From NCBI GenBank assembly GCA_050011555.1, contig JBEKIT010000002.1, positions 91,419 through 155,418 of the forward strand: 64,000 nucleotides of DNA. Direction: 5' to 3'. Below the pieces are notes generated by a model. The model had not been told where the DNA came from and made no database searches. It was given only the letters and a program-made list of their open reading frames with translations. The DNA is from Candidatus Dormibacteria bacterium. Lineage in GTDB: Bacteria; Chloroflexota; Dormibacteria; Aeolococcales; Aeolococcaceae. Shown here piece by piece: positions 1-64,000 of the stretch (positions within the stretch are counted from its first letter, which is position 1; every line of letters begins with the position of its first letter). The translations under genes were made by a program, and so were the position numbers.

Positions 1-515
1 GTCTGCCGGCTGGCCCGCGAGAAGGGGCTCGATCGGGTGGTGCGCATCTCGCGCGGGCGTCCCGAGCTCAGATTCTTGGTGTTGGGCACCGGGCCCCTGG
101 CGGAGGAGCTGAGCCGCCGGGCCCCGGCCAACCTCCGGCTCGCCGGCCTCCTCGAGGGCGAAGCCCTCGCCGACGTCTACGCGGCGAGCAACGTCTTTCT
201 CCATCCGGCGTCGACCGAGACCTTCGGCCAGGTGATCCAGGAGGCGATGGCCTCGGGCCTCCCCGTCGTCGGCGTCCGCGCCGGGGGGGGGCCGGGTGGC
301 TGATGGAGGAGGCGCGGACGGGGATGCTGGCGGAGGCGCCGGGGGACGGCCTGGGCGCCGTCCTGGACCGGATGGTGCGCCGGTCGGACCTCGAGGTCAT
401 GGGCAGGGCGGCGCGGCGGGCGGTGGCCGGGCGCTCCTGGGCGGCCACGTTCGACGCGCTGCTCGACGACTACGCGGCGATGGCGGGGGGGTGGGACCGC
501 CGGATCGCCGCCTGA
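1..515 (+). CDS. Glycosyltransferase family 4 (GT1/GT4-like) C-terminal part. The 5' end lies outside the window. The reading frame switches inside a G9 homopolymer at 283-291, so the ORFs 37-303 and 303-515 are two halves of one gene.
   Basis: The two adjacent ORFs together give the conserved GT4 C-terminal region (EAMASGLPVV ... RTG ... GD ... RSWAATFDALLDDY). The frame change coincides with the run ccggggggggg. Confidence 0.6.
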   Translation, partial: LPAGPREGARSGGAHLARASRAQILGVGHRAPGGGAEPPGPGQPPARRPPRGRSPRRRLRGEQRLSPSGVDRDLRPGDPGGDGLGPPRRRRPRRGGAGWLMEEARTGMLAEAPGDGLGAVLDRMVRRSDLEVMGRAARRAVAGRSWAATFDALLDDYAAMAGGWDRRIAA

Positions 516-539
516 GGCCCGGGCCACGCCGCCCTCGCG

Positions 540-932
540 TCAGTGCGCAGCCGGCGCGCCCCCCTCCCCACCCCCGCCGGCAGCGGAGATGCCGTAGCGC
601 TCGCACATGGCGTCGAAGCGCCCGGCGGTGTGATCGTCCAGCAGGTCACGGTGAGCGGCGATCAGCGGGACCATCTCGCGACGGAGGCAGTCGCCACGAG
701 CCATCCATTGGTAGTAATCCCGGCCGCCGTGGTGGTAGGGGCCGTAGAGCCGGCTCCCCGGGACGGTGGAGGTCAGCCATCGGAAGAGCCGCTCGTGCCG
801 GACGTGCATCCGCAGGGTGATCTGGGGCTGGCGACCATCCCCCCCGAAGTGCCCCTCCCCTACCAGCAGGCCGAGGAGGAAGCCGATCGACAGGGCGTCG
901 GAGGGGGGGGCGGCGGGATCCTGCTCCTGCAC
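540..932 (-). CDS. Small LAGLIDADG-like protein (single-motif homing-endonuclease-like), 130 aa
   Basis: N-terminal motif SIGFLLGLLVGEGHF resembles the LAGLIDADG helix, with Glu at the catalytic position. Length and the pattern after the motif fit a single-motif, I-CreI-like homodimeric protein. There is no stronger family match. Confidence 0.35.
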   Translation of the reverse strand: MQEQDPAAPPSDALSIGFLLGLLVGEGHFGGDGRQPQITLRMHVRHERLFRWLTSTVPGSRLYGPYHHGGRDYYQWMARGDCLRREMVPLIAAHRDLLDDHTAGRFDAMCERYGISAAGGGGEGGAPAAH

Positions 933-950
933 GAGGCTTCAGCCTAGCGT

Positions 951-1125
951 GTTCCACGGGGATCATGACGGTGAAACAGCGGTGCGGGAGGCCAGTTGGC
1001 GCGGGGCGTGGGGTCGGCTCCGGGGTGGACGGCGGGCCGGCTCCGGACCGCGGAGCTCCTGGGAGCCGCCCTCGGGAGATCACCCGGCGCGTCTGGGTTT
1101 CACGGGAATCTTGACGGTGAAACAG
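951..1125. promoter_or_regulatory. Two copies of a 29-bp spaced palindrome carrying parS half-sites (GTTyCAC-N13-GTGAAACAG), at 951-979 and 1097-1125, immediately upstream of parA
   Basis: Direct inspection. Copy 2 is GTTTCAC gggaatcttgacg GTGAAACAG. Copy 1 is GTTCCAC ggggatcatgacg GTGAAACAG. The arms match the halves of the canonical parS TGTTTCAC/GTGAAACA, but are separated by 13 nt. Confidence 0.4.
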
Positions 1126-1195
1126 GCATCGACACTCCCCATCGCCCTCCCGGCCCCCGTCCGGGGCCGCACCCGCATCGCATAATCGTCAGCCA

Positions 1196-2002
1196 ATGCC
1201 GCCCCTCGTCCTCGCCGTCGCCAACCAGAAGGGGGGCGTCGGCAAGACCACCACCGTCATCAACGTCGGAGCCCACCTCGCCGAGCTGGGCCGCCGGGTG
1301 CTGATCATCGACTGCGACCCCCAGGCCAACGCGACCTCCGGGCTCGGCATTGCCCGCCGCGACATCCCGGCCAGCACCTATGACGTCCTCGTGCTCGGCC
1401 GCCCGCTCGCCGAGGCCCGCATGCACACCTCGATCCCCGGCCTGGACCTGGTCCCGTCCGACATCGCCCTGGCCGGCGCCGAGATCGAGCTGGTGGGCGT
1501 GGCCCGCCGCGAAAAGCGGCTCACCTACGCCCTCGAGGCCCTCGCCGACGACCCGCTCGACTACGTCATCCTCGACTGCCCGCCCAGCCTGGGACTGCTC
1601 ACGGTAAACGCCGTGGTCGCGGCGCAGGCCCTGCTGGTCCCCATCCAGTGCGAGTTCTACGCCCTCGAGGGTCTCGGCCTCCTCACCCACACCATCAGCC
1701 TCCTCCGGCGCGAGCTCAACCCCCACCTCCGCATCGCCGGCATCGTCCTGACCCTTCACGACGGGCGGCTGACCCTCGCCGGTCAGGTCGTCGACGAGGT
1801 GCGCAAGCGCTTCGGTGACCTGGTCCTCGAACCGGTGATCCCCCGCAACGTCCGGCTCAGCGAGGCACCCAGCTACGGCCTCCCGATCACCGCCTACGCG
1901 CCCACCTCGCGCGGCGCCGACGCCTACCGGGAGCTCGCCGCCCATCTCGACGCCCGCCTCCAGGCCGAGGCCGGGTTGGCCACCGCTCCCTCGCTCGCAT
2001 GA
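1196..2002 (+). CDS. parA: Chromosome partitioning ATPase ParA/Soj
   Basis: Deviant Walker A KGGVGKTT. Full-length ParA-like sequence. Overlaps parB by 4 nt. Confidence 0.9.
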   Translation: MPPLVLAVANQKGGVGKTTTVINVGAHLAELGRRVLIIDCDPQANATSGLGIARRDIPASTYDVLVLGRPLAEARMHTSIPGLDLVPSDIALAGAEIELVGVARREKRLTYALEALADDPLDYVILDCPPSLGLLTVNAVVAAQALLVPIQCEFYALEGLGLLTHTISLLRRELNPHLRIAGIVLTLHDGRLTLAGQVVDEVRKRFGDLVLEPVIPRNVRLSEAPSYGLPITAYAPTSRGADAYRELAAHLDARLQAEAGLATAPSLA

Positions 2003-2937
2003 CCGAGGAGGACGCGCCCAGCCCGGCCCGCGGAACGACATCCCCGCGCCGTCATGGCCTTGGACGCGGCCTCGACGCACTGCTGGCGAGCAGCGATCCC
2101 GGCCGGGACATGGGGGGCGGACCGGTCCTCGTCGAGCTGGATCCCCTCCGGGTCCGCCCCAACCCGGAGCAGCCGCGCCGTGACTTCGACCCCGAGTCCC
2201 TCGCCGCTCTGGCCGCGTCGATCCGGGTGCACGGCCTCCTCCACCCGATCGTCGTCGAGCCCGCCGTCGACGGCTATCGCCTGGTGGCCGGCGAGCGCCG
2301 GCTACGGGCGGCGCGTCAGGCGGGCGTCAGCCTCATCCCGGCCGTCCTCCGCCCCGCTTCCGAGTCCGGCCGTCACGCCCTGGAGATGGCCCTCAGCGAG
2401 AACCTGCTGCGCGAGGATCTCAACCCGCTCGAGGAGGCCGCAGCCTACGCGCGCCTCGCCGATGCCTTCGGCCTCTCCCACGAGGCCATCGCGCTGCGAC
2501 TTGGCCGCAGCCGTCCCGCGGTGACCAACGCCATCCGGCTCCTCCAGCTCCCCGTGCCCCTTCAGGAGGCGGTCGCGGCCCGCACCCTGAGCCCCGGCCA
2601 TGCCCGCGCCCTGCTCTCGCTGCGCGACGAGGCCGAGATGCTCCGGCTCGGCCGGCGGGTGGCCGACGAGGAGCTCACCGTGCGCGCCACCGAGCGGCTC
2701 GTCCAGGAGCGCACCGCAGCGGCCGCCCCCGTCGCGGTGGCCGGCGTGGCCGCGGGCCGCGAGGCCACGGGCCGGCTCTCCCCCGACGACGAGCAGCTGC
2801 GCCGTGGCTTCGAGCAGGCACTCGGCCTGCCGGTGGTCCTCCAGCGCCGGCGTCGTGGTGGCCGGGTGATCATCGACTTCGACGACGACCAGGACCTCGA
2901 CGCGCTATACCGGCGGGTGGGGGGCCCGCCGCTCTAG
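1999..2937 (+). CDS. parB: Chromosome partitioning protein ParB (Spo0J)
   Basis: ParB box GERRLRAA, HTH region, C-terminal dimerisation region. Confidence 0.9.
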   Translation: MTEEDAPSPARGTTSPRRHGLGRGLDALLASSDPGRDMGGGPVLVELDPLRVRPNPEQPRRDFDPESLAALAASIRVHGLLHPIVVEPAVDGYRLVAGERRLRAARQAGVSLIPAVLRPASESGRHALEMALSENLLREDLNPLEEAAAYARLADAFGLSHEAIALRLGRSRPAVTNAIRLLQLPVPLQEAVAARTLSPGHARALLSLRDEAEMLRLGRRVADEELTVRATERLVQERTAAAAPVAVAGVAAGREATGRLSPDDEQLRRGFEQALGLPVVLQRRRRGGRVIIDFDDDQDLDALYRRVGGPPL

Positions 2938-2981
2938 CGCCTTCCGCTCTGCCGCCGCCGGCGCTGGATCGAGGGCGTCCG

Positions 2982-3608
2982 TCAGCCGACCGGGCGGTCC
3001 TCCTTCCCGGTGAGCCGGGCCTCGCAGGTGGCGACATTCAGGTTGCTCATGAAGGCCTCGATATACTTCGGCCGCTCCGCGGGCTTGTAGTCGAGCAGGA
3101 ACGCGTGCTCCCAGACGTCCATCACCACCACCGGCTTGAAGCCGGCGATGTTCCCGTCCTGGTGCAGCGTTATCCACTGGTTCGACAGCCGCCCGGTCGC
3201 CGTGTCGAGGTAGGTCACGGCCCAGCCGACCCCCCGCATCCCCCCGATCGCAGTGAAGTCGCGCTTCCAGGTCTCGATGTCGCCGAAGGACTCGCCGATG
3301 GCCCGGCCCAGCGGCGAGGAGCTGGAGATCCCCGCGCCCGCGTCGCGGGCCAGGTTCCCGAAGTACCACTCGTGGAGGACCATCCCGTTGTACTCGAACG
3401 GGAGCCGCCGGGTCAGCTCATGGTAGGTGGGGGTCGCCACCTGACCCTTGCCGGCAAGCTCCACGAGCTGCTCGGTCAGCAGGTTCGTGTTCTTGACATA
3501 TCCGGCATAAAGTCCGAAGTGGATCTCCAGGGTGTGGTCCGAGATCCCGTGCAGTCCGCTGAGCGGGAACTCCTTGGCCTTGTAAGGGGAAAGGGTCAGG
3601 AGAGCCAT
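2982..3608 (-). CDS. sodA: Fe/Mn superoxide dismutase, 208 aa (C-terminal part of the long artefactual ORF 2982-4742)
   Basis: Conserved SOD motifs (HHxxHH-type N-terminus, DVWEHAYY-like DVWEHAFLLDY). ATG at 3606-3608. Confidence 0.9.
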   Translation of the reverse strand: MALLTLSPYKAKEFPLSGLHGISDHTLEIHFGLYAGYVKNTNLLTEQLVELAGKGQVATPTYHELTRRLPFEYNGMVLHEWYFGNLARDAGAGISSSSPLGRAIGESFGDIETWKRDFTAIGGMRGVGWAVTYLDTATGRLSNQWITLHQDGNIAGFKPVVVMDVWEHAFLLDYKPAERPKYIEAFMSNLNVATCEARLTGKEDRPVG

Positions 3609-3839
3609 CTGCTTCCTCCGCCTGGGTGTCCGCCGGGGCCGGTGGGCCGGCCGCTGAGGGATCCATTGTCGCAGCTTGGGGGGTCGCCCGAAGCCGGCTG
3701 CGGCTGGCGCGGGGCCGGCCGGCCTACGCCCACCCGGGCCCGGCGGCGGCGGCCGCGCTCCGGCGGGGTGGGGATGCGGTGCCGTCCGTATAATCGGGCG
3801 CCAGGCGGCGCGAGGCGCGCGCCCCCTCAACCCGCTCCC

Positions 3840-4733
3840 GTGCCCACCCGCGGCGAGCGGGCGCCCATCCGTCCACCTCACCTCGCCGCGCCGGCTCGCC
3901 GGTGGCGGCCTCCTCGGAGGGCCGGTCCCGTCAGCAGCAGCAGCCTGGAGCAGCCCCCCGAGGCTCCCGCCCCCGTCGAGGCCCTCCCCCAGCCCCCTCA
4001 GCTCCGGGCGCGGAGCACCTGGGTCCGGGACCTCCTCGAGATCCTGCTGGTGGCCGTCGTCCTCTACGCGCTCATCTGGACTTGCATCGAGACCGTCCGG
4101 GTGGACGGCGACAGCATGCAGAACACCCTCCAGAACGGCGACTTCCTGATCGCCAGCAAGATCTCCTACGTCGTCGGCAACCCGGCCCGCGGCGACATCG
4201 TCATCCTGGAGCCACCCCACACCTGCGACGCCACGTCGGCCGACTACATCAAGCGAGTGGTCGGCTTGCCCGGCGACAACATCGAGATCGACGCGCAGAC
4301 CAATCCCACCGCGCTGCTGGTGCAGCCGGGCGGCACCGGGACCTGGGACCGGGTCGAGGAGCCCTACCTCCCCGACGACTGGGAGCAGGGTCCCGACTTC
4401 TCCGCCCCGGGCACCGTCAACGCCGTCGACCGCATCCTCCACATCCCCGCCGGGGAGTACTTCGTGATGGGGGACAACCGCAACGAGTCCTGCGACTCCC
4501 GCTACTTCGGGCTGGTCTCGCGGAGCCGGATCGTGGCCAAGGCCATCCTCCGGATCTGGCCGCTGAGCAGCTTCGGAGGCCTCGGCCCCGGGCCCACCCT
4601 GATCACCACCGCGGCACCCGGCCCCGCGCCGCTGACCGGGTTCGGCGGGCTGCTCGTCGTGGCGCCGCTCCGGCGCCGCCGCGTCGCCGGCGAGCTGGCC
4701 CGGCTGAGCCGCCTGGAGCCCCCGACCGGCTGA
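3840..4733 (+). CDS. lepB: Signal peptidase I (S26 family), start uncertain. GTG at 3840 is proposed. A TATAAT hexamer lies at 3789-3794.
   Basis: TM helix, then the GDSM catalytic Ser box, the KRVVGLPGD box and GDNRNESCDSRYFG. Confidence 0.8.
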   Translation: MPTRGERAPIRPPHLAAPARRWRPPRRAGPVSSSSLEQPPEAPAPVEALPQPPQLRARSTWVRDLLEILLVAVVLYALIWTCIETVRVDGDSMQNTLQNGDFLIASKISYVVGNPARGDIVILEPPHTCDATSADYIKRVVGLPGDNIEIDAQTNPTALLVQPGGTGTWDRVEEPYLPDDWEQGPDFSAPGTVNAVDRILHIPAGEYFVMGDNRNESCDSRYFGLVSRSRIVAKAILRIWPLSSFGGLGPGPTLITTAAPGPAPLTGFGGLLVVAPLRRRRVAGELARLSRLEPPTG

Positions 4734-4760
4734 GCCCGGCACCGCCGACCGGGCGATCGC

Positions 4761-5220
4761 TCACCCGCCGAGCGTCCACTCCGCGACGGCGCTCCCCCAG
4801 CTCACCAGCTCCTTGGTGTGGAAGAAGAGGCCGATCTCGACCTCGGCCCGCGCCGGGGAGTCGCTGCCGTGGACGATGTTGGTCCCGATCGAGACGGCGA
4901 GGTCGCCCCTGATGGTGCCCGGCGCCGACGCCGCCGGGTTGGTCGCGCCCATGGTGGAGCGGACCAGGGCCACCGCGTCCGGCCCCTCCCAGACCATGGC
5001 CACCACCGGTGCCGAGGTGATGAAGCGGACGAGCCCGGGGTAGAAGGGCTTGCCCACGTGCTCGGCGTAGTGACGCGCCGCCAGGTCCTCGTCGATCACC
5101 ATCAGCTTGAGCCCGACGAGATGCAGCCCCCGGCGCTCGAGCCGGGCGACGACCTCGCCGATGAGGCCACGCTGGACCCCGTCGGGTTTCACCAGGACGA
5201 GCGTGCGTTCCGCGGTCATG
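4761..5220 (-). CDS. ndk: Nucleoside diphosphate kinase
   Basis: [11 protein letters not shown], the NIVHGSDS active-site His region, about 150 aa. ATG near 5220. Confidence 0.9.
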
Positions 5221-5292
5221 GGTCCTCTCGTTCCACTCCTTGATCCTTCCGACGAAAATCCACCCGGGCACGGCCGGGCGCGGTGAGCCGGC

Positions 5293-6573
5293 TCACGACG
5301 CGCTGGCGAGGGCGCGCTCGAAACGCTCCGGCTTGGCGAAGGGCCCGATGACGGCGGCGCGGAGGCCCCCACTGCAGATCGCCCCGGCCATCGCCCGAAT
5401 CTCCTCCGCGGTCACCGCCTCGAGGGCGGCGATCACGTCGCTGGCGACCAGCACCTCGCCGGCCAGCAGCTCCTGCTGGCCCAGGAACTGGCTCATCGCC
5501 CCGGTCCCCTCCAGGTGGAGGAGGAGCCGGCCCTGGGCGTACTCCTTCGCCCGCGCGAGCTCGTCCGGCTCCACCACCGTGGTCGCCAGGCGGGCGAGCT
5601 CCTCCACCGCGACCCGCACCGCCTCGGCGGCACGCCGGGGTTCGCAGCCCAGGTAGATGCCGAGGCAGCCGCTGTCCCGCAGCTTGGCGACGAACGAATG
5701 GACGTCGTAGGCCAGGGCACGCTCCTCGCGCAGCTCCTGGAAGAGCCGGCTGGACATCCCCTCCCCGAGCACGACGTTGAGCAGATCGAGGACGGAGCGG
5801 CGGGGGTCAAGGTAGGAGCAGGCGTATCCCCCCAGGATGATGTTGGCCTGCTCGGTGCGCTTGTTCACCAGGCGGAGAGCGCTGCCGTGGCTCTCGGCGG
5901 CGGGGGCGGGCGGCGCATCAGCCGCCGCTCCGACCCTGCCCACCGCGCGCTCCAGCAGCTCGAGCGCCTGGGCGGGATCGACGGCCCCGGCCATGCTGAC
6001 CACCAGACGGGCCGGCCGGTAATGGCGGTCGAGGTGCCGGCGGCAGGCCTCGCCGTCGAAGCTCTGCACCGTCTCCTCGGTGCCGGCCACGTCCCATCCC
6101 AGCGGCTGGTCGGGGTACATCACCTCGTCGAAGAGGGTGCCGACGTGCTCCTGCGGGTTGTCCAGGCACATCCGCAGCTCCTCGATCACCACCTGGCGCT
6201 CCTTGGCCACCTCGGCCCCGTCCAGGACGGGATCGAAGACCATGCCCCCGAGCACCTCGCAGGCCAGCTCCAGGTGCTCGGCCGGCACCTTGGTGTAGAA
6301 GACGGTCGCCTCCTTGTCGGTGGCGGCGTTGATGGATCCGCCCACGCTCTCGATCGCCTCCGAGATGGCCCGGGCGGTGGGGAACCGCCCGCCCCCCTTG
6401 AACACCACGTGCTCGATGAAGTGGCTGAGCCCAGCGCTCGGCGCGTCCTCGTGGCGCGATCCCACAGAGAACATGAAGGCGACCGCCGCCGAGCGGCGCT
6501 CCCGCATCGGGGCGGCGATCAGCCGCGCGCCGGTGGGCAGGCGGTGCAGCGCGTAGGTCGGGTCGGCGCTCAT
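5293..6573 (-). CDS. M16 (insulinase/pitrilysin) family zinc peptidase
   Basis: Inverted zinc motif [10 protein letters not shown], with the downstream conserved Glu region. Confidence 0.85.
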
Positions 6574-6655
6574 GAGTCCCGCGAGTGTAGGCGCTCCCGC
6601 CGGTCCAACTCCACCGGGAGCCCCCCGAGCGGCCGCCGGCTCCGCGCCGGCCTCG

Positions 6656-7462
6656 CTACCCGCGCTCCCAGCGCGACGGCCGCCGGTCTCGCGCCGGGCC
6701 GGCGTCGCCGAACGCCCTGCCCCGCTGGGGTGGCCGGCCCAGCCGATCGGGCAGCTCGGGCAGGTCGGGCTGCGCCGGGCCGGTCGCGTGGATCACCACC
6801 CGCCTCGCCGGCTCCTTGCCGGTGCTCTCGGTGCGAACGCCCTCGTCATCCGCCAGGGTGAGGTGGATGGTGCGGCGCTCGTAGGCGTGCATCGGGTCGA
6901 GCGTATAGCGCTGACCGGTGCGCTTCACCCGGTTGGCGAGCCGCAGGGCCAGCTCGCGGACCTGCTCCTCGCGGCGGGCACGGTAGCGCTCGACATCGAG
7001 GATGACCCGGCGTCCCGACGCCTGCTCGGCATCTCCCATCATGAGGTTGACGACGGTCTGAAGCGCCCGGAGGGTCTCCCCCCGCCATCCGATCAGCAGC
7101 CCCAGGTCGTCGCCCGAGATGTCGAGGAGCGGGGGCGCCGGCGCCCCGCCCGGGGTGGCCGCGGCGCGGCGGGCGGCGATGCGCGCAGCGATGCCCATCC
7201 GCTCGAGCAGCTCGGCCAGGGTGGCCCGGGCCCGCGCGGTGTTCTCGTCGAGCTTGGCGACCCTCACCCGGGCCTCGGCCGCCGCCGACACCCGCTCGCC
7301 GGGGAGCACCCGAGCCGGGCGCGACAGCACCTCGACGGCGACGTCGGCGGCACCGGCTCCCAGCTCGGTCAGGGCGGCGGCGATGGCCTCCTCGACCGTC
7401 ACGCCGCTGGTCTCGACACTCGTCCACTCCGCCTCGGCGGCCACGGCGTCACCCTCGCTCAA
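6656..7462 (-). CDS. jag: Jag / R3H-domain RNA-binding protein (SpoIIIJ-associated). TTG start 7 nt downstream of AGGAGG.
   Basis: Jag_N-like N-terminus (VTVEEAIAAALTELG) followed by KH and R3H segments. Lies immediately downstream of yidC. Confidence 0.75.
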   Translation of the reverse strand: MSEGDAVAAEAEWTSVETSGVTVEEAIAAALTELGAGAADVAVEVLSRPARVLPGERVSAAAEARVRVAKLDENTARARATLAELLERMGIAARIAARRAAATPGGAPAPPLLDISGDDLGLLIGWRGETLRALQTVVNLMMGDAEQASGRRVILDVERYRARREEQVRELALRLANRVKRTGQRYTLDPMHAYERRTIHLTLADDEGVRTESTGKEPARRVVIHATGPAQPDLPELPDRLGRPPQRGRAFGDAGPARDRRPSRWERG

Positions 7463-7485
7463 CGTCCACCTCCTGCCGGCCCGCC

Positions 7486-8667
7486 TCAGCGGCGGCGCCG
7501 GGCCTTTCTCTGCGCCCTCGACGGAGCCCGCCCGCGGCCCGGGCCGGCGGGCGCCTGATGCACCTCCGGCGCGCCGCGACCAGACCGCCTGGCCCCATTC
7601 GACGAGGCCGGGCCCAACCCGTCTCCTCCCGTGCTCGTCGGGGTGGGGGCGGCCCCGAAGTCGCTTCGCGTGTACGAGAGCGACGTGGTGCGACCGGCTC
7701 CGGGAACCCATGACGGCACCCGCAGCCCTCCCCATCCCATCAACTGGTACTGCTGGCCGACCATGACCAGGGCGGCGGTCATCCAGTAGAGGGTGAGGCC
7801 CTGGGGCCAGATGAAGCCGAAGAAGAGGCTCATCAGGGGCATGAAGTAGACGACGGTCTTCATCGACGAGGCCATCTGACGCTCCATGTCGCTCATGTCC
7901 GGCCGCATCGGCTGCATGGTCATCTTCGACTGGATGAAGTAGGCCAGCCCGGTGAGGATCGGGAAGATGAGCAGCGCCAGGTTGGCCGGATGGCTGACCA
8001 GACGGGACCAGTCGGTCGCGCAGGCGATGGCCTGGCCATGGCTGTTGGTGAGGGGGCAGCCCGTGATCACGCTGCTGGTGGCGCTGCCGATGGCCTGCCC
8101 GATCGTCTGGGCCACGTTGTGGATCCAGAGGAAGCCGAAGTTGAAGCTCTTGGGGAGCGCGTCGAAGGTGACCCTCGATGTCCCCGTGCTGTCCATGCCG
8201 ATCACGTCCCGGATGCCCCAGTAGAGGCCGTAGAGGACCGGGAGCTGCACCAGCAGCGGCACGCAGCCGGACATCGAGCTGAACGGGCTGATCCCGTGCT
8301 CGGCGTATACCTTCTGGGACTCCTCGGAGATCTTCCTGGTCTGACCCTTGTATCGCTTGCGGATGTCGTTGAGCTGGGGCGCCACCTGCCGCTGCTCGCG
8401 CTGGATCCGCCGCTGGGTGCGCAGGTTCCAGCCCATGATCGGGAAGAGGAGGGCACGGATCACGAGGGTGGTCACCACCACCGCGAGGCCGAAGGGCCCA
8501 ATCGCCGCGAGAGGCCCGAAGCTGGCGAACGCCTTGCTCAGCGTCTCGATGAGCCACCCGATCGGGTAGCGGAGGACGCTGATCAGGAAGGCGATGTAGT
8601 CGATCGGGTTCAGGTCCACCGCACCGACCGCGTGCGGCGCGCTGGCCAGCAGGTGCGCCGCGATCAC
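7486..8667 (-). CDS. yidC: Membrane protein insertase YidC
   Basis: YidC/Oxa1 60-kDa inner-membrane protein pattern with multiple TM segments. Conserved yidD-yidC-jag order. Confidence 0.9.
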   Translation of the reverse strand: MIAAHLLASAPHAVGAVDLNPIDYIAFLISVLRYPIGWLIETLSKAFASFGPLAAIGPFGLAVVVTTLVIRALLFPIMGWNLRTQRRIQREQRQVAPQLNDIRKRYKGQTRKISEESQKVYAEHGISPFSSMSGCVPLLVQLPVLYGLYWGIRDVIGMDSTGTSRVTFDALPKSFNFGFLWIHNVAQTIGQAIGSATSSVITGCPLTNSHGQAIACATDWSRLVSHPANLALLIFPILTGLAYFIQSKMTMQPMRPDMSDMERQMASSMKTVVYFMPLMSLFFGFIWPQGLTLYWMTAALVMVGQQYQLMGWGGLRVPSWVPGAGRTTSLSYTRSDFGAAPTPTSTGGDGLGPASSNGARRSGRGAPEVHQAPAGPGRGRAPSRAQRKARRRR

Positions 8668-8951
8668 ACTGAGCTCCGGTGGGCGAGGCGAGCCTCACGG
8701 CGCCGCCGACGGGCCTCGCGCCAGGTCACGTACCTCTCCGGGACCGGATCCGGCCCGCCGGGGTAGTACGGGTGGCAGCGGGCGATCCGCCGGATCCCAA
8801 GCCACCAGCCCCGGCGCGCACCGAAGCGCTGGATGGCCTCCACCGTGTACCGCGAGCAGGTGGGCTGGTAGCGGCAGCTGCTCATCATCCCGAAGATGGG
8901 GCCGAGAGTGACCTGGTAGACCCGGATGAACCAGATGCTGACGCGGGTCAC
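8664..8951 (-). CDS. yidD: Membrane protein insertion efficiency factor YidD
   Basis: YQxxxSxxxxxxCRYxPTCSxY motif (SSCRYQPTCSRYT). 4-nt overlap with yidC. Confidence 0.85.
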   Translation of the reverse strand: MTRVSIWFIRVYQVTLGPIFGMMSSCRYQPTCSRYTVEAIQRFGARRGWWLGIRRIARCHPYYPGGPDPVPERYVTWREARRRRREARLAHRSSV

Positions 8952-9370
8952 GGCTGCCCGGCCTTCGCGCCGGCCGGCCGGCCGGGTCGCGCCTCCTTCC
9001 GGCGGTTGCCGTGGCGACTGCTCGGCGCCGGCGGGACCGGGCCGGAGGCCGCCCGGGCGAGCCCGACGGCGGCCACCGCCGCGGTCTCGACCTGCCCGCG
9101 CAGCAGCGCGAACGGGACGGTCAGGGCGCTGGCGTCGGTGCTCACGACCAGGTCGAAGCCATGGTGGGCGTCGAGCCCCCGAGCCGCCTCACGCAGCCGG
9201 CGGCGGGCCCGGTTGCGCTCGACGGCACCGGGAAGCCCGGGGACGGAGAGGCCGACGCGGGCCTCCTCCCGACCGTTGGGCGCGGCCTGGACACGCACCT
9301 GGCCGGCTCGTCCGGCGCACCGCCAGGAGCGCACCGAGGCGAAGCGCCCACGCCCAGCAAGGCTGCTGCC
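8948..9370 (-). CDS. rnpA: Ribonuclease P protein component. Start uncertain, probably GTG or TTG.
   Basis: RnpA-like basic protein, position between rpmH and yidD. Confidence 0.7.
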   Translation of the reverse strand, partial: GSSLAGRGRFASVRSWRCAGRAGQVRVQAAPNGREEARVGLSVPGLPGAVERNRARRRLREAARGLDAHHGFDLVVSTDASALTVPFALLRGQVETAAVAAVGLARAASGPVPPAPSSRHGNRRKEARPGRPAGAKAGQP

Positions 9371-9375
9371 GCCCG

Positions 9376-9522
9376 TCAGCGCGGGCCGGTCGGCGTGAGG
9401 CGCTTCCGTCCCTTGAGGCGGCGCGCCTTGAGCACGTTCCGACCGCCCGGCGTCGACATCCGGGCACGGAACCCGTGAGTCTTGCGGCGGTACGCCTTCT
9501 TGGGTTGATACGTTCGCTTTAT
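9376..9522 (-). CDS. rpmH: 50S ribosomal protein L34. The apparent initiation codon is ATA (Ile), preceded by a perfect AGGAGA SD at -6.
   Basis: Translation [44 protein letters not shown] matches the L34 consensus MKRTYQPS..RKR.HGFRARM. There is no in-frame ATG, GTG or TTG at the expected site. Confidence 0.8.
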
Positions 9523-9865
9523 CGGAGCTCTCCTGCCGTGAGACGTTCGCAAATCGCGCCCGGGGACGCCACGGAGCGCCGCGCCCGGACGGCGTGGTCA
9601 CGCCAGTATATTCGTTCCACCCACCCATCCCGGTCGCCCATCCGGGCGGCGACGCCGGCCGGCGGGCGCTCCGGCTCCCCGGCGGCCGCCTCGCTGACGC
9701 CTCGCGGCCTGCCGGCTGGGCCAGAGGGTCCCGCTTCCCGACCGGCTCGCCCGCCGGTTGTCGAGCGCCCCCGCCATTGCTAGACTGACGGATGCTCCGG
9801 CGGGACTAGTTCCCGCAGTCGCCCCAGCTAACGTTGACAGGCCCGTCCGGAAGTGGCGTCGAAGT

Positions 9866-9896
9866 TTATCCACTCCTGTTCACATCCTGTGGACAA
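9866..9896. promoter_or_regulatory. DnaA-box pair upstream of dnaA: TTATCCACT (9866-9874) and TGTGGACAA (9888-9896, the complement of TTGTCCACA)
   Basis: Matches of 8/9 and 9/9 to the TTATCCACA / TTGTCCACA consensus. Typical dnaA autoregulatory position. Confidence 0.5.
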
Positions 9897-9953
9897 GTGG
9901 CGACGGGAAGGCGGAGGTCGGTTTGTGGCTTCGGCGCATGGGCGACGCGAGGT

Positions 9954-11363
9954 GTGGTTTTGACGGTCGGGGCCGATGACGGCATCGTCCCGACGGACAC
10001 CGACCGCGCCTCGGCCCAGCAGGTCTGGAGCTCCGCGCAGGAGGAGCTCCGCTTCCAGCTGGCGCGGCCCAGCTACGAGACGTGGCTGGCCACCGCCACC
10101 CTCGTCGACAGCGACGGCCAGCGGTTCCTGATCGGGGTCCCGACCCGGCTGGCCCGCGACTGGGTCTCCGAGCGCTTCGTCTCGGTAATCCAGGAGGTCC
10201 TGTCCGGCCTTCTCGGTCATGAGTGCCAGGTGGAGATCACCGTCGACCCCATGGCCAGCCCCCCGCGCGACGAGCCGGCGCCACTCAGCGACTCCGACCT
10301 GGCCCCGGAGACCGACCTCGCCCCTGCCGGTGAGTCCCGGCTCAACCCGAACTTCACCTTCTCGAGCTTCGTCGTCGGCAATTCCTCGCGCTTCGCCCAC
10401 GCCGCGTGCCGGGCGGTCGCCGACGCTCCCGGCAAGGCCTACAACCCGCTCTTCCTGTACGGCGGTGTCGGCCTGGGGAAGACCCATCTCATGCACGCCA
10501 TCGGCCACGCGGTCCGCGAGGGCCACCGCCGGTCCCCGAAGGTCGCCTACATCACCTCCGAGAAATTCACGAACGAGATGATCTCTGCGATCCAGGAGAA
10601 CAAGACCAACGACTTCCGACATCGGTATCGGACCGTCGACGTCCTCCTCATCGACGACATCCAGTTCCTGGCCGGCAAGGACCGGACCCAGGAGGAGTTC
10701 TTCCATACCTTCAACGCCCTCCACGAGATCCAGAAGCAGATCGTGGTCAGTAGCGACCGCCCTCCCAAAGACATCCCCACCCTCGAGGACCGGTTGCGCA
10801 GCCGCTTCGAGGGTGGGCTGATGGCGGACATCCAGCCACCCGACGTGGAGACCCGGATGGCCATCCTCAAGACCAAGCTCGGTCCCCACAGCCGCCTCGT
10901 CCCGGACGAGGTCTGCAGCTTCATCGCCCACCGCATCCAGAGGAACATCCGGGAGCTGGAGGGGGCTCTCATCCGCGTCCTCGCCCACGCCTCGATCAAT
11001 GGCCACGCCATCACCCTCGAGATGGCCCAGCGCATCCTCAGCGACATCATCCCGGTGGCCGACGTCCAGCCGATCAGCATCCCCTTCATCCAGGAAACCG
11101 TCGCCGAGTACTACGGCATCGGCGTCGAGGAGATGAAGGGCAAGCGCCGGGACAAACACATCGTCTTCCCCCGCCAGGTCTCCATGTACCTCATCCGGGA
11201 GGAGACCGACTCCTCCCTGCCGGTGATCGGCGACGCCTTCAGCGGCCGGGATCACACCACCGCCCTCCACGCCATCGACAAGATCACCGAGCTGCTCCGC
11301 GAGGACACCCGCCTCCAGAGCGACATCCGCCTGCTCCGTCAGCGCCTCCATGCCCATGGCTGA
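9954..11363 (+). CDS. dnaA: Chromosomal replication initiator DnaA. Start GTG at about 9954 or TTG at 9960. There is no in-frame ATG.
   Basis: AAA+ Walker [11 protein letters not shown], Walker B, sensor motifs and the C-terminal DNA-binding domain HTTALHA. Confidence 0.9.
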
Positions 11364-11697
11364 CACCCTCTCCCCGGCATCCATCTCCAGCCGCCGGCGA
11401 GGAGCTCAGAGCAGCCTCCAGAGGAAGGCCTCCCGGACCGGTGCCAACCCCTGTGGAGATCACCGCCCAGGACTGTGGCAAACCCGCGGTCCCGCCCCCA
11501 CCTGGGCGAAACCCCCGAGCCCAAGGCAGGCGCTTCCCCAGCCCTCCGCCGGTTTTCCCCAACCCTCTGTATTCGAAAACCAGGGTTATCCCCTGCTTGC
11601 CCACCCCTATTAATCACCTCTTATCTCTACACTGTCACCACCCAAGGAGTCCCCTCCGGTGAACAACTGGCCCACTGGTATCGGCACACGCTCCGCC
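11364..11697. promoter_or_regulatory. Candidate oriC: dnaA-dnaN spacer with degenerate DnaA boxes and a locally AT-richer patch at 11605-11635
   Basis: TGTGGAGAT, TGTGGCAAA and TTATCCCCT box-like 9-mers. ctattaatcacctcttatctctacactg is AT-rich relative to a 72% GC background. The position is conserved for oriC in many bacteria. Confidence 0.4.
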
Positions 11698-12816
11698 ATG
11701 AGGTGCACGGTCTCCCCCTCGGCGCTCAGCGCCTCGTTGAGCCTGGTGTCGAGAGCCGTCTCGCCCCGCTCCACCCTGCCCGTGCTCAGCAACGTCCTCC
11801 TCGAAACCGAGGTCGAGGGGCTCCGGGTGACCGCCACCAACCTCGACCTCACCATCAGCGCGCTGGTCGCCGCCACGGTGCACGAGGAGGGGAGGGTGAC
11901 GGTGCCGGCCCGGCTCCTCGCCGAGTACGTGGCCTCGCTGGACGAGATTACCTGCACCATGGAGGTGGAGGAGCGGACCCAGATGCTCCGGATCAGCTCG
12001 GGCGTGCAGCGGACGAATCTGCATGGGATCGACGCCGTCGAGTTCCCCCCTCTTCCCGCTCGGGAGACGGCTCCGGCATTCGAGGTGGATGCGGCCGCTC
12101 TGCAGCAGGCGATCACCCAGACCGCCGTGGCGGCGTCCGGGGATGAGCAGACCCCCGTCCTCACCGGGGTCCTGCTCCACGTCGAGGGGTCGCGCCTCAC
12201 CTTGGTCGCCACCGATCGTCACCGGCTCGCGGTCAAGACGCTGGACGCCCAGGTGACCATCGAGGGCGCCGTGAACGGGACGGTGATCGTGCCTGCCCGC
12301 CACCTCGCCGAGCTCGCCCGCGCCATCAATCCGTCCCGGCCCACGGTGGGAGTCGCCTTCAGCGACGCCCGCAACCAGGTGTTCTTCACGCTTCGTGACA
12401 TGGAGATCTCGTCGCGACTGATCGAGGGGAACTATCCCAACTACGCGCAGGTGATCCCGGCCCACTCCACCACCACGGTGGTACTGCCCACCGCGCTGCT
12501 CCTCAAGAGCGCCAAGACCGCGGCAGTTCTTGCCAGAGATGCCTCAAACCCGGTGAGGCTACGAGCCGGGAAGGGCGAGCTGGAGCTGATCGCGCAGGCT
12601 GCCGAGATTGGGGATCACGACGCGCCGCTGCCGGCCAGGGTGGAGGGGGAGGAGGTCCAGGTCGCCTTCAACGCCCGCTACCTGCTCGACGCCCTCCAGG
12701 CGATCGACGGCGACGACGTCGAGCTGGCCCTCAATGGACCACTCCAGCCGGCGGTGGTGCGGGCCCAGGGCCACGAGGACTATCTCTGCGTCATCATGCC
12801 GGTGCGGGTGCCGTAG
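11698..12816 (+). CDS. dnaN: DNA polymerase III beta sliding clamp
   Basis: MRCTVSPSAL... aligns with the DnaN N-terminus. Three-domain clamp length. Confidence 0.9.
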   Translation: MRCTVSPSALSASLSLVSRAVSPRSTLPVLSNVLLETEVEGLRVTATNLDLTISALVAATVHEEGRVTVPARLLAEYVASLDEITCTMEVEERTQMLRISSGVQRTNLHGIDAVEFPPLPARETAPAFEVDAAALQQAITQTAVAASGDEQTPVLTGVLLHVEGSRLTLVATDRHRLAVKTLDAQVTIEGAVNGTVIVPARHLAELARAINPSRPTVGVAFSDARNQVFFTLRDMEISSRLIEGNYPNYAQVIPAHSTTTVVLPTALLLKSAKTAAVLARDASNPVRLRAGKGELELIAQAAEIGDHDAPLPARVEGEEVQVAFNARYLLDALQAIDGDDVELALNGPLQPAVVRAQGHEDYLCVIMPVRVP

Positions 12817-12830
12817 GGCACCGGCCCTAG
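12807..12830. terminator. Short GC hairpins (GGTGCC-GTAG-GGCACC or TAGGGC-ACCG-GCCCTA) overlapping the convergent stop codons of dnaN and the DUF721 gene
   Basis: Inverted repeats read directly. No T-tract. Confidence 0.3.
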
Positions 12831-12833
12831 CCC

Positions 12834-13166
12834 TCAGCTCATCGCGGTGAAGCGCAGGCGCTTGACCGCGTCCGCACCGAGGCGGCCGTTGAGAGCTCTG
12901 ACGATGGTGGGCATCTCGAGCTGAAGCTGCTGGGCGAGGGCGCCGTTGCGGGTGGCCACGAGCAGGGTGCCGCGCTGGAGCGAGAGAGCCTCGCAGAGCG
13001 GCGCCAGAGCGGGCCCGACCACCTCGGCGAACGCCTCTTTGAGCTGGACCTCGCGCACCTCACGCTGGACGCCGAGGTGGCGCAGGGCGGTGCCGAGCAC
13101 GTCCGCGATGTGGAGAGGTCCGGGTTCGCGCTCCGGGCGCGGGGGCTGATCGCCGCCGCCGGTCAT
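12834..13166 (-). CDS. DUF721 / DciA-like protein, the usual recF-downstream gene
   Basis: Size, position after recF with a 4-nt overlap, and the conserved hydrophobic pattern of DUF721. Confidence 0.7.
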   Translation of the reverse strand: MTGGGDQPPRPEREPGPLHIADVLGTALRHLGVQREVREVQLKEAFAEVVGPALAPLCEALSLQRGTLLVATRNGALAQQLQLEMPTIVRALNGRLGADAVKRLRFTAMS

Positions 13167-14359
13167 CGTGCCAGCACCGTGCCCTGGCGGACCACGAAGT
13201 GCTGCGAGCGCCGCTCGCCGAAGAGCCCCTCCTCACTGCAGGTCACCATGGTCTGGGGCGCGCCGGCTCCGGTCGCGAGCGCGCCGAGCAGCCGCTCCCG
13301 CCGGGCCGGGTCGAGCTCGCTGAGCACGTCGTCGAGAAGCAGCAGAGGCATCCGGCCGGAGACCCGTCCGACCAGGCGGACCTCGGCGATCTTGGTGGCA
13401 AGGACCGCGGTCCGCTGCTGGCCCTGGGAGCCAGTCGAGCGTGCGGCGCGGTCGTTAAGGACGTACTCCATGTCGTCGCGGTGGGGACCGACCACGGTGG
13501 TGCCGCGTGCCAGCTCCTCAGCGTGAGCGCGGGCGAGCGTGCGCCGCAGGGCGGCCATGGCCTCCTCGCGGTTGTCGGTGGCGGTGGCACCGTGGGGGAC
13601 GTAGCGCATCTCGAGCGCGTCCGTCGCGTCGCTGATCTCTGCCATCGCGGCGGCTGCCAGGGGGCCCAGCGTCCTCACCAGACCGGTTCGCGCCACCCGA
13701 ACTCCGGCGCCGTGCAGGACCAGCGCGTCGTCGAAGGTGCGGAGATGGTCGGGCGCATCACCGCCCTCGAGGTGGAGGCGGCGCAGCAGCGAGTTGCGCT
13801 GCTCGAGGACGCGCCGGTAGCGGACCAGCTCGTCCGCCGCGCCCCGGTCGAGCTGGGCGAGCAGGACGTCGAGAAGCCGGCGCCGTGCCTCCGGGCCGGC
13901 CTTCACCAGCTGCAGGTCGTCGGGCCAGAAGAGCACCACCGGCCAGCGGCCGAGGAGGTCACGGGGGGCGATCGGATGGCCGTCACTCGACGTCGTCCGC
14001 GCGATCCGCGGCGGGGACTCGGCGGGATCCGCGGGACCGGCGCCGGGCTCGCGGACCCGGCGGAGGCGGAGGGCGAGGCTCTCGGACAGCGTCCCCCGGA
14101 CCAGCACCGCGTCCACCGCCGCCTCGTCGGCCCCCCAACGGAGCAGCTCGCCCGCGGTGGTCGTCCGAGGTGAACGGGTGAGCAGGAGCGTGGCCACGGC
14201 CTCCAGCAGGTTGGTCTTCCCCTGCGCGTTCTCGCCGACGAAGACGTTGAGCCCTGGCCCCAACCGGAGGCTCAGCTCGGCGTAGTTCCGGAAGTTGAAG
14301 AGCCGGAGGCTGGCCAGGCCCTCCTCGGGCGATGGAAGGGCCTCCTCCGGGGGGCTCAC
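13163..14359 (-). CDS. recF: DNA replication and repair protein RecF. GTG start overlaps the upstream stop (GTGA).
   Basis: LRLFNFRNY N-terminus, Walker A GENAQGKTNLLEA, ABC signature and the D-loop LLLDDVLSELD. Confidence 0.85.
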   Translation of the reverse strand: MSPPEEALPSPEEGLASLRLFNFRNYAELSLRLGPGLNVFVGENAQGKTNLLEAVATLLLTRSPRTTTAGELLRWGADEAAVDAVLVRGTLSESLALRLRRVREPGAGPADPAESPPRIARTTSSDGHPIAPRDLLGRWPVVLFWPDDLQLVKAGPEARRRLLDVLLAQLDRGAADELVRYRRVLEQRNSLLRRLHLEGGDAPDHLRTFDDALVLHGAGVRVARTGLVRTLGPLAAAAMAEISDATDALEMRYVPHGATATDNREEAMAALRRTLARAHAEELARGTTVVGPHRDDMEYVLNDRAARSTGSQGQQRTAVLATKIAEVRLVGRVSGRMPLLLLDDVLSELDPARRERLLGALATGAGAPQTMVTCSEEGLFGERRSQHFVVRQGTVLAR

Positions 14360-15501
14360 GAGCGTTTCAGGGCCACCGAGCGGATGAGCTCGGCGACCTC
14401 GGCGGCGGCCTCGGGGCGGGCCAGCTGTGCCACCGCGGCCTGCATCGAGAGCAGCGAGGGGGATCCCGGCACCGCCAGCTCGGCAACCTCGTCCACCAGC
14501 TCGGCGTCCCCGGGCACGTAGCGGCCGGCCCCGGTGTCGATGAGCCACTCCATGTTGCCCCGCTCCTGACCGGGCAGGAACCAGGTGATGAGCAGGGGGA
14601 GCCCGGCGCAGAGCGCCTCTGCGATCGTCCCGGGACCCGCTTTGGTGACCACGATGTCCGCCGCCGTCATCCACTGGGCCATGTTGGTCACGAATCCCTG
14701 CACGACGACCGGACGGTCCCGCCGGTCACGGAGGCCGGCGAGGGCCGCCTCGGCGCGGCGGTTGCGCCCGCAGATCACCACCAGGGAGATGTCCAGCCCG
14801 CTGCCGGCGAGCACCCGCGCCCGGCGCTCGATGTCGCCGGAGCCGTCCGCGCCGCTGCAGACCAGCACGGTGAACCGATCGGGGTCGAGCCCGAGCTGGA
14901 GCCGCTGGAGTCGGCGGGCATCCGGGTCCGAGTCATGGCCGGTGAAGCCGGCGTCGACCGGCAGGCCCACTTGGACCAGACGGTCGGCCGGCACCCGGTT
15001 GCGGCGGCAGCGATCCAGCCCGCCCGGGGAGGGGACGATCACCAGGTCGACGTCCGGAGAGGCCCAGAAGGTGTGGACGTCGACCAGGTCGGTGACGGCG
15101 GTGACGATCGGGACCCGGAGGCCGAGACGACGGCGCGCGCGCACCGCGGCACGATTCAGGAGAGGGTGGAAGGAGACGACGGCCGCCGGCTCCAGGGAGG
15201 TCATCAGCCGTGCGATGGCGGGGTCCACGCTGTGCAGCACGAGCTCCGAGACCCGCACCATGGCCCGGGAGTTGGTGGCGTGGAAGAGCCCGCCCCACAC
15301 CCAGGGGGCGTGCTGGATGAGGGGGCCGTACAGCGAGGCGGTGCGTCCCAGCAGGCGGGGCGACGCCGTGGCGAACGGGTCGACGATCTCCACCGTGAAC
15401 TCACCGGGGTGGGCGACCCCGAGGTGGTGGCTGACCGCGGTCGCCGCGGCCCGGTGCCCGCCACCGGTATCGGCGATCAGGAAGAGGAGTGGGCGGGACA
15501 C
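14356..15501 (-). CDS. GT28 family glycosyltransferase (MGDG synthase / diacylglycerol glycosyltransferase-like)
   Basis: LFLIADTGGGHRAAA N-terminal motif and a MurG/MGD-like C-terminal domain. Confidence 0.7.
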   Translation of the reverse strand: MSRPLLFLIADTGGGHRAAATAVSHHLGVAHPGEFTVEIVDPFATASPRLLGRTASLYGPLIQHAPWVWGGLFHATNSRAMVRVSELVLHSVDPAIARLMTSLEPAAVVSFHPLLNRAAVRARRRLGLRVPIVTAVTDLVDVHTFWASPDVDLVIVPSPGGLDRCRRNRVPADRLVQVGLPVDAGFTGHDSDPDARRLQRLQLGLDPDRFTVLVCSGADGSGDIERRARVLAGSGLDISLVVICGRNRRAEAALAGLRDRRDRPVVVQGFVTNMAQWMTAADIVVTKAGPGTIAEALCAGLPLLITWFLPGQERGNMEWLIDTGAGRYVPGDAELVDEVAELAVPGSPSLLSMQAAVAQLARPEAAAEVAELIRSVALKRS

Positions 15502-15551
15502 GGCTCCTGAGACTAGCGAAGCCGACGGTCGGAAAGTCGCCGGGGGCGCGT

Positions 15552-17339
15552 TCAGCCCCCGAAGGAGACGGCGAGAGCCTCGAGTCCCGCGGGCAGCCCG
15601 GTGAGCGGAAGCGGCCCCGAACCGTCCGCGTTGGCGATCACGGCCTCCTCGGCGCCGGGCGCCAGGGTGGTGATGTAGGCGATCTGGCGGCCGCTCGGCG
15701 CCACGCTGGCACTGTCGGGATCGGGGTCGCCGAGCCCGGCGCCGATGGGCGAGAGCATCCCGGTCGCGATGTCGAGCGCGCCGAGCTGCGGTGAGCCTGG
15801 CGGGGCGTTGAGGGCGACCACCAGGGTGGCACTGTCGGTGAACCCCACCGGGGTGATCTGGGTTCCGACTCGGGAGGCGGGGCGGCTGCCGGCGGGGTCG
15901 ACCACCCAGGTGGCGGGAATCGGGCTGGACGGCGAGGTCACCTGGATGGCCAGCTCCTCCCCCTGCGGAGCCGCCACCAGGTGGTCGGCGGTCCCGACCA
16001 CCCCCGGCAGCGGGTACCGGGCGCCGATCGACGGGTTCGCCAGGTCGACGTGGGCGGGGCTGGTGGTGGTCGCCGCCACCGGGATGGCGAGCGCCTCGCC
16101 ATCCGCCGTCCAGACCGGTGGGGCGCTCGGCGACGAGCCCGCGGGGAGCTCGGAGAGGGTGCCGGAGGTGGGGTCGTAGAGCTCCACCGTCGAGTTGGAG
16201 GCGACGAAGGCGAGGGTCGCGCCGTCCGGCGACCAGGCCGGCGAGGTGGCGCCGGTGAGGTCCAGCTGGTCGAGCCCGTTCTGGACGTCGATGATCCGCA
16301 GCACCGGCGGCTGGTTGAGATGGGTCACGTCGGTCTGGACGATGGCCAGCCATTGCCCGCCCGGGGCGAGGCTCGCGCTGTCGATGACGGCGGTCGGCTG
16401 CCCGGGCCCCACATCACCGCAGTCGTCCGGGTCGGAGCAGACGGGCACGGAGTCGAGGACCTGGGCGGGGATGGGAAGTCCGGTGGCGGGCGCGGTGAGC
16501 TGCGCGAGCATCACCGTGGTGGCGGCTCCCAGGCTGGGCCCGGCCAGGACCAGGAGGTGCCCCTCTGCCAGCAGCGCGGTGGTCCGGAAGTGGACGGTGA
16601 TCGGGGATGAGATCGGTTGCCCGAAGGCGTCGGTGGCCCGGCGGCTGACCGTGAGGGTGTACGGGGTGCCGGGGGCCAGCGGGCGCTCCGGAATGACCTC
16701 GAACTGGCCGAGGTCGAGCGGGTTGCGGACCACCTCGAGGCCGGTCGCCTCCGGGCTGAGCGAGACGGCGGCGGCCAGCGCGGACGCGGACATCGCCCGC
16801 GAGAACGAGAGCAGCAGCGGGGTGTCGCGAGCCACGCTGGCACCGTCGCCGGGGGTCGCCGAGGTGAGCACCGGGGCTGCGGCGCTGGTCAGGTTCCAGA
16901 CGTGGTCGAGGGAGTTGACGTTGCCGTTGACCGAGGTGACGCCGGCGCCAAGCCTGAAGGTGTACTCGGTGTTCGGGGCGAAGAGGGCGCCGGGATGATG
17001 CAGCACGAAACCCGACTCGCCGGTCAGCCAGGTGATCCAGCAGGGCGCGCCGGGCCGGGCGGTGAAGGCCGCCTCCAGGTTGCATCCGGGTAGCCCGACC
17101 CGCGAGTTCTTCGACTCCACCACGGTGAGACGGGTGGCCACGCTCCGATGGGTGACGGGCTGATCGAAGACGACCTCGACCGTGGCGTTCGCATCGAGCT
17201 GGGTGGAGCCCGCGAGCGGGTTGAGCTGCACGATCTGAGGCGGAGCGCTGAAGCACCCGGTGACCAGCACCGAGGGTGCCAGGAAGGCGATGCCGAGGGG
17301 GATGACCCGGAGCCGGAAGGGGCGGCGGCGAGGGCTCAA
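15552..17339 (-). CDS. Secreted lipoprotein with Ig-like (SbsA/Big-type) domains and a TolB-like PD40 beta-propeller
   Basis: Signal peptide plus lipobox (LVTGC). WSPDGATLAF PD40 repeats. Ig-like beta-rich N-terminal segments. Confidence 0.6.
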   Translation of the reverse strand: MSPRRRPFRLRVIPLGIAFLAPSVLVTGCFSAPPQIVQLNPLAGSTQLDANATVEVVFDQPVTHRSVATRLTVVESKNSRVGLPGCNLEAAFTARPGAPCWITWLTGESGFVLHHPGALFAPNTEYTFRLGAGVTSVNGNVNSLDHVWNLTSAAAPVLTSATPGDGASVARDTPLLLSFSRAMSASALAAAVSLSPEATGLEVVRNPLDLGQFEVIPERPLAPGTPYTLTVSRRATDAFGQPISSPITVHFRTTALLAEGHLLVLAGPSLGAATTVMLAQLTAPATGLPIPAQVLDSVPVCSDPDDCGDVGPGQPTAVIDSASLAPGGQWLAIVQTDVTHLNQPPVLRIIDVQNGLDQLDLTGATSPAWSPDGATLAFVASNSTVELYDPTSGTLSELPAGSSPSAPPVWTADGEALAIPVAATTTSPAHVDLANPSIGARYPLPGVVGTADHLVAAPQGEELAIQVTSPSSPIPATWVVDPAGSRPASRVGTQITPVGFTDSATLVVALNAPPGSPQLGALDIATGMLSPIGAGLGDPDPDSASVAPSGRQIAYITTLAPGAEEAVIANADGSGPLPLTGLPAGLEALAVSFGG

Positions 17340-18925
17340 TAGGCGCGGGAGAGGGCGCTCTCCACGTCGATCGCCGCCATGGCACCGGTGCCGCTCTTCA
17401 CCTCGATCCGGGCCGCCTTGTCGGTCGCGATCTTGGCCACCCCGGTGGTTGCCGTGCTGAGTGCGGGGTTGGTCTGCGTATAGGAGCCGAGCACGTGGCC
17501 CTGGCTGAGCATGATGATCCCGACGTCCGAGCTCCCCACCACCAGCACGGCTCCGTCCACAGCCTCCTCGGTCAGGTAGGCGAGCAGTGCGTCGAAGTTC
17601 ACGAACCGCCCCAGGAGGCCGGTATAGAGGAGGGGGGCGGTCAGCAGGATGCCGATCCCCTCCACGATCTCGCTCGCGAGGTCGATGACGTCCAGCATCC
17701 CAGCCCCCGCGTCCATGCTGCGGCGGATCGCCTGGAAGGCGCCCTCACCGGATCGGGACCCGGGGGCACTGGACCGCGCGTCGAGGAGGTGGCCCTGATG
17801 AAAGAGGAGCAGCGCCGAGAAGTCGGGGGCGGTGAGCCGCACGTAGCCCGTGTGCTGGTCCCCGCGCAGGGTGCGGATGAGCTTGGGGAAGTCGACGAAG
17901 GCGCTCTTCAGCCCCTCGTACTGGGCCCGGCCCGAAGGGAGGGGATACATGATCTCGAGCGGCTCGACCGCCGGAGCACCCATGACCGCCGCCGGCTCAG
18001 GCGCCGGCTCCGCAGCCGGGGGAGGCTCGGGGCGGGGCACGCTCCTGACCGGGGCCGAAGGCTCCTGCCGGTACTGCGGGGCCGGTGCGGGAGCGGGCGC
18101 CGGGATCGGCTGCGGTTCGGCGGGCTGGTAATGCGCCGCCGCGGGAGCGGGGGCCGGGGCGCTCGGGGTCGGAGCCGGGGCCGGGGCCGCGGGCGCCGGG
18201 GCGGGTTCCGGGGTGAGGGTGGGAGCGGGAGCATTCCACGGCGAGTAGCCGGCGGCCTGCTGCTCCGCGCCGAAGTTGGGGACCGCCGAGGTCCAGGCGG
18301 GCTCCGGGTATCCGCCGCCGGGCTCGCTGTAGGTGGCTACCCCGTAGTCCTCGGCCTCCTCATAGGCGGTGCCCGTCCAGCCGGCCTGGTCCGCTGCACC
18401 GGCGGGGGGAGCCTCCGGCGTGCGCCGCTCCGCCTCGGCGATCAGCTCCGCGGGGGACGACTTGATCGTCTCCTCGGGCGGGAGCTTGGCGCGGGGGTCG
18501 AAGCGGAAGGTGCCGTCATGCCAGCTCAGCGCGTTGAGGACGACGTCCTCCCCCTGCCCCGACGGGCCGGCGGCATGGAAGAGGTGGCCAAACAGGAAGA
18601 AGAGCGATGCGGTGTCATTCTCGCTCTCGAGCGCGAGGGCACCCGTCGCGCGCTCCGTCTGCATGGTTTGGAGCAGGGTTGCCAGGTTGGATTCCTGCAG
18701 CAAGCCCTGAGTCTGCACAGGCCCTTCTCCGTGTGGGGATAGATCTGCCGCAAGGGCGGAATCAGAATCTGAGTTCGGCCGTATAGTAACAACCCCGCGC
18801 CCGATGCGCGGCGGTCTTTCCAAGGCGAGCAAGGGGGCTGGGTGAGCCGGACCCCGACCGGGCCTCTCCTGGAAACCGTCTAGACTGAGGCCGTGGGCAT
18901 TCCTCGCATGCCGGTACGCCGACAT
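17336..18925 (-). CDS. Protein with two DUF4388 (PATAN-like) domains separated by a Pro/Ala-rich linker. N-terminal extent uncertain.
   Basis: NLATLLQTMQTERATGALAL and FPKLIRTLRGDQHTGYVRL fit the DUF4388 signature. The linker is PAPAPAAPAPAPTP. 4-nt overlap with the downstream lipoprotein gene. Confidence 0.55.
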   Translation of the reverse strand: MSAYRHARNAHGLSLDGFQERPGRGPAHPAPLLALERPPRIGRGVVTIRPNSDSDSALAADLSPHGEGPVQTQGLLQESNLATLLQTMQTERATGALALESENDTASLFFLFGHLFHAAGPSGQGEDVVLNALSWHDGTFRFDPRAKLPPEETIKSSPAELIAEAERRTPEAPPAGAADQAGWTGTAYEEAEDYGVATYSEPGGGYPEPAWTSAVPNFGAEQQAAGYSPWNAPAPTLTPEPAPAPAAPAPAPTPSAPAPAPAAAHYQPAEPQPIPAPAPAPAPQYRQEPSAPVRSVPRPEPPPAAEPAPEPAAVMGAPAVEPLEIMYPLPSGRAQYEGLKSAFVDFPKLIRTLRGDQHTGYVRLTAPDFSALLLFHQGHLLDARSSAPGSRSGEGAFQAIRRSMDAGAGMLDVIDLASEIVEGIGILLTAPLLYTGLLGRFVNFDALLAYLTEEAVDGAVLVVGSSDVGIIMLSQGHVLGSYTQTNPALSTATTGVAKIATDKAARIEVKSGTGAMAAIDVESALSRAY

Positions 18926-19661
18926 GGCTTCGGCCTCCCATCGATGTCCAGCCTCACCGCCGGCGCGGTGTGCCCGGCACGGGCCGGGGGGTGGCAGGCG
19001 CGGGTTGTCTGAGCCACCCGCATCGGGGTCGACGGAACAGTCCGGCCAGGTCCGGTCCGCCTTCCCGTCCTATGAGGAGCTGTCGGCCGACCTGATCGAG
19101 GCGCTCGATCAGGCGGGCCTCTTCATCGAGGACGTGCGGCACCACCTGGAGCCGTCGGTGGGGGAGCGCCGTTTCGAGTGCACCATCCGGCTCTCTTCCA
19201 GCGAGCCACCCGCGCGCTACCACGTCCACCTCAGCTTCGTCTGGGACGCCCTCCTGACCTACATCGCGGCCTACGGCGCCGGCGCCGATTGCGACCTCTA
19301 CCACGACGACGACGAGGCCGAGGACTGTCCCCACCACCAGCTCACGCCCCAGCCCTTCGTCGAGCTGGAGGCGGAGTTCGTCCTCGGCGACGGAGGCTAC
19401 GAGCTGCACGACGTGGCCGAGATCTCGTCGTGGGTGGAGACGGTGCAGGAGCTGCTGGCCAAGGTGTTCCGGGACGAGGACCGCCCCTCCGTCCACGTCG
19501 GGATCGCCTCCCTGGGATCGACCACGCTGGTCGAGAAGTTCACCGCCGAGCACTCGTGGCTCCTCGACTTCGAGCAGCCCCCGGACGTCGAGGGGATCGC
19601 CCGCCAGATCCTGACCGCGCTGCGCCTGGTCCCGCAGCTCGCCGACCGCCTGCCGATCTGA
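18924..19661 (+). CDS. Hypothetical protein. The true start is probably downstream of 18924.
   Basis: Long ORF with coding-like composition. No recognisable motif. Confidence 0.35.
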   Translation: MASASHRCPASPPARCARHGPGGGRRGLSEPPASGSTEQSGQVRSAFPSYEELSADLIEALDQAGLFIEDVRHHLEPSVGERRFECTIRLSSSEPPARYHVHLSFVWDALLTYIAAYGAGADCDLYHDDDEAEDCPHHQLTPQPFVELEAEFVLGDGGYELHDVAEISSWVETVQELLAKVFRDEDRPSVHVGIASLGSTTLVEKFTAEHSWLLDFEQPPDVEGIARQILTALRLVPQLADRLPI

Positions 19662-19672
19662 CCCCGGCGGGC

Positions 19673-20158
19673 TCATCCCGCTCGCAGTCCGGCGGCCACC
19701 TCGGGATCGATCTCGGCGACCAGCCGGCGCCAGAACGGACGTCGTGGGAGCTCCGGATGGGGCACCGCGGGGTCGGCCCGGCTCGCGATCTCGCCATGCC
19801 GGCCGAGCAGGATGAGGTCGGCATCAGCGCGCCGCGGGCCCCAGCGGTAGGTGGCCCGCCGGCCGCAGGCCTCCTCCGCGTTGGCGCACGCCTCCAACCA
19901 GCGATGGGCGGTCCACGGCTCGGGGCTGCGGGCCAGGACCACCTGATTGTGGAAGTCGCCCTGAGCGACGACGCCGACAGGACGGGTGAGGATCTCCATC
20001 GACACCCCCTCCACCGCCATCCCGGACGACTCCAGGGCGTCGCGGAGGCAGCGCAGGGCGCGCCCGCGGTGGCCAACGTTGCAGCCCAGCGCGATCCAGG
20101 CCCACGGGGAGGTCGGAGGCGAGGTCGGCGAGGCGGTCGGAGAGGCGGCGCCGTTCAT
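19673..20158 (-). CDS. folK: 6-hydroxymethyl-7,8-dihydropterin pyrophosphokinase (HPPK)
   Basis: WIALGCNVG ... RWGPRRADADLIL motifs. 4-nt overlap with folP. Confidence 0.85.
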   Translation of the reverse strand: MNGAASPTASPTSPPTSPWAWIALGCNVGHRGRALRCLRDALESSGMAVEGVSMEILTRPVGVVAQGDFHNQVVLARSPEPWTAHRWLEACANAEEACGRRATYRWGPRRADADLILLGRHGEIASRADPAVPHPELPRRPFWRRLVAEIDPEVAAGLRAG

Positions 20159-21396
20159 CCGGTGGGCCCGGGGGACGGCGCCCGGCGCACCGTTTCAGGG
20201 AGCTCGCGCAGGACCGCGTCGGCCACCCGCAGACCCCGGCTGATCGCCGCCACGTCATGGACCCGCACCATCTCCGCCCCGGCGGCGACGGCGAGCACGC
20301 AGAGCGCCAGGGTGCCCTCGACGCGCAGCTCCGGCGGGGCGCCGTCGAGGAGGAGGCCGATGGTGGATTTGCGCGACGCACCGAGGAGCAGCGGGCGACC
20401 GAGCCCGCGGAGCTCGGCCAGGCGCCTCATCAGCTCGAGGTTCTGGGCAGGCGTCTTGCCGAAGCCGAAGCCCGGGTCCACCACCACCCGGTCGGCTCCG
20501 ATGCCGTGCCGCGCGGCGACGACCAGCGACTCCCGGAGGTCGCGGGCGACCTCCGCCACCAGGTCGGAGTACTCGTGGCCGCGGCGGTTGTGCATCGCCA
20601 CCAGGGCCACGTCAGGGTGGGAGGCGATCACCGGCGCCATCTGCGGGTCCCCGCGCAGGCCCCAGATGTCGTTGACCATGGTGGCGCCGGCGCCGATCGC
20701 GGCCCGGGCCACCTCTGCCTTGCGGGTGTCGACGGAGATCGGGACCGGGAGCCGGCCCGCCAGCGCCTCCACCACCGGGATCACCCGGCGCAGCTCGGTG
20801 GGCGCGTCGACCGGGGCGGAGCCCGGCCGTGTGGACTCACCGCCCACGTCGATGAGATCGGCCCCGTCCGCGACCATCCGCTCGGCGAGGGCCACCGCCG
20901 CGTCCACGTCCCCGGCGAGACCATCGCCCGAGAACGAGTCGGGGGTGGCATTGACGATCCCCATCACCAGCGTCCTCGCGCCGAGCTCGAGCCAGCGGTC
21001 CCCGCAGCGCAGCCGGGTCCGGTGGCTCCCGGAGGCGAGCGCACCCGCGAGCGCACCCGCTAGGTCCTGGTTGGGAGGACCGCCTCCGCCCAGACGCGAC
21101 GCCACCGCCAGCAGCGAGTCGGGCGGGCCGAGCAGGACCGTCCGGCGACCGTCTGGGGCGGTGACCGCCCTCCCTCCCTCGGCCTGGATCGCCCGTTCCA
21201 GCGCCCTGGCCTGGCCGGGCTCGAGCCCCTCGACGGCGATCGCCTCCGCGGCGGCGCCCGGAGCGTGGAGCGAGGTCCCCGCCGGTCCGGCCACCGCCTC
21301 CAGGGCCAGCTCCAGAGAGCCGGACCCGCCCGGCGTGAGCGGCCGGACGTTGTGACGGAGAGCAGCCTGGGCCGCGGCGAGGGCGGTGCTCACCAT
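20155..21396 (-). CDS. folP: Dihydropteroate synthase with an N-terminal extension of about 130 aa of unknown function
   Basis: TLVMGIVNATPDSFSGDG pterin-binding motif and full DHPS barrel. 413 aa, against about 280 aa typical. Confidence 0.85.
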   Translation of the reverse strand: MVSTALAAAQAALRHNVRPLTPGGSGSLELALEAVAGPAGTSLHAPGAAAEAIAVEGLEPGQARALERAIQAEGGRAVTAPDGRRTVLLGPPDSLLAVASRLGGGGPPNQDLAGALAGALASGSHRTRLRCGDRWLELGARTLVMGIVNATPDSFSGDGLAGDVDAAVALAERMVADGADLIDVGGESTRPGSAPVDAPTELRRVIPVVEALAGRLPVPISVDTRKAEVARAAIGAGATMVNDIWGLRGDPQMAPVIASHPDVALVAMHNRRGHEYSDLVAEVARDLRESLVVAARHGIGADRVVVDPGFGFGKTPAQNLELMRRLAELRGLGRPLLLGASRKSTIGLLLDGAPPELRVEGTLALCVLAVAAGAEMVRVHDVAAISRGLRVADAVLRELPETVRRAPSPGPTG

Positions 21397-21423
21397 CCGA
21401 GGGCCCGCTCCACCCGCCGGCGC

Positions 21424-22122
21424 TCAGTAGCCGTCGGCGTGCAGGGTCGGATGGTCCATGCCCACCGCATGCCCGACCTCGTGCAGCACGGTGCGGCGGA
21501 TCTCGTCGGAGAGGGCGGCCCGATCACGACACCAATTCTCGATGTTCAGCTGGTAGATCTCGATGGCGGCGGGGTTGAGCTGTCCCCAGCCGCCGGTGAC
21601 CCCGTAGACATTGCCCAGCCAGTAGCCGAGCGCGTGGGGGTCGAGGTGCCGGTCCATCACCATGTCGAGGGCGGGGAGGGGCGCCACCGCGATCCCGGTG
21701 CCGGTGTCCTCGAGGAAGTCGACCACGGGGGAGGGCAGCGCCGGCAGTACCGCCCCGGCGATCGCCTCGAACTCGCCGGCGCCGATCCGGAAGGGGACCA
21801 CGTACCTGGCCGGATCGAGGTGGGCGGCGCGGCGGAAGCAGGCCTCGGCGTCCTCCCTGCCGCTCCACTGGAGTGCCTCGCCGAGCGCGAACCAGGCGTC
21901 GGCCGAGCCCGGCTCCAGGCGGGTCAGGCGGTCCAGCGCCTCCGCCGCCTCCGCCGGCGCGCCGGCCCGGAGCGCCATCTCCCCCCGGGTCTCCCAGACC
22001 TCGGGCTCGTCGGGCGCCAGCGCGCAGGCGCGGCGCGCCACGGTGAGGGCCTCCGCGAAACGCTCGCGCTCCTCGAGCCGGTCGATCCGCTCCAGGAGCC
22101 GGGTCAGCGGGTCACCGGCCAT
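21424..22122 (-). CDS. TPR-repeat plus zincin-like metallopeptidase-fold protein (HExxH)
   Basis: C-terminal HEVGHAVGMDH. TPR-like helices in the N-terminal half. Start taken at MAGDPLTRLL. Confidence 0.6.
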   Translation of the reverse strand: MAGDPLTRLLERIDRLEERERFAEALTVARRACALAPDEPEVWETRGEMALRAGAPAEAAEALDRLTRLEPGSADAWFALGEALQWSGREDAEACFRRAAHLDPARYVVPFRIGAGEFEAIAGAVLPALPSPVVDFLEDTGTGIAVAPLPALDMVMDRHLDPHALGYWLGNVYGVTGGWGQLNPAAIEIYQLNIENWCRDRAALSDEIRRTVLHEVGHAVGMDHPTLHADGY

Positions 22123-22429
22123 GCCGGCCGCGCCCCCGGCGGCGCCGTCGACCCGTCCGCCGGCTCGGGGGGTCGGCGCGGTCCCCGGTCCGGCCGCTCG
22201 GGTGCCACATGGCCCGGAGTGTATCCCCGCGAGCTTGGCGCCGCGCCCATGGAGGCACGCCCCCGGGCCGCCCGGCGAGCTCGGCGCGGGCCCGGCGTCT
22301 GGCCTCGCCCAACTCGGCGCCGGCCCTGTTTGTGCGGCCAGTACATGTCTCGAGTGCCCGCGGAGCCCTAGCCTGAACTCGCAGGAGTTGGGCGTCCGGA
22401 CTGGACGGCACGGGAGGTCCTTGAGCGCG

Positions 22430-23800
22430 ATGCTACTGGCACAACTGGTCCCAGATCCGAGCTGGTTGAACTCGGGGGACAACGCCTGGCAGATCACTGC
22501 CGCGACGCTGGTCGGGATCATGAGTGTCCCGGGGCTCGCGATCCTCTACGCGGGGATCATGAAGCGCAAGTGGGCCGTCAACTCGGCGATGATGGTGCTC
22601 TACGCGTTCGCCATGACGCTCATCGTCTGGACGCTGTTCGCGTACAACATGAGCTTCGGGCACCCGGGCATCCTCGCTGTCGTCGGAAAGCCGGCCACGG
22701 TGCTGAGCGCCAACAGCCTGGAGCAGCAGGCCCAGATCCCGCTCCTCAACGGGCTGATGCCGCCGATCCGGTTCCCGCTCAGCTCCATGGTCTACTTCCA
22801 ATTCGTCTTCGCGGCGATCACCGTGATCATCCTCGGCGGCTCGGTGCTGGGCCGGATCAGCTTCAAGGCCTGGGCCATCCTGGTTCCGGCCTGGATCACG
22901 GTCGTCTACTCGGTCGGGGCCTTCAGCATCTGGGGCGGCGGCTGGCTCTCCCAGATGGGAGCGGTGGACTTCTCCGGCGGTTACGTGATCCACGTGGCCG
23001 CCGCGGTCTCCGGGTTCACCGCGGCGGCGGTCATCGGTCCGCGGCTGCTCCGCGACCGCCAGCACACCAGCCCCAGCAACCTGATCATGGCGGTGGCCGG
23101 CGGCGGGCTGCTCTGGCTGGGCTGGAGCGGCTTCAACGGAGGGGACCCCTACTTCGCCAACGCCGACGCGGCCGGCGCCATCCTCAACACCCACCTCTGC
23201 ACCGCCACCGCGCTCTGCACCTGGGTGATGTGGGACGCGCTCCGGTTCAAGAAGGTCAGCGTGGCCGGGGCCATCAACGGCATGGTGGCCGGCCTGGTGG
23301 CGATCACCCCCGCGGCCGGCTTCATCGACGGCTACGCGGCGCTGGTGCTGGGCGTCCTCGCCGGCACCCTGCCCTGGATCACCATCAACCTCGCGCCCAG
23401 GTTCGCGCTCTTCCGCCGGGTCGACGACACCCTCGGCGTTATCCACACCCACGGCGTCGCCGGGGCCCTGGGTGGTCTCTTCACCGGGATCATGGCCGAC
23501 CCCAACATGGTCGAGTACCTGGGCGTCAAGGGCACCCCGAACTCGGTGGTCACCGGGCTCTGGTACGGCCACCCCCAGCAGCTCCTGTACCAGTTCATCG
23601 CTCTCGTCTTCATCATCGGATATGACGCGGTGGCCACATTCGTGATCGTCAAGCTGATCGGCCTGGTGGTGCCGCTCCGCGCTCCGGACGCTCACCTGGA
23701 AGTCGGCGACCAGGTGATCCACGGCGAGGTGTCCGTCGACCTGGAGCCCTACCCCGGGGCCCCTCACCTGCCGGTGCCGGCGATGGCCCCGGCGACCTGA
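22430..23800 (+). CDS. amt: Ammonium transporter (Amt family)
   Basis: Eleven TM segments and Amt signature regions. SD GGGAGG upstream of the ATG. Confidence 0.9.
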   Translation: MLLAQLVPDPSWLNSGDNAWQITAATLVGIMSVPGLAILYAGIMKRKWAVNSAMMVLYAFAMTLIVWTLFAYNMSFGHPGILAVVGKPATVLSANSLEQQAQIPLLNGLMPPIRFPLSSMVYFQFVFAAITVIILGGSVLGRISFKAWAILVPAWITVVYSVGAFSIWGGGWLSQMGAVDFSGGYVIHVAAAVSGFTAAAVIGPRLLRDRQHTSPSNLIMAVAGGGLLWLGWSGFNGGDPYFANADAAGAILNTHLCTATALCTWVMWDALRFKKVSVAGAINGMVAGLVAITPAAGFIDGYAALVLGVLAGTLPWITINLAPRFALFRRVDDTLGVIHTHGVAGALGGLFTGIMADPNMVEYLGVKGTPNSVVTGLWYGHPQQLLYQFIALVFIIGYDAVATFVIVKLIGLVVPLRAPDAHLEVGDQVIHGEVSVDLEPYPGAPHLPVPAMAPAT

Positions 23801-23818
23801 CCTCTGCTCCTCGGGCCT

Positions 23819-23843
23819 GCGTGGGAGTCGTGCCCTCCCACGC
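23819..23843. terminator. Hairpin GCGTGGGAG-tcgtgcc-CTCCCACGC between convergent amt and the methyltransferase gene
   Basis: Perfect 9-bp inverted repeat read directly. Confidence 0.45.
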
Positions 23844-23953
23844 GGGCCCCCCTCCTGGACGGGCTCGGCGTGTCACCGGGCCCGTCCCTGTTTAACCTCC
23901 TCACGCGGTGGCCGCCTCCCACCGAATCCGGCAGGACGTCGGACCTGCATCGG

Positions 23954-24694
23954 TCAGGCCTCGAGCGGGTCGCGTCCGGTCGTGGTGTAGGCGGAGCAGC
24001 GCGCCCGCGCCAGGGCGACCGCGTCCGCGCTGATGTCGGCGCCGGCGAACGAGCAGCCGGCGGCCAGCGCCGCGATCGCCGAGCTGCCGCTCCCCGCGAA
24101 GGGGTCGCACACCACCATCCCCGGTTCCACGCTGCCCACCAGCATGCGGGCGAACAGCTCCACCGGCTTCTGAGTCGGGTAGGCGCCCCGGTGGATCCGC
24201 TTGATCCGCCAGACGTCGGCGAGGTCGCGGCGGTTCAGCCGGCGGCGGCCCTTGCACGCGAACACCACCAGCTCATGGCTGCGCCGGAAGTAGTGACCCA
24301 TCCCGATGTTCACCTTGTCCCAGACGATCACGCCCTTGACATTGAAACGCTCGCGCATCAGCGCCCCCAGGCTGAGCAGCGAGAACGAATCGAACATCAC
24401 GTAGATGTGGCGGTCGGGGCGGAGCACCCGGTGGCATTCCTCGAGGAAGCGCGAGAACGTCGCGGGGTCGTCGTGGAACTCCTGGAACCATCGGGAGTTC
24501 CCGGGCTCGCCGTAGCGACCCACGATCCGTCCGCGGCCGAACTGCATGTGCTGGTTCATGCCGGAGTAGGCGGGGTCGGTGACGATGCAGTCGACGGATC
24601 CGTCCTCGAGGGCGCCCAGGAAGTCGAGGCAGTCGGACCGCTCGACGCGCCAGAGCGGCGTGGCGTCCGGGACGTCGTGAACCGCGAGCCCCAT
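23954..24694 (-). CDS. Beta-class N6-adenine/N4-cytosine DNA methyltransferase (N-4/N-6 methylase domain). No cognate endonuclease is detectable.
   Basis: Motif IV DPAY precedes motif I VVCDPFAGSGSS (beta-class order). About 246 aa. Confidence 0.8.
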   Translation of the reverse strand: MGLAVHDVPDATPLWRVERSDCLDFLGALEDGSVDCIVTDPAYSGMNQHMQFGRGRIVGRYGEPGNSRWFQEFHDDPATFSRFLEECHRVLRPDRHIYVMFDSFSLLSLGALMRERFNVKGVIVWDKVNIGMGHYFRRSHELVVFACKGRRRLNRRDLADVWRIKRIHRGAYPTQKPVELFARMLVGSVEPGMVVCDPFAGSGSSAIAALAAGCSFAGADISADAVALARARCSAYTTTGRDPLEA

Positions 24695-24789
24695 CGCGCG
24701 AAGCTTAGCCGCGGCACCGGCTGGCGGAGCGCCGGACTGGCCCCGCCGTCCGGGGACCGCTCGCGCCCGTCACGTGGGGGGCCAGGCGG

Positions 24790-25317
24790 TCAGCCCTTCT
24801 CCCCTCCACTCGGGCGAGGCCACATCCCTTCGTCGGGCGGGGTGGGGCGATCATCCGGTGGGACCGTCCGATCGTCGGGGGGGGTCGACCGGTCATCCGA
24901 TGGCCGGCGCCGGTCGTCGAAGGAGGCACCGCCGGGAGGTCCGCCCGGCTGACCCTGCTGCCCCGGGAAGCCGAGGCTGCGCAGCAGGTTCTCCAGCTCC
25001 TCGGGCCCACCGAGGTCCTCCTGGACCCGCTCGGCGAAGCGGGAGAGCAGGTCGGAGAGCTGAGGATCCGCGGTCAGCTTCTCCTGCAGCCCGCCGAGTT
25101 GGGAGAAGAGGTCGCGCATGGCGGCCTCCTGGGCGACCTGCATGAGCACCGGCTGGGAGGCGGCGGCGGCGACCGCCTGGGCCTGCTGGCGCACCACCTC
25201 GAAGCCGCGGCAGCTCAGGCAGGTGCCCTCGTGCCCGCAGCGGCAGAGGCGCGACTTGAGACTGTCCAGCTCACGGTGCAGACCGGAGAGGTCGACTCCG
25301 GGTTGAGGATCGCCCAT
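24790..25317 (-). CDS. Hypothetical protein with a Cys cluster (CRCGHEGTCLSC) and a C-terminal PPDDR tandem repeat
   Basis: Sequence inspection only. Confidence 0.45.
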   Translation of the reverse strand: MGDPQPGVDLSGLHRELDSLKSRLCRCGHEGTCLSCRGFEVVRQQAQAVAAAASQPVLMQVAQEAAMRDLFSQLGGLQEKLTADPQLSDLLSRFAERVQEDLGGPEELENLLRSLGFPGQQGQPGGPPGGASFDDRRRPSDDRSTPPDDRTVPPDDRPTPPDEGMWPRPSGGEKG

Positions 25318-25391
25318 GCGTCGATCCTACGCGCCTCGGCGCCCCGGGACCCTGCGCCCCCGGCCCCGGCTCAGGCGGCTACAGTCGGTCG

Positions 25392-28669
<3,278 letters not shown>

Positions 28670-28843
28670 GGCGTCAGGGGCGAAGTTTGTCGCAACCGGG
28701 CCGCCTGGGTCCCGCCCGGACGCCTTGGGGCTGCGACGCTCCGGAGACGATTCCACCCGTGTGTTGCAACTGGCACCCTTTCGGGTATAGTCGTTGCAGG
28801 CGGGAGCTTTCGAGAGCCGCTGCCCCGGCCGTCCGTCGGCCAG

Positions 28844-31636
28844 ATGCCGCGTCATTGCCGCGAGCGCGTGCCTCCGAAGCTTCCCGGAATACGTGTGCTG
28901 CCGCCGCACGGCCATATCCTGCGGCGCATCGAGGTTGACAGTCCGCTGATCGCACCGGACCTCGCGCTCGACCGGCTTCACCTCATCGTGCCCGATGAGA
29001 GCGACGCCATGGTCGTGCTCACCACCCTTGCAAACGGCGGTGCCGCCGGAGCGGATCCCCGCGCCGTCTTTGCCGAGCGCCTCTCCGAGCTCGGCCACCT
29101 CACCGCCTCCTTCAGCGACGACGATCCCCCCCAGGTGCGGCTGGCGCTGCCCGATCTGACCCTGCAGTGCGTCCCCCAGCCCGACCCGGGCGGCGACCCC
29201 GCCCATCTCGCCCTCCGGGTGATCTCGCTCAAGCCGGTCAGCGACCATCCCGAGGGGGCCAAGATCCTGACCCTCACCGCCCGTCACCCGGTGGTCACCG
29301 CCGCCAACGGGGTGGCCAGCGACACCTTCCGGATCCTCGATTGGCGGCGTGCCGGTGCCAAGGCCGCCAAGAGCGAGCGCCTCTACGCCACCCTGAAGCT
29401 GGTCGAGCGCCTGGAGGGGGCGGAGAAGGGCCGAGCCCAGACCCAGCGAACCCGCTACATCGCCGCCCGCGAGTTCTGGCGCTGCAAGACCTGCCGGGCA
29501 CTCTGGCGGCCCGGGGAGCAGACCCAGTGCCCTTCCTGCGGACGCGAGTTCGGCGAGATGGACCGCAGGCAGCCGGAGATCGCCAAGGTCGAGTTCTCCG
29601 TTCCCGAGGGAGAGCCGCTCAACCTCGCCCCGGACGCGGCGGTGCTGGTGGAGCCGGAAGACGAGCCCAACTTCGTCGGCCGGGTCTCCCGGATCGACCA
29701 CCACCGGCACACCGTCGAGGTCACCACCCGCACCTTCGAGCATGCCGGGAGCGAGGGCTACATCACCCCCTCCTTCAACCGAGCCCTCTACCAGGCCAAG
29801 CGCTCGGTGCTGGCCGCGATCGCGACCCGGGATTTTGGGGTGGGTCTGCTCGCCCAGCTCCTGGTCGCCGCCGACACGGTGCGCTCGCCCGCGTACGTCC
29901 CGAGCACCGAGCCGGGGGGATGGCTCACCGAGGGGATGCAGGCGAACCCGCCCCAGGACCGGGCGGTCGCCCTCCTCTCCGGTCTCCAGGCCGGGCAGGC
30001 CGTCTTCATCCAGGGGCCGCCGGGGACCGGCAAGACGACGGTCATCGTGGAGGCCGTCAAACGGCGTCTCGCCGCCGATCCCGAGGAGCGGATCCTGGTC
30101 ACCTCCCACTCCAACCTGGCCGTCGACAACGCGCTGGAGCGGCTCGCCGGCACCCCCGGGATGCGGGCGGTGCGGGTCGCTCGGGCCGAGCGGGTCCACC
30201 CGGCGGTCGAGCGCTTCCGCTGCGACGACGAGGACGACCCACGGCTGATGGAGGCCAACTGCTACTTCGCCACCTGCGCGACGGCGGCCACCTCGGCGAT
30301 CACCGACATGAACTTCGACGTGGTCATCCTCGACGAGGCCAACAAGGCACGGGCCGACGAGTCCCTCCCAGCCCTGCGCCTCGGCTCGGCGCTCGCCCTG
30401 GTCGGCGACCACAAGCAGCTGCCCCCGGTCGAGGACGACTCCCTCTACGGCATCGTCGAGACCGATCCCTTCCTGGAGGAGCTGGTCAACACCTCTCTCT
30501 TCGAGATGGCCTGGGACGGCGGCCTTCCCGCCGAGGCCCGGTGCCTGCTGACCATCCAGCACCGGATGCACCCGCAGATCTCCGCCTACATCTCGCGTGC
30601 CTCCTACGAGGGCCAGCTCGAGGACGCACCGGAGGTTCAGGCCTATGAATTCGTGACCCGCAAGCCGCTGCCGGTCGCGCTTCACTTCGTCGACACCGAC
30701 GGCATGCGGGGAAGCCGGGAGCGCCGCGGCCCCGGTGGCGCCCTGCGCAACGAGACCGAGGTGCGGGTGGCGGCCCACGTGGTCCGCCTGCTCGACGAGC
30801 GCTGCCCGCGCGATCTGAGCATGGCGGTGATCGCCATGTACGCGGAGCAGGTGGAGCGGCTGCGCCAGGCTTTGGGGCGGCGCAAGTTCAAGCGGTCGGT
30901 GAAGATCGACACGGTCGACTCCTTCGAGGGCCGCGAGGAGGACCTGGTCGTCATCTCCCTGGTCCGCTCCAACGAGCGGGGCCGGATCGGCTTCCTGCGG
31001 GTGCCCAACCGGCTCAACGTCGCCGTCTCCCGGGCCAAGCGGCTGGTCGCCTGCATCGGCGATGCCAACACCCTGAGGTCCGGTGAGGAGTCGATGTACG
31101 GCGTGCTGGTCGAGGCTGCACGAGAGGCCGGCGGCTACGTCCTGGCCTCCGAGGTGGTGTCGCCGCGGCGCCGTGCCGACCATCCCTTCGGGACCGAAGG
31201 TGAGGCCGCTCCGGGCGAGGGCGCGGGGTCGCGCCGCCACCGCCGTCGCCGCCGGCCTGGCACCATCGCCGCGGTGCCGCCCGCGCTCGGGCCCGACGGT
31301 GGGCCGCTCGCTCCCGCGGCGGGCGCGGAGGGGCAGATCGGCCAGCCCGCGCGGCGCCGCCGTCGGCGCCGCCGTCGCGGGGGGTCGCACTCGGAGATGG
31401 GAGGAGCCCTCCCCGGGGCGGACGGCGAAGTGCCGCGTTCCGAGGGGGAGGCCGGCAGCACACCCCCGGCGGGCCAGGCCAACTCGCGGTCGCGCCGTCG
31501 CCGTCGCCGTCGCCACGGTCCGCGACCCCTGGGTGCGGGCGGCATCGAGGGCGGCTCGGCCACGCCGGGGACGGGTCCGAGTGGCGGCGAGAGCCCGGGC
31601 GGCGAGGCGGGCCCCCCGCCGTCCGCAGGCGACTGA
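28844..31636 (+). CDS. Superfamily 1 Upf1/DNA2-like helicase (AAA_11/AAA_12) with an N-terminal domain of unknown function containing a CxxC...CxxC zinc ribbon and a C-terminal poly-arginine tail. Start uncertain.
   Basis: Walker A GPPGTGKTT, DEANKA Walker B, QHRMHPQI, and motif VI VAVSRAKR. Zinc ribbon CKTCRALWRPGEQTQCPSCG. Tail has R6-R8 runs. Confidence 0.75.
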   Translation: MPRHCRERVPPKLPGIRVLPPHGHILRRIEVDSPLIAPDLALDRLHLIVPDESDAMVVLTTLANGGAAGADPRAVFAERLSELGHLTASFSDDDPPQVRLALPDLTLQCVPQPDPGGDPAHLALRVISLKPVSDHPEGAKILTLTARHPVVTAANGVASDTFRILDWRRAGAKAAKSERLYATLKLVERLEGAEKGRAQTQRTRYIAAREFWRCKTCRALWRPGEQTQCPSCGREFGEMDRRQPEIAKVEFSVPEGEPLNLAPDAAVLVEPEDEPNFVGRVSRIDHHRHTVEVTTRTFEHAGSEGYITPSFNRALYQAKRSVLAAIATRDFGVGLLAQLLVAADTVRSPAYVPSTEPGGWLTEGMQANPPQDRAVALLSGLQAGQAVFIQGPPGTGKTTVIVEAVKRRLAADPEERILVTSHSNLAVDNALERLAGTPGMRAVRVARAERVHPAVERFRCDDEDDPRLMEANCYFATCATAATSAITDMNFDVVILDEANKARADESLPALRLGSALALVGDHKQLPPVEDDSLYGIVETDPFLEELVNTSLFEMAWDGGLPAEARCLLTIQHRMHPQISAYISRASYEGQLEDAPEVQAYEFVTRKPLPVALHFVDTDGMRGSRERRGPGGALRNETEVRVAAHVVRLLDERCPRDLSMAVIAMYAEQVERLRQALGRRKFKRSVKIDTVDSFEGREEDLVVISLVRSNERGRIGFLRVPNRLNVAVSRAKRLVACIGDANTLRSGEESMYGVLVEAAREAGGYVLASEVVSPRRRADHPFGTEGEAAPGEGAGSRRHRRRRRPGTIAAVPPALGPDGGPLAPAAGAEGQIGQPARRRRRRRRRGGSHSEMGGALPGADGEVPRSEGEAGSTPPAGQANSRSRRRRRRRHGPRPLGAGGIEGGSATPGTGPSGGESPGGEAGPPPSAGD

Positions 31637-31717
31637 GCCGCCCGCGGGCGGGGGTCGGCGGCGAGCTCCGCGCGTCGGAGCCGCGTGCTCAGCACCCCTG
31701 CTAGCCTTCTCGCCGCG

Positions 31718-32308
31718 ATGAGCGATCAGGTCACCGTCTACGTCCGCGGCGGCGATCCGGCCTGCGCGGCGGCCCTCCAGTACCTCTCTCAGCGGGGCGT
31801 CGAGCACCGGGTGCGCGACATCCTCACCGACCCGTCGGCGAGCGCCATCCTGCTCGGCCGGCTGGGCCGGGTCACGGTCCCGGCCTTTCAGATCGGCGAG
31901 CGCCTGATCGTCGGCTTCGATCCCGTCCAGCTCGCCCGCTTCCTGCCCCGTCCCGAGGGGGAGGCGGGTCCGAGCGTGAGCTTCGGCGCCGGGGTGCGCA
32001 CGGTGACGGCTGCGATCGCCGCCGCCCACGGGCTTCCCGCCGCCTACGGGGTCGAGGTGGGGCCGGTGCGCGAGGGCTCCCCGGCCGCCGCCGCCGGGGT
32101 GAGCCCTGGGGACGTCATCACCGCCATCGGCGCCTACACCCTCACCGGCGGGGAGGCCCAGTTCCGGACCGCGGTGGCCGCCCGACACCCGGGCGACGCC
32201 ATGGCGATCACGGTCTGGCGGGACGGCACCTCGCAGGACCTGGCGGTCCAGTTCCCCGGTGCCGACGACGAGCCGGTGGTCTCCCCGGAGGCGGGCCGCC
32301 CCGCCTGA
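31718..32308 (+). CDS. Glutaredoxin/NrdH-like thioredoxin-fold domain fused to a PDZ domain
   Basis: VTVYVRGGDPACAAAL (CxxC, Grx-like) followed by a PDZ-like GVEVGPVREGSPAAAAGVSPGDVITAI. Confidence 0.55.
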   Translation: MSDQVTVYVRGGDPACAAALQYLSQRGVEHRVRDILTDPSASAILLGRLGRVTVPAFQIGERLIVGFDPVQLARFLPRPEGEAGPSVSFGAGVRTVTAAIAAAHGLPAAYGVEVGPVREGSPAAAAGVSPGDVITAIGAYTLTGGEAQFRTAVAARHPGDAMAITVWRDGTSQDLAVQFPGADDEPVVSPEAGRPA

Positions 32309-32326
32309 CGAAGCTGCGGCGGGCCG

Positions 32327-32599
32327 TCACCAGCCGGGAGGCGGCTCCGAGCGGTTGAGCAGGCGCACGAAGTCCTCGGCCCGGGCCACGGCCTCCCAGC
32401 GGCGGCTGAAGAAGTCCTGGCAGATCATCCGACCGTCGGCCACGCTGGTCACCGTCACCGCCCACTGGTTGAGGGCCTTGGAGACCTCGACCTCGTAGGT
32501 CTCGGCGTCGTTGCGCACCACCAGACCGGTGGGAGCCGGCCGGCGCTGCAGTCTTTCATTGCGGTGGGGGGACGCCATAGCCATCGCAGATACCTCCAC
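32327..32599 (-). CDS. Small hypothetical protein
   Basis: ORF only. Confidence 0.25.
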   Translation of the reverse strand: MEVSAMAMASPHRNERLQRRPAPTGLVVRNDAETYEVEVSKALNQWAVTVTSVADGRMICQDFFSRRWEAVARAEDFVRLLNRSEPPPGW

Positions 32600-32787
32600 G
32601 GACGATCGGGGACCCGGACCCGGCAGCGAGACCTCGGTGCTCTAGAGAATCGGGGGAGCGACACCGAGCAGCCTGAGCCGCTGGGCACCGGACATCCCGC
32701 AGGCATCTATTCTCGCGCATCCGGGGCCCGGAGAGAAGCCCGGGCAGCGACAGCACCACGGGCGGGCCCCGGGTGGCGGCCGCGGAA

Positions 32788-33798
32788 TCAGACGTCGAGG
32801 GAGAGCTGCCCTGATTGTGCCACAACCGGCCCGGCCGGCGATCTCGGGGACCCCTCGACGGCAACCGGCGCGGGAGGCTCGGGGGCAGCGCGCGCCCACC
32901 CGGGGACCTCCCCGTCGCGGTCCTCCATCCGCTGCAGGATCGGTCCCGGAGGACGGGGCAGATCCACCCCCAGGAGGTGGGCCATGTCGAAGCCGTTGAC
33001 CACCGCGTAGTTGCTCCGATTGTTGTTCATGAGCACGTGGACGGGAACGCCCCGCTCGGCGGCGGCCTGGATCGCCGGTACCCACTGCGCCAGCTCGGAC
33101 GGCGGGTAGAGGTAGTCGAAGCGCTCGCCGGTCGTCGCTGTCTTCCGGTACCAGGTCTGGTAGTTGCGGCCGTGGAAGCGCACCAGCACCAGGCGGGGGG
33201 AGGTGACCGCCAGATGGGGTGGCGCGGTCCCGCTCCCGAGCTGGGGGGCATCCACCCCCACCAGGGTGCAGTCCAGCTCCCGGAGCAGATCCTCGGTCTC
33301 CGCGAGCCGGCCCGGCTCGAACCAGGAGCGGTGCCGGAACTCGACGGCGAGGACATCGCCCGGGTGCCGCTCACGGGCACGCAGCACCGCCTCGCGGCCC
33401 GCGGTGCCGGCCACCAGCCAGGGTGGGAACTGGTAGTGCACCGCGCCCAGCTTCCCGGAAGCACGGAGCGGGGCCAGTGCCTCGAGGAAGGACCGCTCCT
33501 CCTCCGCGGTCGGGGCGCGGGGGCGGCCCTGCTCGCGCTCATGACCGGTCAGGCTCCGGTAGGCCTTGATGTTGAAGAGGAAGTCATCCGGGGTGCGGGC
33601 CACCCACCCGGCGACCCGATCGGGTGTCGGGATCCCGTAGAAGCTGGTGTCGATCTCGACGAGGGGGAAGTAGCGGGCATAGAAGCTGAGCCGCTCGGGC
33701 TGCCGCCGGCCCCGGAGCTCGTCGGGGTAGAACTCCTCGTGGTCGAGCCAGTTGCAGGTCCCGACCAGGATCGGGGCGGGCGCCCGCCGTGCCTCCAT
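32788..33798 (-). CDS. DUF72 (UPF0759) family protein
   Basis: ILVGTCNW ... FYARYFPLVEIDTSFY signature. Confidence 0.75.
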   Translation of the reverse strand: MEARRAPAPILVGTCNWLDHEEFYPDELRGRRQPERLSFYARYFPLVEIDTSFYGIPTPDRVAGWVARTPDDFLFNIKAYRSLTGHEREQGRPRAPTAEEERSFLEALAPLRASGKLGAVHYQFPPWLVAGTAGREAVLRARERHPGDVLAVEFRHRSWFEPGRLAETEDLLRELDCTLVGVDAPQLGSGTAPPHLAVTSPRLVLVRFHGRNYQTWYRKTATTGERFDYLYPPSELAQWVPAIQAAAERGVPVHVLMNNNRSNYAVVNGFDMAHLLGVDLPRPPGPILQRMEDRDGEVPGWARAAPEPPAPVAVEGSPRSPAGPVVAQSGQLSLDV

Positions 33799-33934
33799 CT
33801 CTTTCCCCACCGTGCAAGCGGGTCCCGTAGGGCGGGGACCCTCGGGCAAGGCCGCCCCCTATTCTGGCCGTCGCGTCCCAATCCGAGCCGGCCTGACTGG
33901 CCACCACGACGAGAAGGCGCACCCATCGGTGATC

Positions 33935-34756
33935 ATGCGCAGGATGGTCACCGCCCCCGGCGTGGTGCGCCGGCCCGCCGACCTCCTTCATCTCGCCACC
34001 GCCGCCGTCGAGGCGGGGGGACGGGTGATCAACGCGGCCCGGGCCAGCGGCCGCGCCACCGTCGCCGAGTCCAAGGGCCGCGGGGACTGGGTCACCAGCG
34101 TCGACCGTGAGGCCGAGGCGGCGGCGACCTCCATCCTGCGGATGGCGACCCCGGAGATCCCGATCCTGGCCGAGGAGGCCGGGGGCATCCGGTCGGAACG
34201 CTTCTGGGTGGTCGACCCGCTCGACGGGACCACCAACTTCGTGCTCGGATTCCCGATGGTGGGGGTGAGCATCGCCCTCGTCGAGAGCGGCCAGCCGGTG
34301 GTCGGCGTGGTCGGCGCTCCCGAGCTCGGTGCACGGTGGTCCGCGGTGCGCGGCGAGGGCGCCTTCGACCGCGCCGGCTACCGCCTGGATCTTCGCGCGG
34401 CCTCCGCCACCGGCGTCACCGCCACCGGCTTCCCCTTCCGCCACCCGGAGTGGCAGCCGCGCTACCTGCCGGTGATGAGCGCGGCTCTCGGCGAGTTCGA
34501 GGACCTGCGCCGGGCCGGCGCGGCGTCGCTCGACCTGGCGTACTGCGCCTCCGGCGTCTGGAGCGGCTACTTCGAGCTGGGGCTCGGGCTCTGGGACATC
34601 GCCGCCGGCGCCCTGCTGGTCCGCGAGGCGGGTGGGGTGGTGACCGACTGGAAGGGCGACGAGGACGCCGTCTTCCAGAGCGGCGACATCCTTGCCGGCG
34701 GGCCCGGCTGGCATCAGCGCATGCTGGAGCTCGTCCGCCGGGTGGAGGGGAGGTGA
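33935..34756 (+). CDS. Inositol monophosphatase family protein
   Basis: WVVDPLDGTTNF motif and the LAEE metal-binding region. Confidence 0.8.
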   Translation: MRRMVTAPGVVRRPADLLHLATAAVEAGGRVINAARASGRATVAESKGRGDWVTSVDREAEAAATSILRMATPEIPILAEEAGGIRSERFWVVDPLDGTTNFVLGFPMVGVSIALVESGQPVVGVVGAPELGARWSAVRGEGAFDRAGYRLDLRAASATGVTATGFPFRHPEWQPRYLPVMSAALGEFEDLRRAGAASLDLAYCASGVWSGYFELGLGLWDIAAGALLVREAGGVVTDWKGDEDAVFQSGDILAGGPGWHQRMLELVRRVEGR

Positions 34757-34822
34757 GAGACCGTAACCGGAGCCGCCTCCTCCGATTCCACCTTCACGTG
34801 CCATGAGGGAGATTCCGCCTCC

Positions 34823-35676
34823 GTGACTGCCGAACCCCCCGTGACCGCCCTCGCCCGCCGCACCGCCGCGCCCGGAGGCCTGCTGGCCGGCCGGCGGGTG
34901 CTGGTGACCGGCGTCCTCACCCCCAAGAGCATCGCATACGCGATCGCCGACGCCTGCCTCGAGCGCGGGGCGGAGGTGATCCTCACGTCCTTCGGCCGGG
35001 CCATGAGCCTCACCGAGCGCAGCGCCCGGCGCCTCGGCCTCGCGGGACCGGTGCTGGAGATGGACGCCTCGCGGCCGGACCAGGTGGCGGCCGTCGCCGC
35101 CGCGCTGCGGGAGACGTGGGGTGGCCTCGACGGCGCCGTCCATGCCATCGGCTACGCGCCCGAGGACGCCCTGGGCGGCCGCTTCATGACCACCCCGTGG
35201 GAATCGGTGGCCACGGCCATGCAGATCTCCGCCTTCAGCCTCAAGACGATGGCCCAGGAGCTCACCCCCCTGATGGAGAGGAGGGGCGGTTCGCTGGTGA
35301 CGCTCACCTTCGACGCCACCGTCGCCTGGCCGCTCTACGACTGGATGGGCCCGACCAAGGCGGCGCTCGAATCGATCGTCCGCTACCTCGCCCGCGACCT
35401 CGGGCCCCGCGGCATCCGGGTCAACACGCTCTCGGCCGGCCCCCTCGAGACCGTGGCCGCCAAGGCGATCTCGTCGTTCTCCGACCTCAAGGACGCCTGG
35501 CAGCGGGCCGCACCCCTCGGCTGGGACAGCGGTGACGCCAGCCCGGTGGCGGACGCCGCGGTCTTCCTGCTCAGCGAGCTGTCCCGGGGGGTGACCGGGG
35601 AGATGCTGCACGTGGACGGGGGCTACCACAGCCAGGGCGCACCCGCGGCCACCCACGTGCTGGAGGAGCTGGGGGG

Positions 35677-35680
<4 letters not shown>
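34823..35680 (+). CDS. fabI: NADH-dependent enoyl-ACP reductase (FabI/InhA type)
   Basis: LVTGVLTPKSIAYAIA Rossmann motif. SDR fold with the Tyr/Lys motif. Confidence 0.85.
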
Positions 35681-36936
<1,256 letters not shown>

Positions 36937-37369
36937 CACTCACCCTGCTGGCACCCCGACTCGTCGCGGTGCTCGGCTGGCTGGCGGTGTGGGCCCGCGG
37001 CTGGCCCGACCCCGCGAGCGCGGCGCTGATCAGCGGCTGGATCGTCCTTTCAGTGCTGGCCCTCGTCGACCTGGCCGGCGAGCAGGGCGGCGGAGCGGGG
37101 TTCCGGCTCATCCCCTGGGCGCTAGCGGCCTTCGGCTTCGCGACGGCCGTCTCGGTGGTCCGCAGCGCTGCAAGGTACGTAGCCTCTGGTGAAGCGACAG
37201 AAAGATCCTGCCATAACGTCGCTGAAAGGATATTCTGGCGGTCTTTGACCGGGCTGTGCGATCTCGCCGGTCACGATCCGGTCGTGACCACCCGCGGTGG
37301 AGATCTGTCACGTGGGGGCCGGGATACCGTCACTCGAGATGCTGCGAGTAGTGCATATGCTCTATTCCA

Positions 37370-39042
37370 ATGTCCCAGCAGCCCACCGATCCGAACACCG
37401 CCGTCGTCCACCCACCCGCCGGCTCGGCATCTCTCCGCTTAGCGGTCGTTATAGCCCTGGCGGCCGCGGTGCTGGCAGTGGCCCTCGGGGTGGTCGCCAT
37501 CCTCTCCGACGGGGCCCTCGCCGGGGGGGCGGCAAGCGCCAGCCTGGTGGTCGCCGGCACGGCGGTCCAGGCCGCGGCCCTGGTGGTGGTGACCGTCAAC
37601 CTCTACCGAGCCCGTGCCGAGCTGGCCCGGCGCCACGCTGAGATCGAGGGGATGGCGAGCGTCGATGCGCTGACCGGGCTGGCCAACCGGCGCGCCTTCG
37701 AGTGCGAGCTGGAGCGCCACGTGCGCCCGGGTGCCGACCTGGCCCTGCTCCTCATCGATCTCGACAACCTCAAGTCCATCAACGACTCGGTTGGCCACCT
37801 GGTCGGCGACGAGGTGCTGCGCGGCACCGCGCGCCGCATCCAGGGCTGCCTGCGCACCACCGACATCGTCTCCCGGCTGAGCGGTGACGAGTTCGCGGTG
37901 CTGCTGCCCCGGGTGGGCGACCGGAGCAACGTCGAGGTGATCGCCCGCCGCATCGTCGAGTCGGTCCAGCGGCCGTACCCGGCCGAGCTGCACAGCTGCA
38001 CGGTCAGCGCGAGTGCTGGCGTGGCGATGCTGGAGAGCGGGGCCGGCCGCGGGGATCTGCTCCGCAACGCCGACGTCGCCCTGATGCACGCCAAGCGCCA
38101 GGGCAAGGGCCGCTACGTCTTCTACCGGGCCGAGATCCACTCCAGCGAGGTCGAGCGGATCGCCTTCGCGCGAGACCTGCGCACGGCCCTGGAGCAGACC
38201 AATTCGTCCTCCATTACCAGCCGATCGTGGACTCGAAGAACCGGAAGATCCTCGGCGTCGAGGCCCTGGTGCGGTGGCAGCATCCCGAGCGCGGCCTGGT
38301 GCCCCCCCTCGACTTCATCCCCCTCGCCGAGGCGACCGGGCTGATCGTCCCCCTGGGTGCCTGGATCCTGCGCGAGTCCTGCATCCAGACCCAGAAGTGG
38401 CGGACCAGCCACCCCAGCCTGTTCAAGGACTTCCTGCTCAGTGTCAACGTCTCGGCGCGCCAGCTCTTCGGCACCCAGCTCCAGAACGACGTGGTCGCCG
38501 CCCTCAACGAGTCCGGGCTGGACCCGCGTCACCTGGTCCTGGAGATCATCGAATCCCAGGTGATGACCGACGTCAGCGCGGCGCTGCGGCAGTTCGCGGC
38601 GCTCAAGGAGATCGGGGTCCGGATCGCCATCGACGACTTCGGCACCGGCTACTCCTCGCTCGGCCACCTCCGGGAGCTGCCGGTCGACTTCCTCAAGCTG
38701 GACAAGAGCTTCACCGACAGCATCACCGAGTCGGTGAAGAGCCAGGAGCTGATGCGGACCGTGGCCCAGCTCAGCCGGGCGCTCTCCATCGCCACCGTCG
38801 CCGAGGGCGTGGAGACACTGGAGCAGGCCGACGTGCTGAACACCCTCGACGTCAACCTCTGTCAGGGCTTCTACTTCGCGCGCCCGATCGATGCCGACGG
38901 TCTCTCGCGGATGCTGAAGCGGGTGCGCCGCCTGCCGGAGACGGTGGGGGCCCGTGGCTCCGCGCCGGCCGCGGGCGGAGGACGGCTCACGGTCGCGGTT
39001 CCCAAGCCCGGCCAGATGGCCATCACCACCCTGCCCAACTGA
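37370..39042 (+). pseudogene. Membrane-anchored GGDEF(SGDEF)-EAL c-di-GMP turnover protein, with a -1 frame change at about 38195-38210 between the GGDEF and EAL domains
   Basis: ORF 37370-38344 carries 2 TM segments and a GGDEF domain ([11 protein letters not shown]). ORF 38227-39042 carries a complete EAL domain ([15 protein letters not shown]). Reading [18 protein letters not shown] requires shifting one base near gagcagaccaattcgtc. Confidence 0.7.
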
Positions 39043-39084
39043 GATCACCGCGCCAGAGCTGGCCCGGTTCGGGCGGCGTGCGGC

Positions 39085-40662
39085 TCAGTCTCGCCCGGGT
39101 CGGGCGACCTGCGGTTCAGTCCCCGGTGCGGCGGGCCGCGGCGTCGGCGGCAGTGGTGCGGAGTCGGTGGTGGGGCGGCGCGCAGCCGGAGCCGCGTACC
39201 CAGGGGCGTGCGGCTGGTAGCGGAGGCCGCGGGCCCCGCGGGTGGCGGAGAAGACGGCCGCCACCGCCATCAGCCCCATCGACCCGTAGAAGGCCGAATG
39301 CAGCCCGCTGGCGAAGGCAGTGGCCAGCTGCCCGTGCAGCGAGGTGGAGCCGACGAAGATCGCGAAGGCGAGCTGGCGCGGGATGCTCCGCGACGCCAGC
39401 ACGATGGCCATCGAGAAGGAGAAGACCATGCCCACATTGGCAAAGGTGCGCAGCATCCCCGACGAGATCCCGAAGAGCTGAGGCGGTGACGCCTTCATCA
39501 CGGCCGAGGTGTTGGCCGGGAAGAACGAGCTGGCCCCGAGGCCGTTGACCAGGCTCGCCATCACCACCACCCAGAGCGAGGTGTCCACCGTGAGCTGGGC
39601 GTAGATGAAGAGCGCCACCACCTGGGTCGCGAGCCCGGCGGTGGCCGGGATCACGGGCCCGACGCGGTCGGCGAGACGCCCGGCGAAGGGGCCCACCGCC
39701 CCTCCCACCAGGTAGCCGGGCACCAGGAGCAGCGAGGCGTCGAGCGCCGAGAGGCCGCGGGTCCCCTGCAGGTACATGATCACCAGGAAGAGGACGCAGA
39801 AGTTGGCGAGCCCCTGGAAGAAGGAGGCCAGCAGCGACGGCGTCATGGTGGGGATCCGGAGCAGGGAGAGCTTGAGCATCGGCTCCGCCTGCCGCCACTC
39901 GATCAGGGCGAAGATGCCGACGAGGACGACGCCACCGACGAGGTAGCCGAGGATCGTCGGGTCGAACGAGGACGACGCCAGCGAGGTCATCGCCCAGAGC
40001 ACCCCGAAGAGCCCGAGCCCGAGCGTGACCATGCCCGCGACGTCGAGGCGATGCCGCCGCCTCTCGCCCACGTCGTGCAGGACGCGGACCGCGAGCAGCA
40101 CCGCCGCGATCCCGATCGGAACGTTGATCCAGAAGATCCAGCGCCAGGAGAGGTAGGTGACGATCACCCCGCCGAGGACGATGCCCAGGACCGCCCCGGC
40201 GCTCCAGCCGATGCCGTTGAACCCGTACGCCTTGCCCCGCTCGTGGGGAGGGAACAGGTCGGCGATCACGGCGCCGCTGTTGGCCGTCACCAGCGCGCCG
40301 CCGATCCCCTGGAGCACCCGGAAGCCGATCATCGACGAGCCGTCCCAGGCCAGCGCGCAGAGAGCCGAGCCGACGATGAAGACGATGAATCCGGCCTCGT
40401 ACATCCGCACCCGGCCGAACATGTCGCCCAGCCGCCCGACCTGGGTGGCGAGCAGGGTGATGACGAGCAGGTAGCCGATGATCACCCAGATCACCGAGGA
40501 GAGGTCGACCCGCAGTCCGCGCTCGATCTCGGGCAGGGCAAGGACCACGATCGTGGTGTCGACCGCGGTGATCAGCACCCCGGTCATGACCACGGCCAGT
40601 CCCAGGTTCCGGCGCACCGGGCGCGGCGCGACCGGCGGGGCCGGGGAGGCGACGGGGCTCAC
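39085..40662 (-). CDS. MFS transporter, DHA2 (EmrB/QacA, 14-TMS) family
   Basis: 14 predicted TM helices and MFS motifs. Confidence 0.8.
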   Translation of the reverse strand: MSPVASPAPPVAPRPVRRNLGLAVVMTGVLITAVDTTIVVLALPEIERGLRVDLSSVIWVIIGYLLVITLLATQVGRLGDMFGRVRMYEAGFIVFIVGSALCALAWDGSSMIGFRVLQGIGGALVTANSGAVIADLFPPHERGKAYGFNGIGWSAGAVLGIVLGGVIVTYLSWRWIFWINVPIGIAAVLLAVRVLHDVGERRRHRLDVAGMVTLGLGLFGVLWAMTSLASSSFDPTILGYLVGGVVLVGIFALIEWRQAEPMLKLSLLRIPTMTPSLLASFFQGLANFCVLFLVIMYLQGTRGLSALDASLLLVPGYLVGGAVGPFAGRLADRVGPVIPATAGLATQVVALFIYAQLTVDTSLWVVVMASLVNGLGASSFFPANTSAVMKASPPQLFGISSGMLRTFANVGMVFSFSMAIVLASRSIPRQLAFAIFVGSTSLHGQLATAFASGLHSAFYGSMGLMAVAAVFSATRGARGLRYQPHAPGYAAPAARRPTTDSAPLPPTPRPAAPGTEPQVARPGRD

Positions 40663-40719
40663 TCCCCGAGGATACCGTCGCGGACCCTGGGCACCGTCGC
40701 GCCGATCACCGCGCTCCGC

Positions 40720-41712
<993 letters not shown>

Positions 41713-41820
41713 GCCCTCCTTGATTGCCGCCGACCCACCATACTCGGCAGCCCCCGCTCAGCCGGACGCGCCCCCGCATGCGCCGCCGCCGCTTCGAGCG
41801 GCGGGCCACAATCGGGTGCC

Positions 41821-42675
41821 ATGGCCTGCGACTGGCTCCTGATCGATGGCTCGAGCCTCATCTTCCGCGCCTTCTACGGTGTCCCCTCGAGCGTGAGCGG
41901 CCCGAATGGCCAGCCGATCAACGCGGTGCGCGGCTTCCTCGACGCCCTGACCCGGCTGATCGTCGAGCGGCGACCGCGGCGGCTCGCCGTGGCGAGCGAC
42001 CAGGACTGGCGGCCGGCGTGGCGGGTGGAGCTTATCCCAGGCTACAAGGCGCACCGGGTGGCGGAGCCGGTGCCGCCGCTCCTGGAGCCCCAGATGCCGG
42101 TGATCGCGGAGGTACTCCGAGCCATCGGCGTCGATCAGGTGGGCGTGGCCGACCACGAGGCCGAGGACGTGATCGCCACCTGGAGCGCGCTCGCCGCCGG
42201 CACCGTGGAGGTGGTGAGCGGCGATCGGGACCTCTTCGCCCTGGTCCAGGACCCCCGGGTCCGGGTCCTGTACCCGGAGAAGGGCGGGATGGCGGTCGTC
42301 GACGAGGCGGAGGTGACCCGTCGCTACGGGGTCCCCGGCCGCCTCTACGCGGACTTCGCCGTCCTCCGCGGCGATCCCTCCGACGGCCTCCCCGGGCTCC
42401 GGGGAGTGGGCAGCGGGCGGGCGGCCGCATTGATCAGCCGGTACGGTGGGGTGGCCCAGATGCTGCGAGACGCCCCGCTGGGCGACGCCGACCGCGACTA
42501 CCTGGAGCGGGCGATGCGGGTGGTCCAGCCGGTCCTCGACCTGCCCATCGGCCTGCCCCCGGGGAGGCGCGATCGGTATCCCGCCGACCCCGCGGCGGTG
42601 GCGACGCTGGTGGCGCGCCAGGGGATCAGGGGCGCCTGCGATCGCCTGGTCACGGCCCTGGCCGGGATGGGCTGA
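41821..42675 (+). CDS. Stand-alone 5'-3' exonuclease / flap endonuclease (PIN-like domain plus H3TH)
   Basis: LLIDGSSLIFRAFYG, acidic metal-binding residues, and the H3TH region GLPGLRGVGSGRAAALI. Confidence 0.8.
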   Translation: MACDWLLIDGSSLIFRAFYGVPSSVSGPNGQPINAVRGFLDALTRLIVERRPRRLAVASDQDWRPAWRVELIPGYKAHRVAEPVPPLLEPQMPVIAEVLRAIGVDQVGVADHEAEDVIATWSALAAGTVEVVSGDRDLFALVQDPRVRVLYPEKGGMAVVDEAEVTRRYGVPGRLYADFAVLRGDPSDGLPGLRGVGSGRAAALISRYGGVAQMLRDAPLGDADRDYLERAMRVVQPVLDLPIGLPPGRRDRYPADPAAVATLVARQGIRGACDRLVTALAGMG

Positions 42676-42762
42676 GAGCTCACAGCTCCGGGCTCCGCGA
42701 CTTCTTCTCGCCCGGATGGTCGAGGCCTTGACACTTGTGATCGGCTGATCAATAATCTCCGC

Positions 42763-43362
42763 ATGACCCCACGTGAGGCCTCCGCCCGGATGCGCCAGAC
42801 GTCGGAGGAACGCCGCGAGCAGGTGGTCGAGGCGGCCATCCGCGAGTTCGCAGAGCGCGGCTACGAGGCGGCGAGCACGGCCGCCATCGCCGAGCGCGCC
42901 GGCATCAGCCAGCCGTACATCTACGCACTCTTCCCCAACAAGCGCGATCTCTTCCTGGCCGCCCACGACCGGGTGCAGGGACGGATCCGGGCGACCTTCC
43001 GGGAGGCCGCCCGTGGCGCCCGCACCCCGGAGGAAGCCCTCGGACGGATGGGCATGACCTACCCGGAGCTGATCGCGGACCGCTACGAGCTGCTCATGCA
43101 GTTGCAGGCGTACGCGGCGTCGGCCGATCCCGAGATCCACGCGCACTGCGCACGCGGCTTCCGGGCCCTGGCGGACGACGTCCGCCAGCTGAGCGGTGCG
43201 ACGCCCCGCCAGATCGCGGAGTTCTTCGCCGCCGGGATGATCGCGAACGTGACCACCGTCCTCGGAATCCCGGAGCTGTGCGCCCCGCTCTGGGAGGAGA
43301 AGCACGGGGCCGTTGATGGCGCGGAGAAGCCCGCATCCGCAGGAACCGGCACCGGCGGCTGA
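42763..43362 (+). CDS. TetR family transcriptional regulator
   Basis: N-terminal HTH STAAIAERAGISQPYIY. Confidence 0.85.
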   Translation: MTPREASARMRQTSEERREQVVEAAIREFAERGYEAASTAAIAERAGISQPYIYALFPNKRDLFLAAHDRVQGRIRATFREAARGARTPEEALGRMGMTYPELIADRYELLMQLQAYAASADPEIHAHCARGFRALADDVRQLSGATPRQIAEFFAAGMIANVTTVLGIPELCAPLWEEKHGAVDGAEKPASAGTGTGG

Positions 43363-43417
43363 GGTCGCGGCCGCAAATCCCGCGAATTGATGGATGCATC
43401 AATAAAGGAGAGCCCCG

Positions 43418-44890
43418 ATGTCCCCGTCCACGACTCGAGCCTCGACACCGTCGACAGCCGCCGTCCCAGCCCCGGCCCGCACCGGCTGGACCCTGGCCCT
43501 GGTCTCGCTCGCACTGTTCATGGTCACCCTCGACAACCTGGTGGTGACCTTTGCCCTGCCCAGCATCCGCCTCCAGTTCCACGCCGACATCGCCTCGCTG
43601 GAGTGGACGGTCAACGCCTACACCCTGAGCTTCGCCGTGCTGCTGCTCTCCGGGGCCGCCCTCGGTGACCGGTTCGGCAGGCGCCGGATGTTCATCCTCG
43701 GGCTGGGCATCTTCACCCTTGGCTCGGCGGCCGCCGCGCTGGCGCCGAACGCCGCCGCGCTGATCGCCGCCAGGGCATTCCAGGGCGCCGGGGCGGCGGT
43801 GGTCATGCCCCTCACCCTCACGCTGCTCTCCGAGGCCTTCCCCGCCGGCCGCCGGGGGGTGGCCCTGGGGATCTGGTCCGGCATCAGCGGCCTCGGGGTC
43901 GCGCTGGGCCCGGTCATCGGCGGGGCCGTGATCAGTGGCATCTCCTGGCACTGGATCTTCTGGATCAACGTCCCGGTCGGTCTCGTGGTGGGCCCGCTCG
44001 CCGTGCTCCGCCTCAGCGAGAGCCGCGGCCCCAACCGGCGGTTCGACGTCCCCGGGCTGGTGCTGGCCACCGGCGGCCTCTTCGGGATCGTCTACGGGCT
44101 GGTGCGCGCCAACGCCATCGGCTGGGGGAGCGGCACCGTGCTCGGCTCGATGCTCGGCGGCGCCGTCCTGCTGGCCGTCTTCACCCTCTGGGAGCTGCGC
44201 TCGCCGGCGCCCATGCTGCCGATGCGCTTCTTCCGCAGCCGAGCCTTCACGGCCACCAACGCCGTCTCCTACACGATGTACTTCGGGATGTTCGGGTCGG
44301 TCTTCCTGCTGGCCCAGTTCTTCCAGACGGCTCAGCACTTCACCGCGCTGCAGGCGGGGCTGCGGACGCTCCCCTGGACCGGGATGCCGATCCTGGTGGC
44401 GCCGGTGGCGGGGATCCTCTCCGACCGGCTGGGCAGCCGCCCGCTGATGGCGACCGGACTGGCACTGCAGGCGATCGCGCTGCTGTGGATCGACCGGGTC
44501 CTCTCGCCGGGGATGCCCTACTCGTCGGTCATCGTCCCCTTCATCCTCGCCGGTACCGGGATGGCGCTCGTCTTCGCGCCGGCCGCCAACGCCGTGCTCT
44601 CGGCGGTCCGCCCCGACGAGGCCGGCCAGGCCTCCGGGGCCAACAACGCCATCCGCGAGGTCGGCGGCGTCTTCGGGATCGCCGTGCTGGCCGCGGTGTT
44701 CTCGCACGTCGGCGGCTACGCGAGCCCGGTCCAGTTCGTCGCCGGTCTGCAGCCCGCCGTGCTGGTGGGCAGCGGGGTGCTCGCCGTGGGCGCCCTGGCA
44801 GCCCTGATGGTCCCGGGTCGTTCGCTGCGCCCCCGCGCCGTGGCGCCGGCCCCGATCGGAGAGCGGGAGGAGGCCGGAGCGGCGGCCTGA
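43418..44890 (+). CDS. MFS transporter, DHA2 family, paired with the upstream TetR gene
   Basis: 14 TM helices. Motif A GDRFGRRR. Confidence 0.85.
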   Translation: MSPSTTRASTPSTAAVPAPARTGWTLALVSLALFMVTLDNLVVTFALPSIRLQFHADIASLEWTVNAYTLSFAVLLLSGAALGDRFGRRRMFILGLGIFTLGSAAAALAPNAAALIAARAFQGAGAAVVMPLTLTLLSEAFPAGRRGVALGIWSGISGLGVALGPVIGGAVISGISWHWIFWINVPVGLVVGPLAVLRLSESRGPNRRFDVPGLVLATGGLFGIVYGLVRANAIGWGSGTVLGSMLGGAVLLAVFTLWELRSPAPMLPMRFFRSRAFTATNAVSYTMYFGMFGSVFLLAQFFQTAQHFTALQAGLRTLPWTGMPILVAPVAGILSDRLGSRPLMATGLALQAIALLWIDRVLSPGMPYSSVIVPFILAGTGMALVFAPAANAVLSAVRPDEAGQASGANNAIREVGGVFGIAVLAAVFSHVGGYASPVQFVAGLQPAVLVGSGVLAVGALAALMVPGRSLRPRAVAPAPIGEREEAGAAA

Positions 44891-44923
44891 GCCGCGCCGG
44901 AATTCAGCTGGATCTCCACCGGA

Positions 44924-44955
44924 GGGCACCGCCGGGCCGCGACCCGGCGGTGCCC
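44924..44955. terminator. 13-bp perfect stem hairpin GGGCACCGCCGGG-ccgcga-CCCGGCGGTGCCC after the MFS gene
   Basis: Inverted repeat read directly. No U-tract. Confidence 0.5.
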
Positions 44956-45009
44956 TCGCTGACGAGCTCCCCAGCCCGGGACCCCCCTCAATGGCCGAGA
45001 TCGAACCAC

Positions 45010-45034
45010 TTCGTCACGAATAATTCGTCACGAA
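45010..45034. promoter_or_regulatory. Tandem 11-bp palindromes TTCGTCACGAA-taa-TTCGTCACGAA upstream of the ArsR-family gene. Candidate operator.
   Basis: Direct inspection. Each unit is self-complementary (TTCGT/ACGAA). Confidence 0.4.
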
Positions 45035-45139
45035 ACACCTCGAGCACGCGAAACACCCGTTGCCAACCCCTGGCAGTGTCCGGGAAGAACCCGCGGTGCC
45101 ATGTGACCATATTGACACGTGACTGATTAGTAACCTATA

Positions 45140-45931
45140 GTGCCGTCATTGGACGACGACGACAGGGTCTTCCGGGCGCTGGCCGACCCCACCCGGCGGC
45201 ACCTCCTCGACCGGCTCTTCGAGCGCGACGGCCGCACGCTCACCGAGCTCCTCGAGGGGGTGGAGATGAGCCGGTTCGGGGTCATGAAGCACCTGAGGGT
45301 CCTGGAGGAGGCGGGGATGGTGGTGACCCGGCGTGCCGGTCGCGAGAAGCTCCACTTCCTCAACGCCGTCCCGGTCCAACTGATCGCCGACCGCTGGGTC
45401 GGCAAATACACCCGCGAGAGGGCGGCGGCGCTCGTCGACCTCAAAGCGGCACTCGAGGAAGGAGGAGTCCCCGTGTCCCCGACCGCAACCAAGCCCAGGC
45501 AGCTCTACCAGGTCTACATCAAGGCCAGCCCCGAGAAGGTCTGGCAGGCCATCACCACGCCCGAGTTCACCACCCGCTACTTCTACGGGTGCTACATCGA
45601 GTCGACGTTCAAGCCCAAGGCCAAGCTCACCCACTACACGGGGGACCGCTCCTCGGTGATGGTCGAGGGCGAGATCATCGAGGCGGATCCGCCGCACCGG
45701 CTGGTCCACACCTGGAACCTCCGCTACGACCCGAAGTTCGCCGCCGACGCGCCGAGCCAGGTCACCTGGGAGATCGCCTCCGAGGACGGCCAGGTCAGCA
45801 AGCTCACGGTGATCCACGAGTTCGAGACCGAGGACGAGTCCTTCGCCGAGGTCGCCTCCGGCTGGAGCTGGGTGGTCAGCAACCTCAAGACCTTCCTGGA
45901 GACCGGGGAGGCGCTGCCCAGCCACGACTGA
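45140..45931 (+). CDS. ArsR-family HTH regulator fused to an SRPBCC/AHSA1-like ligand-binding domain
   Basis: ALADPTRRHLLDRL ... MSRFGVMKHLRVLEEAGMV wHTH, then an Activator-of-Hsp90-ATPase-like C-terminal half. Confidence 0.7.
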   Translation: MPSLDDDDRVFRALADPTRRHLLDRLFERDGRTLTELLEGVEMSRFGVMKHLRVLEEAGMVVTRRAGREKLHFLNAVPVQLIADRWVGKYTRERAAALVDLKAALEEGGVPVSPTATKPRQLYQVYIKASPEKVWQAITTPEFTTRYFYGCYIESTFKPKAKLTHYTGDRSSVMVEGEIIEADPPHRLVHTWNLRYDPKFAADAPSQVTWEIASEDGQVSKLTVIHEFETEDESFAEVASGWSWVVSNLKTFLETGEALPSHD

Positions 45932-46071
45932 CCGGCGACCATCGGACGCCGGAGGTCACCGAACGCCGGTGACTCCTCAGGGTGCCGCCGCTCCGCCGTG
46001 GGGCGGCGGCATCGAGGCCTCGCGCCGTCGCGGGGCCGGGCTGGGCGGCCCCACCGAGTGAGGCTCGCCGC

Positions 46072-47100
46072 TCAGGGCAGGGGGTGAGCCGCGAAGAAGG
46101 CCCAGATCACGCTGTCGGCGTCGACCGCGTTCGATTGCGGGCCGAGCAAGCTGGTCAGCGAGCTCGGCATGGCCGGGCCGCCCGGCCACTCGTGGCCCTC
46201 CCCGGTGACGCTGTAGAGCGCGACGCTCGCCCCCCCGCCGCAGCCCTGATACACCGTCAGCGTGTAGCCGGAGCCGCCGGTGGTGGCGGGTGTCGTCGAG
46301 CACTGGTCCTGCTCCGCCCAATCCAGCGCCGCCTGGGGGACCGAGTACGTCCAGTACGCCTCCCCGTTGCCGTCGTAGGGGTCGACCGGATCGGCGGTGC
46401 CGTGGAAGGCGATGACCGGCACGGCGCGGGTCGCCGGGCAGGGAGTCGGGCGGCGCAGCCCGCTCACCGGGGCCACCGCGGCGAAGATCGGGGAGGCGTC
46501 GCAGCCGAGCTGGCTGGCCATGCGGGCGCCTCCGGAGAAGCCGGTGGCGTACACCTCGGAGGTGTCGACGCAGTACCGGGCCTCCAGGGCGCCGACCAGC
46601 TGGGTGAGAAAGGAGACGTCGTCGGCGGAGCCGCCCGGCTTCCCGCGACCGCCCACCAGCGGTTCCCCGGGCACGTTCCAGTCGAAGCCCGTCCCGTCCC
46701 GGATCAGCCCCTGCGGGTAGGCGACGATGAAGCCGTCGCGGTCGGCGGTCGCGTCCATGCCGCTGAAGCTCTCCTGGTCTGAGGCGGTGGCACCGCTGCC
46801 GTGCAGGTTGAGCACCAGCGGAGTTGGGCTGGAGGCGCCGTAGCCGGTGGGGACGTGGACGATGACGAGGCGGCTGTGGCCTCCCACCCGCAGGCTGAGC
46901 GTCACCGACCCGGACGACGCCGCCTGGCCGCAGCCGCTGGCGCCCGCCACCGCCGGCAGGGCCAGGCTCGAGGTCGCGACCTCGGTCGCGCTGCCCGCGC
47001 TGTGACAGGCGCTGACCAACACGCAGATGGCCGCCGCCATCGCGATCCGCCCGACCACGGCGCCCGACAACCGGGGGCGTGACAACCGGGTGGGTGTCAC
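46072..47100 (-). CDS. Secreted esterase of the PHB-depolymerase / LpqC-like alpha/beta-hydrolase family
   Basis: Signal peptide, LNLHGSG, and the GFSGGARMAS nucleophile elbow. Confidence 0.7.
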   Translation of the reverse strand: MTPTRLSRPRLSGAVVGRIAMAAAICVLVSACHSAGSATEVATSSLALPAVAGASGCGQAASSGSVTLSLRVGGHSRLVIVHVPTGYGASSPTPLVLNLHGSGATASDQESFSGMDATADRDGFIVAYPQGLIRDGTGFDWNVPGEPLVGGRGKPGGSADDVSFLTQLVGALEARYCVDTSEVYATGFSGGARMASQLGCDASPIFAAVAPVSGLRRPTPCPATRAVPVIAFHGTADPVDPYDGNGEAYWTYSVPQAALDWAEQDQCSTTPATTGGSGYTLTVYQGCGGGASVALYSVTGEGHEWPGGPAMPSSLTSLLGPQSNAVDADSVIWAFFAAHPLP

Positions 47101-47219
47101 CGGGGTGCGTTGAGGGGGATGCGCGTGGGACCTGTCACCAAGGATGGGCTCTCGGTGGTGCCTTTTCGGTCAGCGCAGAAAGCGTAGCAGCGGCCCCACG
47201 GGCCACCCCGGCCGCGAGA

Positions 47220-47465
47220 TCAGCCGGTGTAGCCCTCGACGGTCTCCGGCGGGCGCACCGACGCCTCGTCGGGGTCCAGGCCGTATTCCCGCCGGGCCTG
47301 CCGCTGGCGCAGCAGGTCCCAGCACTGGTCCAGGTGCACCTGCACGTCGCGGAGCCGGCGCCGCTGATCCTCGTCCATCCCCACGCCCCCCGCCGCGCGG
47401 GCGTAGAGCGCGTCCTCCTCACCGACAAGCCGCTCGATGTGCTGCAGGACCTCGGTGTCTTCCAT
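47220..47465 (-). CDS. DUF2630-like small protein, 81 aa
   Basis: Short, conserved-looking charged helical protein. The start MEDTEVLQHIERL lies within a longer ORF. Confidence 0.45.
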   Translation of the reverse strand: MEDTEVLQHIERLVGEEDALYARAAGGVGMDEDQRRRLRDVQVHLDQCWDLLRQRQARREYGLDPDEASVRPPETVEGYTG

Positions 47466-47565
47466 GATCGACCTCCTGGTATCGCCGGCGGGGCTCGAAG
47501 CCGGGGCCGAGCTCCGGTGCCATCTCTGACCTTGCTCGCGCCACCTGCTTGATACCATCCTGGGC

Positions 47566-47964
47566 ATGGCAACTCTGGGCACCTCCCAGCTCTTCGCCGG
47601 ATTGCCTGAACGCGAGATCAAGGAGATCGTCGAGAAGTTCGAGGAGGTGCGCCATCCGGCGGGGTGGGAGGTCACCCCGGGGGGCGGCGCCGGTGCCGGG
47701 TTCATGGTCGTCGGGGACGGGCAGCTCGACGTGGTGCTGCCCGATGGACGCACCCGGGAGCTCGGTCCCGGGGAAGCCTTCGGCGAGATGGCGCTGCTCG
47801 ACAAGGGACGGCGCAGCGCCACCGTGCGAGCCCGGACCGACGTGACCATCTACTGGCTTCCGGCGTGGGAGTTCAAGCCCCTCCTGATCGACCATCCGGA
47901 GGTCAGCTACCGCCTGTTGGAGCAGCTGAGCCGCCGGCTCCGGCGGGCGGAGGGGGCCGGCTGA
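47566..47964 (+). CDS. Stand-alone cyclic-nucleotide-binding (cNMP) domain protein, with no DNA-binding or effector domain
   Basis: GEAFGEMALL ... RSATVRA phosphate-binding cassette. Confidence 0.65.
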   Translation: MATLGTSQLFAGLPEREIKEIVEKFEEVRHPAGWEVTPGGGAGAGFMVVGDGQLDVVLPDGRTRELGPGEAFGEMALLDKGRRSATVRARTDVTIYWLPAWEFKPLLIDHPEVSYRLLEQLSRRLRRAEGAG

Positions 47965-48077
47965 GCCGTCCCGGGCTCCCGGGGAGGCGGCCCGGCTTCC
48001 CTGCCATCCTCTGATGACGCGGTGACGCAGCGCCCGCCCCGGGCGAGGATCGCCACCACGCAGCGGGAGGAAGGTCC

Positions 48078-48809
48078 ATGAGCACGCTGGCACGATCACT
48101 GCTCGACGACGTCCGGCAGACCCTGTTTCCACGCCGGGGCGCGAGGCACGGCTTGCTGCCGCCCCTGCTGGTCGGCATGACCGTCATCACCGGCGTGGTC
48201 GACGCCTTCAGCTACCTCGTGCTGGGCCACGTCTTCGTGGCCAACATGACCGGCAATGTCGTCTTCCTCGGCTTCGCCCTGGCCGGGGTCGGCGGGTTCT
48301 CGGTGGTCACCTCGGTGGTCGCGGTGGGCGCCTTCGTCGTGGGCGCCGCCGGCGGTGGGCTCCTCCGCTCGCACCTGGGCACCCGGGTTGGGCGACATCT
48401 CGCCGCGGCCACCGGGATCCAGCTGCTCCTGATGGCGGTGGCGCTGCTCCTCTCCGCGGTCGTGGCCGGGTCGGTGCACGGCGCGCTCCGCGACGGACTG
48501 GTGGCCATCCTGGCGGCCGCCCTCGGCATCCAGAACGCCACCGCACGCGGGCTGGCCGTCCCCGACCTGACGACCACGGTGCTCACCCTGACCATCACCG
48601 GCATCGCCGCCGACGCCCGCGCGGCAGGGGGCAGCGGGGCCAGAGCCGGCCGCCGCCTGATCTCGGTCGCCGCCATGCTGGCGGGAGCCGTCGTCGGCGC
48701 CGTGCTCATCCTCCGCGGCCAGGTGACCGCCGCTCTGGCGGTGGCGGTGATCCTGATGGCGGCGATCGTGGCGTCGACCCGGTGGGTCCCGAGGTGGGCC
48801 GGCACCTGA
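48078..48809 (+). CDS. DUF1275 (YoaK-like) membrane protein
   Basis: ITGVVDAFSYL ... ANMTGN signature. Confidence 0.7.
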   Translation: MSTLARSLLDDVRQTLFPRRGARHGLLPPLLVGMTVITGVVDAFSYLVLGHVFVANMTGNVVFLGFALAGVGGFSVVTSVVAVGAFVVGAAGGGLLRSHLGTRVGRHLAAATGIQLLLMAVALLLSAVVAGSVHGALRDGLVAILAAALGIQNATARGLAVPDLTTTVLTLTITGIAADARAAGGSGARAGRRLISVAAMLAGAVVGAVLILRGQVTAALAVAVILMAAIVASTRWVPRWAGT

Positions 48810-48880
48810 GACGCACCGCGTGCTCCCGCCGGCACCGCCCACCCGACACCTGATGCAGGACTCGAGGCTGTGACCAAGTC

Positions 48881-49912
48881 ATGGTGGCGGTGAGCGCCCG
48901 CCAGGCCCGGTGCCATCCTCAGCCTGCCGTGGTCGACAACGTCTGCACCGGGTGCTGGAGGTGGTTTCCCGGCACGGCCAGGACCTGCCCCGGGTGCGGC
49001 GCTCCGCTCACCCCCTCCAACGCCGCCGCGGCATCGCCCGCCCTCGCCGATCCTCCGCGCCCGCCGGCGCCCGCCCCGGCGGCGGCGGTTGCCGCCCCGC
49101 CCCGCAGCCATCGGCTCCTCTGGGTGCTGGTCTTCACGATCGTCCTGAGCTTCGCGATGGGCATCTTCCCCCTGCCCCAGCTCGGCCTCTGGGGCAACCC
49201 GGGCTGCAGCTTCCCCGGCGCCACCTGCACCCGAGTCCTCTTCATCGGCAACAGCTACACGTCGGTCAACGACCTCCCGGACACGTTCGCCGACCTGGCC
49301 TGGGCCGGCGGCCATCGAGTCCAGACCCAGGCGCTCGACGAGGGTGGATGGACCCTCCAGGAGCACCTGGCCGCACCCGAGACGGCGACGACCCTCGCCT
49401 CCGAGCATTGGGACGTGGTCGTCCTCCAGGAGCAGAGCCAGATCCCGTCGCTGGCCGTGGACCGGACCCAGATGATGTACCCGGCGGCCACCGGCCTGGT
49501 CGCGGAGATCCGCGCCCGCGACGCGCAGCCGATGCTCTACCTGACGTTCGCCCACCAGGACGGCTGGCCCGAGGAGGGACTCGCCGACTACCCGACCATG
49601 CAGACGGCCATCGACACCGGCTACCTCGGGATCGCCGACCAGCTCAGCGTGCCGGTGGCGCCGGTCGGCGTCGCCTGGGAGGCGGTGGTCGGCCAGGCCT
49701 CGCATCCGGCCCTGTGGGAGTCGGATGGCAGCCACCCGACGGCGAGCGGTACGTACCTCGCCGCCTGCGTCTTCTACGCGACGATCTTCCGGGAGAGCCC
49801 GGTCGGGCTCGGCGATGACGGCGGCCTCCCCGCCAGCGAGGCCCACGACCTCCAGGCCGTGGCGGCCGCCACCGTGCTCGGTGATCCCACCGAGTGGGGG
49901 CTGCCCGCGTAG
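48881..49912 (+). CDS. Zinc-ribbon - TM - SGNH/GDSL-like hydrolase domain protein
   Basis: CTGCWRWF...CPGCG ribbon, one TM, then the VLFIGNSYT block I (GNSxT) and the C-terminal DGSHP block V. Confidence 0.55.
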   Translation: MVAVSARQARCHPQPAVVDNVCTGCWRWFPGTARTCPGCGAPLTPSNAAAASPALADPPRPPAPAPAAAVAAPPRSHRLLWVLVFTIVLSFAMGIFPLPQLGLWGNPGCSFPGATCTRVLFIGNSYTSVNDLPDTFADLAWAGGHRVQTQALDEGGWTLQEHLAAPETATTLASEHWDVVVLQEQSQIPSLAVDRTQMMYPAATGLVAEIRARDAQPMLYLTFAHQDGWPEEGLADYPTMQTAIDTGYLGIADQLSVPVAPVGVAWEAVVGQASHPALWESDGSHPTASGTYLAACVFYATIFRESPVGLGDDGGLPASEAHDLQAVAAATVLGDPTEWGLPA

Positions 49913-50012
49913 CCCCGCCGGCGATGGCCGCGAGGAGGGACGCGAGACTCAGGGCGCCGCCCGTCGTGCGGGCGGGTCACCGCGCCTGATGCCGGGAGTC
50001 GCGGCTGACCTT

Positions 50013-50726
50013 CTACGGAGACGTGCCCGCCAGACGGCGCACCGCGTCGGGGAGACCGGTGAGGTCCGCGAGGATCGCGGCGGCGAGGGAGGGGTCGTGG
50101 GGCTCGCCCAGCCGATTGATCCAGATGCTCGGGATCCCCAGCGTGGCACAGGGGCGGATGTCGTGGTGGTGGCTCTGGGCGACATGGATCCACCGCGCCG
50201 GGGCGTAGACGTCTCGGAAGTGGTGGAAGTGGGCCGGGTCGGGCTTGTACGCGCCGACGTCCTCGGCGGTGACCACTGCGTCGAAGGGGACGGGGAGGCG
50301 CCGGCGGGTGAGCGCGATCAGCTCCCGATCGCAGTTGGTGAGCAGGGCGAGCCGCCACCCGTCGTCGCGGCACGCCGTCAGCGCACCCCCGACATCGGGG
50401 AAGACCGGCCAGTACGGCAGGGTGACGGCCAGCGCGCCGGCGTCGTCCTCGTGCAGGGGCAGCGAGAGGTCGGCGGCCGCCCGGCGCAGCCCCTCGGTCA
50501 GGACCTCGCGGTACCGGGGCGCCGGCGTCCCCCGCTCGATCTCCAGCTCGTGGTCCAGGTACGCGTCGCGGACCTCGTCGCCCCGGCCGGGGAAGAGCAG
50601 CTCCCCGGTGATCGTGAAGCCATGGCGCCAGTCCACCAGGGTCCCGAAGCAGTCGAAGCTGAGCCAGCGCGCGGGCACGGGCGCGAGGGTAGCAAGGAAC
50701 GGGGGCGTCCACGCAACGGCGTCCAC
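50013..50726 (-). CDS. HAD-superfamily hydrolase (haloacid dehalogenase-like)
   Basis: FDCFGTLVD motif I. TN motif II. The K...D motif region. Confidence 0.7.
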   Translation of the reverse strand: MDAVAWTPPFLATLAPVPARWLSFDCFGTLVDWRHGFTITGELLFPGRGDEVRDAYLDHELEIERGTPAPRYREVLTEGLRRAAADLSLPLHEDDAGALAVTLPYWPVFPDVGGALTACRDDGWRLALLTNCDRELIALTRRRLPVPFDAVVTAEDVGAYKPDPAHFHHFRDVYAPARWIHVAQSHHHDIRPCATLGIPSIWINRLGEPHDPSLAAAILADLTGLPDAVRRLAGTSP

Positions 50727-50753
50727 ACGGCAGCTCCGCGGAGAATACCCGTC

Positions 50754-51209
50754 ATGGCCACCCGCTACCTCCGCCCCGGCTGGTTCACCACCAACGTCTT
50801 CAACCGGCTCGTGGCGGGGCTCACCCGCATCGGGATGAGCGTGCTCGGGTCACGGATCCTGGCCGTGCGCGGCCGCAAGACCGGCCAGTGGCGGACCACC
50901 CCGGTGAACCTGCTCACCCATGAGGGTGCGCGCTACCTGGTGGCGCCGCGGGGCGTCACCCAGTGGGTGCGCAACGTCCGCGCCGGTAGTGACGTGGAGC
51001 TGCGCATCGGGCGCCGTCGCGAGCCGGTCGCGCTGGTGGAGCTCGAGGGCGACGAGAAGATCCCGGTGCTGCGCGCGTACCTGCGGCGGTGGAAGATGGA
51101 GATCGGCGCCTTCTTCCAGGGGGTGGGACCGGACGCTCCGGACCCCGACCTGGCTGCGATCGCGCCGGGTTACCCGGCATTCCGGGTGGAGACGCGCAGG
51201 CCGGTCTGA
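50754..51209 (+). CDS. Deazaflavin (F420H2)-dependent nitroreductase family protein (DUF385/Ddn-like)
   Basis: Family-typical N-terminus and a split-barrel-size protein (151 aa). Confidence 0.65.
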   Translation: MATRYLRPGWFTTNVFNRLVAGLTRIGMSVLGSRILAVRGRKTGQWRTTPVNLLTHEGARYLVAPRGVTQWVRNVRAGSDVELRIGRRREPVALVELEGDEKIPVLRAYLRRWKMEIGAFFQGVGPDAPDPDLAAIAPGYPAFRVETRRPV

Positions 51210-51315
51210 CCGCGGCGTCGCGTCGCCCCTGGTGGCGCGATCCCAGGTCACGAGGCGGACGGGCGAGCCGCGCGCCAGGGGCGTCTCGGACGGGCTCGCC
51301 GGTGCCTCTTCCGGG

Positions 51316-51891
51316 TCAGGCCGCCGGCGTGCGGCCCGCGGGAGCCGAGGGGAGCCTGGTCAGCTCGACCCCCATGTCGGCCAGGTGGAGGAGGGCGGCA
51401 CGCCGAGCATCCTCCGCGCTCAGCGCACCGAGCCCGGGCCGCTCGATGGGCTCCGAGGCCGTGGCCTCGGGGTCGACGGCCACCCGCAGGTCGAGCATGA
51501 GCGCCTCGCGCGCGGTCGTGGAAACGCACATATGGGTGAGGAAGCCGGTTATCAGCACCTCGGAGACCTCCCGCGCCGCCAGCCAGTCGCCGACCCCAGT
51601 GCCGGTGAAGGCCCCGAACACCTCCTTGACGAACTCCGCCTCGGTCTCGGCGCCGGGGCGGGGACCGAAGCCTGGCGTGAACTCGGCACCCCACGTCCCC
51701 GGCAGGAACCGGCGCGCGTTGCCCGGGCGGTTGTGGTGGCGGATCCAGGCGATCGGCCAGCCCTGGGCGCGGGCCTCCTCGACGCGTCGCTCGATGGCGG
51801 CGACCGCCTCGGCGTGGCCGGGGACCGGCATCAGGCCCTGCGGCGAGAACTCGTTCTGAGCGTCGACCACGACCAGCGCACGCATCCTCAT
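51316..51891 (-). CDS. Isochorismatase-family cysteine hydrolase
   Basis: ALVVVDAQNEF and the catalytic Cys region LITGFLTHMCV. Confidence 0.75.
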   Translation of the reverse strand: MRMRALVVVDAQNEFSPQGLMPVPGHAEAVAAIERRVEEARAQGWPIAWIRHHNRPGNARRFLPGTWGAEFTPGFGPRPGAETEAEFVKEVFGAFTGTGVGDWLAAREVSEVLITGFLTHMCVSTTAREALMLDLRVAVDPEATASEPIERPGLGALSAEDARRAALLHLADMGVELTRLPSAPAGRTPAA

Positions 51892-51985
51892 CTCCCTCCG
51901 TTCGGGGGCCACAATGCTCATCCCGCCAGGGCTCAACTCCAGCGGGCTCCATGATGACCCGCCGGCAAGGGGGGCCATCGCCAGG

Positions 51986-52357
51986 TCAGTCGTCTGAGGT
52001 GATGCGGCACGCGGGAGTGCTGCCGGGCAGCCGATGCCGGAAGCGAGCGACCAGACCGTAGACAGCCCAGGCGATCCAGGAGAAGGGTGGGGTCAGACAC
52101 ATCCAGCTCACCAGTGACCACCACCTGCCGCATGCCTGGAGCGCCTTCCCGATGGCCCGATGGCCACGATGCAGATGACCAGCTCTGTCGATCCACCACA
52201 CGGCTGCCGACACGTCCCGCGCCGTCAGGCCGTATGCGGCCAGGTCGACCCGCTGTCCCGGTGCGACATCCGCGTCCCTGAGCCGGCGCTCGGCCCACGT
52301 GGCGCAGGCGGTGCAGAAGCCGCACTCGCCGTCGAAGATGAGCAGCGGTCTCCTCAT
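51986..52357 (-). CDS. Thiol-disulfide oxidoreductase DCC (DUF393) family
   Basis: LIFDGECGFC motif. Confidence 0.7.
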   Translation of the reverse strand: MRRPLLIFDGECGFCTACATWAERRLRDADVAPGQRVDLAAYGLTARDVSAAVWWIDRAGHLHRGHRAIGKALQACGRWWSLVSWMCLTPPFSWIAWAVYGLVARFRHRLPGSTPACRITSDD

Positions 52358-52408
52358 GTGCGGCGACCTGGTGTCGATGGACGAGGGCTCTCTCACCAAA
52401 TCATAACC

Positions 52409-52484
52409 TGGTACCCGCTACAGGACTCGAACCTGTGACCAAGGGATTAAGAGTCCCCTGCTCTACCAACTGAGCTAAGCGGGC
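52409..52484 (-). tRNA. tRNA-Lys (anticodon CTT)
   Basis: The reverse complement GCCCGCTTAGCTCAGTTGGTAGAGCAGGGGACTCTTAATCCCTTGGTCACAGGTTCGAGTCCTGTAGCGGGTACCA folds as a canonical cloverleaf with encoded CCA. The 7-nt anticodon loop is CUCUUAA. Confidence 0.85.
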
Positions 52485-52534
52485 CCGTGCGGGGCCGACG
52501 ATCCTGGCCGCCGGCCGCCCCTCGCCGACCGATT

Positions 52535-53323
52535 CTACCGCCGCGCGGCGCCGGCGCTCGGGGAGCCGGGACGGCCTCCGACCACCCCCCGCCACCGCTT
52601 CAGGTTCAATTCGATCAGCGAGCGGCGCTGCTGCCCCAGCCGCATGGAGATCGGCGGGCCGGCCGGGTCGAGGGCCCGGAGCGGCGAGGTGGTGCGGGCC
52701 TCGATCGCTCGGCGGAGGTCGGCGGCCCCGCTCCCCGGGTAGACGGTGACCAGCCGGCCGAGGTCGTGGATGCCGAAGTGGCTGTCCCCGGCCGCCATCA
52801 TCGCCCCCACCCGCTCCCGGTTGGCGGCACAGAACTCGTCCAGCCGCTTCCAGGTCCCGGGGGCCACCGGGGCGGTGTGGCGGACCTCGATCCCGTCGAT
52901 CGCATGGGTCTCCAGGAGCCGGCGGAGGCGCCCCTCCGTGATCGAGGCGAACCATGTCGGCATGAACGGATGGGCCACCACGGCCAGCCCGCCGGCATCG
53001 TGGATCGCGTCGATCGTGTCCTCGACCGGCATGTGCATCCGGATCGCCCGGCGGATGAAGAGGGCCACCACATGGATCCCCGGCGGGAAGGCGCAGGTCA
53101 CCTCCTCGCCCGTCACCACATCGACCCCCAGCTCGGCGCCGACCTCGGTGGCCTCCTCCAGCGGCGAGAGGGTGTCGTGATCGGTGATACAGATCACCGA
53201 GAGCCCGATCGCGGCGGCGGCTCTCACCAGCTCCACGGCGGTGACCATGCCGTCGCTCGCCAGGGTGTGACTGTGGGCCTCGGCCGCGCTCAGGCCCTCG
53301 CCCAGCTCGATGCGGTCAGGCAC
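52535..53323 (-). CDS. PHP-domain metal-dependent phosphoesterase
   Basis: VICITDHD ... the His-rich PHP motifs. Confidence 0.7.
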   Translation of the reverse strand: MPDRIELGEGLSAAEAHSHTLASDGMVTAVELVRAAAAIGLSVICITDHDTLSPLEEATEVGAELGVDVVTGEEVTCAFPPGIHVVALFIRRAIRMHMPVEDTIDAIHDAGGLAVVAHPFMPTWFASITEGRLRRLLETHAIDGIEVRHTAPVAPGTWKRLDEFCAANRERVGAMMAAGDSHFGIHDLGRLVTVYPGSGAADLRRAIEARTTSPLRALDPAGPPISMRLGQQRRSLIELNLKRWRGVVGGRPGSPSAGAARR

Positions 53324-54404
53324 CCACGGTCCCGACCGCGGCCGGCGTCGCCTCCAGGATGGGACGGGCGGTGCGGAGGACGGCGACGCGGGGAACGACC
53401 AGCCGCATCATCACCCACCATGCGCCCGCGGCCAGGATCACCCCGCCGATGACGTCCACCACGTAGTGCTCGCCCAGGAAGACCACGCTGACGAAGACCA
53501 GCAGCGACCAGACGAAGAGGATCCACGAGCCGCGCGGGTAGGGCCGGCGGAGGGCGAGCCAGGCCAGGGTGGGGAAGGCGGCGTGCAGCGAGGGGAAGGC
53601 GGCGGTCGGGTTGGGGTTGACGAGCTGGTAGTAGGGGCTGATGGCACTCGGCAGGGTGTGCTGCGAGCTGATGAGGTCGGTGACGCCGTTCAGCACGTGG
53701 TGCTGGGCCGCGTACCAGGGCGGCGCCGTCGGCACCAGCATGAAGAAGATGAATCCCACCATGCACATCCCGAGCAGCGCGGTCACGAAGCGCAGGTACT
53801 GGGCGCGGTCCTTGAGCCAGAGCACCAGCCCCACCAGGAGCGGGACCACGAAATGGCAGAAGTAGACCGCGGTCGCGGCCACGGCCAGCACGTGCAGGGT
53901 CGTGCCGCCCACCGCGTGCTGGAGGACCTCGGTGGGGTCGTGGCCGAAGAAGAGCCACTTCTCCAGGTTGGCGAGGCTCGCCACCTGAGGGGCGATGCCA
54001 TCGTTGTGGACGATCCCGCGCATCGCCTCCCAGCCCAGGAAGATGGCGATGAAGGGTACCCAGTCGCCGATGAAACGGAAGAACCTGCCGCTCAGGAGCG
54101 CGACCGGGATGAAGATCAGCAGGAGGTAGTCGGGTGAGACCGAGATCCCCCGCCAGATCATGATCCCGGCGACGACGACGACATAGGCGAGCCCGATGAC
54201 GACCATCGGACCGGAGCGGCGGGCCCAGGCGGGCCGGCGGCTCACGCGGGAGAGGATGGTGCCGGGCCCGGCGCGGACGCCGCCCGCCCCTGGCCCGTCG
54301 CCAGTACCGGTGCTCGCCCTGGCGGGGTCGGAGCCACCCACGGCCGGCTGCGTGGCGCCACTCTCCGAGGACATCCCGGGCAGTCTAGCGACCGGGAGCT
54401 TCAC
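53316..54404 (-). CDS. PAP2-superfamily membrane protein (PAP2_3 / AUR1-like)
   Basis: PSLHAA and GEHYVVDVIGG motifs in a polytopic membrane protein. Confidence 0.6.
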   Translation of the reverse strand: MKLPVARLPGMSSESGATQPAVGGSDPARASTGTGDGPGAGGVRAGPGTILSRVSRRPAWARRSGPMVVIGLAYVVVVAGIMIWRGISVSPDYLLLIFIPVALLSGRFFRFIGDWVPFIAIFLGWEAMRGIVHNDGIAPQVASLANLEKWLFFGHDPTEVLQHAVGGTTLHVLAVAATAVYFCHFVVPLLVGLVLWLKDRAQYLRFVTALLGMCMVGFIFFMLVPTAPPWYAAQHHVLNGVTDLISSQHTLPSAISPYYQLVNPNPTAAFPSLHAAFPTLAWLALRRPYPRGSWILFVWSLLVFVSVVFLGEHYVVDVIGGVILAAGAWWVMMRLVVPRVAVLRTARPILEATPAAVGTVGA

Positions 54405-54583
54405 ACGCTCTTAACGTGCTCCCGCAGCAGGCCGGCGCGCGGACACCCCGAGAGGCGGCTGGCGTCCCGGCTCGTCGCGCTCCCTGGGCAGGAGGACGCC
54501 GAGTGGCCGGACCCGCGCCGGCCGGCCGGCCCCCGGGCTGAGAGGACCATGAGAAGCGACACCCGAGTCCGTGAGCGGATCAA

Positions 54584-55303
54584 TTGGCCCATATACTCGA
54601 AGCCGACATGACCGAACGCGGCCGCATCCTGGTGGTCGACGACGAGCCCTCGATCACCGACTTCATCAAGCTGGGGCTGCACCACGAGGGTTACGAGGTG
54701 GTCACCGCCGCCGACGGCCGCCAGGGGCTGAGGGCGGTCGACGACTTCAAGCCCGACCTGGTGATCCTCGATATCATGATGCCGCGGCTGGACGGCTTCG
54801 AGCTCTGCCGGGCCATCGCCGGCGAGCCGCGGCGGGGGATCATCATCCTGAGCGCCCGGGACGAGACGACCGACCGCATCCGCGGCCTGGAGCTGGGCGC
54901 CGACGACTACCTGGTCAAGCCGTTCGAGTTCGGCGAGCTGCTGGCCCGGGTCAAGGCGGTGCTGCGCCGGCGGACCCCCGACCTGAATCGCGTGCTGGTG
55001 GTCGGCGACCTCAGCATCGACACCGCCACCCGGGAGGTCCGGGTCGGCGGCCGCCAGCTCGAGCTGTCGGTCCGCGAGTACGACCTCCTCCACTTCCTCG
55101 CGGTCCACGCCGACGAGGTGCTGCTCCGTCAGCGCATCCTCGACGAGGTCTGGGGCTACAACTTCTTCGGCGACGAGAACAACGTCGAGGTCTACATCCG
55201 GTACCTGCGGCAGAAGCTGGGCGACACCGACCACCAACGCATCCAGACGGTCCGGGGAGTCGGCTACCGGCTGCACGCGGTGAGCGGGGTGGCGCCGGCG
55301 TGA
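54584..55303 (+). CDS. OmpR-family response regulator
   Basis: Receiver DD...D...K residues and a winged-helix output domain (GYRL). Confidence 0.9.
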   Translation: MAHILEADMTERGRILVVDDEPSITDFIKLGLHHEGYEVVTAADGRQGLRAVDDFKPDLVILDIMMPRLDGFELCRAIAGEPRRGIIILSARDETTDRIRGLELGADDYLVKPFEFGELLARVKAVLRRRTPDLNRVLVVGDLSIDTATREVRVGGRQLELSVREYDLLHFLAVHADEVLLRQRILDEVWGYNFFGDENNVEVYIRYLRQKLGDTDHQRIQTVRGVGYRLHAVSGVAPA

Positions 55304-55312
55304 GGTGACCTC

Positions 55313-56755
55313 GTGAGCGGCTTCGGCCGGGCGCTCCGCAGCCTCCGCTGGCGGCTCACCCTCACCTACCTGGTCCTCATCGCGGTCCTGCTGGCGGGGC
55401 TCGGAGCCTTTCAGTACGTGAGCCTCCGGGGCAGCCTCATCGACGCCCGCGTCCAGGCGCTGAGCGGTGACCTGGTGGCCGCCCAGAGGCTATACGCGAG
55501 CGGTGACCTCTCGTCGGCCACCACCGCCGCCAGGGTGCGCACCCTCGGCACCCTGATCCGCTCGGCATCGGGGCAGTCCGTGACCGTGGCCCTCTTCGGT
55601 GCACGCGGTGTGCTCCGGGTGGTGGTCCCCGCCGGGGCCACCCCCCCGAAGCTCGGCCCCCTGACCTTCGACACCATCCTCGCCGACGGCACCCCGAGCC
55701 ACCAGATTGTCGCCTCCGACCTGGTGGCGGGCTTCCCCGTGGGGGTCGACGATCCCTCGCTGGTGCGCACCACCGCGGTGGTCGAGGTCTCGGAGCCGAT
55801 GGCCCCGATCGACAGCATCCTCTCCGGCGACGTCACGGGGCTGGCGGTGGGAGGGGGAGTGCTCCTGCTCCTCGTCCTGCTGGTCGGGCTCCTCCTCACC
55901 AATCGGGCGCTCCGCCCGCTGCGGCGGCTCACCGTCACCGCCGGTCAGCTGGCGAGCGGCGACCTGCGCGCACGCAGCCAGCTGTTCCCGCGGGACGACG
56001 AGGTGGGCCAGCTCGCCGGCGCCTTCGACCATATGGCGGATCGGATCGAGGTGGCGTTCGCGGTGCAGCAGGACTCGGAGAACCGGGTCCGGCGATTCAT
56101 CGCCGACGCGTCGCACGAGCTGCGGACGCCGGTCACCGCCCTCTCCGGCTACATCGAGGTGCTCCGCCGCGGCGCCGCGCAGAGCCCGGAGGCGATGGAC
56201 GCCGCGCTCGGCATGATGTCGCGGGAGGCGGACCGGCTGCGCGTGCTCGTCCTCGATCTGCTCACCCTCGCGCGGCTGGACTCACGGCAGCAGCAGCCGG
56301 AGGACTTCGACCTGGCGGCGGCGGTGGGTCGGCTCCTCGACGAGGGGGTGCCCGGGATGCCGCCGCGCGTCGATCGGGACCTGCCCAGGACGCCGGTGAT
56401 GGTCCACGGCGACCGCGGCGCCATCGCGACGATCGTCCGCAACCTGCTCACCAACGCCTGCAAGTACGCGCCGGGGGCTCGCCAGGTCTGGTCGGTGCGG
56501 GTCGACGCCAAGCGGGCACGGGTCGACGCGCACGACGACGGGCCGGGGATCCCGGCGAGCGACCTTCCCCACATCTTCGAGCGCTTCTACCGCGGGGAGA
56601 AGACGCGCAGTCGCGAGGAGGGGGGGAGTGGGCTCGGGCTCGCCATCGTGCTGGGTCTGGCGCGCGCCCAGGGCGGCGACGTCGCCATCGCCAGCGCCGA
56701 GGGGGCGGGGACCACGGTGACCTTCTGGCTGCCGCTGGCGGGAGCAGGGAGCTAG
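55313..56755 (+). CDS. Sensor histidine kinase (two TM segments, HAMP, HisKA, HATPase_c)
   Basis: H-box ASHELRTPVT, the N, G1 (DDGPGIP) and G2 (GGSGLGLAIV) boxes. Confidence 0.85.
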   Translation: MSGFGRALRSLRWRLTLTYLVLIAVLLAGLGAFQYVSLRGSLIDARVQALSGDLVAAQRLYASGDLSSATTAARVRTLGTLIRSASGQSVTVALFGARGVLRVVVPAGATPPKLGPLTFDTILADGTPSHQIVASDLVAGFPVGVDDPSLVRTTAVVEVSEPMAPIDSILSGDVTGLAVGGGVLLLLVLLVGLLLTNRALRPLRRLTVTAGQLASGDLRARSQLFPRDDEVGQLAGAFDHMADRIEVAFAVQQDSENRVRRFIADASHELRTPVTALSGYIEVLRRGAAQSPEAMDAALGMMSREADRLRVLVLDLLTLARLDSRQQQPEDFDLAAAVGRLLDEGVPGMPPRVDRDLPRTPVMVHGDRGAIATIVRNLLTNACKYAPGARQVWSVRVDAKRARVDAHDDGPGIPASDLPHIFERFYRGEKTRSREEGGSGLGLAIVLGLARAQGGDVAIASAEGAGTTVTFWLPLAGAGS

Positions 56756-56767
56756 CGGTCGCGCCGG

Positions 56768-58059
56768 TCAGGCGACCGGGATGGCCCGGATCTGATAGAC
56801 GGGCTTGGGCGGCAGGGGGGTGTCGACCAGGGCGTCCGCGAACGTCTGGCTGCAGCTGGTCTCCGCCTGCGTCTGGGTCGCGAGGACGTTGCCGCCCAGG
56901 CCGCCGCCGGGCAGCACGCATTCGTAGCGGGCCGACCCGTCGCCCCCGACCCACCCCACGAAGGCCGTGACGCTCACGTCCTAGGCGGCGGTGACGGTGG
57001 CCCCGGCGGCCGGGATGCTGCCCTCCCACTGATCTGCGTGTAGTAGTGGGTCACGCAGCTTCCCGAGCTGAGCGCCGGCACGTCCTCGGTGGTCCCGTCG
57101 CCGAAGTTCCAGTGCACCGAATCGGAGGGCGCCACCGAGAGATAGAAGGAGTAGACGATGGAGACGCCCTGGGAGTCGGGCGCGCCCATCAGGTCGTCGA
57201 TGGTCGGAGCCACGTCGTCGCCCTCGGGCTGTGGAGCGACCCAGAAGCAGGTGGGGGCGAAGACCAGGTAGTTGTCCGGGGCGTCGGTCTCGACCTGGCC
57301 GGCGGCGACGGTGAGCTGGGCGAGGGCCTGTGCCTCGGTCGCGGGTACCGAGAACGGCGCGGCAGGCGGGACGCCGGGTCCGGGGTTGTGGGCCGGTACG
57401 GTGGTCGCGCTCACGGTGAGCACCCCCGGGTCGTGGCAGAGGCCGTTCTGCCAGGTCCCCGGCGTGGTCGGGTCGGAGGTGACCTTCACGTCCACGACGT
57501 CGTCATCGATCCCGGAGAAGACCTACAGCCCGTTGGCGAGGCCCTTGCCGATCAGGTATGTCGGGGGCGCCGGAGGGTAGGGCGAGAGCGGCGCGTCCCA
57601 GTTGCCCCCGGGGACGGTCGTCGAGTCGCTGCCGGAGTAGAAAGCGTCGGTGTCGGTGGCGAACTCCCCGCCGGTGGTGCCGCTCCAGAAGGCGATCGGG
57701 AATGCCTCCAGTCTGCCCGCCCCGCCGGCGGGCGTGATCTCGGTCGATCGACCGATGAGCTGCGCCTCCTCCCACCCGGTGTCGATGGTGCAGGCGCCGG
57801 TCCGAACCTCGGCCGGGGTGCCCTGGCCGGTTCCCCCGTTGCGGCCGTCGGTGCCCGTGCCCGGGCAGTAGAGGGTGAGATCGCCGGCCGCCGTGAGGCT
57901 GCCGGAGGTTGGCCTGAGGATGGTGAGGCCCGTGGCGGTCTGACAATCGAAGGAGCCTGCGCCGCCGCCGCCGCCGCCCGCCGCTCGCGCCGTCCCGCCT
58001 GGCACGGACCAGAGGATTGCGAGGATTGGAAGCGCGATCATCGCGCGACAGAGCCTCAC
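56768..58059 (-). pseudogene. Secreted Gly/Thr-rich protein with a PKD-like domain, interrupted by an in-frame TAG (57523-57525) and a frame change near 56975
   Basis: Signal peptide MRLCRAMIALPILAILWS. ORF1 and ORF2 are in the same frame, separated only by TAG plus 9 codons. ORF2 has the PKD-like WNFGDGTT...THYYT. A third ORF continues in another frame to 56768. Confidence 0.45.
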
Positions 58060-58937
58060 ACGCCGCTCTCCGCGAGGATCGACGCTACATCGGCACCTGC
58101 GCTTGAGTTGACTGAGGCTTCCATCTCCAAGTAGTCACCCAAGGCCGGGGCGGTCTTCGTCTCAGTGATCTCGAGCTCCTGATACTCTTGGCCCGCGCCT
58201 ATTGGGTAGTCGGTGACCTGACCAGTCGCTGACGTCCACTCGGTGATACAGGGACCCGCCCAAGTCAACGCGTACGCGACGCCGGGAGTGCTGATGCGAG
58301 CTCCCGTGAACTCGGACATCTCATCAGCCGTGATGATCATTGCGTACACCTTGATCGGGTACTCGCAGGCGGCCGTTTCGTCCACTACCTTGCCGCCTTG
58401 TTCGATGAAGGCGGTCACGTTGTTCCCCGTCGGAAGCAGGAAGCGCATGAAATCGTACTGTGCGTGCTGCCCCGCCCACTCCCAAAGAGCCCAGAGGGTG
58501 CTGTCGAGCTGCACCCACGTCGCGAGGGCCGCATCGGTCACTTGACCACCGGTCAGGTTCTTCGTTTGTACTGGGAGAGGGTTCGGCGTGATCTCAGAGC
58601 ACGCAGGGACCATCGTCGCGTACATCTGGAACCACGCTTGCTTTACGGCCGTCAGGTTCGGGAGGTTGAGTTGGTCGTTGGCCAGCGCCGATGCTGCTCC
58701 GGGGATCGGCGTGTCCTGTGCGTCGCAAAACGAGGCGGGTGTGTCGGCCGGGGTTGACGTGGGTGTCGCCGATGGGACGTGGGCCCGCGTACTCGCCGGG
58801 ACGGCTGATGGAGATGCCGTTGCACCACAGCCCGGGAGCAGCCCGATCGCGATAGATAGCGCGATGATCCGGGCGGCACTTCTGAGCCAGCCCCGGCGCG
58901 CGTGGCTCGCGGGTATTCGTGCGGGACGGGCGCCCAT
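58056..58937 (-). CDS. Lipoprotein of unknown function. Start taken at the Met preceding the lipobox LLPGC.
   Basis: Signal peptide with lipobox. Reduced GC relative to its surroundings. Confidence 0.5.
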   Translation of the reverse strand: MGARPARIPASHARRGWLRSAARIIALSIAIGLLPGCGATASPSAVPASTRAHVPSATPTSTPADTPASFCDAQDTPIPGAASALANDQLNLPNLTAVKQAWFQMYATMVPACSEITPNPLPVQTKNLTGGQVTDAALATWVQLDSTLWALWEWAGQHAQYDFMRFLLPTGNNVTAFIEQGGKVVDETAACEYPIKVYAMIITADEMSEFTGARISTPGVAYALTWAGPCITEWTSATGQVTDYPIGAGQEYQELEITETKTAPALGDYLEMEASVNSSAGADVASILAESGV

Positions 58938-59245
58938 GGTCTCTCCTTCCCCAGAAACCGCAGGTTGCGGCGGCGCAGCATACAGACAACCGCACCCCGT
59001 TTGCTGAAGGCGCCGCTGGCCCCGATCCCGCGCTGGGTCACGGCGCACCTGATTGTCCGGAACGGGCCACTCCCCGCTACTCCCGGAGGTCACCATGACC
59101 GCCAGCCTATGGGGCGCCCTCAGACACGGGGCGGACATTCCAGACCTCGTTCCTTGATCGGCCCGCCAAGCCCGCTCCCCGACACCGCAGGCTGGGTGAT
59201 GTAGCTGAGCGAGTGTACCTGTGCGGCTTCCGCCCCGTGGGCGGT

Positions 59246-59731
59246 TCACCCGGGGTGCAAACGCCCGTCGCGGCTGGCATCGAAGTCGCGCACGAAGTCC
59301 TGGAGGTCGTCTACCATGAGAAGCCTCCGGGCGCCCTTGGAGCGAAGGTTATCGAACAGATTCGCGGCGAAGCGGCGCGCCAGGCGGCCGTCGCCCGGTC
59401 TACGGTAGTCCTCGAGGTCCACCATGAAACGGAAGCTGGCGAAGTCGAGGACACCGTCCGACTCGTAGTCGTGGCCATCGATGACGTCTGCCAGCATGGC
59501 CGCGTTCCAGAGCGAGACCCCCTCGGTCCCCCAGTCGGTCGTGAAGGGTCGACTGTCAACGCCGGACAGCGCGGCCTCTCGGGCGGCTGCGACGACGGCG
59601 TCGAGCGAGAATGGCCCATCAATGAAGGGTTGCCACTCGATGTGGCTGTCGTCGTCTATGGCCATGAGATCTCCCAAGCGGCGCCGATGATTCTTATGGT
59701 TGTCAAGCGATTCCTGCCGGCGCCCAGTCAC
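59246..59731 (-). CDS. Small ORF in the position of a putative immunity gene (function unknown). It overlaps the upstream toxin-like gene by 4 nt.
   Basis: Translational coupling (ATGA) and reduced GC. No family motif recognised. Confidence 0.4.
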   Translation of the reverse strand: MTGRRQESLDNHKNHRRRLGDLMAIDDDSHIEWQPFIDGPFSLDAVVAAAREAALSGVDSRPFTTDWGTEGVSLWNAAMLADVIDGHDYESDGVLDFASFRFMVDLEDYRRPGDGRLARRFAANLFDNLRSKGARRLLMVDDLQDFVRDFDASRDGRLHPG

Positions 59732-60741
59732 CTCCGAAGGCCGCGCAGTGCCTCTATCTCTGTCAGGTCGGATTCACGGCCATCCAAAATTGCACTCGCC
59801 ACCTGTCCAGGCGTCAACGTTCCGAACTGCCCGTTGGCGCTCTTCAGCGCGCTTCGAACTGTGACGATGGTGGCCGAGCCGCCCGGCGGTCCGGTGAGCG
59901 TCTTGAACTCTGTAGGCTGTCCGTCGACCAGCGCATCGTACATACGTTGACCGGGAACCCCAGATTCCGCCACCGAGACCACGGTGTGCCCTTCGCCGGC
60001 GAGGAACTGGCCCACCCGGAGTTCATCCGGTGAGAACGGGCGCGCAGAATCGTCCACCGCGGACCCGTCGTCGGCGGCCGGCGGGTTGAGGTTGGCATCG
60101 CCCCCGCCCCCCGGCCCAAGGTCCCCATGGAAGTCGCCCCCGGCGCTGTGCCACAGCCCACCCTCGACCTCCGAGAGCGCCCCATTGAGCGCGCTGCTCG
60201 CCGCCTCTCCGGCGTCGAAGATGGGCACGACGTCGTCGCCCGTCTGGTCGAAGTCGGGGTCCGTCCGATCCAGGAGGTCGGCCCCGAGCTGGCTGAGGGC
60301 GTCAGAGCCGAAGCCACTGAGGGCGCCTCCCTGGGCGGCGTTGAGGACGGTGAGCGCGGCCATCAGGCCGAGCTGGATCCAGTGCTCGTTCTGGGCGTGC
60401 TCGAGCTCGTCGGCGTAGTCGCGCAGCTCCCGGGCGAAGGCGACGAGGTTGTCGCCCAGAGTGTTGAGGACGGTGGAGGGCGAGCCCCGGGTGCCGGCCG
60501 TCCACGCGCCGCGGAATGAGGTGGCGGCCGTCCCGGTCCACGATTGGGTGAGGGTGATGACGGCGTCATCGAGGGCGAGGGTCGCCCTGCGGTACTCGGC
60601 GGTGAGCGCGTCGACCATCTCGGCGATCTGGCGGATGCGCCCCGGATCGCCGGCCGGCCCGGTGAGGAAGCCGCCCATGTCGCCGAGGACGTTGCCCGCA
60701 CCGGTGAGCAGGAAGGTGGACAGGTCTCCCCCCGCTGACAT
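59728..60741 (-). CDS. Putative WXG100-like polymorphic toxin: N-terminal WXG100-like domain, Gly/Asp-rich linker, and C-terminal restriction-endonuclease-fold (PD-(D/E)xK) nuclease-like domain
   Basis: LTQSWTGTAATSFRGAW (WxG) with a YADELEHAQ helix. C-terminal AESG...YDALVDGQPTEFKTL fits a D-x9-E-x-K core. GC drops across the C-terminal half. Confidence 0.55.
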   Translation of the reverse strand: MSAGGDLSTFLLTGAGNVLGDMGGFLTGPAGDPGRIRQIAEMVDALTAEYRRATLALDDAVITLTQSWTGTAATSFRGAWTAGTRGSPSTVLNTLGDNLVAFARELRDYADELEHAQNEHWIQLGLMAALTVLNAAQGGALSGFGSDALSQLGADLLDRTDPDFDQTGDDVVPIFDAGEAASSALNGALSEVEGGLWHSAGGDFHGDLGPGGGGDANLNPPAADDGSAVDDSARPFSPDELRVGQFLAGEGHTVVSVAESGVPGQRMYDALVDGQPTEFKTLTGPPGGSATIVTVRSALKSANGQFGTLTPGQVASAILDGRESDLTEIEALRGLRR

Positions 60742-60871
60742 GGGCCGAACCTATGGGCCCGGAGCGGACACCACCCGGACAATCGGTCGGGGCCACGCCC
60801 CGGCGAACCTGACCCGCCGAGGCCGGGGAACGGGATGCCCCTCGACGCGACAGCCGCCCGGCCTCCGGACG

Positions 60872-61445
60872 CTACGGCGCCAGCCGCTCCCTCACCCCGG
60901 CGGCACCGGCGCGGCGGAAGCGGATGCGGTCGTGGAGCCGGTCCTCTCGCCCCTGCCAGAACTCGAAGATCTCCGGCACGACCCGATAGCCGCCCCACTC
61001 CGGAGGCCGGGAGATGGCGTTGTCGTCGGGGAACCGGCGTCTCGCCTCTGCCCACCGGCGCTCCAGCTCGTCCCGCCCGGAGACCACCTGGCTCTGCGGG
61101 GATGCCCACACCGACAGCCGTCCGCCCACCGGGCCGTCCCGGAAGTGGGCGTCCGAGAGCTCATCCCCGAGCCGTTCGACGCGCCCCTCGACCCGCCTGT
61201 CGGTGGATCGGCCGGGTCCAGCGCAGCACCAGGGCAACCTCTGCCCGTCCGTCCATCTCCACGCCCTTGCGGCTCAGCCGGTGGGTGTGGAAGACGAGCC
61301 CGTCGTGATCCGCCCCGCGCAGCAGGACGACGCGCACCGAGGGCGCTCCCGCGGGCGACACGGTTGCCAGCGCCATCGCGTTGGCCGCCTCGTCGCCTGC
61401 CTCGCGCCAGCGCAAGCCACGAGTGGAGCGCCGCGAACGGGTCAT
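60872..61445 (-). pseudogene. pdxH: Pyridoxamine/pyridoxine 5'-phosphate oxidase with an apparent frameshift near 61195-61240
   Basis: ORF 61161-61445 encodes the N-terminal half (VRVVLLRGADHDGLVFHTHRLSRKG). ORF 60872-61237 encodes the C-terminal half (RVEGRVERL...SRPPEWGGYRVVPEIFEFWQGREDRLHDRIRF) in another frame. Confidence 0.7.
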
Positions 61446-61535
61446 CGCCGAGGTCCGCCGAGCGGAGGGGCGGATGGTCGTCGGGGAGGTCTGGTGGCAT
61501 CCAAGCTCCTGCCGGCAGGCCGCCTAAGGTGCAGC

Positions 61536-62942
61536 CTAAGGGGGGCCGTCTACGTAGTAGTGGCGGCGCCACCTCACGAAGAGGCCCACCACCAGCAGGA
61601 CGAATGCCAGCTCGAAGACGAGCGGGGTCGGGAAGTGGAACACCGCCCCCGCGACCTGGGCGGCCACGGAGGCCGGGGCAGTCGGGGTGGACGTCGGCTT
61701 GGGGACCGTCCCCTGGCCGGTCGCCGGCGGCAGGGTTCCCCCCGATGCAGGCAGGGTGGTGAGGGCGCCCGAGGCGGTGGTCAGCACCGGGGGCGACGGC
61801 GCGGTCGTGTCGACCTCGCGGTAGATGGCGGCACCGCCCTGGTCGGGATCGAGCGCCGCGATTACGGTGGCGTAGGGCTCCCCGGCCGCCACCGCGATGC
61901 TCTCCACCTCCTGCCGCGCCGGCTCTCCCGCGGCGTGGTCGGTCGGGAGGCCCTGGTTGGCGGCACTGAAGCTCTGTCCCCCGTCGGTGGACCGGAAGAG
62001 CCCGCCCCCGCTGCTCCCGCCGGCATCGGCACCGGCATAGACGAGGTTGGGATCGAGGGGGCTGAAGGTCGCGTCGGTCAGGGAGGTCCCCTGCGGGATC
62101 CCGGTGGAGGCCGTCCACGTCGTGCCGCCATCCCCGGAGCGGTACGTCCCCTTGGCGGTGGTCACCAGGATCGGGTTGGCCGGGATCGCCTGAGAGGTGG
62201 GGCCGATGCTGATCGAGCTCACCAGATCGCCGGACGACAGCCCCTGGCTGATCGGCTGCCACTCCCCGTCGGTCGGGTTGCGCCGGTACAGGAAGGTGCC
62301 CCCGGTGTTCGGGTAGTCGACCCCGGCGTAGAAGACCGGCCCCGCCGAGCCGGCGACCCCGGCCACCGCGCTGATGCTGTCCCCGCTCAACCCTCCCGGG
62401 TACCAGGTGGTGCCGGTGGCGGAGAGGGCGACCCCGTCGTCGGTTCCTGCGGCCAGCCCACCCGGGGTCACCACGATGTCCCTGACGTCCAGGTTGGGCA
62501 GCGCTGACGAGTCGTCCGTCCAGGTAGTGCCCTGGTCGGTGGAGGTCCGGATCCCCCCGCCGGCGAGACCGGCGTAGAGGGTCTCCCCGGTGCCGGACGA
62601 GGTCTGGAAGGCGACAGCCCAGACCCGCGTGCCGTGGAACCCGGCGGCCGACCAGGTGTTGCCGCCGTCCGAGCTCAGATACACGCCGTTGTCGGTCGCG
62701 GCGGCGGCGAGCTGGGGGTTGCCCGGGTCGAAGGCCACCTGCCAGATCTCGCCGCTGCCCAACCCAGCGAGGCTCCCCGCCGGGGCCCACGCCGCGGCAC
62801 CGACCGAGCTCGAGAGGGCGCAGCAGAGAGCGAGGGTGGCGGCGATGCCGGCCCCCGCGGTGGCCGCGAGCCGCCGCGGCCACAGACGGTGACGGAGAGG
62901 GGGCAGGTTCCTGGTGGAGGTTGCGATCCGAATGGTGTCCAA
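61536..62942 (-). CDS. Cell-surface BNR/Asp-box repeat beta-propeller protein with a signal peptide and a C-terminal TM anchor
   Basis: Repeated S-x-D-x-G-x-T-W boxes (SSDGGNTWS, STDQGTTW, SGDGGTTW, STDGGQSF). C-terminal hydrophobic helix followed by RWRRHYY. Confidence 0.7.
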   Translation of the reverse strand: MDTIRIATSTRNLPPLRHRLWPRRLAATAGAGIAATLALCCALSSSVGAAAWAPAGSLAGLGSGEIWQVAFDPGNPQLAAAATDNGVYLSSDGGNTWSAAGFHGTRVWAVAFQTSSGTGETLYAGLAGGGIRTSTDQGTTWTDDSSALPNLDVRDIVVTPGGLAAGTDDGVALSATGTTWYPGGLSGDSISAVAGVAGSAGPVFYAGVDYPNTGGTFLYRRNPTDGEWQPISQGLSSGDLVSSISIGPTSQAIPANPILVTTAKGTYRSGDGGTTWTASTGIPQGTSLTDATFSPLDPNLVYAGADAGGSSGGGLFRSTDGGQSFSAANQGLPTDHAAGEPARQEVESIAVAAGEPYATVIAALDPDQGGAAIYREVDTTAPSPPVLTTASGALTTLPASGGTLPPATGQGTVPKPTSTPTAPASVAAQVAGAVFHFPTPLVFELAFVLLVVGLFVRWRRHYYVDGPP

Positions 62943-63235
62943 GGGCGGGCGAATGAGGGGTGGCGTAGGGGTGGGGTCCCCGCCCCGGCCGGTCGCGGCG
63001 GCCGGCGAGCCGGGCCAGGATAGCAGCGATGCCCTCTCGATGCCTCGTCTCCGGCTCGGCGCAGTGCCTGCGACGGAACCTCCGAGTGCTCCCGGGATCC
63101 CCGCCCCGTCCAGGGTAGACGTTCAGTGGCCCGCGCAGTCTCGAAACGCCAACTGGTCTATACCAGTTGTACACTCTTCACATGACCATCCGGGGATGCA
63201 AGCCGGCGCCGACCCACCACCGAGGTCGCCGGCTA

Positions 63236-64000
63236 TGAACGGAAAGGCGATGGCGGCGGAGATGGCCGAGCAGCCGGCGGTGCTCGAGCGCTTGGTCCAG
63301 CGCCGCGCCGCCGTGGCCGCGGAGGTGCGGGCGGTGGTTCCACACCCGCTGTGCGGCATCACCCTGGTGGCCCGGGGCTCATCCGACAATGCCGCCTTGT
63401 ACGGCCGCTACATCCTGGAGATGGCGTCCCGCCGCCCGGCCGGCCTGACCGCCCCCAGCATCCACACCCTGTACCGGTCGCCGGTGGAGATGGACGGATA
63501 CCTGGTGGTCGCGATCAGCCAGTCGGGCAGGACCCCGGAGATCCTCACGGTGCTCCGCCGCCTCCGTGAGCAGGGGGCTCGCACCGTGGCGATCGTGAAC
63601 GGCGCCGGCTCACCGCTCGACGAGGAGGCCGAGGTGACCGTCCACCTCGACGCCGGCCCGGAGGTCGCCGTGCCGGCGACCAAGACCTTCACCGCCACGC
63701 TGGTGGCCCTCGGTCTGATCGCCGCCGCGGTGGGCGACGTCGCCTGGAGCGACGCCGACATCGCCGCCCTCCCGGGTCAGGTCGAGCGCCTGCTGGCGGA
63801 CCCGGTGCCGTCGGACCGGCTCGCCGCCGCGATCGGGGAGGGTGACCGGGTGCTGGTCACCGGCCGAGGGTTGCTGCTGGTGGCGGCGCTGGAGACGGCT
63901 CTCAAGATCCGGGAGACGGCGGGGATCCTCGCCGAGGGCATCTCGCCGGCCGATCTCCGGCACGGCCCCATCGCCGCCGTCGGTCCCGGGTTCCCGGTCC
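63236..64000 (+). CDS. SIS-domain sugar-phosphate isomerase/aminotransferase-like protein (GlmS C-terminal domain / NagB-II-like), 3'-partial. It runs off the window end and is not in the ORF track.
   Basis: Manual translation from the ATG at 63236 gives VARGSSDNAALYGRYILE ... AISQSGRTPE ... the typical SIS motifs. No stop before position 64000. Confidence 0.65.

Follow-up and report, generated by a model that had tools for sequence, protein, structure and literature searches.

Inversion of recF-dciA relative to dnaA-dnaN behind a GT28 glycolipid-synthase gene in a deep clade of Candidatus Dormibacterota

The dnaA-dnaN-recF-dciA neighbourhood is among the most conserved of bacterial gene orders. 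The canonical cluster, of which Mycobacterium tuberculosis (Rv0001-Rv0006) provides an example, runs dnaA-dnaN-recF-dciA(DUF721)-gyrB-gyrA, and a rnpA-yidD-yidC-jag block commonly adjoins dnaA. The gene dciA is usually found between recF and gyrB, or beside either of these genes when the cluster is scattered (Brezellec et al. 2016, PMC5109545). The locus analysed here, which lies in a stretch of 64,000 nucleotides referred to below as the window, resembles the canonical cluster in that dnaA and dnaN are adjacent and diverge from an opposite-strand rnpA-yidD-yidC-jag block, and in that dciA directly follows recF, with overlapping stop and start codons, the pair remaining beside dnaN. It differs in that recF and dciA occupy the minus strand and run towards dnaN, with 17 nt between the stop codons, behind a glycolipid-synthase gene, and in that the locus lacks gyrB and gyrA, as it does in both of the Dormibacterota clades compared below.

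The glycolipid-synthase gene encodes a GT28 protein of the MGD1/UgtP (YpfP) type, with which it shares the MGDG_synth plus Glyco_tran_28_C architecture. In B. subtilis, UgtP is a growth-rate sensor. To our knowledge no operon link between this family and recF or dciA has been reported, and none was found in the literature searched.

Gene content of the window

Genes were identified by Pfam and NCBIfam profile searches, which confirm the assignments of dnaA, dnaN, dciA, recF, GT28, Big5 and DUF4388 made in a first-pass annotation of the same DNA. Most of the coordinates in that annotation also stand (Table 1); GT28 is set at the limits tabulated, and the DUF4388 start is moved, as described below.

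Table 1. Features of the replication-gene region and the adjoining minus-strand genes, with positions in the window
Feature	Position	Strand	Basis and description
dnaA	9954..11363	+	Pfam DnaA_N, Bac_DnaA, Bac_DnaA_C; calls on identical contigs
dnaA-dnaN spacer, candidate oriC segment	11364..11658	none	four relaxed DnaA boxes and an AT-rich 60-mer
dnaN (beta sliding clamp)	11659..12816	+	3/3 DNA_pol3_beta domains; dnaA-adjacent, converging on dciA
dnaN/dciA convergent gap, 17 nt stop to stop	12817..12833	none	read from sequence
dciA (DUF721)	12834..13166	-	PF05258; 110 aa, single-domain form, last cistron
recF	13163..14359	-	TIGR00611; 398 aa
GT28 MGD1/UgtP-type monohexosyl-diacylglycerol synthase homologue	14356..15501	-	PF06925 and PF04101; 381 aa
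Big5-GT28 spacer, 50 nt	15502..15551	-	conserved block GCTAG(T/G)CTCAGGRGCC
Big_5/TolB-like propeller lipoprotein	15552..17339	-	Big_5, PD40; 595 aa
PATAN/DUF4388 (PatA_N) protein	17336..18718	-	PF14332; 460 aa
PATAN candidate promoter region	18780..18811	-	motif GGTTGTTACTATACG and GC hairpin CCGCGCATCGGGCGCGG

The two replication proteins encoded by the inverted pair are members of their families by profile score. RecF scores above the TIGR00611 equivalog cut-off (281.3 bits against 172), and the motifs of an SMC-like ATPase can be read in its translation (Walker A GENAQGKT, signature SQGQQR, Walker B LLLLDD). DciA exceeds the PF05258 gathering cut-off (76.6 bits against 24) and matches the PDB entry 7YKM, 'DciA DUF721 domain', at E 3e-7. 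Members of the DciA family load the helicase DnaB in genomes without DnaC/DnaI, and for the window protein this role is a prediction from its family. The longest dnaA ORF spans 9834-11363, gene callers place the start at 9954 or 9960, and DnaA-box-like 9-mers occur at 9866 and 9888. The dnaA-dnaN spacer, in which 11561-11630 is among the most AT-rich 60-mers of the window, is a weak candidate for an origin.

The GT28 protein carries PF06925 (MGDG_synth, 48.6 bits) and PF04101 (Glyco_tran_28_C, 42.9 bits) and matches Arabidopsis MGD1 (4WYI) over its full length (residues 4-374, E 1e-51), and its homologues are labelled 1,2-diacylglycerol 3-beta-galactosyltransferase in database sources. Its best NCBIfam model is the UgtP-type PRK13609, but the score of 124.9 bits falls under the cut-off of 500, so that assignment as a UgtP (diglucosyl-diacylglycerol synthase) equivalog was rejected and the protein is treated as an MGD1/UgtP-type homologue.

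The Big5 protein is a lipoprotein, with a lipobox LVTGC (...LAPSVLVTGC) readable in its translation and an LLTGC consensus over 26 homologues. It contains two Big_5 Ig-like domains (87 bits), and PD40 scores slightly under its cut-off; the C-terminal part is predicted to be a TolB-like beta-propeller (AF2 model, pLDDT 87.8), for which Foldseek places TolB on top (E 3e-12, TM 0.45-0.5, 14% identity). The fold match to TolB is confined to this predicted propeller, whereas a lipoprotein anchor and Big_5 domains take the place of the TolB N-domain, and no Tol-Pal genes lie nearby. Identification as TolB was rejected, with TIGR02800 reaching 26 bits against a cut-off of 343 and the N-terminal half consisting of the two Big_5 domains. 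All 45 homologues are Dormibacterota-type, and the family was found in clade A only.

The PATAN protein matches PF14332 at 77.2 bits (gathering cut-off 25). Described PATAN proteins, PatA and PixG/TaxP, belong to the response regulators and bind to the motor of type IV pili (bioRxiv 10.1101/2021.06.11.447907). The window protein shares their N-terminal PF14332 domain but has no receiver, and instead has a disordered linker, rich in Pro and Ala and about 115 residues long, followed, in the AF2 model, by two tandem PATAN-like C-terminal modules, which are homologous to each other (hhalign C1 against C2, probability 95.7%); moreover, no pilus or chemotaxis genes adjoin it. A search for PF00072 gave no match even at E 0.1, and a PatA-type response regulator was rejected as an identity, the C-terminal half being accounted for by the two repeats. 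Among the matches listed, all of its homologues (406 in total) are Dormibacterota-type. The most likely start of the gene is the GTG at 18718: every relative conserves GGAGAAGGGCCT-GTG together with a promoter-like motif ahead of it, and the ATG at 18925, which was first annotated as the start, lies farther upstream than this motif.

Gene order in clades A and B

Two groups of loci were compared: clade A, which comprises the window and 27 species-level Dormibacterota genomes, and clade B, which comprises 40 genomes and includes Ca. Dormibacter. In the window and all 27 relatives, PATAN, Big5, GT28, recF and dciA follow one another on one strand and run head-on into dnaN and dnaA on the other, which bears out the first annotators' description of recF and dciA as opposite to dnaA-dnaN and supplies the synteny comparison with related genomes that they proposed. 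The order in clade B is the canonical one, with dnaA, dnaN, recF, dciA and a gene for a 931-aa UvrD/PD-(D/E)XK helicase-nuclease co-directional and converging on GT28. In a neighbour-joining tree of RecF the two clades are reciprocally monophyletic, and Dehalococcoidia, Armatimonadetes and Bacteroidota fall outside both.

The two clades have the same flanks, which are collinear on both sides (the left flank, rnpA-yidD-yidC-jag-M16-ndk-SPase, is common to both). In each, GT28 is the neighbour, oriented alike with respect to dnaA-dnaN and preceded by a TAnnnT box of one kind, and the order and overlap of recF-dciA are identical. The recF-dciA pair alone is flipped. Clade B further differs in that GT28 stands alone, divergent from a GT4 gene, with no PATAN or Big5 nearby. 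Given the collinear flanks, the minimal event is an inversion of the 1.5-kb recF-dciA segment together with loss of the helicase-nuclease gene, which is missing from all clade A loci, where no remnant of it was found. No flanking inverted repeats were found at the inverted segment. Because clades A and B are sisters, the polarity of the change has to be taken from outgroups and from general bacterial gene order, both of which point to the canonical order as ancestral. GT28 was not seen near recF in three outgroup loci, where the sequence covers this region. The divergent GT4/GT28 pair of clade B, taken as ancestral, persists in two clade A loci (L030 and L077).

As first reported, gyrB and gyrA are missing from the locus: tblastn with fragments of E. 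coli GyrB and GyrA, run without a positive control, gave no match in the 64-kb window or in any of 76 loci. This absence is nevertheless unrelated to the inversion, because clade B, with its canonical order, also lacks both genes and has the UvrD-nuclease gene in that position.

The junctions within the minus-strand genes are tight. All five genes are on the same strand and the junctions from PATAN to dciA measure -4, 50, -4 and -4 nt; the three 4-nt stop/start overlaps can be read directly, in agreement with the first-pass annotation, as TTGA (PATAN/Big5, where the lipoprotein has a TTG start), GTGA (GT28/recF) and ATGA (recF/dciA, 13163-13166, where dciA has an ATG start). GT28-recF-dciA constitutes an invariant, tight core of clade A: 23 of 26 loci retain the -4 overlap at the GT28/recF junction, even where RecF identity has fallen to about 51%, and 26 of 27 retain it at the recF/dciA junction. 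The order PATAN-Big5-GT28-recF-dciA is kept in every locus. The start of RecF has changed with its position. In clade B and the outgroups the protein begins two codons ahead of a conserved LxLxNFRNY anchor, whereas in clade A the first in-frame start lies 7-19 codons upstream of the anchor (mostly 14). The window RecF, for which the GTG overlapping the stop of GT28 is the sole canonical start, has an N-terminal extension of about 12 residues, VSPPEEALPSPEEG, which is absent from clade B and the outgroups. This extension, which shows low conservation when the clade A N-termini are compared, exists because the only start codon now overlaps the GT28 stop.

Candidate promoters and transcription units

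The first-pass annotation treated the five minus-strand genes as one transcription unit, of which the GT28-recF-dciA core survives comparison, while PATAN-Big5 can be separated from it. A GT4 gene of opposite orientation (accompanied in L077 by a HAD gene) lies between Big5 and GT28 in L030 and L077, and because this insertion splits the two, GT28-recF-dciA can stand alone. PATAN and Big5 are a module upstream of the core that can be detached from it and that has a conserved promoter-like motif to itself, GGTTGTTACTATACG. This motif contains an extended -10-like TGnTACTAT (TACTAT at 18788-18783), is preceded by the GC hairpin CCGCGCATCGGGCGCGG (18811-18795), is unique in the window and recurs throughout clade A, even in the most distant loci. 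A promoter at this point would give a 5' untranslated region of about 60 nt. On the far side of the motif, a plus-strand gene (19005-19661) stands between the PATAN-to-dciA block and the HPPK and folP genes.

Within the conserved block of the Big5-GT28 spacer, a TAGTCT hexamer (15515-15510) lies 8 nt before the GTG start of GT28 at 15501, and an AGGAG lies 2 nt ahead of that start. At a distance of 5-11 nt ahead of the GT28 start, TAnnnT is present in 16 of the 26 loci from clade A and 9 of the 17 from clade B, where about 0.6% per locus is expected; across the whole window, 13 such boxes 5-9 nt before candidate starts were observed against 2.6 expected. The hexamer is suggested to be the -10 box of a GT28-recF-dciA mRNA that has no leader or a very short one, and an internal promoter ahead of GT28 is likely in the window's sub-clade, since the box is conserved there and a box of the same kind precedes the stand-alone GT28 of clade B. 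Alternatively, the conserved block, with its SD-like AGGRG, could be a ribosome-binding region instead of a promoter. The arrangement differs in the 10 of 26 clade A loci (L019-L022, L025, L028, L029, L031-L033) in which Big5 and GT28 are separated by only -4 to 27 nt, eight of them by -4 to +9 nt: here TAnnnT occurs only in L020, where it coincides with the Big5 stop codon and the match is coincidental. A five-gene operon is plausible, judging from these spacings, in the lineages with Big5/GT28 at -4 to +9 nt. Co-transcription and the two promoters are predicted from sequence conservation.

On the other side of the core, dnaN and dciA lie -4 to 21 nt apart in the window, as they do in 17 of the 26 loci of clade A, and folding of 21 clade A short-gap loci revealed no conserved terminator hairpin (z -1.5 to +1.8).

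Origin and meaning of the arrangement

The inverted recF-dciA pair is a real and stable gene-order variant. Its origin is probably best explained, taking the evidence as a whole, by inversion in situ followed by capture behind GT28. The event would be placed in the common ancestor of the deep clade A of Candidatus Dormibacterota (AD3), where the 1.5-kb recF-dciA cassette between dnaN and the convergent MGD1-type GT28 gene would have inverted and the UvrD/PD-(D/E)XK helicase-nuclease gene would have been lost. The pair, now downstream of GT28 on the same strand, would then have been kept as distal, translationally coupled cistrons, with RecF initiating at a new start codon overlapping the GT28 stop, which would produce its short and variable extension, and DciA initiating at the ATG overlapping the recF stop. 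In the window GT28-recF-dciA is probably transcribed from the TAGTCT box as a leaderless or short-leader mRNA, to which read-through from the PATAN-Big5 promoter may add. We infer that the operon captured the pair neutrally or through compaction, and that the coupling is not a functional replication-envelope circuit; the clade-wide retention of the overlaps is also what would be expected under selection for co-expression.

The idea that PATAN, Big5, GT28, recF and dciA form one obligatory transcription unit, which functionally couples replication and repair to envelope biogenesis, draws on the co-stranded, closely spaced genes, the clade-wide order, the clade-wide PATAN promoter-like motif and the ten close-spaced loci in which the only TAnnnT is that of L020. 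We consider it unlikely: the GT4 insertion (with HAD in L077) divides the unit in two lineages, the window's sub-clade keeps a -10-like box in common with the stand-alone GT28 of clade B, and the protein families predict no interaction. Furthermore, because GT28 adjoined the replication block before the inversion, as its convergent neighbour, the adjacency needs no functional explanation, and the link between replication and envelope functions proposed in the first-pass annotation is so far one of physical adjacency.

A related proposal, that selection has tied RecF and the helicase loader DciA to an MGD1/UgtP-type synthase and so tunes the capacity for replication start or restart to membrane growth, in a manner comparable to growth-rate sensing by UgtP in B. 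subtilis, has in its favour the -4 overlaps, which at least 23 of 26 species keep although RecF identity drops to about 51%, and the new RecF start codon that evolved to fit the GT28/recF junction. Genome compaction equally predicts that overlaps are retained, however, clade B manages without the coupling, with the same genes in convergent units, the arrangement has not recurred independently (none of the three outgroup loci has GT28 near recF, as far as their sequence extends), and GT28 is under the UgtP equivalog cut-off; the proposal is held to be quite improbable. A similarly low degree of belief attaches to the far-reaching version in which the sole source of DciA and RecF in clade A is coupled translation of the distal cistrons on a leaderless glycolipid-synthase mRNA, which would hard-wire replication initiation and restart to membrane-lipid synthesis, with reciprocal clamp/loader antisense control in addition, the latter being proposed because dciA and dnaN abut convergently without a terminator.

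It is very unlikely that the original recF-dciA and UvrD-nuclease genes were deleted and a foreign or paralogous recF-dciA cassette inserted behind GT28. Such a replacement would fit the missing inversion scars and flanking repeats and the loss of the nuclease gene throughout clade A, but the RecF proteins of the two clades are sisters and the outgroups branch outside them, clade A DciA (34-46% identity) and RecF (44-48%) match their clade B counterparts best, while RecF identity to the outgroups is 31-39%, and the order and overlap of the two genes are common to both clades. An assembly or binning artefact at about 12.8 kb, named as a possible refutation in the first-pass annotation, has a negligible probability, since nothing was found in its favour beyond a 17-nt convergent junction that looks suspicious at first sight, and the junction recurs, with an identical DciA protein and an unchanged gene order, on at least 23 contigs that were assembled independently (JGI, ENA and NCBI assemblies, including one of 426 kb), as well as in the 27 species-level genomes, some of whose contigs measure 0.5-1.5 Mb.

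Nothing at the locus points to a molecular system of a new kind, and any functional tie of replication to the envelope is hypothetical. The inversion is a clean and datable exception to a conserved arrangement, fixed in a deep clade of an uncultured soil phylum, and it serves as a rare-genomic-change marker that divides Dormibacterota into two groups. The locus is also a worked example of operon capture, marked by a new start codon that overlaps a stop and by a new RecF N-terminal extension, and it offers a testable case in which an essential replication gene, dciA, would be expressed from a lipid-synthesis operon, head-on to dnaN without a terminator.

Two gene orders around dnaA-dnaN in Dormibacterota

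The inverted recF-dciA locus is real and well conserved. Every gene named in the first-pass annotation was recovered with Pfam and NCBIfam, and coordinates and strands agree with its claim that, in this window of 72% G+C, recF and the DUF721 gene (dciA) lie opposite to dnaA-dnaN and converge on dnaN. Read directly from the sequence, the stop of the MGD1/UgtP-type glycosyltransferase gene (GT28) and the start of recF share GTGA, as first described, and the 4-nt overlap first described between the stop of the DUF4388/PatA_N gene (PATAN) and the start of the Big_5/TolB-fold lipoprotein gene (Big5) reads TTGA; the recF stop and dciA start share ATGA, Big5 and GT28 are separated by 50 nt, and the dciA and dnaN stop codons converge with 17 nt between them. 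The PATAN start has been moved: it is most likely GTG 18718 rather than the ATG 18925 originally chosen, because an SD-like GGAGAAGGGCCT-GTG and an upstream promoter-like motif are kept in all relatives, and ATG 18925 lies upstream of that conserved motif. Since a plus-strand gene (unk218, named for its 218-aa product) sits between the minus-strand block and the HPPK and folP genes, PATAN heads the minus-strand run.

Features of the window, and of related loci where a locus (L-number) is named
Feature	Position	Strand	Basis or remark
DnaA-box-like 9-mers (two, 1 mismatch)	9866-9896		just upstream of likely dnaA start
dnaA	ORF 9834-11363; gene-caller start 9954 or 9960	+	Pfam, NCBIfam
dnaA-dnaN spacer	11364-11658		four relaxed DnaA boxes
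AT-rich 60-mer	11561-11630		within spacer
dnaN	11659-12816	+	Pfam, NCBIfam
dciA (DUF721)	12834-13166	-	Pfam, 76.6 bits
recF	13163-14359	-	TIGR00611, 281 bits (cut-off 172)
GT28 (MGDG_synth/Glyco_tran_28_C)	14356-15501	-	Pfam, NCBIfam
TAGTCT hexamer	15515-15510	-	8 nt from GT28 GTG
Big5 (Big_5/PD40 lipoprotein)	15552-17339	-	Pfam, NCBIfam
PATAN (DUF4388 = PatA_N)	end 17336, likely start GTG 18718	-	Pfam, NCBIfam; conserved start
PATAN upstream region	18719-18811	-	no Rfam match
unk218	19005-19661	+	no Pfam or NCBIfam match
SF1 helicase	27332-31636	+	AAA_11/AAA_12 (Upf1/DNA2-like)
Low-GC stretch	58000-60750		64.6% G+C
ORFs in low-GC stretch	58056-59249, 57523-58059, 59246-59731	-	no Pfam match
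WXG100-like protein gene	59728-60741		adjoins these ORFs
Helicase-nuclease fusion, 931 aa	L051 11444-14239	+	PcrA/UvrD-type SF1 + C-terminal PD-(D/E)XK
OmpR-type regulator gene	L079/L080 9142-9960	-	Response_reg + Trans_reg_C

A RecF search restricted to one genome per species returned 70 loci, nearly all from Candidatus Dormibacterota or from soil and peat MAGs under other labels, and the gene order of these relatives was read by placing the window's proteins on the loci with tblastn. Synteny with related genomes bears out the inverted order: in clade A (the window and L007-L033, 27 species) the order is invariably folP, HPPK, unk218, PATAN, Big5, GT28, recF, dciA and then, convergently, dnaN and dnaA, while the 40 loci of clade B, which include Ca. 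Dormibacter, have the canonical dnaA-dnaN-recF-dciA. In L051 and 37 other clade B loci the stop of dciA is overlapped by 4 nt by a gene for a fusion of a PcrA/UvrD helicase with a PD-(D/E)XK (Cas4-like) nuclease, which fills the usual gyrB position and is abutted by an opposite-strand GT28 homologue; this gene was found neither in the window nor in any clade A locus. The two arrangements are reciprocally monophyletic in a neighbour-joining tree of RecF, with the Dehalococcoidia, Armatimonadetes and Bacteroidota sequences outside both clades. Because the left flank (rnpA-yidD-yidC-jag-M16 peptidase-ndk-signal peptidase) is collinear between the clades, and the orientation of GT28 relative to dnaA-dnaN is the same in both, the minimal difference between them is the orientation of the 1.5-kb recF-dciA segment, plus or minus the helicase-nuclease gene. 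No GT28 was found near recF in L073 and L074, the two among three outgroup loci that include flanking sequence, and the best 120 GT28 homologues listed are all from Dormibacterota.

Misassembly is ruled out as the source of the inverted order, since no fewer than 23 contigs, drawn from JGI peat metagenomes, ENA assemblies and the NCBI MAG GCA_003514365.1, encode an identical DciA protein and share the gene order of the window, and the 27 species genomes agree.

The two DnaA-box-like 9-mers, the boxes of the dnaA-dnaN spacer and its unusually AT-rich 60-mer are candidate parts of oriC. GC skew was rejected as a guide to replication direction or head-on status, as it tracks the coding strand and forms no replication V. 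Elsewhere in the window, a 1434-aa SF1 helicase carries its AAA_11/AAA_12 domains in the C-terminal third and has no Pfam match in its first ~870 residues; the sole clearly low-GC stretch (against ~72%) is a possible foreign or secretion-related island; and an Rfam search of the window returned one tRNA and nothing else.

A coupled core and its transcription

A translationally coupled three-gene core, GT28-recF-dciA, is strongly supported. Among clade A loci down to ~51% RecF identity, an in-frame start overlaps the upstream stop by 4 nt at the GT28-recF junction in 23 of 26 loci and at the recF-dciA junction in 26 of 27. In clade B and the outgroups RecF starts two codons before its conserved LxLxNFRNY anchor; clade A has its first usable in-frame start, the stop-overlapping one, 7-19 codons (mostly 14) upstream, and the extra residues are rich in Pro, Ala, Ser and Glu and poorly conserved. 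To judge from these sequences, the extension seems to have arisen incidentally when a new start codon was recruited at the new junction.

The five minus-strand genes had been proposed to form a single transcription unit, which finds only partial support: the tight core stands, but PATAN-Big5 and GT28-recF-dciA are separable modules. An opposite-strand GT4 gene lies between Big5 and GT28 in the clade A genome L030 and in the metagenome contig L077, joined in L077 by a HAD hydrolase gene. As this GT4 is homologous (44-47% identity) to the clade B GT4 that is divergent from GT28, the divergent GT4/GT28 pair is taken to be ancestral, with GT4 lost here by most clade A lineages.

The Big5-GT28 spacer also holds a candidate -10 element. 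Within the window's sub-clade this spacer is 50-166 nt long and variable except for a conserved block, GCTAG(T/G)CTCAGGRGCC, directly before the GT28 start, which includes the TAGTCT hexamer. TAnnnT precedes the GT28 start by 5-11 nt in 16/26 clade A and 9/17 clade B loci (chance ~0.6% per locus), and in TAnnnT-bearing clade B loci such as L034, L041-L043, L046, L047, L051 and L063, GT28 stands alone and divergent from GT4. Where the Big5-GT28 gap of clade A measures -4 to 27 nt (ten loci), the sole match, in L020, is the Big5 stop codon. Across the window TAnnnT is enriched about fivefold 5-9 nt upstream of candidate starts (13 against 2.6 expected; for example, 6-8 nt before the starts at 24694, 25317, 25392, 37370, 40662, 45149 and 54374), the pattern expected if an organism has many leaderless mRNAs, and this suggests that such mRNAs may be common in the source organism. 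From the conserved box and the enrichment we infer that GT28-recF-dciA in the window carries its own candidate -10 element and would be expressed from a leaderless or very-short-leader mRNA. The conserved block could instead serve translation, through the SD-like AGGRG within it.

For PATAN-Big5 the candidate promoter would be GGGGTTG(T/C)TACTATACGG, an extended -10-like motif that all clade A loci carry ~60 nt before the PATAN start and that occurs nowhere else in the window. Transcription started there may run on into GT28, and lineages with tight junctions probably have no other source of GT28 transcripts. Within the sub-clade, good conservation extends over the ~60-nt stretch from the TACTAT box to the PATAN start (...CGGCCGAACTCAG...TCCGCCCTTGCGGCA...) and over a GC hairpin immediately upstream of that box; this region could act as a regulatory 5' UTR or operator. 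The divergent unk218 is 68-80% identical across clade A, against 51-58% for RecF in the same distant genomes, and clade B loci gave no match to it. In one distant clade A genome (L079/L080) an OmpR-type gene lies divergently upstream of PATAN, alongside the unk218 homologue, and its product could regulate PATAN-Big5 in that lineage.

At the convergent end, the gap between the dciA and dnaN stops measures -4 to 21 nt in the window and 17/26 clade A loci. A bidirectional terminator hairpin can be drawn here in the window; it was rejected, since no hairpin is conserved at the junction and folding z-scores are ~0 in 21 short-gap clade A loci. A consensus scan found no terminator between the two genes, and the short gaps lacking a conserved hairpin indicate convergent units with no intergenic terminator.

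The encoded proteins

The Walker A, signature and Walker B motifs of RecF are intact, and DciA is a short single-domain form matching the solved DciA DUF721 domain (7YKM). GT28 is homologous over its full length to Arabidopsis MGD1 (4WYI, E 1e-51), and its best NCBIfam match, below cut-off, is the UgtP-type diglucosyl-DAG synthase; it is most likely, by homology, a membrane glycolipid (monohexosyl-DAG) synthase. The Big5 lipoprotein has a lipobox, LVTGC, in its translation, and its AF2 model (pLDDT 87.8, confident) comprises two Ig-like domains and a beta-propeller whose top fold matches are TolB (E 3e-12, TM 0.45-0.5, 14% identity). The protein does not pass the TolB family model, and its own family was found in Dormibacterota alone, so orthology to TolB was rejected and the earlier label 'TolB-like' holds for the fold but not for family membership. 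In the PATAN protein a disordered Pro/Ala linker of ~115 residues connects the N-terminal PF14332 domain to a tandem pair of PATAN-like modules that are homologous to each other; a receiver domain is absent.

Probable origin and meaning of the inverted order

Because recF co-directional with dnaN is the general bacterial state (PMC5109545) and the Armatimonadetes outgroup locus has this order, we infer that clade B is ancestral and clade A derived by an ancient inversion. The locus is best explained by an ancient local inversion of recF-dciA, which would have been followed by operon capture behind GT28 and then by tightening of the junction. Inverted repeats were rejected as an inversion scar: the only matches are GC-rich and due to chance, and none lies at the borders of the recF-dciA cassette. 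Nor were helicase-nuclease remnants found in the 319-650 nt dciA-dnaN gaps of six clade A loci (L015, L019, L021, L029, L030 and L032), whose insertions are unrelated and carry small ORFs, for example a small lipoprotein-like ORF in that of L015 and a small hydrophobic membrane-protein-like ORF in that of L030.

The absence of gyrB and gyrA after recF, noted in the first-pass annotation, was upheld by tblastn with E. coli fragments, which gave no match in the 64-kb window. The absence nonetheless extends across the phylum and did not result from the inversion, since clade B, with its canonical order, also lacks these genes and has the helicase-nuclease gene instead. The proposed link of replication and repair to envelope functions is possible but is not indicated by any independent evidence; GT28 already neighboured the replication block before the inversion.

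In known clusters dciA lies between recF and gyrB, or beside one of them where clusters are scattered (Brezellec et al., PMC5109545), and the recF-dciA adjacency in the window fits this rule. The Dormibacterota loci differ from the canonical cluster in that clade A recF-dciA is inverted while keeping its place and is joined to the end of a glycolipid-synthase gene, where RecF has recruited a new start, and in that the usual gyrB position is taken in clade B by the helicase-nuclease gene. No published account of recF-dciA arranged behind GT28 was found in the literature searched. The inverted recF-dciA locus is a useful phylogenetic marker and an example of operon evolution.

What the first reader, a model, noticed from the sequence alone, without database searches (positions are those of the whole stretch)
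28844..31636. Large Upf1-like SF1 helicase with an uncharacterised zinc-ribbon N-terminal domain and a poly-arginine tail
An ORF of about 930 aa has a complete Upf1/DNA2-type helicase core (GPPGTGKTT, DEANKA, QHRMHPQI, VAVSRAKR). It is preceded by an N-terminal region of about 390 aa with no motif I recognise except a CxxC-x15-CxxC zinc ribbon. It is followed by a C-terminal tail of about 150 aa with R6-R8 runs and G/P/E-rich low complexity, like the RNA-binding tails of RNase E or eukaryotic RNA helicases. Prokaryotic Upf1-like helicases occur in several antiphage or anti-plasmid proteins, but the N-terminal domain here carries no obvious nuclease motif. The gene sits alone between a polysaccharide flippase gene and a Grx-PDZ gene.
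Basis: partly seen in the sequence, partly recalled or inferred. Interest (0 to 1): 0.55.

Follow-up and report, generated by a model that had tools for sequence, protein, structure and literature searches.

The report
Dormibacterota core helicase with structured leader
This is a real, strongly conserved Upf1-type helicase gene found in the chromosome of at least 64 species of the uncultured soil phylum Dormibacterota; it is a housekeeping gene rather than a phage-defence gene, it has a new acidic N-terminal domain and an arginine-rich tail, and it sits behind a previously undescribed folded RNA leader.

Summary
The ORF is real and its helicase motifs, zinc ribbon and three poly-Arg tracts are present. 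The window comes from a Candidatus Dormibacterota genome (72% GC).

Orthologs at 68-95% identity occur at one locus each in at least 64 species-representative genomes. They lie in the same chromosomal neighbourhood of metabolic genes and are usually followed within 9-94 nt by a Grx-PDZ gene. dN/dS is 0.04-0.13 outside the tail. No nuclease, mobile element or defence partner is nearby, so the antiphage hint is not supported.

Two extra findings:
- A conserved TTGCAA-16-TATAGT promoter is followed by a ~150-nt leader with covariation-supported structure and no Rfam match. It was seen only in front of this gene.
- No canonical start codon is conserved. Coding periodicity begins at CTG 28946, not at ATG 28844.

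Most likely function: a housekeeping 5'-3' RNA (or RNA/DNA) helicase, possibly autoregulated through its leader.

The parts
28764..28791 (+). Sigma-70-type promoter, TTGCAA-16 nt-TATAGT
   Evidence: It is the only promoter-like site in 28400-32900 (expected 0.1). Both hexamers are invariant in 9 close species while the flanks vary. TTGCAx-N16-TATAGT lies 167-203 nt upstream of the CDS in 45 of 54 orthologous loci.
28796..28945 (+). Conserved structured 5' leader RNA (~150 nt). P1 is CGGGA 28801-28805 paired with UCCCG 28882-28886. P5 is CGCCG 28902-28906 paired with CGGCG 28922-28926. An SD-like GAGG lies at 28931-28934.
   Evidence: Conservation is at nucleotide level with frame-breaking indels between clades. 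RNAalifold gives -44.7 kcal/mol on 13 sequences. Covariance model R1 gives one full-length hit per locus, always directly upstream of the helicase, in 41 loci including the window. 91% of cells are paired and 28 of 42 pairs show compensatory changes. The covariation score is 0.221, against 0.087 shuffled and 0.03-0.04 slid. No Rfam family matches.
28946..31636 (+). Helicase coding sequence as supported by conservation (896 codons plus stop). The start codon is unresolved. The candidates are ATG 28844, GTG 28868, GTG 28895, CTG 28946, ATC 28949 and ATG 29009.
   Evidence: Strict 3-periodic variation begins at codon CTG 28946 in 52 distinct orthologous sequences. The three upstream candidates are not conserved. 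At least 6 species have an in-frame stop and no ATG/GTG/TTG upstream. ATG 29009 is ATG in 56 of 56 loci.
28946..29329 (+). N-terminal acidic alpha/beta domain (~128 aa; strand-helix-helix followed by five strands), specific to this family
29330..29449 (+). First stalk helices (basic, pI 10.9)
   Evidence: Helices 145-158 and 161-183 in the model. L-V..E..E is invariant across the family. The whole-model Foldseek alignment to Upf1, IGHMBP2 and SETX spans 594-759 columns.
29450..29569 (+). Zinc ribbon CxxC-x11-CxxC (Cys codons within 29483-29539), inserted between stalk and barrel
   Evidence: Direct reading of the sequence. All four Cys are kept in every full-length member, including the distant P0127 and P0129. 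Only weak generic zinc-ribbon Pfam hits appear.
29570..29944 (+). 1B-type beta-barrel (to ~29779) plus the second stalk helices and a linker
   Evidence: Strands 230-292 and helices 296-324 in the model. There is a weak Pfam SEN1_barrel hit (E 0.083). IGHMBP2 and Upf1 chains align over nearly their full length.
29945..31150 (+). SF1B motor with RecA1 (Walker A at 30014-30040, Walker B DEANKA at 30332-30349) and RecA2 (QHRMHPQI at 30557-30580, VAVSRAKR at 31019-31042)
   Evidence: Pfam AAA_11 and AAA_12. PDB sequence hits are IGHMBP2 (1e-37), Upf1, SETX, Sen1, Dna2 and ZNFX1. Foldseek E is about 1e-30. dN/dS is 0.044.
31151..31633 (+). Disordered Arg/Gly/Pro/Ala-rich tail (161 aa, pI 11.85) with three poly-Arg tracts at 31241-31255, 31352-31378 and 31493-31513
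   Evidence: The tracts are conserved in position while the spacers vary. Two or three R/K runs occur in all complete Dormibacterota orthologs. They are absent from the distant relatives P0127 and P0129. dN/dS is 0.39.
31685..32308 (+). Downstream partner gene encoding a glutaredoxin-fold plus PDZ protein (207 aa), probably co-transcribed
   Evidence: Pfam Glutaredoxin plus PDZ_2/PDZ_6. It is found downstream in 50 of 70 loci, which is nearly all loci with enough downstream sequence. The Grx domain starts 9-94 nt after the helicase stop in most loci. This fusion protein is itself lineage-restricted, with 349 hits and the best 120 at 57-95% identity, the named ones all Dormibacterota MAGs apart from one labelled Binatia. 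The CxxC motif is replaced by DPxC or DPxS.

Best explanation
The gene encodes a vertically inherited, core-genome Upf1-like (SF1B) helicase that is specific to the phylum Dormibacterota.

The motor is a complete ATP-driven 5'-to-3' single-strand translocase with the family's stalk and 1B barrel. Three additions have been grafted onto it:
1. A zinc ribbon between the stalk and the barrel.
2. A new acidic ~130-aa N-terminal domain.
3. A ~160-aa disordered tail with three poly-arginine tracts.

The most likely role is housekeeping RNA metabolism, meaning remodelling or clearing RNA, RNA-protein complexes or RNA:DNA hybrids. In that reading the Arg tail supplies sequence-independent nucleic-acid affinity. 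The acidic N-domain would act as a partner-binding or self-inhibitory module, not as a nuclease.

The gene is transcribed from its own conserved promoter through a ~150-nt structured leader. That leader probably controls its translation, and feedback by the helicase itself is the simplest model. The gene is co-expressed with a redox-inactive Grx-PDZ adaptor protein.

Shown here: the protein architecture, the phylum-wide synteny, purifying selection, the promoter, the leader structure and the absence of defence partners.

Inferred: RNA as the substrate, autoregulation through the leader, and the roles of the N-domain, the tail and the Grx-PDZ protein.
For: Motor:
- Pfam AAA_11 and AAA_12 are both well above cut-off and all motifs are intact.
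- The closest solved relatives are IGHMBP2, Upf1, SETX/Sen1, Dna2 and ZNFX1. This holds by sequence (E down to 1e-37) and by fold over 594-759 aligned columns, which covers the stalk and barrel.

Core-gene status:
- At least 120 clusters at 69-92% identity are all named Dormibacteria-type.
- There is one locus in each of 64 GTDB species representatives, including Ca. Dormibacter, Aeolococcus, Amunia and Changshengia.
- The neighbourhood is conserved. HpcH-family lyase, acyl-CoA dehydrogenase, N6_N4 methyltransferase and folate genes lie upstream. Grx-PDZ, DUF72, inositol monophosphatase, FabI and FabF lie downstream.
- dN/dS is 0.044 for the core, 0.09 for the N-domain and 0.13 for stalk/ZnR/barrel.

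Tail:
- The poly-R tracts are conserved in all complete orthologs.

Leader:
- The promoter is conserved.
- The structure is supported by covariation.
- The leader was found only in front of this gene in 881 kb of Dormibacterota loci and in a metagenome scan.
- From established knowledge, bacterial RNA-metabolism genes such as rne, pnp, rho and deaD are typically autoregulated through long structured 5' leaders. This is circumstantial support for an RNA role.
Against: - No experiment exists and the phylum is uncultured.
- Upf1-like motors also act on ssDNA (Dna2, and IGHMBP2 in vitro), and nothing tested here separates RNA from DNA substrates.
- In a 72% GC genome Arg replaces Lys generally, so an Arg-rich tail is not specific to RNA binding.
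- The N-domain's function is unknown.
- The Grx-PDZ partner is missing in one clade (L007, L037, L051, L053), so it is not obligatory.
- The leader could respond to something other than the helicase, such as a metabolite, temperature or another protein.
- The alignment used for covariation was fitted to the model, which inflates the pair counts somewhat.
Confidence: 0.55

Rival explanations
1. It is a single-gene antiphage or anti-plasmid defence helicase. On this view it is Mokosh MkoA-like, CoCoNuT CnuH-like or Hhe-like, and it senses foreign nucleic acid while its N-domain acts as an effector.
For: The PADLOC MkoA models score 327 and 256 bits. The N-domain shows a weak RelE/ParE/colicin-D-like topology. 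CoCoNuT CnuH helicases are Upf1-like and carry a RelE/colicin-D-like 'RTL' domain ahead of the motor (PMC11090510).
Against: - The MkoA match covers only the helicase core (profile positions 767-1098 of 1112).
- No MkoB/PLD, McrB/McrC, CnuE/HEPN or any other nuclease gene is adjacent.
- There is one conserved syntenic locus in 64 species, among metabolic genes, with dN/dS of 0.04-0.13. That is the opposite of the patchy, island-borne pattern of defence genes.
- On plasmids and phages only the core finds relatives, at 28-36% identity.
- The N-domain is acidic and no catalytic-type residues are conserved across the family.
Confidence: 0.06
2. It is a housekeeping DNA helicase or translocase. On this view it works in replication, repair or R-loop and ssDNA processing, like a nuclease-less Dna2 or Pif1-type enzyme, and not as an RNA helicase.
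For: Dna2 is among the close structural and sequence relatives. The basic tail and zinc ribbon could bind DNA equally well. Core-genome status fits either role.
Against: The top sequence and fold matches are RNA-acting members (IGHMBP2, Upf1, SETX/Sen1), slightly ahead of Dna2. A long structured 5' leader is more typical of RNA-metabolism genes, which is an inference. No replication or repair genes are in the conserved neighbourhood.
Confidence: 0.27
3. The N-domain is an active RelE-like endoribonuclease. The protein would then be a helicase-nuclease that cleaves mRNA on stalled ribosomes, a bacterial analogue of Upf1 working with an endonuclease.
Against: - No Pfam RelE/ParE match appears even at E<=10.
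- The domain is acidic (pI 4.5-5.3 in most members, 6.6 in the fragment P0135; net negative in all six measured), whereas RelE-type RNases are basic (the property of RelE is from general knowledge).
- The only residues invariant across distant members (D-P, D-T-x-R-xxx-W) lie at a helix start and at the junction with the stalk, which suggests a structural role.
Confidence: 0.05

Closest known systems
IGHMBP2 (SMUBP-2) / Upf1 / Senataxin-Sen1 helicase cores (eukaryotic Upf1-like SF1B helicases)
   Same: All share the SF1B motor with every motif, the helical stalk and the 1B beta-barrel preceding RecA1. These are the best matches by sequence (IGHMBP2 E 1e-37) and by fold (E about 1e-30 over 594-759 columns). 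Like IGHMBP2 and Upf1, the protein carries nucleic-acid-binding or regulatory appendages at both ends.
   Different: Identity is only 20-24%, and the score is below the NCBIfam IGHMBP2 cut-off (217 against 349 bits). There is no Upf1 CH domain and no IGHMBP2 R3H or AN1 domains. Instead there is a Zn ribbon inserted between stalk and barrel, a new acidic N-domain and a poly-Arg tail. The protein is bacterial and restricted to one phylum.
CoCoNuT CnuH helicases (Type II/III-A; Bell et al., eLife 2024, PMC11090510)
   Same: Both are prokaryotic Upf1-like helicases with an OB/stalk element. Both have a domain of RelE/colicin-D-like fold N-terminal to the motor that shows no sequence similarity to the toxins.
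   Different: CnuH has an SmpB-like OB domain and a large coiled-coil insertion after Walker A. It is encoded with CnuE nucleases, McrB/McrC homologues and often TerY-P. None of these is present here. The RelE-like resemblance here is weak.
Mokosh MkoA (PADLOC PDLC03920/03921)
   Same: There is a strong HMM match to the helicase part (327 bits).
   Different: The match is limited to the motor. There is no MkoB or PLD nuclease gene or domain. The gene is core and syntenic, not island-borne.
Autoregulatory 5' leaders of bacterial RNA-metabolism genes (rne, pnp, rho, deaD)
   Same: A long, structured, conserved 5' UTR lies between a dedicated promoter and the coding start of a nucleic-acid enzyme gene.
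   Different: There is no sequence or Rfam relationship. Regulation has not been tested. The comparison rests on general knowledge of those systems.

Membership tests
Upf1-like SF1B helicases (Pfam AAA_11 + AAA_12) | Both Pfam domains score above their gathering scores | tested here: met
   AAA_11 scores 119.6 bits and AAA_12 scores 154.3 bits, against a cut-off of 27 for each.
Upf1-like SF1B helicases (Pfam AAA_11 + AAA_12) | Intact Walker A, Walker B, motif III (GDxxQLPP), motif V and motif VI | tested here: met
   GPPGTGKTT, DEANKA, GDHKQLPP, TVDSFEGREEDLVVISLVRSN and GFLRVPNRLNVAVSRAKR are all present. They are identical or nearly so in the 20 aligned sequences (window plus 19 orthologs).
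Upf1-like SF1B helicases (Pfam AAA_11 + AAA_12) | Helical stalk plus 1B beta-barrel N-terminal to or inserted in RecA1 | tested here: met
   The model has helices 145-183 and 296-324 flanking a barrel at 230-292. Nearly full-length alignments were obtained to IGHMBP2, Upf1 and SETX chains. There is a weak SEN1_barrel hit. Residue-level superposition was not inspected.
IGHMBP2 family helicase (NCBIfam TIGR00376) | Whole-protein score at or above the curated cut-off | tested here: not met
   The score is 217.3 bits against a cut-off of 348.9.
Upf1 proper | N-terminal CH (Cys/His-rich, multi-zinc) domain | tested here: not met
   No such Pfam hit was found. Only one CxxC-x11-CxxC ribbon is present, and it lies between the stalk and the barrel.
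Mokosh (MkoA/MkoB or MkoC) | Full-length match to MkoA, plus a PLD nuclease partner gene or fused PLD domain | tested here: not met
   The HMM match covers profile positions 767-1098 only. No PLD domain is present in the protein or its neighbours in the window or in 5 related loci.
CoCoNuT CnuH | Operon with a CnuE nuclease and McrB/McrC-like CnuB/CnuC, plus a coiled-coil insertion after Walker A | tested here: not met
   The neighbours are Grx-PDZ, DUF72 and metabolic genes. The model shows no large insertion after Walker A.
RelE/ParE (BECR-fold) toxins, for the N-domain | Significant fold or sequence similarity | tested here: inconclusive
RelE/ParE (BECR-fold) toxins, for the N-domain | Basic RNA-binding surface, conserved catalytic residues and a cognate antitoxin gene | tested here: not met
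   pI is 4.5-5.3 in most family members (6.6 in the fragment P0135), with net negative charge in all six measured. No conserved basic or catalytic set was found. No small upstream or downstream antitoxin-like gene is conserved.
Any Rfam family, for the 5' leader | Covariance-model match | tested here: not met
   There was no hit at the gathering threshold in the window. There was no + strand hit at E<=10 on the window leader or the L001 leader.

The most novel reading that the evidence does not exclude
The locus may be a phylum-specific, self-regulating RNA-surveillance module.

The parts would work as follows:
- The Upf1-type motor is delivered to its targets by a new acidic N-domain derived from the RelE/ParE fold and by a Grx-PDZ adaptor.
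- The protein is held on RNA by poly-Arg tracts.
- Its own synthesis is set by a new class of structured leader RNA that it unwinds or binds.
- Translation starts at a non-canonical codon (AUH or CUG).

This would give bacteria an analogue of eukaryotic Upf1/IGHMBP2/Sen1-type RNA quality control or termination. It would also define a new cis-regulatory RNA family.
Probability: 0.15. Interest if true: 0.8.

Novelty: new variant of a known kind. Interest (0 to 1): 0.5.

Why it matters
Upf1-like helicases are central to eukaryotic RNA surveillance and transcription termination. In bacteria they are known almost only from defence systems. A single-copy, strongly constrained, syntenic Upf1-like helicase across a whole uncultured phylum points to a housekeeping role for this motor in bacteria.

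Its appendages give concrete handles for biochemistry. These are a new acidic domain, an inserted zinc ribbon and conserved poly-Arg tracts.

The conserved promoter and the covariation-supported leader are a candidate new cis-regulatory RNA. It can be tested directly by in-line probing and reporter fusions. The lack of any conserved canonical start codon raises a specific question about translation initiation in Dormibacterota.

The result also corrects public annotation. Existing gene calls start at different codons (930, 913 and about 875 aa) and carry only generic names.

Tried and rejected
- **Stop-codon readthrough into Grx-PDZ.** The two genes share a frame in the window, separated by one TGA. 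Most orthologous loci have them in different frames, so this is coincidence.
- **PDZ domain binding the helicase C-terminus.** The C-termini are Pro/Ala/Gly-rich but not conserved. The clade lacking Grx-PDZ does have different ends, but that is a single lineage. Not supported.
- **The 1610-aa antisense ORF 27356-32188.** Only its 3' part (27356 to ~28650) has minus-strand coding signal and is the membrane protein. The remainder is a high-GC artefact.
- **The leader as a known riboswitch or leader family.** No Rfam match was found.
- **The leader in front of other genes.** A loose pattern scan of metagenomes returned more than 120 stretches. Nearly all were chance matches in coding DNA or terminator hairpins. 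Only those with the TATAGT box and the helicase start are genuine.
- **The search for related loci with the divergent N-terminal alignment.** It failed because no stretch was conserved enough. The single-protein query was used instead.
- **Foldseek against AFDB50.** The library was not available. The N-domain was therefore compared only with solved structures.
- **A shared partner gene in the distant relatives P0127 and P0129.** Their downstream genes are unrelated to Grx-PDZ or to each other.
- **Local cUUCGg hairpin at the 5' end of the leader.** RNAalifold on the all-clade MAFFT alignment recovered only this hairpin and a two-pair helix near the 3' end. It competes with the long-range P1 helix. 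Whether this is a switch or an alignment artefact was not resolved.
Full report
**1. The observation**

The frame from ATG 28844 to the stop at 31634-31636 is open and encodes 930 aa. The window is 72% GC, so long spurious ORFs are common. One example is a 1610-aa antisense ORF at 27356-32188. A frame plot nevertheless shows third-position GC of about 0.9 in the helicase frame from ~28950 to ~31000. The stretch 27350-28600 codes on the minus strand instead.

Pfam AAA_11 (119.6 bits) and AAA_12 (154.3 bits) are far above their cut-offs. All quoted motifs are present. The zinc ribbon is CxxC-x11-CxxC, not x15. The Arg runs are R5 (within RRHRRRRR), R9 and R7.

**2. Organism and distribution**

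The 120 best database relatives are 69-92% identical and 733-967 aa long (nearly all 830-970). Where named, they come from Candidatus Dormibacteria or Dormibacteraeota MAGs. The window protein is itself in public collections, called as both 930 and 913 aa, with only generic names.

A scan of one genome per GTDB species with the N-terminal 348 aa found 64 loci, one per genome, at 68-95% identity. Apart from a few submitter mislabels they are all Dormibacterota. They include Ca. Dormibacter, Aeolococcus gillhamiae, Amunia macphersoniae and Changshengia.

**3. Genomic context**

In the window and in five long contigs from other members, the gene lies in the same neighbourhood:
- Upstream: folate genes, N6_N4 methyltransferase, acyl-CoA dehydrogenase and an HpcH-family lyase.
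- Downstream: Grx-PDZ, DUF72 on the opposite strand, inositol monophosphatase, FabI-like reductase and ketoacyl synthase.

tblastn over 70 loci found Grx-PDZ downstream in 50. That is nearly every locus with at least 1 kb of downstream sequence. DUF72 was found in 46 and HpcH in 44. The Grx domain begins 9-94 nt after the helicase stop in most loci, so the two genes are probably co-transcribed. One clade (L007, L037, L051, L053) lacks Grx-PDZ.

The window has an insertion between the methyltransferase and the helicase that the other loci lack. It consists of two GDP-mannose-dehydratase-family genes and a membrane protein. No transposase, nuclease, restriction, McrBC or PLD gene is adjacent. 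The nearest unusual cluster is a WXG100-like protein with four unannotated ORFs about 27 kb away.

**4. Selection**

Twelve pairwise comparisons with orthologs of 88-93% identity gave these median dN/dS values:

| Region | dN/dS |
|---|---|
| Helicase core | 0.044 |
| N-domain | 0.09 |
| Stalk / Zn ribbon / barrel | 0.13 |
| Tail | 0.39 |

The tail value is uncertain because low-complexity sequence aligns poorly. Even so, 2-3 runs of 5-11 R/K are kept in every complete Dormibacterota ortholog.

**5. Architecture**

An AlphaFold2 model of residues 1-762 (numbered from GTG 28895) has pLDDT 78 and pTM 0.72. It shows, in order:
- an alpha/beta N-domain at residues 20-140, with pLDDT about 90;
- helices 145-183;
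- a zinc ribbon at about 186-220;
- a beta-barrel at 230-292;
- helices 296-324;
- the two RecA domains.

Foldseek against the PDB gives SETX, Upf1, IGHMBP2, Sen1, Dna2 and ZNFX1 at E of about 1e-30. The alignments span 594-759 columns. They cover nearly the whole IGHMBP2 and Upf1 helicase chains, which include the stalk and 1B barrel. A weak Pfam SEN1_barrel hit falls on the barrel.

**6. The N-domain**

phmmer of the N-terminal 348 aa against 1.84 billion cluster representatives found only 19 proteins. All belong to this family or are fragments of it. The only divergent full-length members are P0127 (746 aa, 32% identity) and P0129 (776 aa, 30% identity). Both keep the N-domain, the four Cys and the motor. 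Both lack the poly-Arg tail and sit in unrelated neighbourhoods.

On plasmids and phages only the motor finds relatives, at 28-36% identity.

The domain is acidic in most members (pI 4.5-5.3; 6.6 in the fragment P0135), with net negative charge in all six measured. The only residues invariant across distant members are D-P at the start of helix 2 and D-T-x-R-xxx-W at the junction with the stalk.

I therefore treat the RelE/ParE resemblance as a topological lead and not as membership. An active RelE-type RNase is unlikely. CoCoNuT CnuH helicases are a published precedent for a Upf1-like motor preceded by a RelE/colicin-D-like domain. However, every other defining feature of those systems is absent here.

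**7. Start codon and leader**

A TTGCAA-16-TATAGT promoter at 28764-28791 is the only such site in the region. Both hexamers are invariant in nine close species while the flanks vary. The same promoter lies 167-203 nt upstream of the coding region in 45 of 54 loci.

Between the promoter and the CDS, the DNA is conserved at nucleotide level with frame-breaking indels between clades. ATG 28844, GTG 28868 and GTG 28895 are each replaced by non-start codons in sister species.

Per-position entropy over 52 distinct orthologous sequences shows strict 3-base periodicity beginning exactly at CTG 28946, the L of LIAPDL. There is no periodicity upstream of that point.

In at least six species an in-frame stop lies 15-30 codons upstream with no ATG, GTG or TTG in between. 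One of these MAGs has about 1x coverage and should be discounted. The only universally conserved canonical start is ATG 29009. However, the 21 codons before it are clearly translated, and they are conserved in P0127 and P0135, which have ATG codons just upstream. The start therefore remains unresolved. The options are non-canonical initiation at CUG or AUH (28946-28951), or clade-specific starts.

**8. Leader structure**

RNAalifold on 13 leaders of one clade gives -44.7 kcal/mol. The predicted structure has:
- a long-range helix P1 (CGGGA/UCCCG plus UUCGGG/CCCGAA) enclosing two variable hairpins;
- a second domain (P4 and P5) holding an SD-like GAGG just before the CDS.

A covariance model built from that alignment finds one full-length hit per locus in 41 loci, including the window (28796-28954). 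Every hit is immediately upstream of the helicase, and there are none elsewhere in 881 kb.

On the resulting alignment 91% of cells pair. The controls give 81% when shuffled (0 of 500 shuffles reach the observed value) and 28-46% when slid. Twenty-eight of 42 pairs show compensatory changes. The covariation score is 0.221, against 0.087 shuffled and 0.03-0.04 slid. The caveat is that this alignment was fitted to the model. The window clade fits P4 poorly.

No Rfam family matches. A metagenome pattern scan returned mostly chance matches. The genuine leaders there are all followed by this helicase.

**9. The partner protein**

The Grx-PDZ protein is itself lineage-restricted. It has 349 hits and the best 120 are 57-95% identical; the named ones are all Dormibacterota MAGs apart from one labelled Binatia. 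Its Grx active site reads DPxC or DPxS in place of CxxC. It is therefore more likely an adaptor than an oxidoreductase.

**10. Interpretation**

What is shown:
- a complete Upf1-like motor with stalk and barrel;
- three lineage-specific additions;
- core-genome, syntenic, single-locus inheritance under strong constraint;
- a dedicated promoter and a structured leader;
- no defence or mobile context.

What is inferred:
- a housekeeping role on RNA or RNA:DNA, suggested by the nearest relatives, the basic tail and the leader (a feature typical of autoregulated RNA-metabolism genes);
- the N-domain as a partner-binding or self-inhibitory module;
- autoregulation through the leader.

A DNA-directed role cannot be excluded and I give it about one chance in four. 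A defence role is largely refuted.

**11. Verdict**

This is a new variant of a known kind: a Upf1-like SF1B helicase with a new domain set, specific to Dormibacterota. Interest is moderate for the protein alone. The undescribed leader RNA and the start-codon anomaly raise it somewhat.

Noticed in passing
window 28764-28945 (+): A conserved promoter (TTGCAA-16-TATAGT) is followed by a ~150-nt leader with covariation-supported secondary structure and no Rfam match. It was found only upstream of this helicase, in 41 Dormibacterota loci and in metagenome contigs.
   Followed up: yes
window 28844-29011 (+): No canonical start codon is conserved for the helicase. ATG 28844, GTG 28868 and GTG 28895 are mutated in sister species, and several species have an in-frame stop with no ATG/GTG/TTG before the conserved coding part. 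Codon periodicity starts at CTG 28946, followed by ATC 28949. ATG 29009 is the only universally conserved canonical codon. This may indicate non-canonical initiation.
   Followed up: partly
window 31685-32308 (+): The Grx-PDZ partner has DPAC (DPxC or DPxS in homologs) where glutaredoxins have CxxC, so it is probably redox-inactive. The fusion protein is itself restricted to Dormibacterota-type genomes.
   Followed up: partly
window 31634-31687 (+): The helicase and the Grx-PDZ gene are in the same reading frame, separated by a single TGA. Most orthologous loci have them in different frames, so this is coincidence and not readthrough.
   Followed up: yes
window 25260-28700: Two adjacent, overlapping ORFs of the GDP-mannose-4,6-dehydratase family (25260-26390 and 26311-27390, +) and a multi-pass membrane protein with no Pfam hit (27356 to ~28650, -) lie between the N6_N4 methyltransferase and the helicase. 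Other Dormibacterota loci have HpcH, hydrolase or other genes there, so this looks like a lineage-specific insertion of polysaccharide genes.
   Followed up: partly
window 27356-32188 (-): A 1610-aa antisense ORF spans the whole helicase gene. Only its 3' part has coding signal, and that part is the membrane protein. The rest is a high-GC artefact.
   Followed up: yes
window 57500-60741 (-): A stretch with lower GC (0.65 against 0.72) holds a WXG100-like-domain protein (59728-60741) followed by four ORFs with no Pfam match. This resembles a polymorphic-toxin and immunity cluster. It is about 27 kb from the helicase.
   Followed up: no
window 52409-52484 (-): tRNA-Lys (anticodon CTT) is the only RNA gene detected in the window.
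   Followed up: no
L003-L005 and L006 (loci of P0127 and P0129): There are two rare, divergent relatives with 30-32% identity in the N-terminal part. They have the same N-domain, Zn-ribbon and helicase architecture but no poly-Arg tail and no Grx-PDZ neighbour. They lie on contigs of 72% and 60% GC of unknown taxonomy. P0129 lies near a serine recombinase gene.
   Followed up: partly

Follow-up and report, generated by a model that had tools for sequence, protein, structure and literature searches.

Type VII WXG/LXG polymorphic toxins include EsaD, the Tel toxins and YeeF, and orphan immunity genes and toxin remnants have been described as a general phenomenon at CDI, Rhs and LXG loci. Toxins with a restriction-endonuclease fold linked to WXG domains were catalogued in Actinobacteria and Chloroflexi in 2012, among them Tox-REase-1 and -6 with the motif E, D, ExK, Q (PMC3482391). 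The nuclease domain CdiA_C has previously been found in CdiA, SitA3 and a large number of polymorphic toxins (PMC9990079; PMC8546572), and in CdiA-CT(II) of Burkholderia pseudomallei 1026b (hereafter Bp1026b) its active site includes E187, D214 and D223 (PMC9086364). Here we describe a minus-strand chromosomal polymorphic-toxin/immunity module from an uncultured Candidatus Dormibacteria bacterium of peat/bog, contained in the 64,000-nucleotide stretch that was analysed (the window). In our reading, which we hold with high confidence, the module has a CdiA_C-like nuclease toxin that is degraded in this copy, its immunity gene has been retained, and the cassette carrying them is swapped among strains. 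Its features are collected in Table 1.

Table 1. Features of the toxin/immunity locus, in window coordinates.
Feature	Position	Strand	Remarks
OmpR-type response regulator and HAMP/HisKA/HATPase_c histidine kinase	54584..56755	+	54584-55303 and 55313-56755; convergent
Pseudogene of 430-aa secreted protein	56768..58059	-	In-frame TAG 57523-57525; frameshift near 57022-57025
Lipoprotein gene, 293 aa	58056..58937	-	LLPG/C lipobox (slash, cleavage site), four conserved Cys; in variable low-GC cassette
Spacer between immunity and lipoprotein genes	58938..59245	-	308 nt; strongly divergent among strains (gene calls)
Cognate immunity gene, 139 aa, intact	59246..59665	-	Family without a name; homologues 73-99% identical
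Untranslated toxin 3' remnant	59656..59727	-	23 codons and original TAG
Premature TGA	59728..59730	-	Replaces conserved Trp (TGG) codon 338
Toxin gene, truncated	59728..60741	-	337 aa; intact orthologues 394-396 aa
CdiA_C-like PD-(D/E)xK nuclease (tRNase-type) domain, incomplete	59731..60036	-	Last 24 residues absent
Gly/Asp-rich linker	60037..60300	-	Site of whole C-terminal domain exchange
WXG100_2 (WXG100-like) domain	60319..60657	-	Toxin aa 29-141; WXG motif in SWTGTAA
In-frame deletion site	60322..60336	-	102 nt (34 aa) missing relative to all orthologues

Gene layout and the toxin domains

The original prediction of four consecutive minus-strand ORFs agrees in its coordinates with the ORF listing, but two of the three 4-nt overlaps that it placed between them are artefacts of carrying ORFs back to the furthest GTG upstream. 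The gene in the immunity position truly starts at ATG 59665, with GGGAG upstream, and the start MAIDDD is common to 7/7 immunity homologues and to all gene calls; for the lipoprotein gene the true start is ATG 58937, preceded by AAGGAGAG. The spacer left between the two genes shows near-random identity to that of the closest relative, contig L006, and an Rfam search of it returned no match. On the opposite strand, the predicted OmpR-type regulator and HAMP/HisKA kinase do converge on the cluster, as judged from ORFs and domains; their synteny with the toxin cluster is conserved, and a functional link beyond that synteny is unsupported.

The toxin N-terminus had been described as WXG100-like, and SWTGTAATSFRGAW indeed lies inside the region that passes Pfam WXG100_2 (PF25547, 37 bits against a cut-off of 27), with sub-threshold matches to PF06013 (E 0.0027) and TIGR03930 (E 1.6e-4) and a weak PDB match to the ESAT-6-like protein 4i0x_A. 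This is presumably a type VII secretion targeting domain, and in an intact toxin it would target the molecule for export by a type VII-like route. The ten largest ORFs of the window include no type VII secretion gene and no FtsK/SpoIIIE protein of the EssC/EccC type, and we found no literature report of a T7SS in Dormibacteria. The Gly/Asp-rich linker that was expected to follow the WXG region is present, and the intact protein, 396 aa in L001 and 394 aa in L064, consists of the WXG100-like domain, this flexible linker and a PD-(D/E)xK nuclease.

A PD-(D/E)xK-like core had likewise been proposed for the C-terminal module, and the stretch YDALVDG...TEFK corresponds to the conserved D...ExK core of that family. 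The window toxin keeps E240, D269, E278-x-K280 and Q305, and the equivalent positions of the family alignment (E17, D46, E55, K57 and Q82) show no or almost no variation across 48 sequences. A family profile matches 4g6v_A in the PDB (E 1.4e-3), and in that alignment the family E/D/E fall on residues spaced 27 and 9 apart, the spacing of the Bp1026b active site (PMC9086364), so that E240, D269 and E278 of the window align with E187, D214 and D223. Pfam CdiA_C (PF18451) is matched by 121/134 phmmer relatives (best E 6.8e-19); the window toxin itself scores below the gathering threshold (13.1 bits against 26.6, E 0.11), and the intact orthologues L001 and L064 gave no above-threshold CdiA_C match either. 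An AF2 model, built for a relative with 64% identity and not for the window protein itself, has a pLDDT of 95.7 and the topology βαβββαβαββ, identical to that published for Bp1026b (PMC9086364). The window domain is best described as a divergent relative of CdiA_C and not as a strict Pfam member, its placement depending on transitive homology and on the model of that 64%-identical relative. By these sequence and model comparisons the domain is homologous to the Mg2+-dependent tRNase CdiA-CT(II) of Bp1026b, and its substrate would be RNA. In 142 representative relatives the domain forms the very C-terminal end of the protein, behind N-termini with WXG100, RHS, PAAR, PT-HINT, eCIS, MuF or PrsW domains.

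Truncation of the toxin copy

In the window the end of the toxin reads GLRR, stop, LGAGRNRLTTIRIIGAAWEISWP, stop, where L001 reads GLRRWLGAGRNRLTTIRIIGAGWEISWP followed by a stop. At codon 338 TGG has become TGA, which costs the protein its final 24 residues, comprising the end of the last helix and two core terminal β-strands; in the AF2 model the equivalent part is residues 114-137, with strands E122-128 and E133-136. The remnant beyond the TGA overlaps the start of the immunity gene by 10 nt (ATGGCCATAG), and before the mutation the immunity start overlapped the toxin stop codon by the same 10 nt. The toxin has also lost the segment ADPVTDAAEVAAGAGLEV...LALGG, after LNAAQGG, to the 102-nt deletion behind the WXG domain (translations, BLAST HSP junctions and a 102-gap column in the alignment). 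Both the premature TGA and the deletion in the toxin ORF had been overlooked in the original prediction. Six contigs, each from a separate JGI/ENA short-read assembly, share the allele at 100% identity over 1086 nt, TGA and deletion included, and it recurs in L053, L054, L055 and L062; with at least 10 independent contigs carrying it unchanged, the truncation is real. The TGA mutation is recent, since the catalytic residues are all present and the 23 codons past it are undamaged. Toxin disruption has occurred independently in sister lineages, and in that of L006, L007 and L063 the toxin linker carries a frameshift.

It might be asked whether the toxin still functions, either as a 337-aa product that is active without its last two β-strands or through low-level UGA read-through giving an attenuated dose of full-length protein. 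The stop is followed by C, which is a leaky context, and near-cognate tRNA-Trp would reinsert the original Trp. The complete catalytic residues would suit such a reading, as would the downstream codons and original TAG, which remain intact and in frame, and the allele is widespread in peat/bog metagenomes: every contig that was read carries the truncated toxin, and 106 indexed blocks of the collection contain the allele's 139-aa immunity protein as an exact match, a count that refers to this protein and not to the toxin. Against this, 106 relatives conserve the lost segment right up to its final residue, and it holds a nearly invariant IIG motif as well as two core strands of a high-confidence model; the same allele has the 34-aa deletion in addition, and neighbouring genes are decaying too. 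Moreover, some constraint on the undamaged codons past the TGA comes from the immunity start and ribosome-binding site that overlap them, and identical sequences from what is one clonal population are uninformative on selection. We consider a functional toxin unlikely, and favor the reading that this truncated copy is probably inactive. The present-day state would then most likely be an inactive toxin remnant beside a retained, functional immunity gene that could shield the cell against intact toxins of the same type made by its neighbours.

Immunity family and exchanged cassette

In 39/45 genome loci drawn from Actinomycetota, Chloroflexota and Cyanobacteria, a same-strand member of the family of the 139-aa protein comes immediately after the toxin domain; the conservation of the family with such toxins is as had been anticipated, and we therefore regard the protein as the cognate immunity protein. 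It diverges together with the toxin, judging by identities to L006 (67% for the toxin tail, 45% for the immunity protein) and L001 (81% and 80%), and it would be expected to bind and neutralise the nuclease in the producer cell and its kin.

The two proteins had been suggested as a possibly new toxin/immunity pair, and one could read them as a previously unknown toxin and immunity family: neither the C-terminal domain nor the 139-aa protein has an above-threshold match in Pfam, NCBIfam or PDB sequences (the 139-aa protein has no match there at all), and not one of 22 diverse members of the immunity family is named in Pfam or NCBIfam. This is very unlikely for the pair as a whole. Novelty is refuted for the toxin half, which phmmer relatives, the profile-to-PDB match, the fold and the active-site alignment all tie to CdiA_C/Bp1026b, a domain with known homes in several delivery systems, and WXG-linked toxins of this fold have been on record since the 2012 catalogue. 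What stands is that the partner has no family name, and even so it is widespread and unannotated rather than unique. We return to the reading of the pair as a CdiA_C-like toxin with its immunity protein.

A fall in GC across these genes had been noted at 58-63%; it is real and spans the toxin tail to the lipoprotein, with a true range of 0.60-0.66 against a window mean of 0.719 (sd 0.038, 300-nt windows). The toxin tail has a GC of 0.646 and a GC3 of 0.71, dropping to 0.64 after TEFK, as compared with 0.92 in the N-terminal part; values are 0.657 for the immunity gene and 0.614 for the mature part of the lipoprotein, returning to 0.71-0.73 downstream. The low-GC stretch coincides with an exchanged region. 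Relative to L006 the flanks are 97% identical, identity is 55-62% just past TEFK, and it is 93-98% again at ~57900. The toxin tail, the immunity protein and the lipoprotein vary together, in disagreement with the phylogeny of the flanks. Cassette swapping is evident because related strains carry, at the same site, either a divergent toxin-tail/immunity/lipoprotein cassette or one with DUF6883 and a DUF4926-like ORF. The latter are L065 and L066, in which the same WXG100_2 N-terminus is joined to a DUF6883 toxin domain (43 bits) followed by the DUF4926-like ORF, so that the expected pairing of one WXG N-terminus with different C-termini was found in close relatives. L001 and L065 share 99.1% nucleotide identity up to L001 position 7552 in the GGLWHGGGG linker (about window 60110) and are unrelated beyond it. 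With a shared N-terminal trafficking region and unrelated alternative C-termini at one locus, this is a polymorphic toxin system, and the inferred swap of a toxin-plus-immunity cassette in the original prediction holds. Toxin tail, immunity gene and lipoprotein gene together form a low-GC cassette exchanged by recombination between strains, with breakpoints in the linker or just past the catalytic TEFK motif.

The lipoprotein was correctly recognised, having a signal peptide and a lipobox (...IAIGLLPG/CG) whose Cys is nearly invariant among 23 homologues on inspection of the sequences. Its gene was found only in Dormibacteria-type loci and not in the toxin loci examined from other phyla. The lipoprotein changes in step with the toxin/immunity type, counter to the phylogeny of the flanks, and lies in the low-GC tract as well. 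We can speculate that the 139-aa protein founds an immunity family that is the dedicated partner of the monoderm-phyla branch of CdiA_C-like toxins, and that the disulfide-bonded lipoprotein has a function as the third part of the cassette, such as that of a surface receptor or self-identity determinant, or of a factor giving protection outside the cytoplasm; this combined proposal is tentative and on balance rather doubtful. If it were true, this would be the first interbacterial antagonism and kin-discrimination module described in Candidatus Dormibacterota.

Further downstream, a disrupted PKD protein had been predicted. The disruption is genuine, its two lesions being set against the 430-aa L001 orthologue by tblastn, but the PKD label is not sustained, with sub-threshold matches only (for PKD_4 the window fragment scores 16.4 bits where 27 are required, and the intact orthologue gives E 0.069). 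The L061 copy of this gene lacks the TAG and has a 355-aa ORF. A PNPOx gene in the window is likewise a pseudogene, and split gene calls for both genes recur in the assemblies that share the window allele. It is scarcely credible that mistakes in sequencing or assembly produced the stop codon, the deletion and the frameshifts, and that the genes are intact in the real genome: long-read MAGs L004 and L043 do show frameshifts, that of L043 missing in Illumina contig L064, whose toxin is of the same type (88% identity over its aa 1-140), but these recurrent gene calls and the identical truncated allele in the short-read contigs speak firmly against it.

Comparison with known systems

The kind of toxin is already known, as a distant relative of a tRNA-cutting nuclease, and the locus is otherwise of an ordinary toxin-plus-immunity type. 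CdiA-CT(II)/CdiI of Bp1026b (PDB 4G6V; CdiA_C, PF18451, PD-(D/E)xK clan) resembles it in fold, in the alignment of acidic catalytic residues and a GQ motif, in the small immunity gene directly downstream, and in the position of the domain at the C-terminal end of a modular polymorphic delivery protein. Identity is about 17%, though, with the window protein and its orthologues under the Pfam threshold, and the catalytic Lys here takes the classical ExK position (K280), whereas in Bp1026b it lies on the following helix (K242). Delivery would depend here on a WXG100-type N-terminus and there on a two-partner-secretion CdiA filament; no sequence similarity could be detected between the 139-aa protein and CdiI-1026b, and their similarity in fold is only generic; and, unlike Bp1026b, the host is a monoderm-lineage soil bacterium whose toxin copy is truncated.

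The type VII WXG/LXG toxins of Firmicutes, Actinobacteria and Chloroflexi share the WXG100-like helical domain, linker, variable C-terminal toxin and adjacent immunity gene, and their C-terminal toxin domains are replaced by recombination as here (PMC3482391). They differ in that no T7SS machinery or Lap/WXG helper genes adjoin this toxin or occur among the window's large ORFs, and Imm49 and Imm-PA2201, partners of Tox-REase-1 and -6 (PMC3482391), do not match the 139-aa protein. SitA3 of Myxococcus xanthus uses the same toxin-domain family (PF18451) as a swappable module with cognate immunity (PMC8546572; PMC9990079), but SitA toxins are themselves lipoproteins that travel by outer-membrane exchange, whereas here the N-terminus is of WXG100 type and the lipoprotein is encoded by a separate downstream gene. 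Finally, the locus resembles orphan-immunity loci in having an intact immunity gene beside a disrupted toxin, with sister lineages disrupted independently, and differs from them in that the remnant is not a displaced 3' fragment but the main toxin gene in its full-length context, interrupted by a single nonsense codon.

Gene content and composition of the locus

We think it quite likely that this locus encodes a WXG100-targeted toxin of the tRNase type with its immunity protein downstream, that it is subject to cassette exchange, and that in the window strain the toxin was recently inactivated with immunity kept. The intact toxin would presumably be exported by a type VII secretion system and would act as a Mg2+-dependent RNase neutralised by the downstream protein; its tail would be exchanged together with the immunity and lipoprotein genes as one cassette.

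Coordinates of features in the window
Feature	Position	Strand	Remark
dnaA	9810-11360	+	
RecF/SMC_N-type gene	13166-14725	-	
Helicase ORF	27332-31633	+	1434 aa
tRNA	52412-52484	-	
OmpR-type regulator and histidine kinase	54584-56755	+	convergent
Disrupted 430-aa-protein gene	56768-58059	-	
In-frame TAG of that gene	57523-57525		
Lipoprotein gene	58056-58937	-	293 aa, start ATG 58937
Immunity-position gene	59246-59665	-	139 aa, start ATG 59665
Toxin gene	59728-60741	-	337 aa
PNPOx pseudogene	60872-61464	-	just upstream of toxin; frameshifts near 61405 and 61196

The order is the same in all relatives: a BNR/sortilin-like gene, a pyridoxamine-5'-phosphate oxidase (PNPOx) gene, toxin, immunity gene, lipoprotein and 430-aa protein, followed by the convergent histidine kinase and OmpR-type regulator, PAP2 and PHP. 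A lipoprotein 100% identical to that of the window comes from a MAG that NCBI names Candidatus Dormibacteria, and related MAGs are labelled uncultured Chloroflexia. Since it holds dnaA and a RecF/SMC_N-type gene, the window is probably near the chromosomal replication origin. The 1434-aa ORF ends in an AAA_11/AAA_12 superfamily-1 helicase, preceded by about 850 residues without a Pfam match, and Rfam identified one tRNA only in the whole window.

ORF calls recovered all four minus-strand ORFs of the original prediction, which had also joined them by three 4-nt overlaps. Of these, only the overlap at 58056/58059 may be real, because comparison with homologues indicates that the other two come from over-extended ORFs. 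The supposed 161-aa ORF is a 139-aa gene, with a GGGAG motif 5' of its ATG and a start at MAIDDD shared by 7/7 homologues in databases and by all independent gene calls; the supposed 397-aa ORF is the 293-aa lipoprotein gene, preceded by AAGGAGAG and a 308-nt spacer. These starts rule out tight 4-nt translational coupling across all four ORFs, and scanning the locus for promoters and terminators gave results at chance level. The predicted dip in GC is real: against a window mean of 0.719 (sd 0.038), GC is 0.646 in the toxin tail, 0.657 in the immunity gene and 0.614 in the mature part of the lipoprotein, and GC3, 0.92 over the toxin N-terminus, drops to 0.64-0.71 over its tail before recovering to about 0.89 in the gene that follows. 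The PKD assignment of the disrupted protein was rejected after a Pfam search, and searches of Pfam, NCBIfam and PDB sequences with a 178-aa ORF gave no match.

The toxin and its presumed delivery

The N-terminus had been read as WXG100-like, and residues 29-141 indeed pass Pfam WXG100_2 (37 bits, cut-off 27), with below-threshold matches to the classical WXG100 and TIGR03930 models and a mycobacterial ESAT-6-like protein as best PDB sequence match (E 0.09). The ten largest ORFs of the 64-kb window, which include dnaA, the recF-like gene, the superfamily-1 helicase, transporters and a KAS, contain no FtsK/SpoIIIE ATPase, so the secretion machinery is not local. A literature search for type VII secretion in Dormibacter found nothing, and the toxin, immunity and lipoprotein families each occur only once in the window.

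The C-terminal sequence of the window alone gives a weak Pfam CdiA_C match (E 0.11), and a word-indexed search started from the toxin tail yielded a single protein. HMMER, run exhaustively with the toxin domain against 1.84 billion representatives, found 142 relatives, in 106 of which the match reaches the protein's last residue. Their N-terminal regions carry WXG100/WXG100_2, RHS, PAAR, PT-HINT, eCIS core, Mu F, PrsW or DUF6861, and are the usual delivery modules of polymorphic toxins. Pfam CdiA_C (PF18451) is matched by 121/134 relatives (best E 6.8e-19), its threshold being reached by neither the window copy nor the intact orthologues; this is the family of the Burkholderia pseudomallei 1026b CdiA-CT(II) tRNase and of Myxococcus SitA3 (PMC9990079; PMC8546572). 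A 48-sequence toxin profile matched PDB chain 4g6v_A (E 1.4e-3), placing the three invariant acidic residues (E, D, E) of the family opposite chain residues 66, 93 and 102, whose spacing of 27 + 9 equals that of E187, D214 and D223 of the Bp1026b active site (PMC9086364). The profile match and the spacing together bear out the guess of a PD-(D/E)xK module, and they count against the suggestion of a new toxin family, as the domain is distantly related to the known CdiA_C family. The structure model was built for the closest intact relative (P0010) and not for the window domain.

Separately, a 78-residue de novo designed protein (PDB 9xzp_A) matched the toxin profile at E 2e-4, a stronger match than that of the natural homologue 4g6v_A, over a helix-strand-strand region that includes an FK motif. 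This is probably convergence of an idealised α/β sequence.

Exchange of the toxin tail with its neighbors

Cassette exchange is the defining behavior of polymorphic toxin systems (PMC3482391), and the original prediction of a recombinationally swapped cassette is borne out by comparison with related strains. Nucleotide identity to the sister-lineage contig L006 is about 97% down to 60400 and 92-94% down to 59900; beyond this it drops to 55-62% for the remainder of the toxin domain and for the immunity gene, is close to random across the spacer and lies at 46-66% in the lipoprotein gene, before returning to 93-98% at about 57900. In protein identity, no strain is closer than L006 in the flanks (91-95%) and none is more distant in the cassette (toxin tail 67%, immunity protein 45%, lipoprotein 47%), whereas contig L001 has the opposite pattern, with flanks of 71-84% and a cassette of 75-81%. 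The lipoprotein (75% identical to that of L001) thus co-varies with toxin and immunity type and not with the flanking genes. Two further contigs, L065 (4001-5396) and L066, share an L001-type N-terminus at 99.1% nucleotide identity up to the Gly-rich linker; at this same chromosomal site they encode WXG100_2, an unrelated DUF6883 C-terminal domain and then a 74-aa DUF4926-like ORF, which suggests another toxin/immunity pair. Breakpoints fall within the linker and immediately behind the catalytic motif.

The toxin allele of contig L062 (424-1500) is a recombinant, of L006 type over its first ~100 codons at the 5' end and from there on identical to the window allele, whose 34-aa deletion and TGA it shares.

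The lipoprotein family has four conserved cysteines, is restricted to Dormibacteria-type metagenome contigs and loci, and gave no match in Pfam, NCBIfam or PDB sequences.

Toxin truncation and the putative immunity family

The intact L001 orthologue (396 aa) ends in GLRRWLGAGRNRLTTIRIIGAGWEISWP and a stop; in the same frame the window gene reads GLRR, a stop, LGAGRNRLTTIRIIGAAWEISWP and a second stop, codon 338 having changed from TGG to TGA. The 24 residues lost are conserved across the family, include a nearly invariant IIG motif, and correspond in the P0010 model to the two terminal β-strands and the closing part of the last helix. A further 34 residues after LNAAQGG, present in all orthologues, are absent. 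Set beside these losses, residual toxin activity or read-through of the UGA seems to us improbable.

The immunity gene lies next to this damaged toxin. Close homologues of the 139-aa protein (73-99% identical) carry no annotation. The exact 139-aa sequence of the window turns up in 106 blocks of the collection, which derive from peat and bog metagenomes. Among 45 genome loci collected by a degenerate DNA-pattern scan for sequence encoding DAxVDGxPTEFK, from Streptomyces, Nocardia, Amycolatopsis, Mycolicibacterium, Ktedonobacteria, other Chloroflexota and filamentous cyanobacteria, the family profile found a 118-135-aa ORF in 43, and in 39 this ORF immediately follows the toxin domain in the same orientation, usually at -10 to +33 nt. 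From this position, its conservation and its co-variation, we infer that the protein is the cognate immunity protein. True family-level novelty could apply to this protein only, as its family has no sequence match in Pfam, NCBIfam or PDB; we give this possibility still less weight than residual activity or read-through, and on the toxin side its relationship to CdiA_C speaks against it. Foldseek with an immunity model built from 7 close sequences found nothing significant in the PDB, and a control hhalign comparison of immunity and toxin profiles detected no relation.

That the toxin lesions are a sequencing artefact is scarcely credible: six contigs of different JGI and ENA short-read assemblies carry the 1086-nt allele at 100% identity, and it occurs also in L053-L055 and L062, which rules out assembly error. 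The toxin is intact in L001, L002 and L064, and a frameshift interrupts its linker in the sister lineage (L006, L007, L063). Toxin-gene frameshifts also occur in long-read MAGs of related strains (L004, 6902-7320; L043, reverse, 5457-6670). The latter is absent from the Illumina contig L064 of the same toxin type, so apparent decay in long-read MAGs may partly be sequencing error. Nearby, PNPOx is broken relative to a 210-aa orthologue by two frameshifts, and independently assembled contigs show the gene split in the same way (94 + 85 or 71 aa). The 430-aa gene carries an in-frame TAG and a frameshift; the TAG is absent from a bog metagenome contig (L061, 6625-7692, a 355-aa ORF), so this lesion is polymorphic in the population.

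What is new here is modest: the phylum, an unnamed but widespread immunity family and a co-varying lipoprotein. WXG100-linked polymorphic nuclease toxins are extended to Candidatus Dormibacterota, an uncultured phylum of soil and peat. The locus illustrates cassette exchange cleanly in natural strains, and in many independent metagenomes it shows a decayed toxin beside a retained immunity gene. The unannotated immunity family, which accompanies this CdiA_C-like branch in Actinomycetota, Chloroflexota and Cyanobacteria, is a candidate addition to family databases. Each element is of a known kind, and current concepts of such systems stand unchanged.
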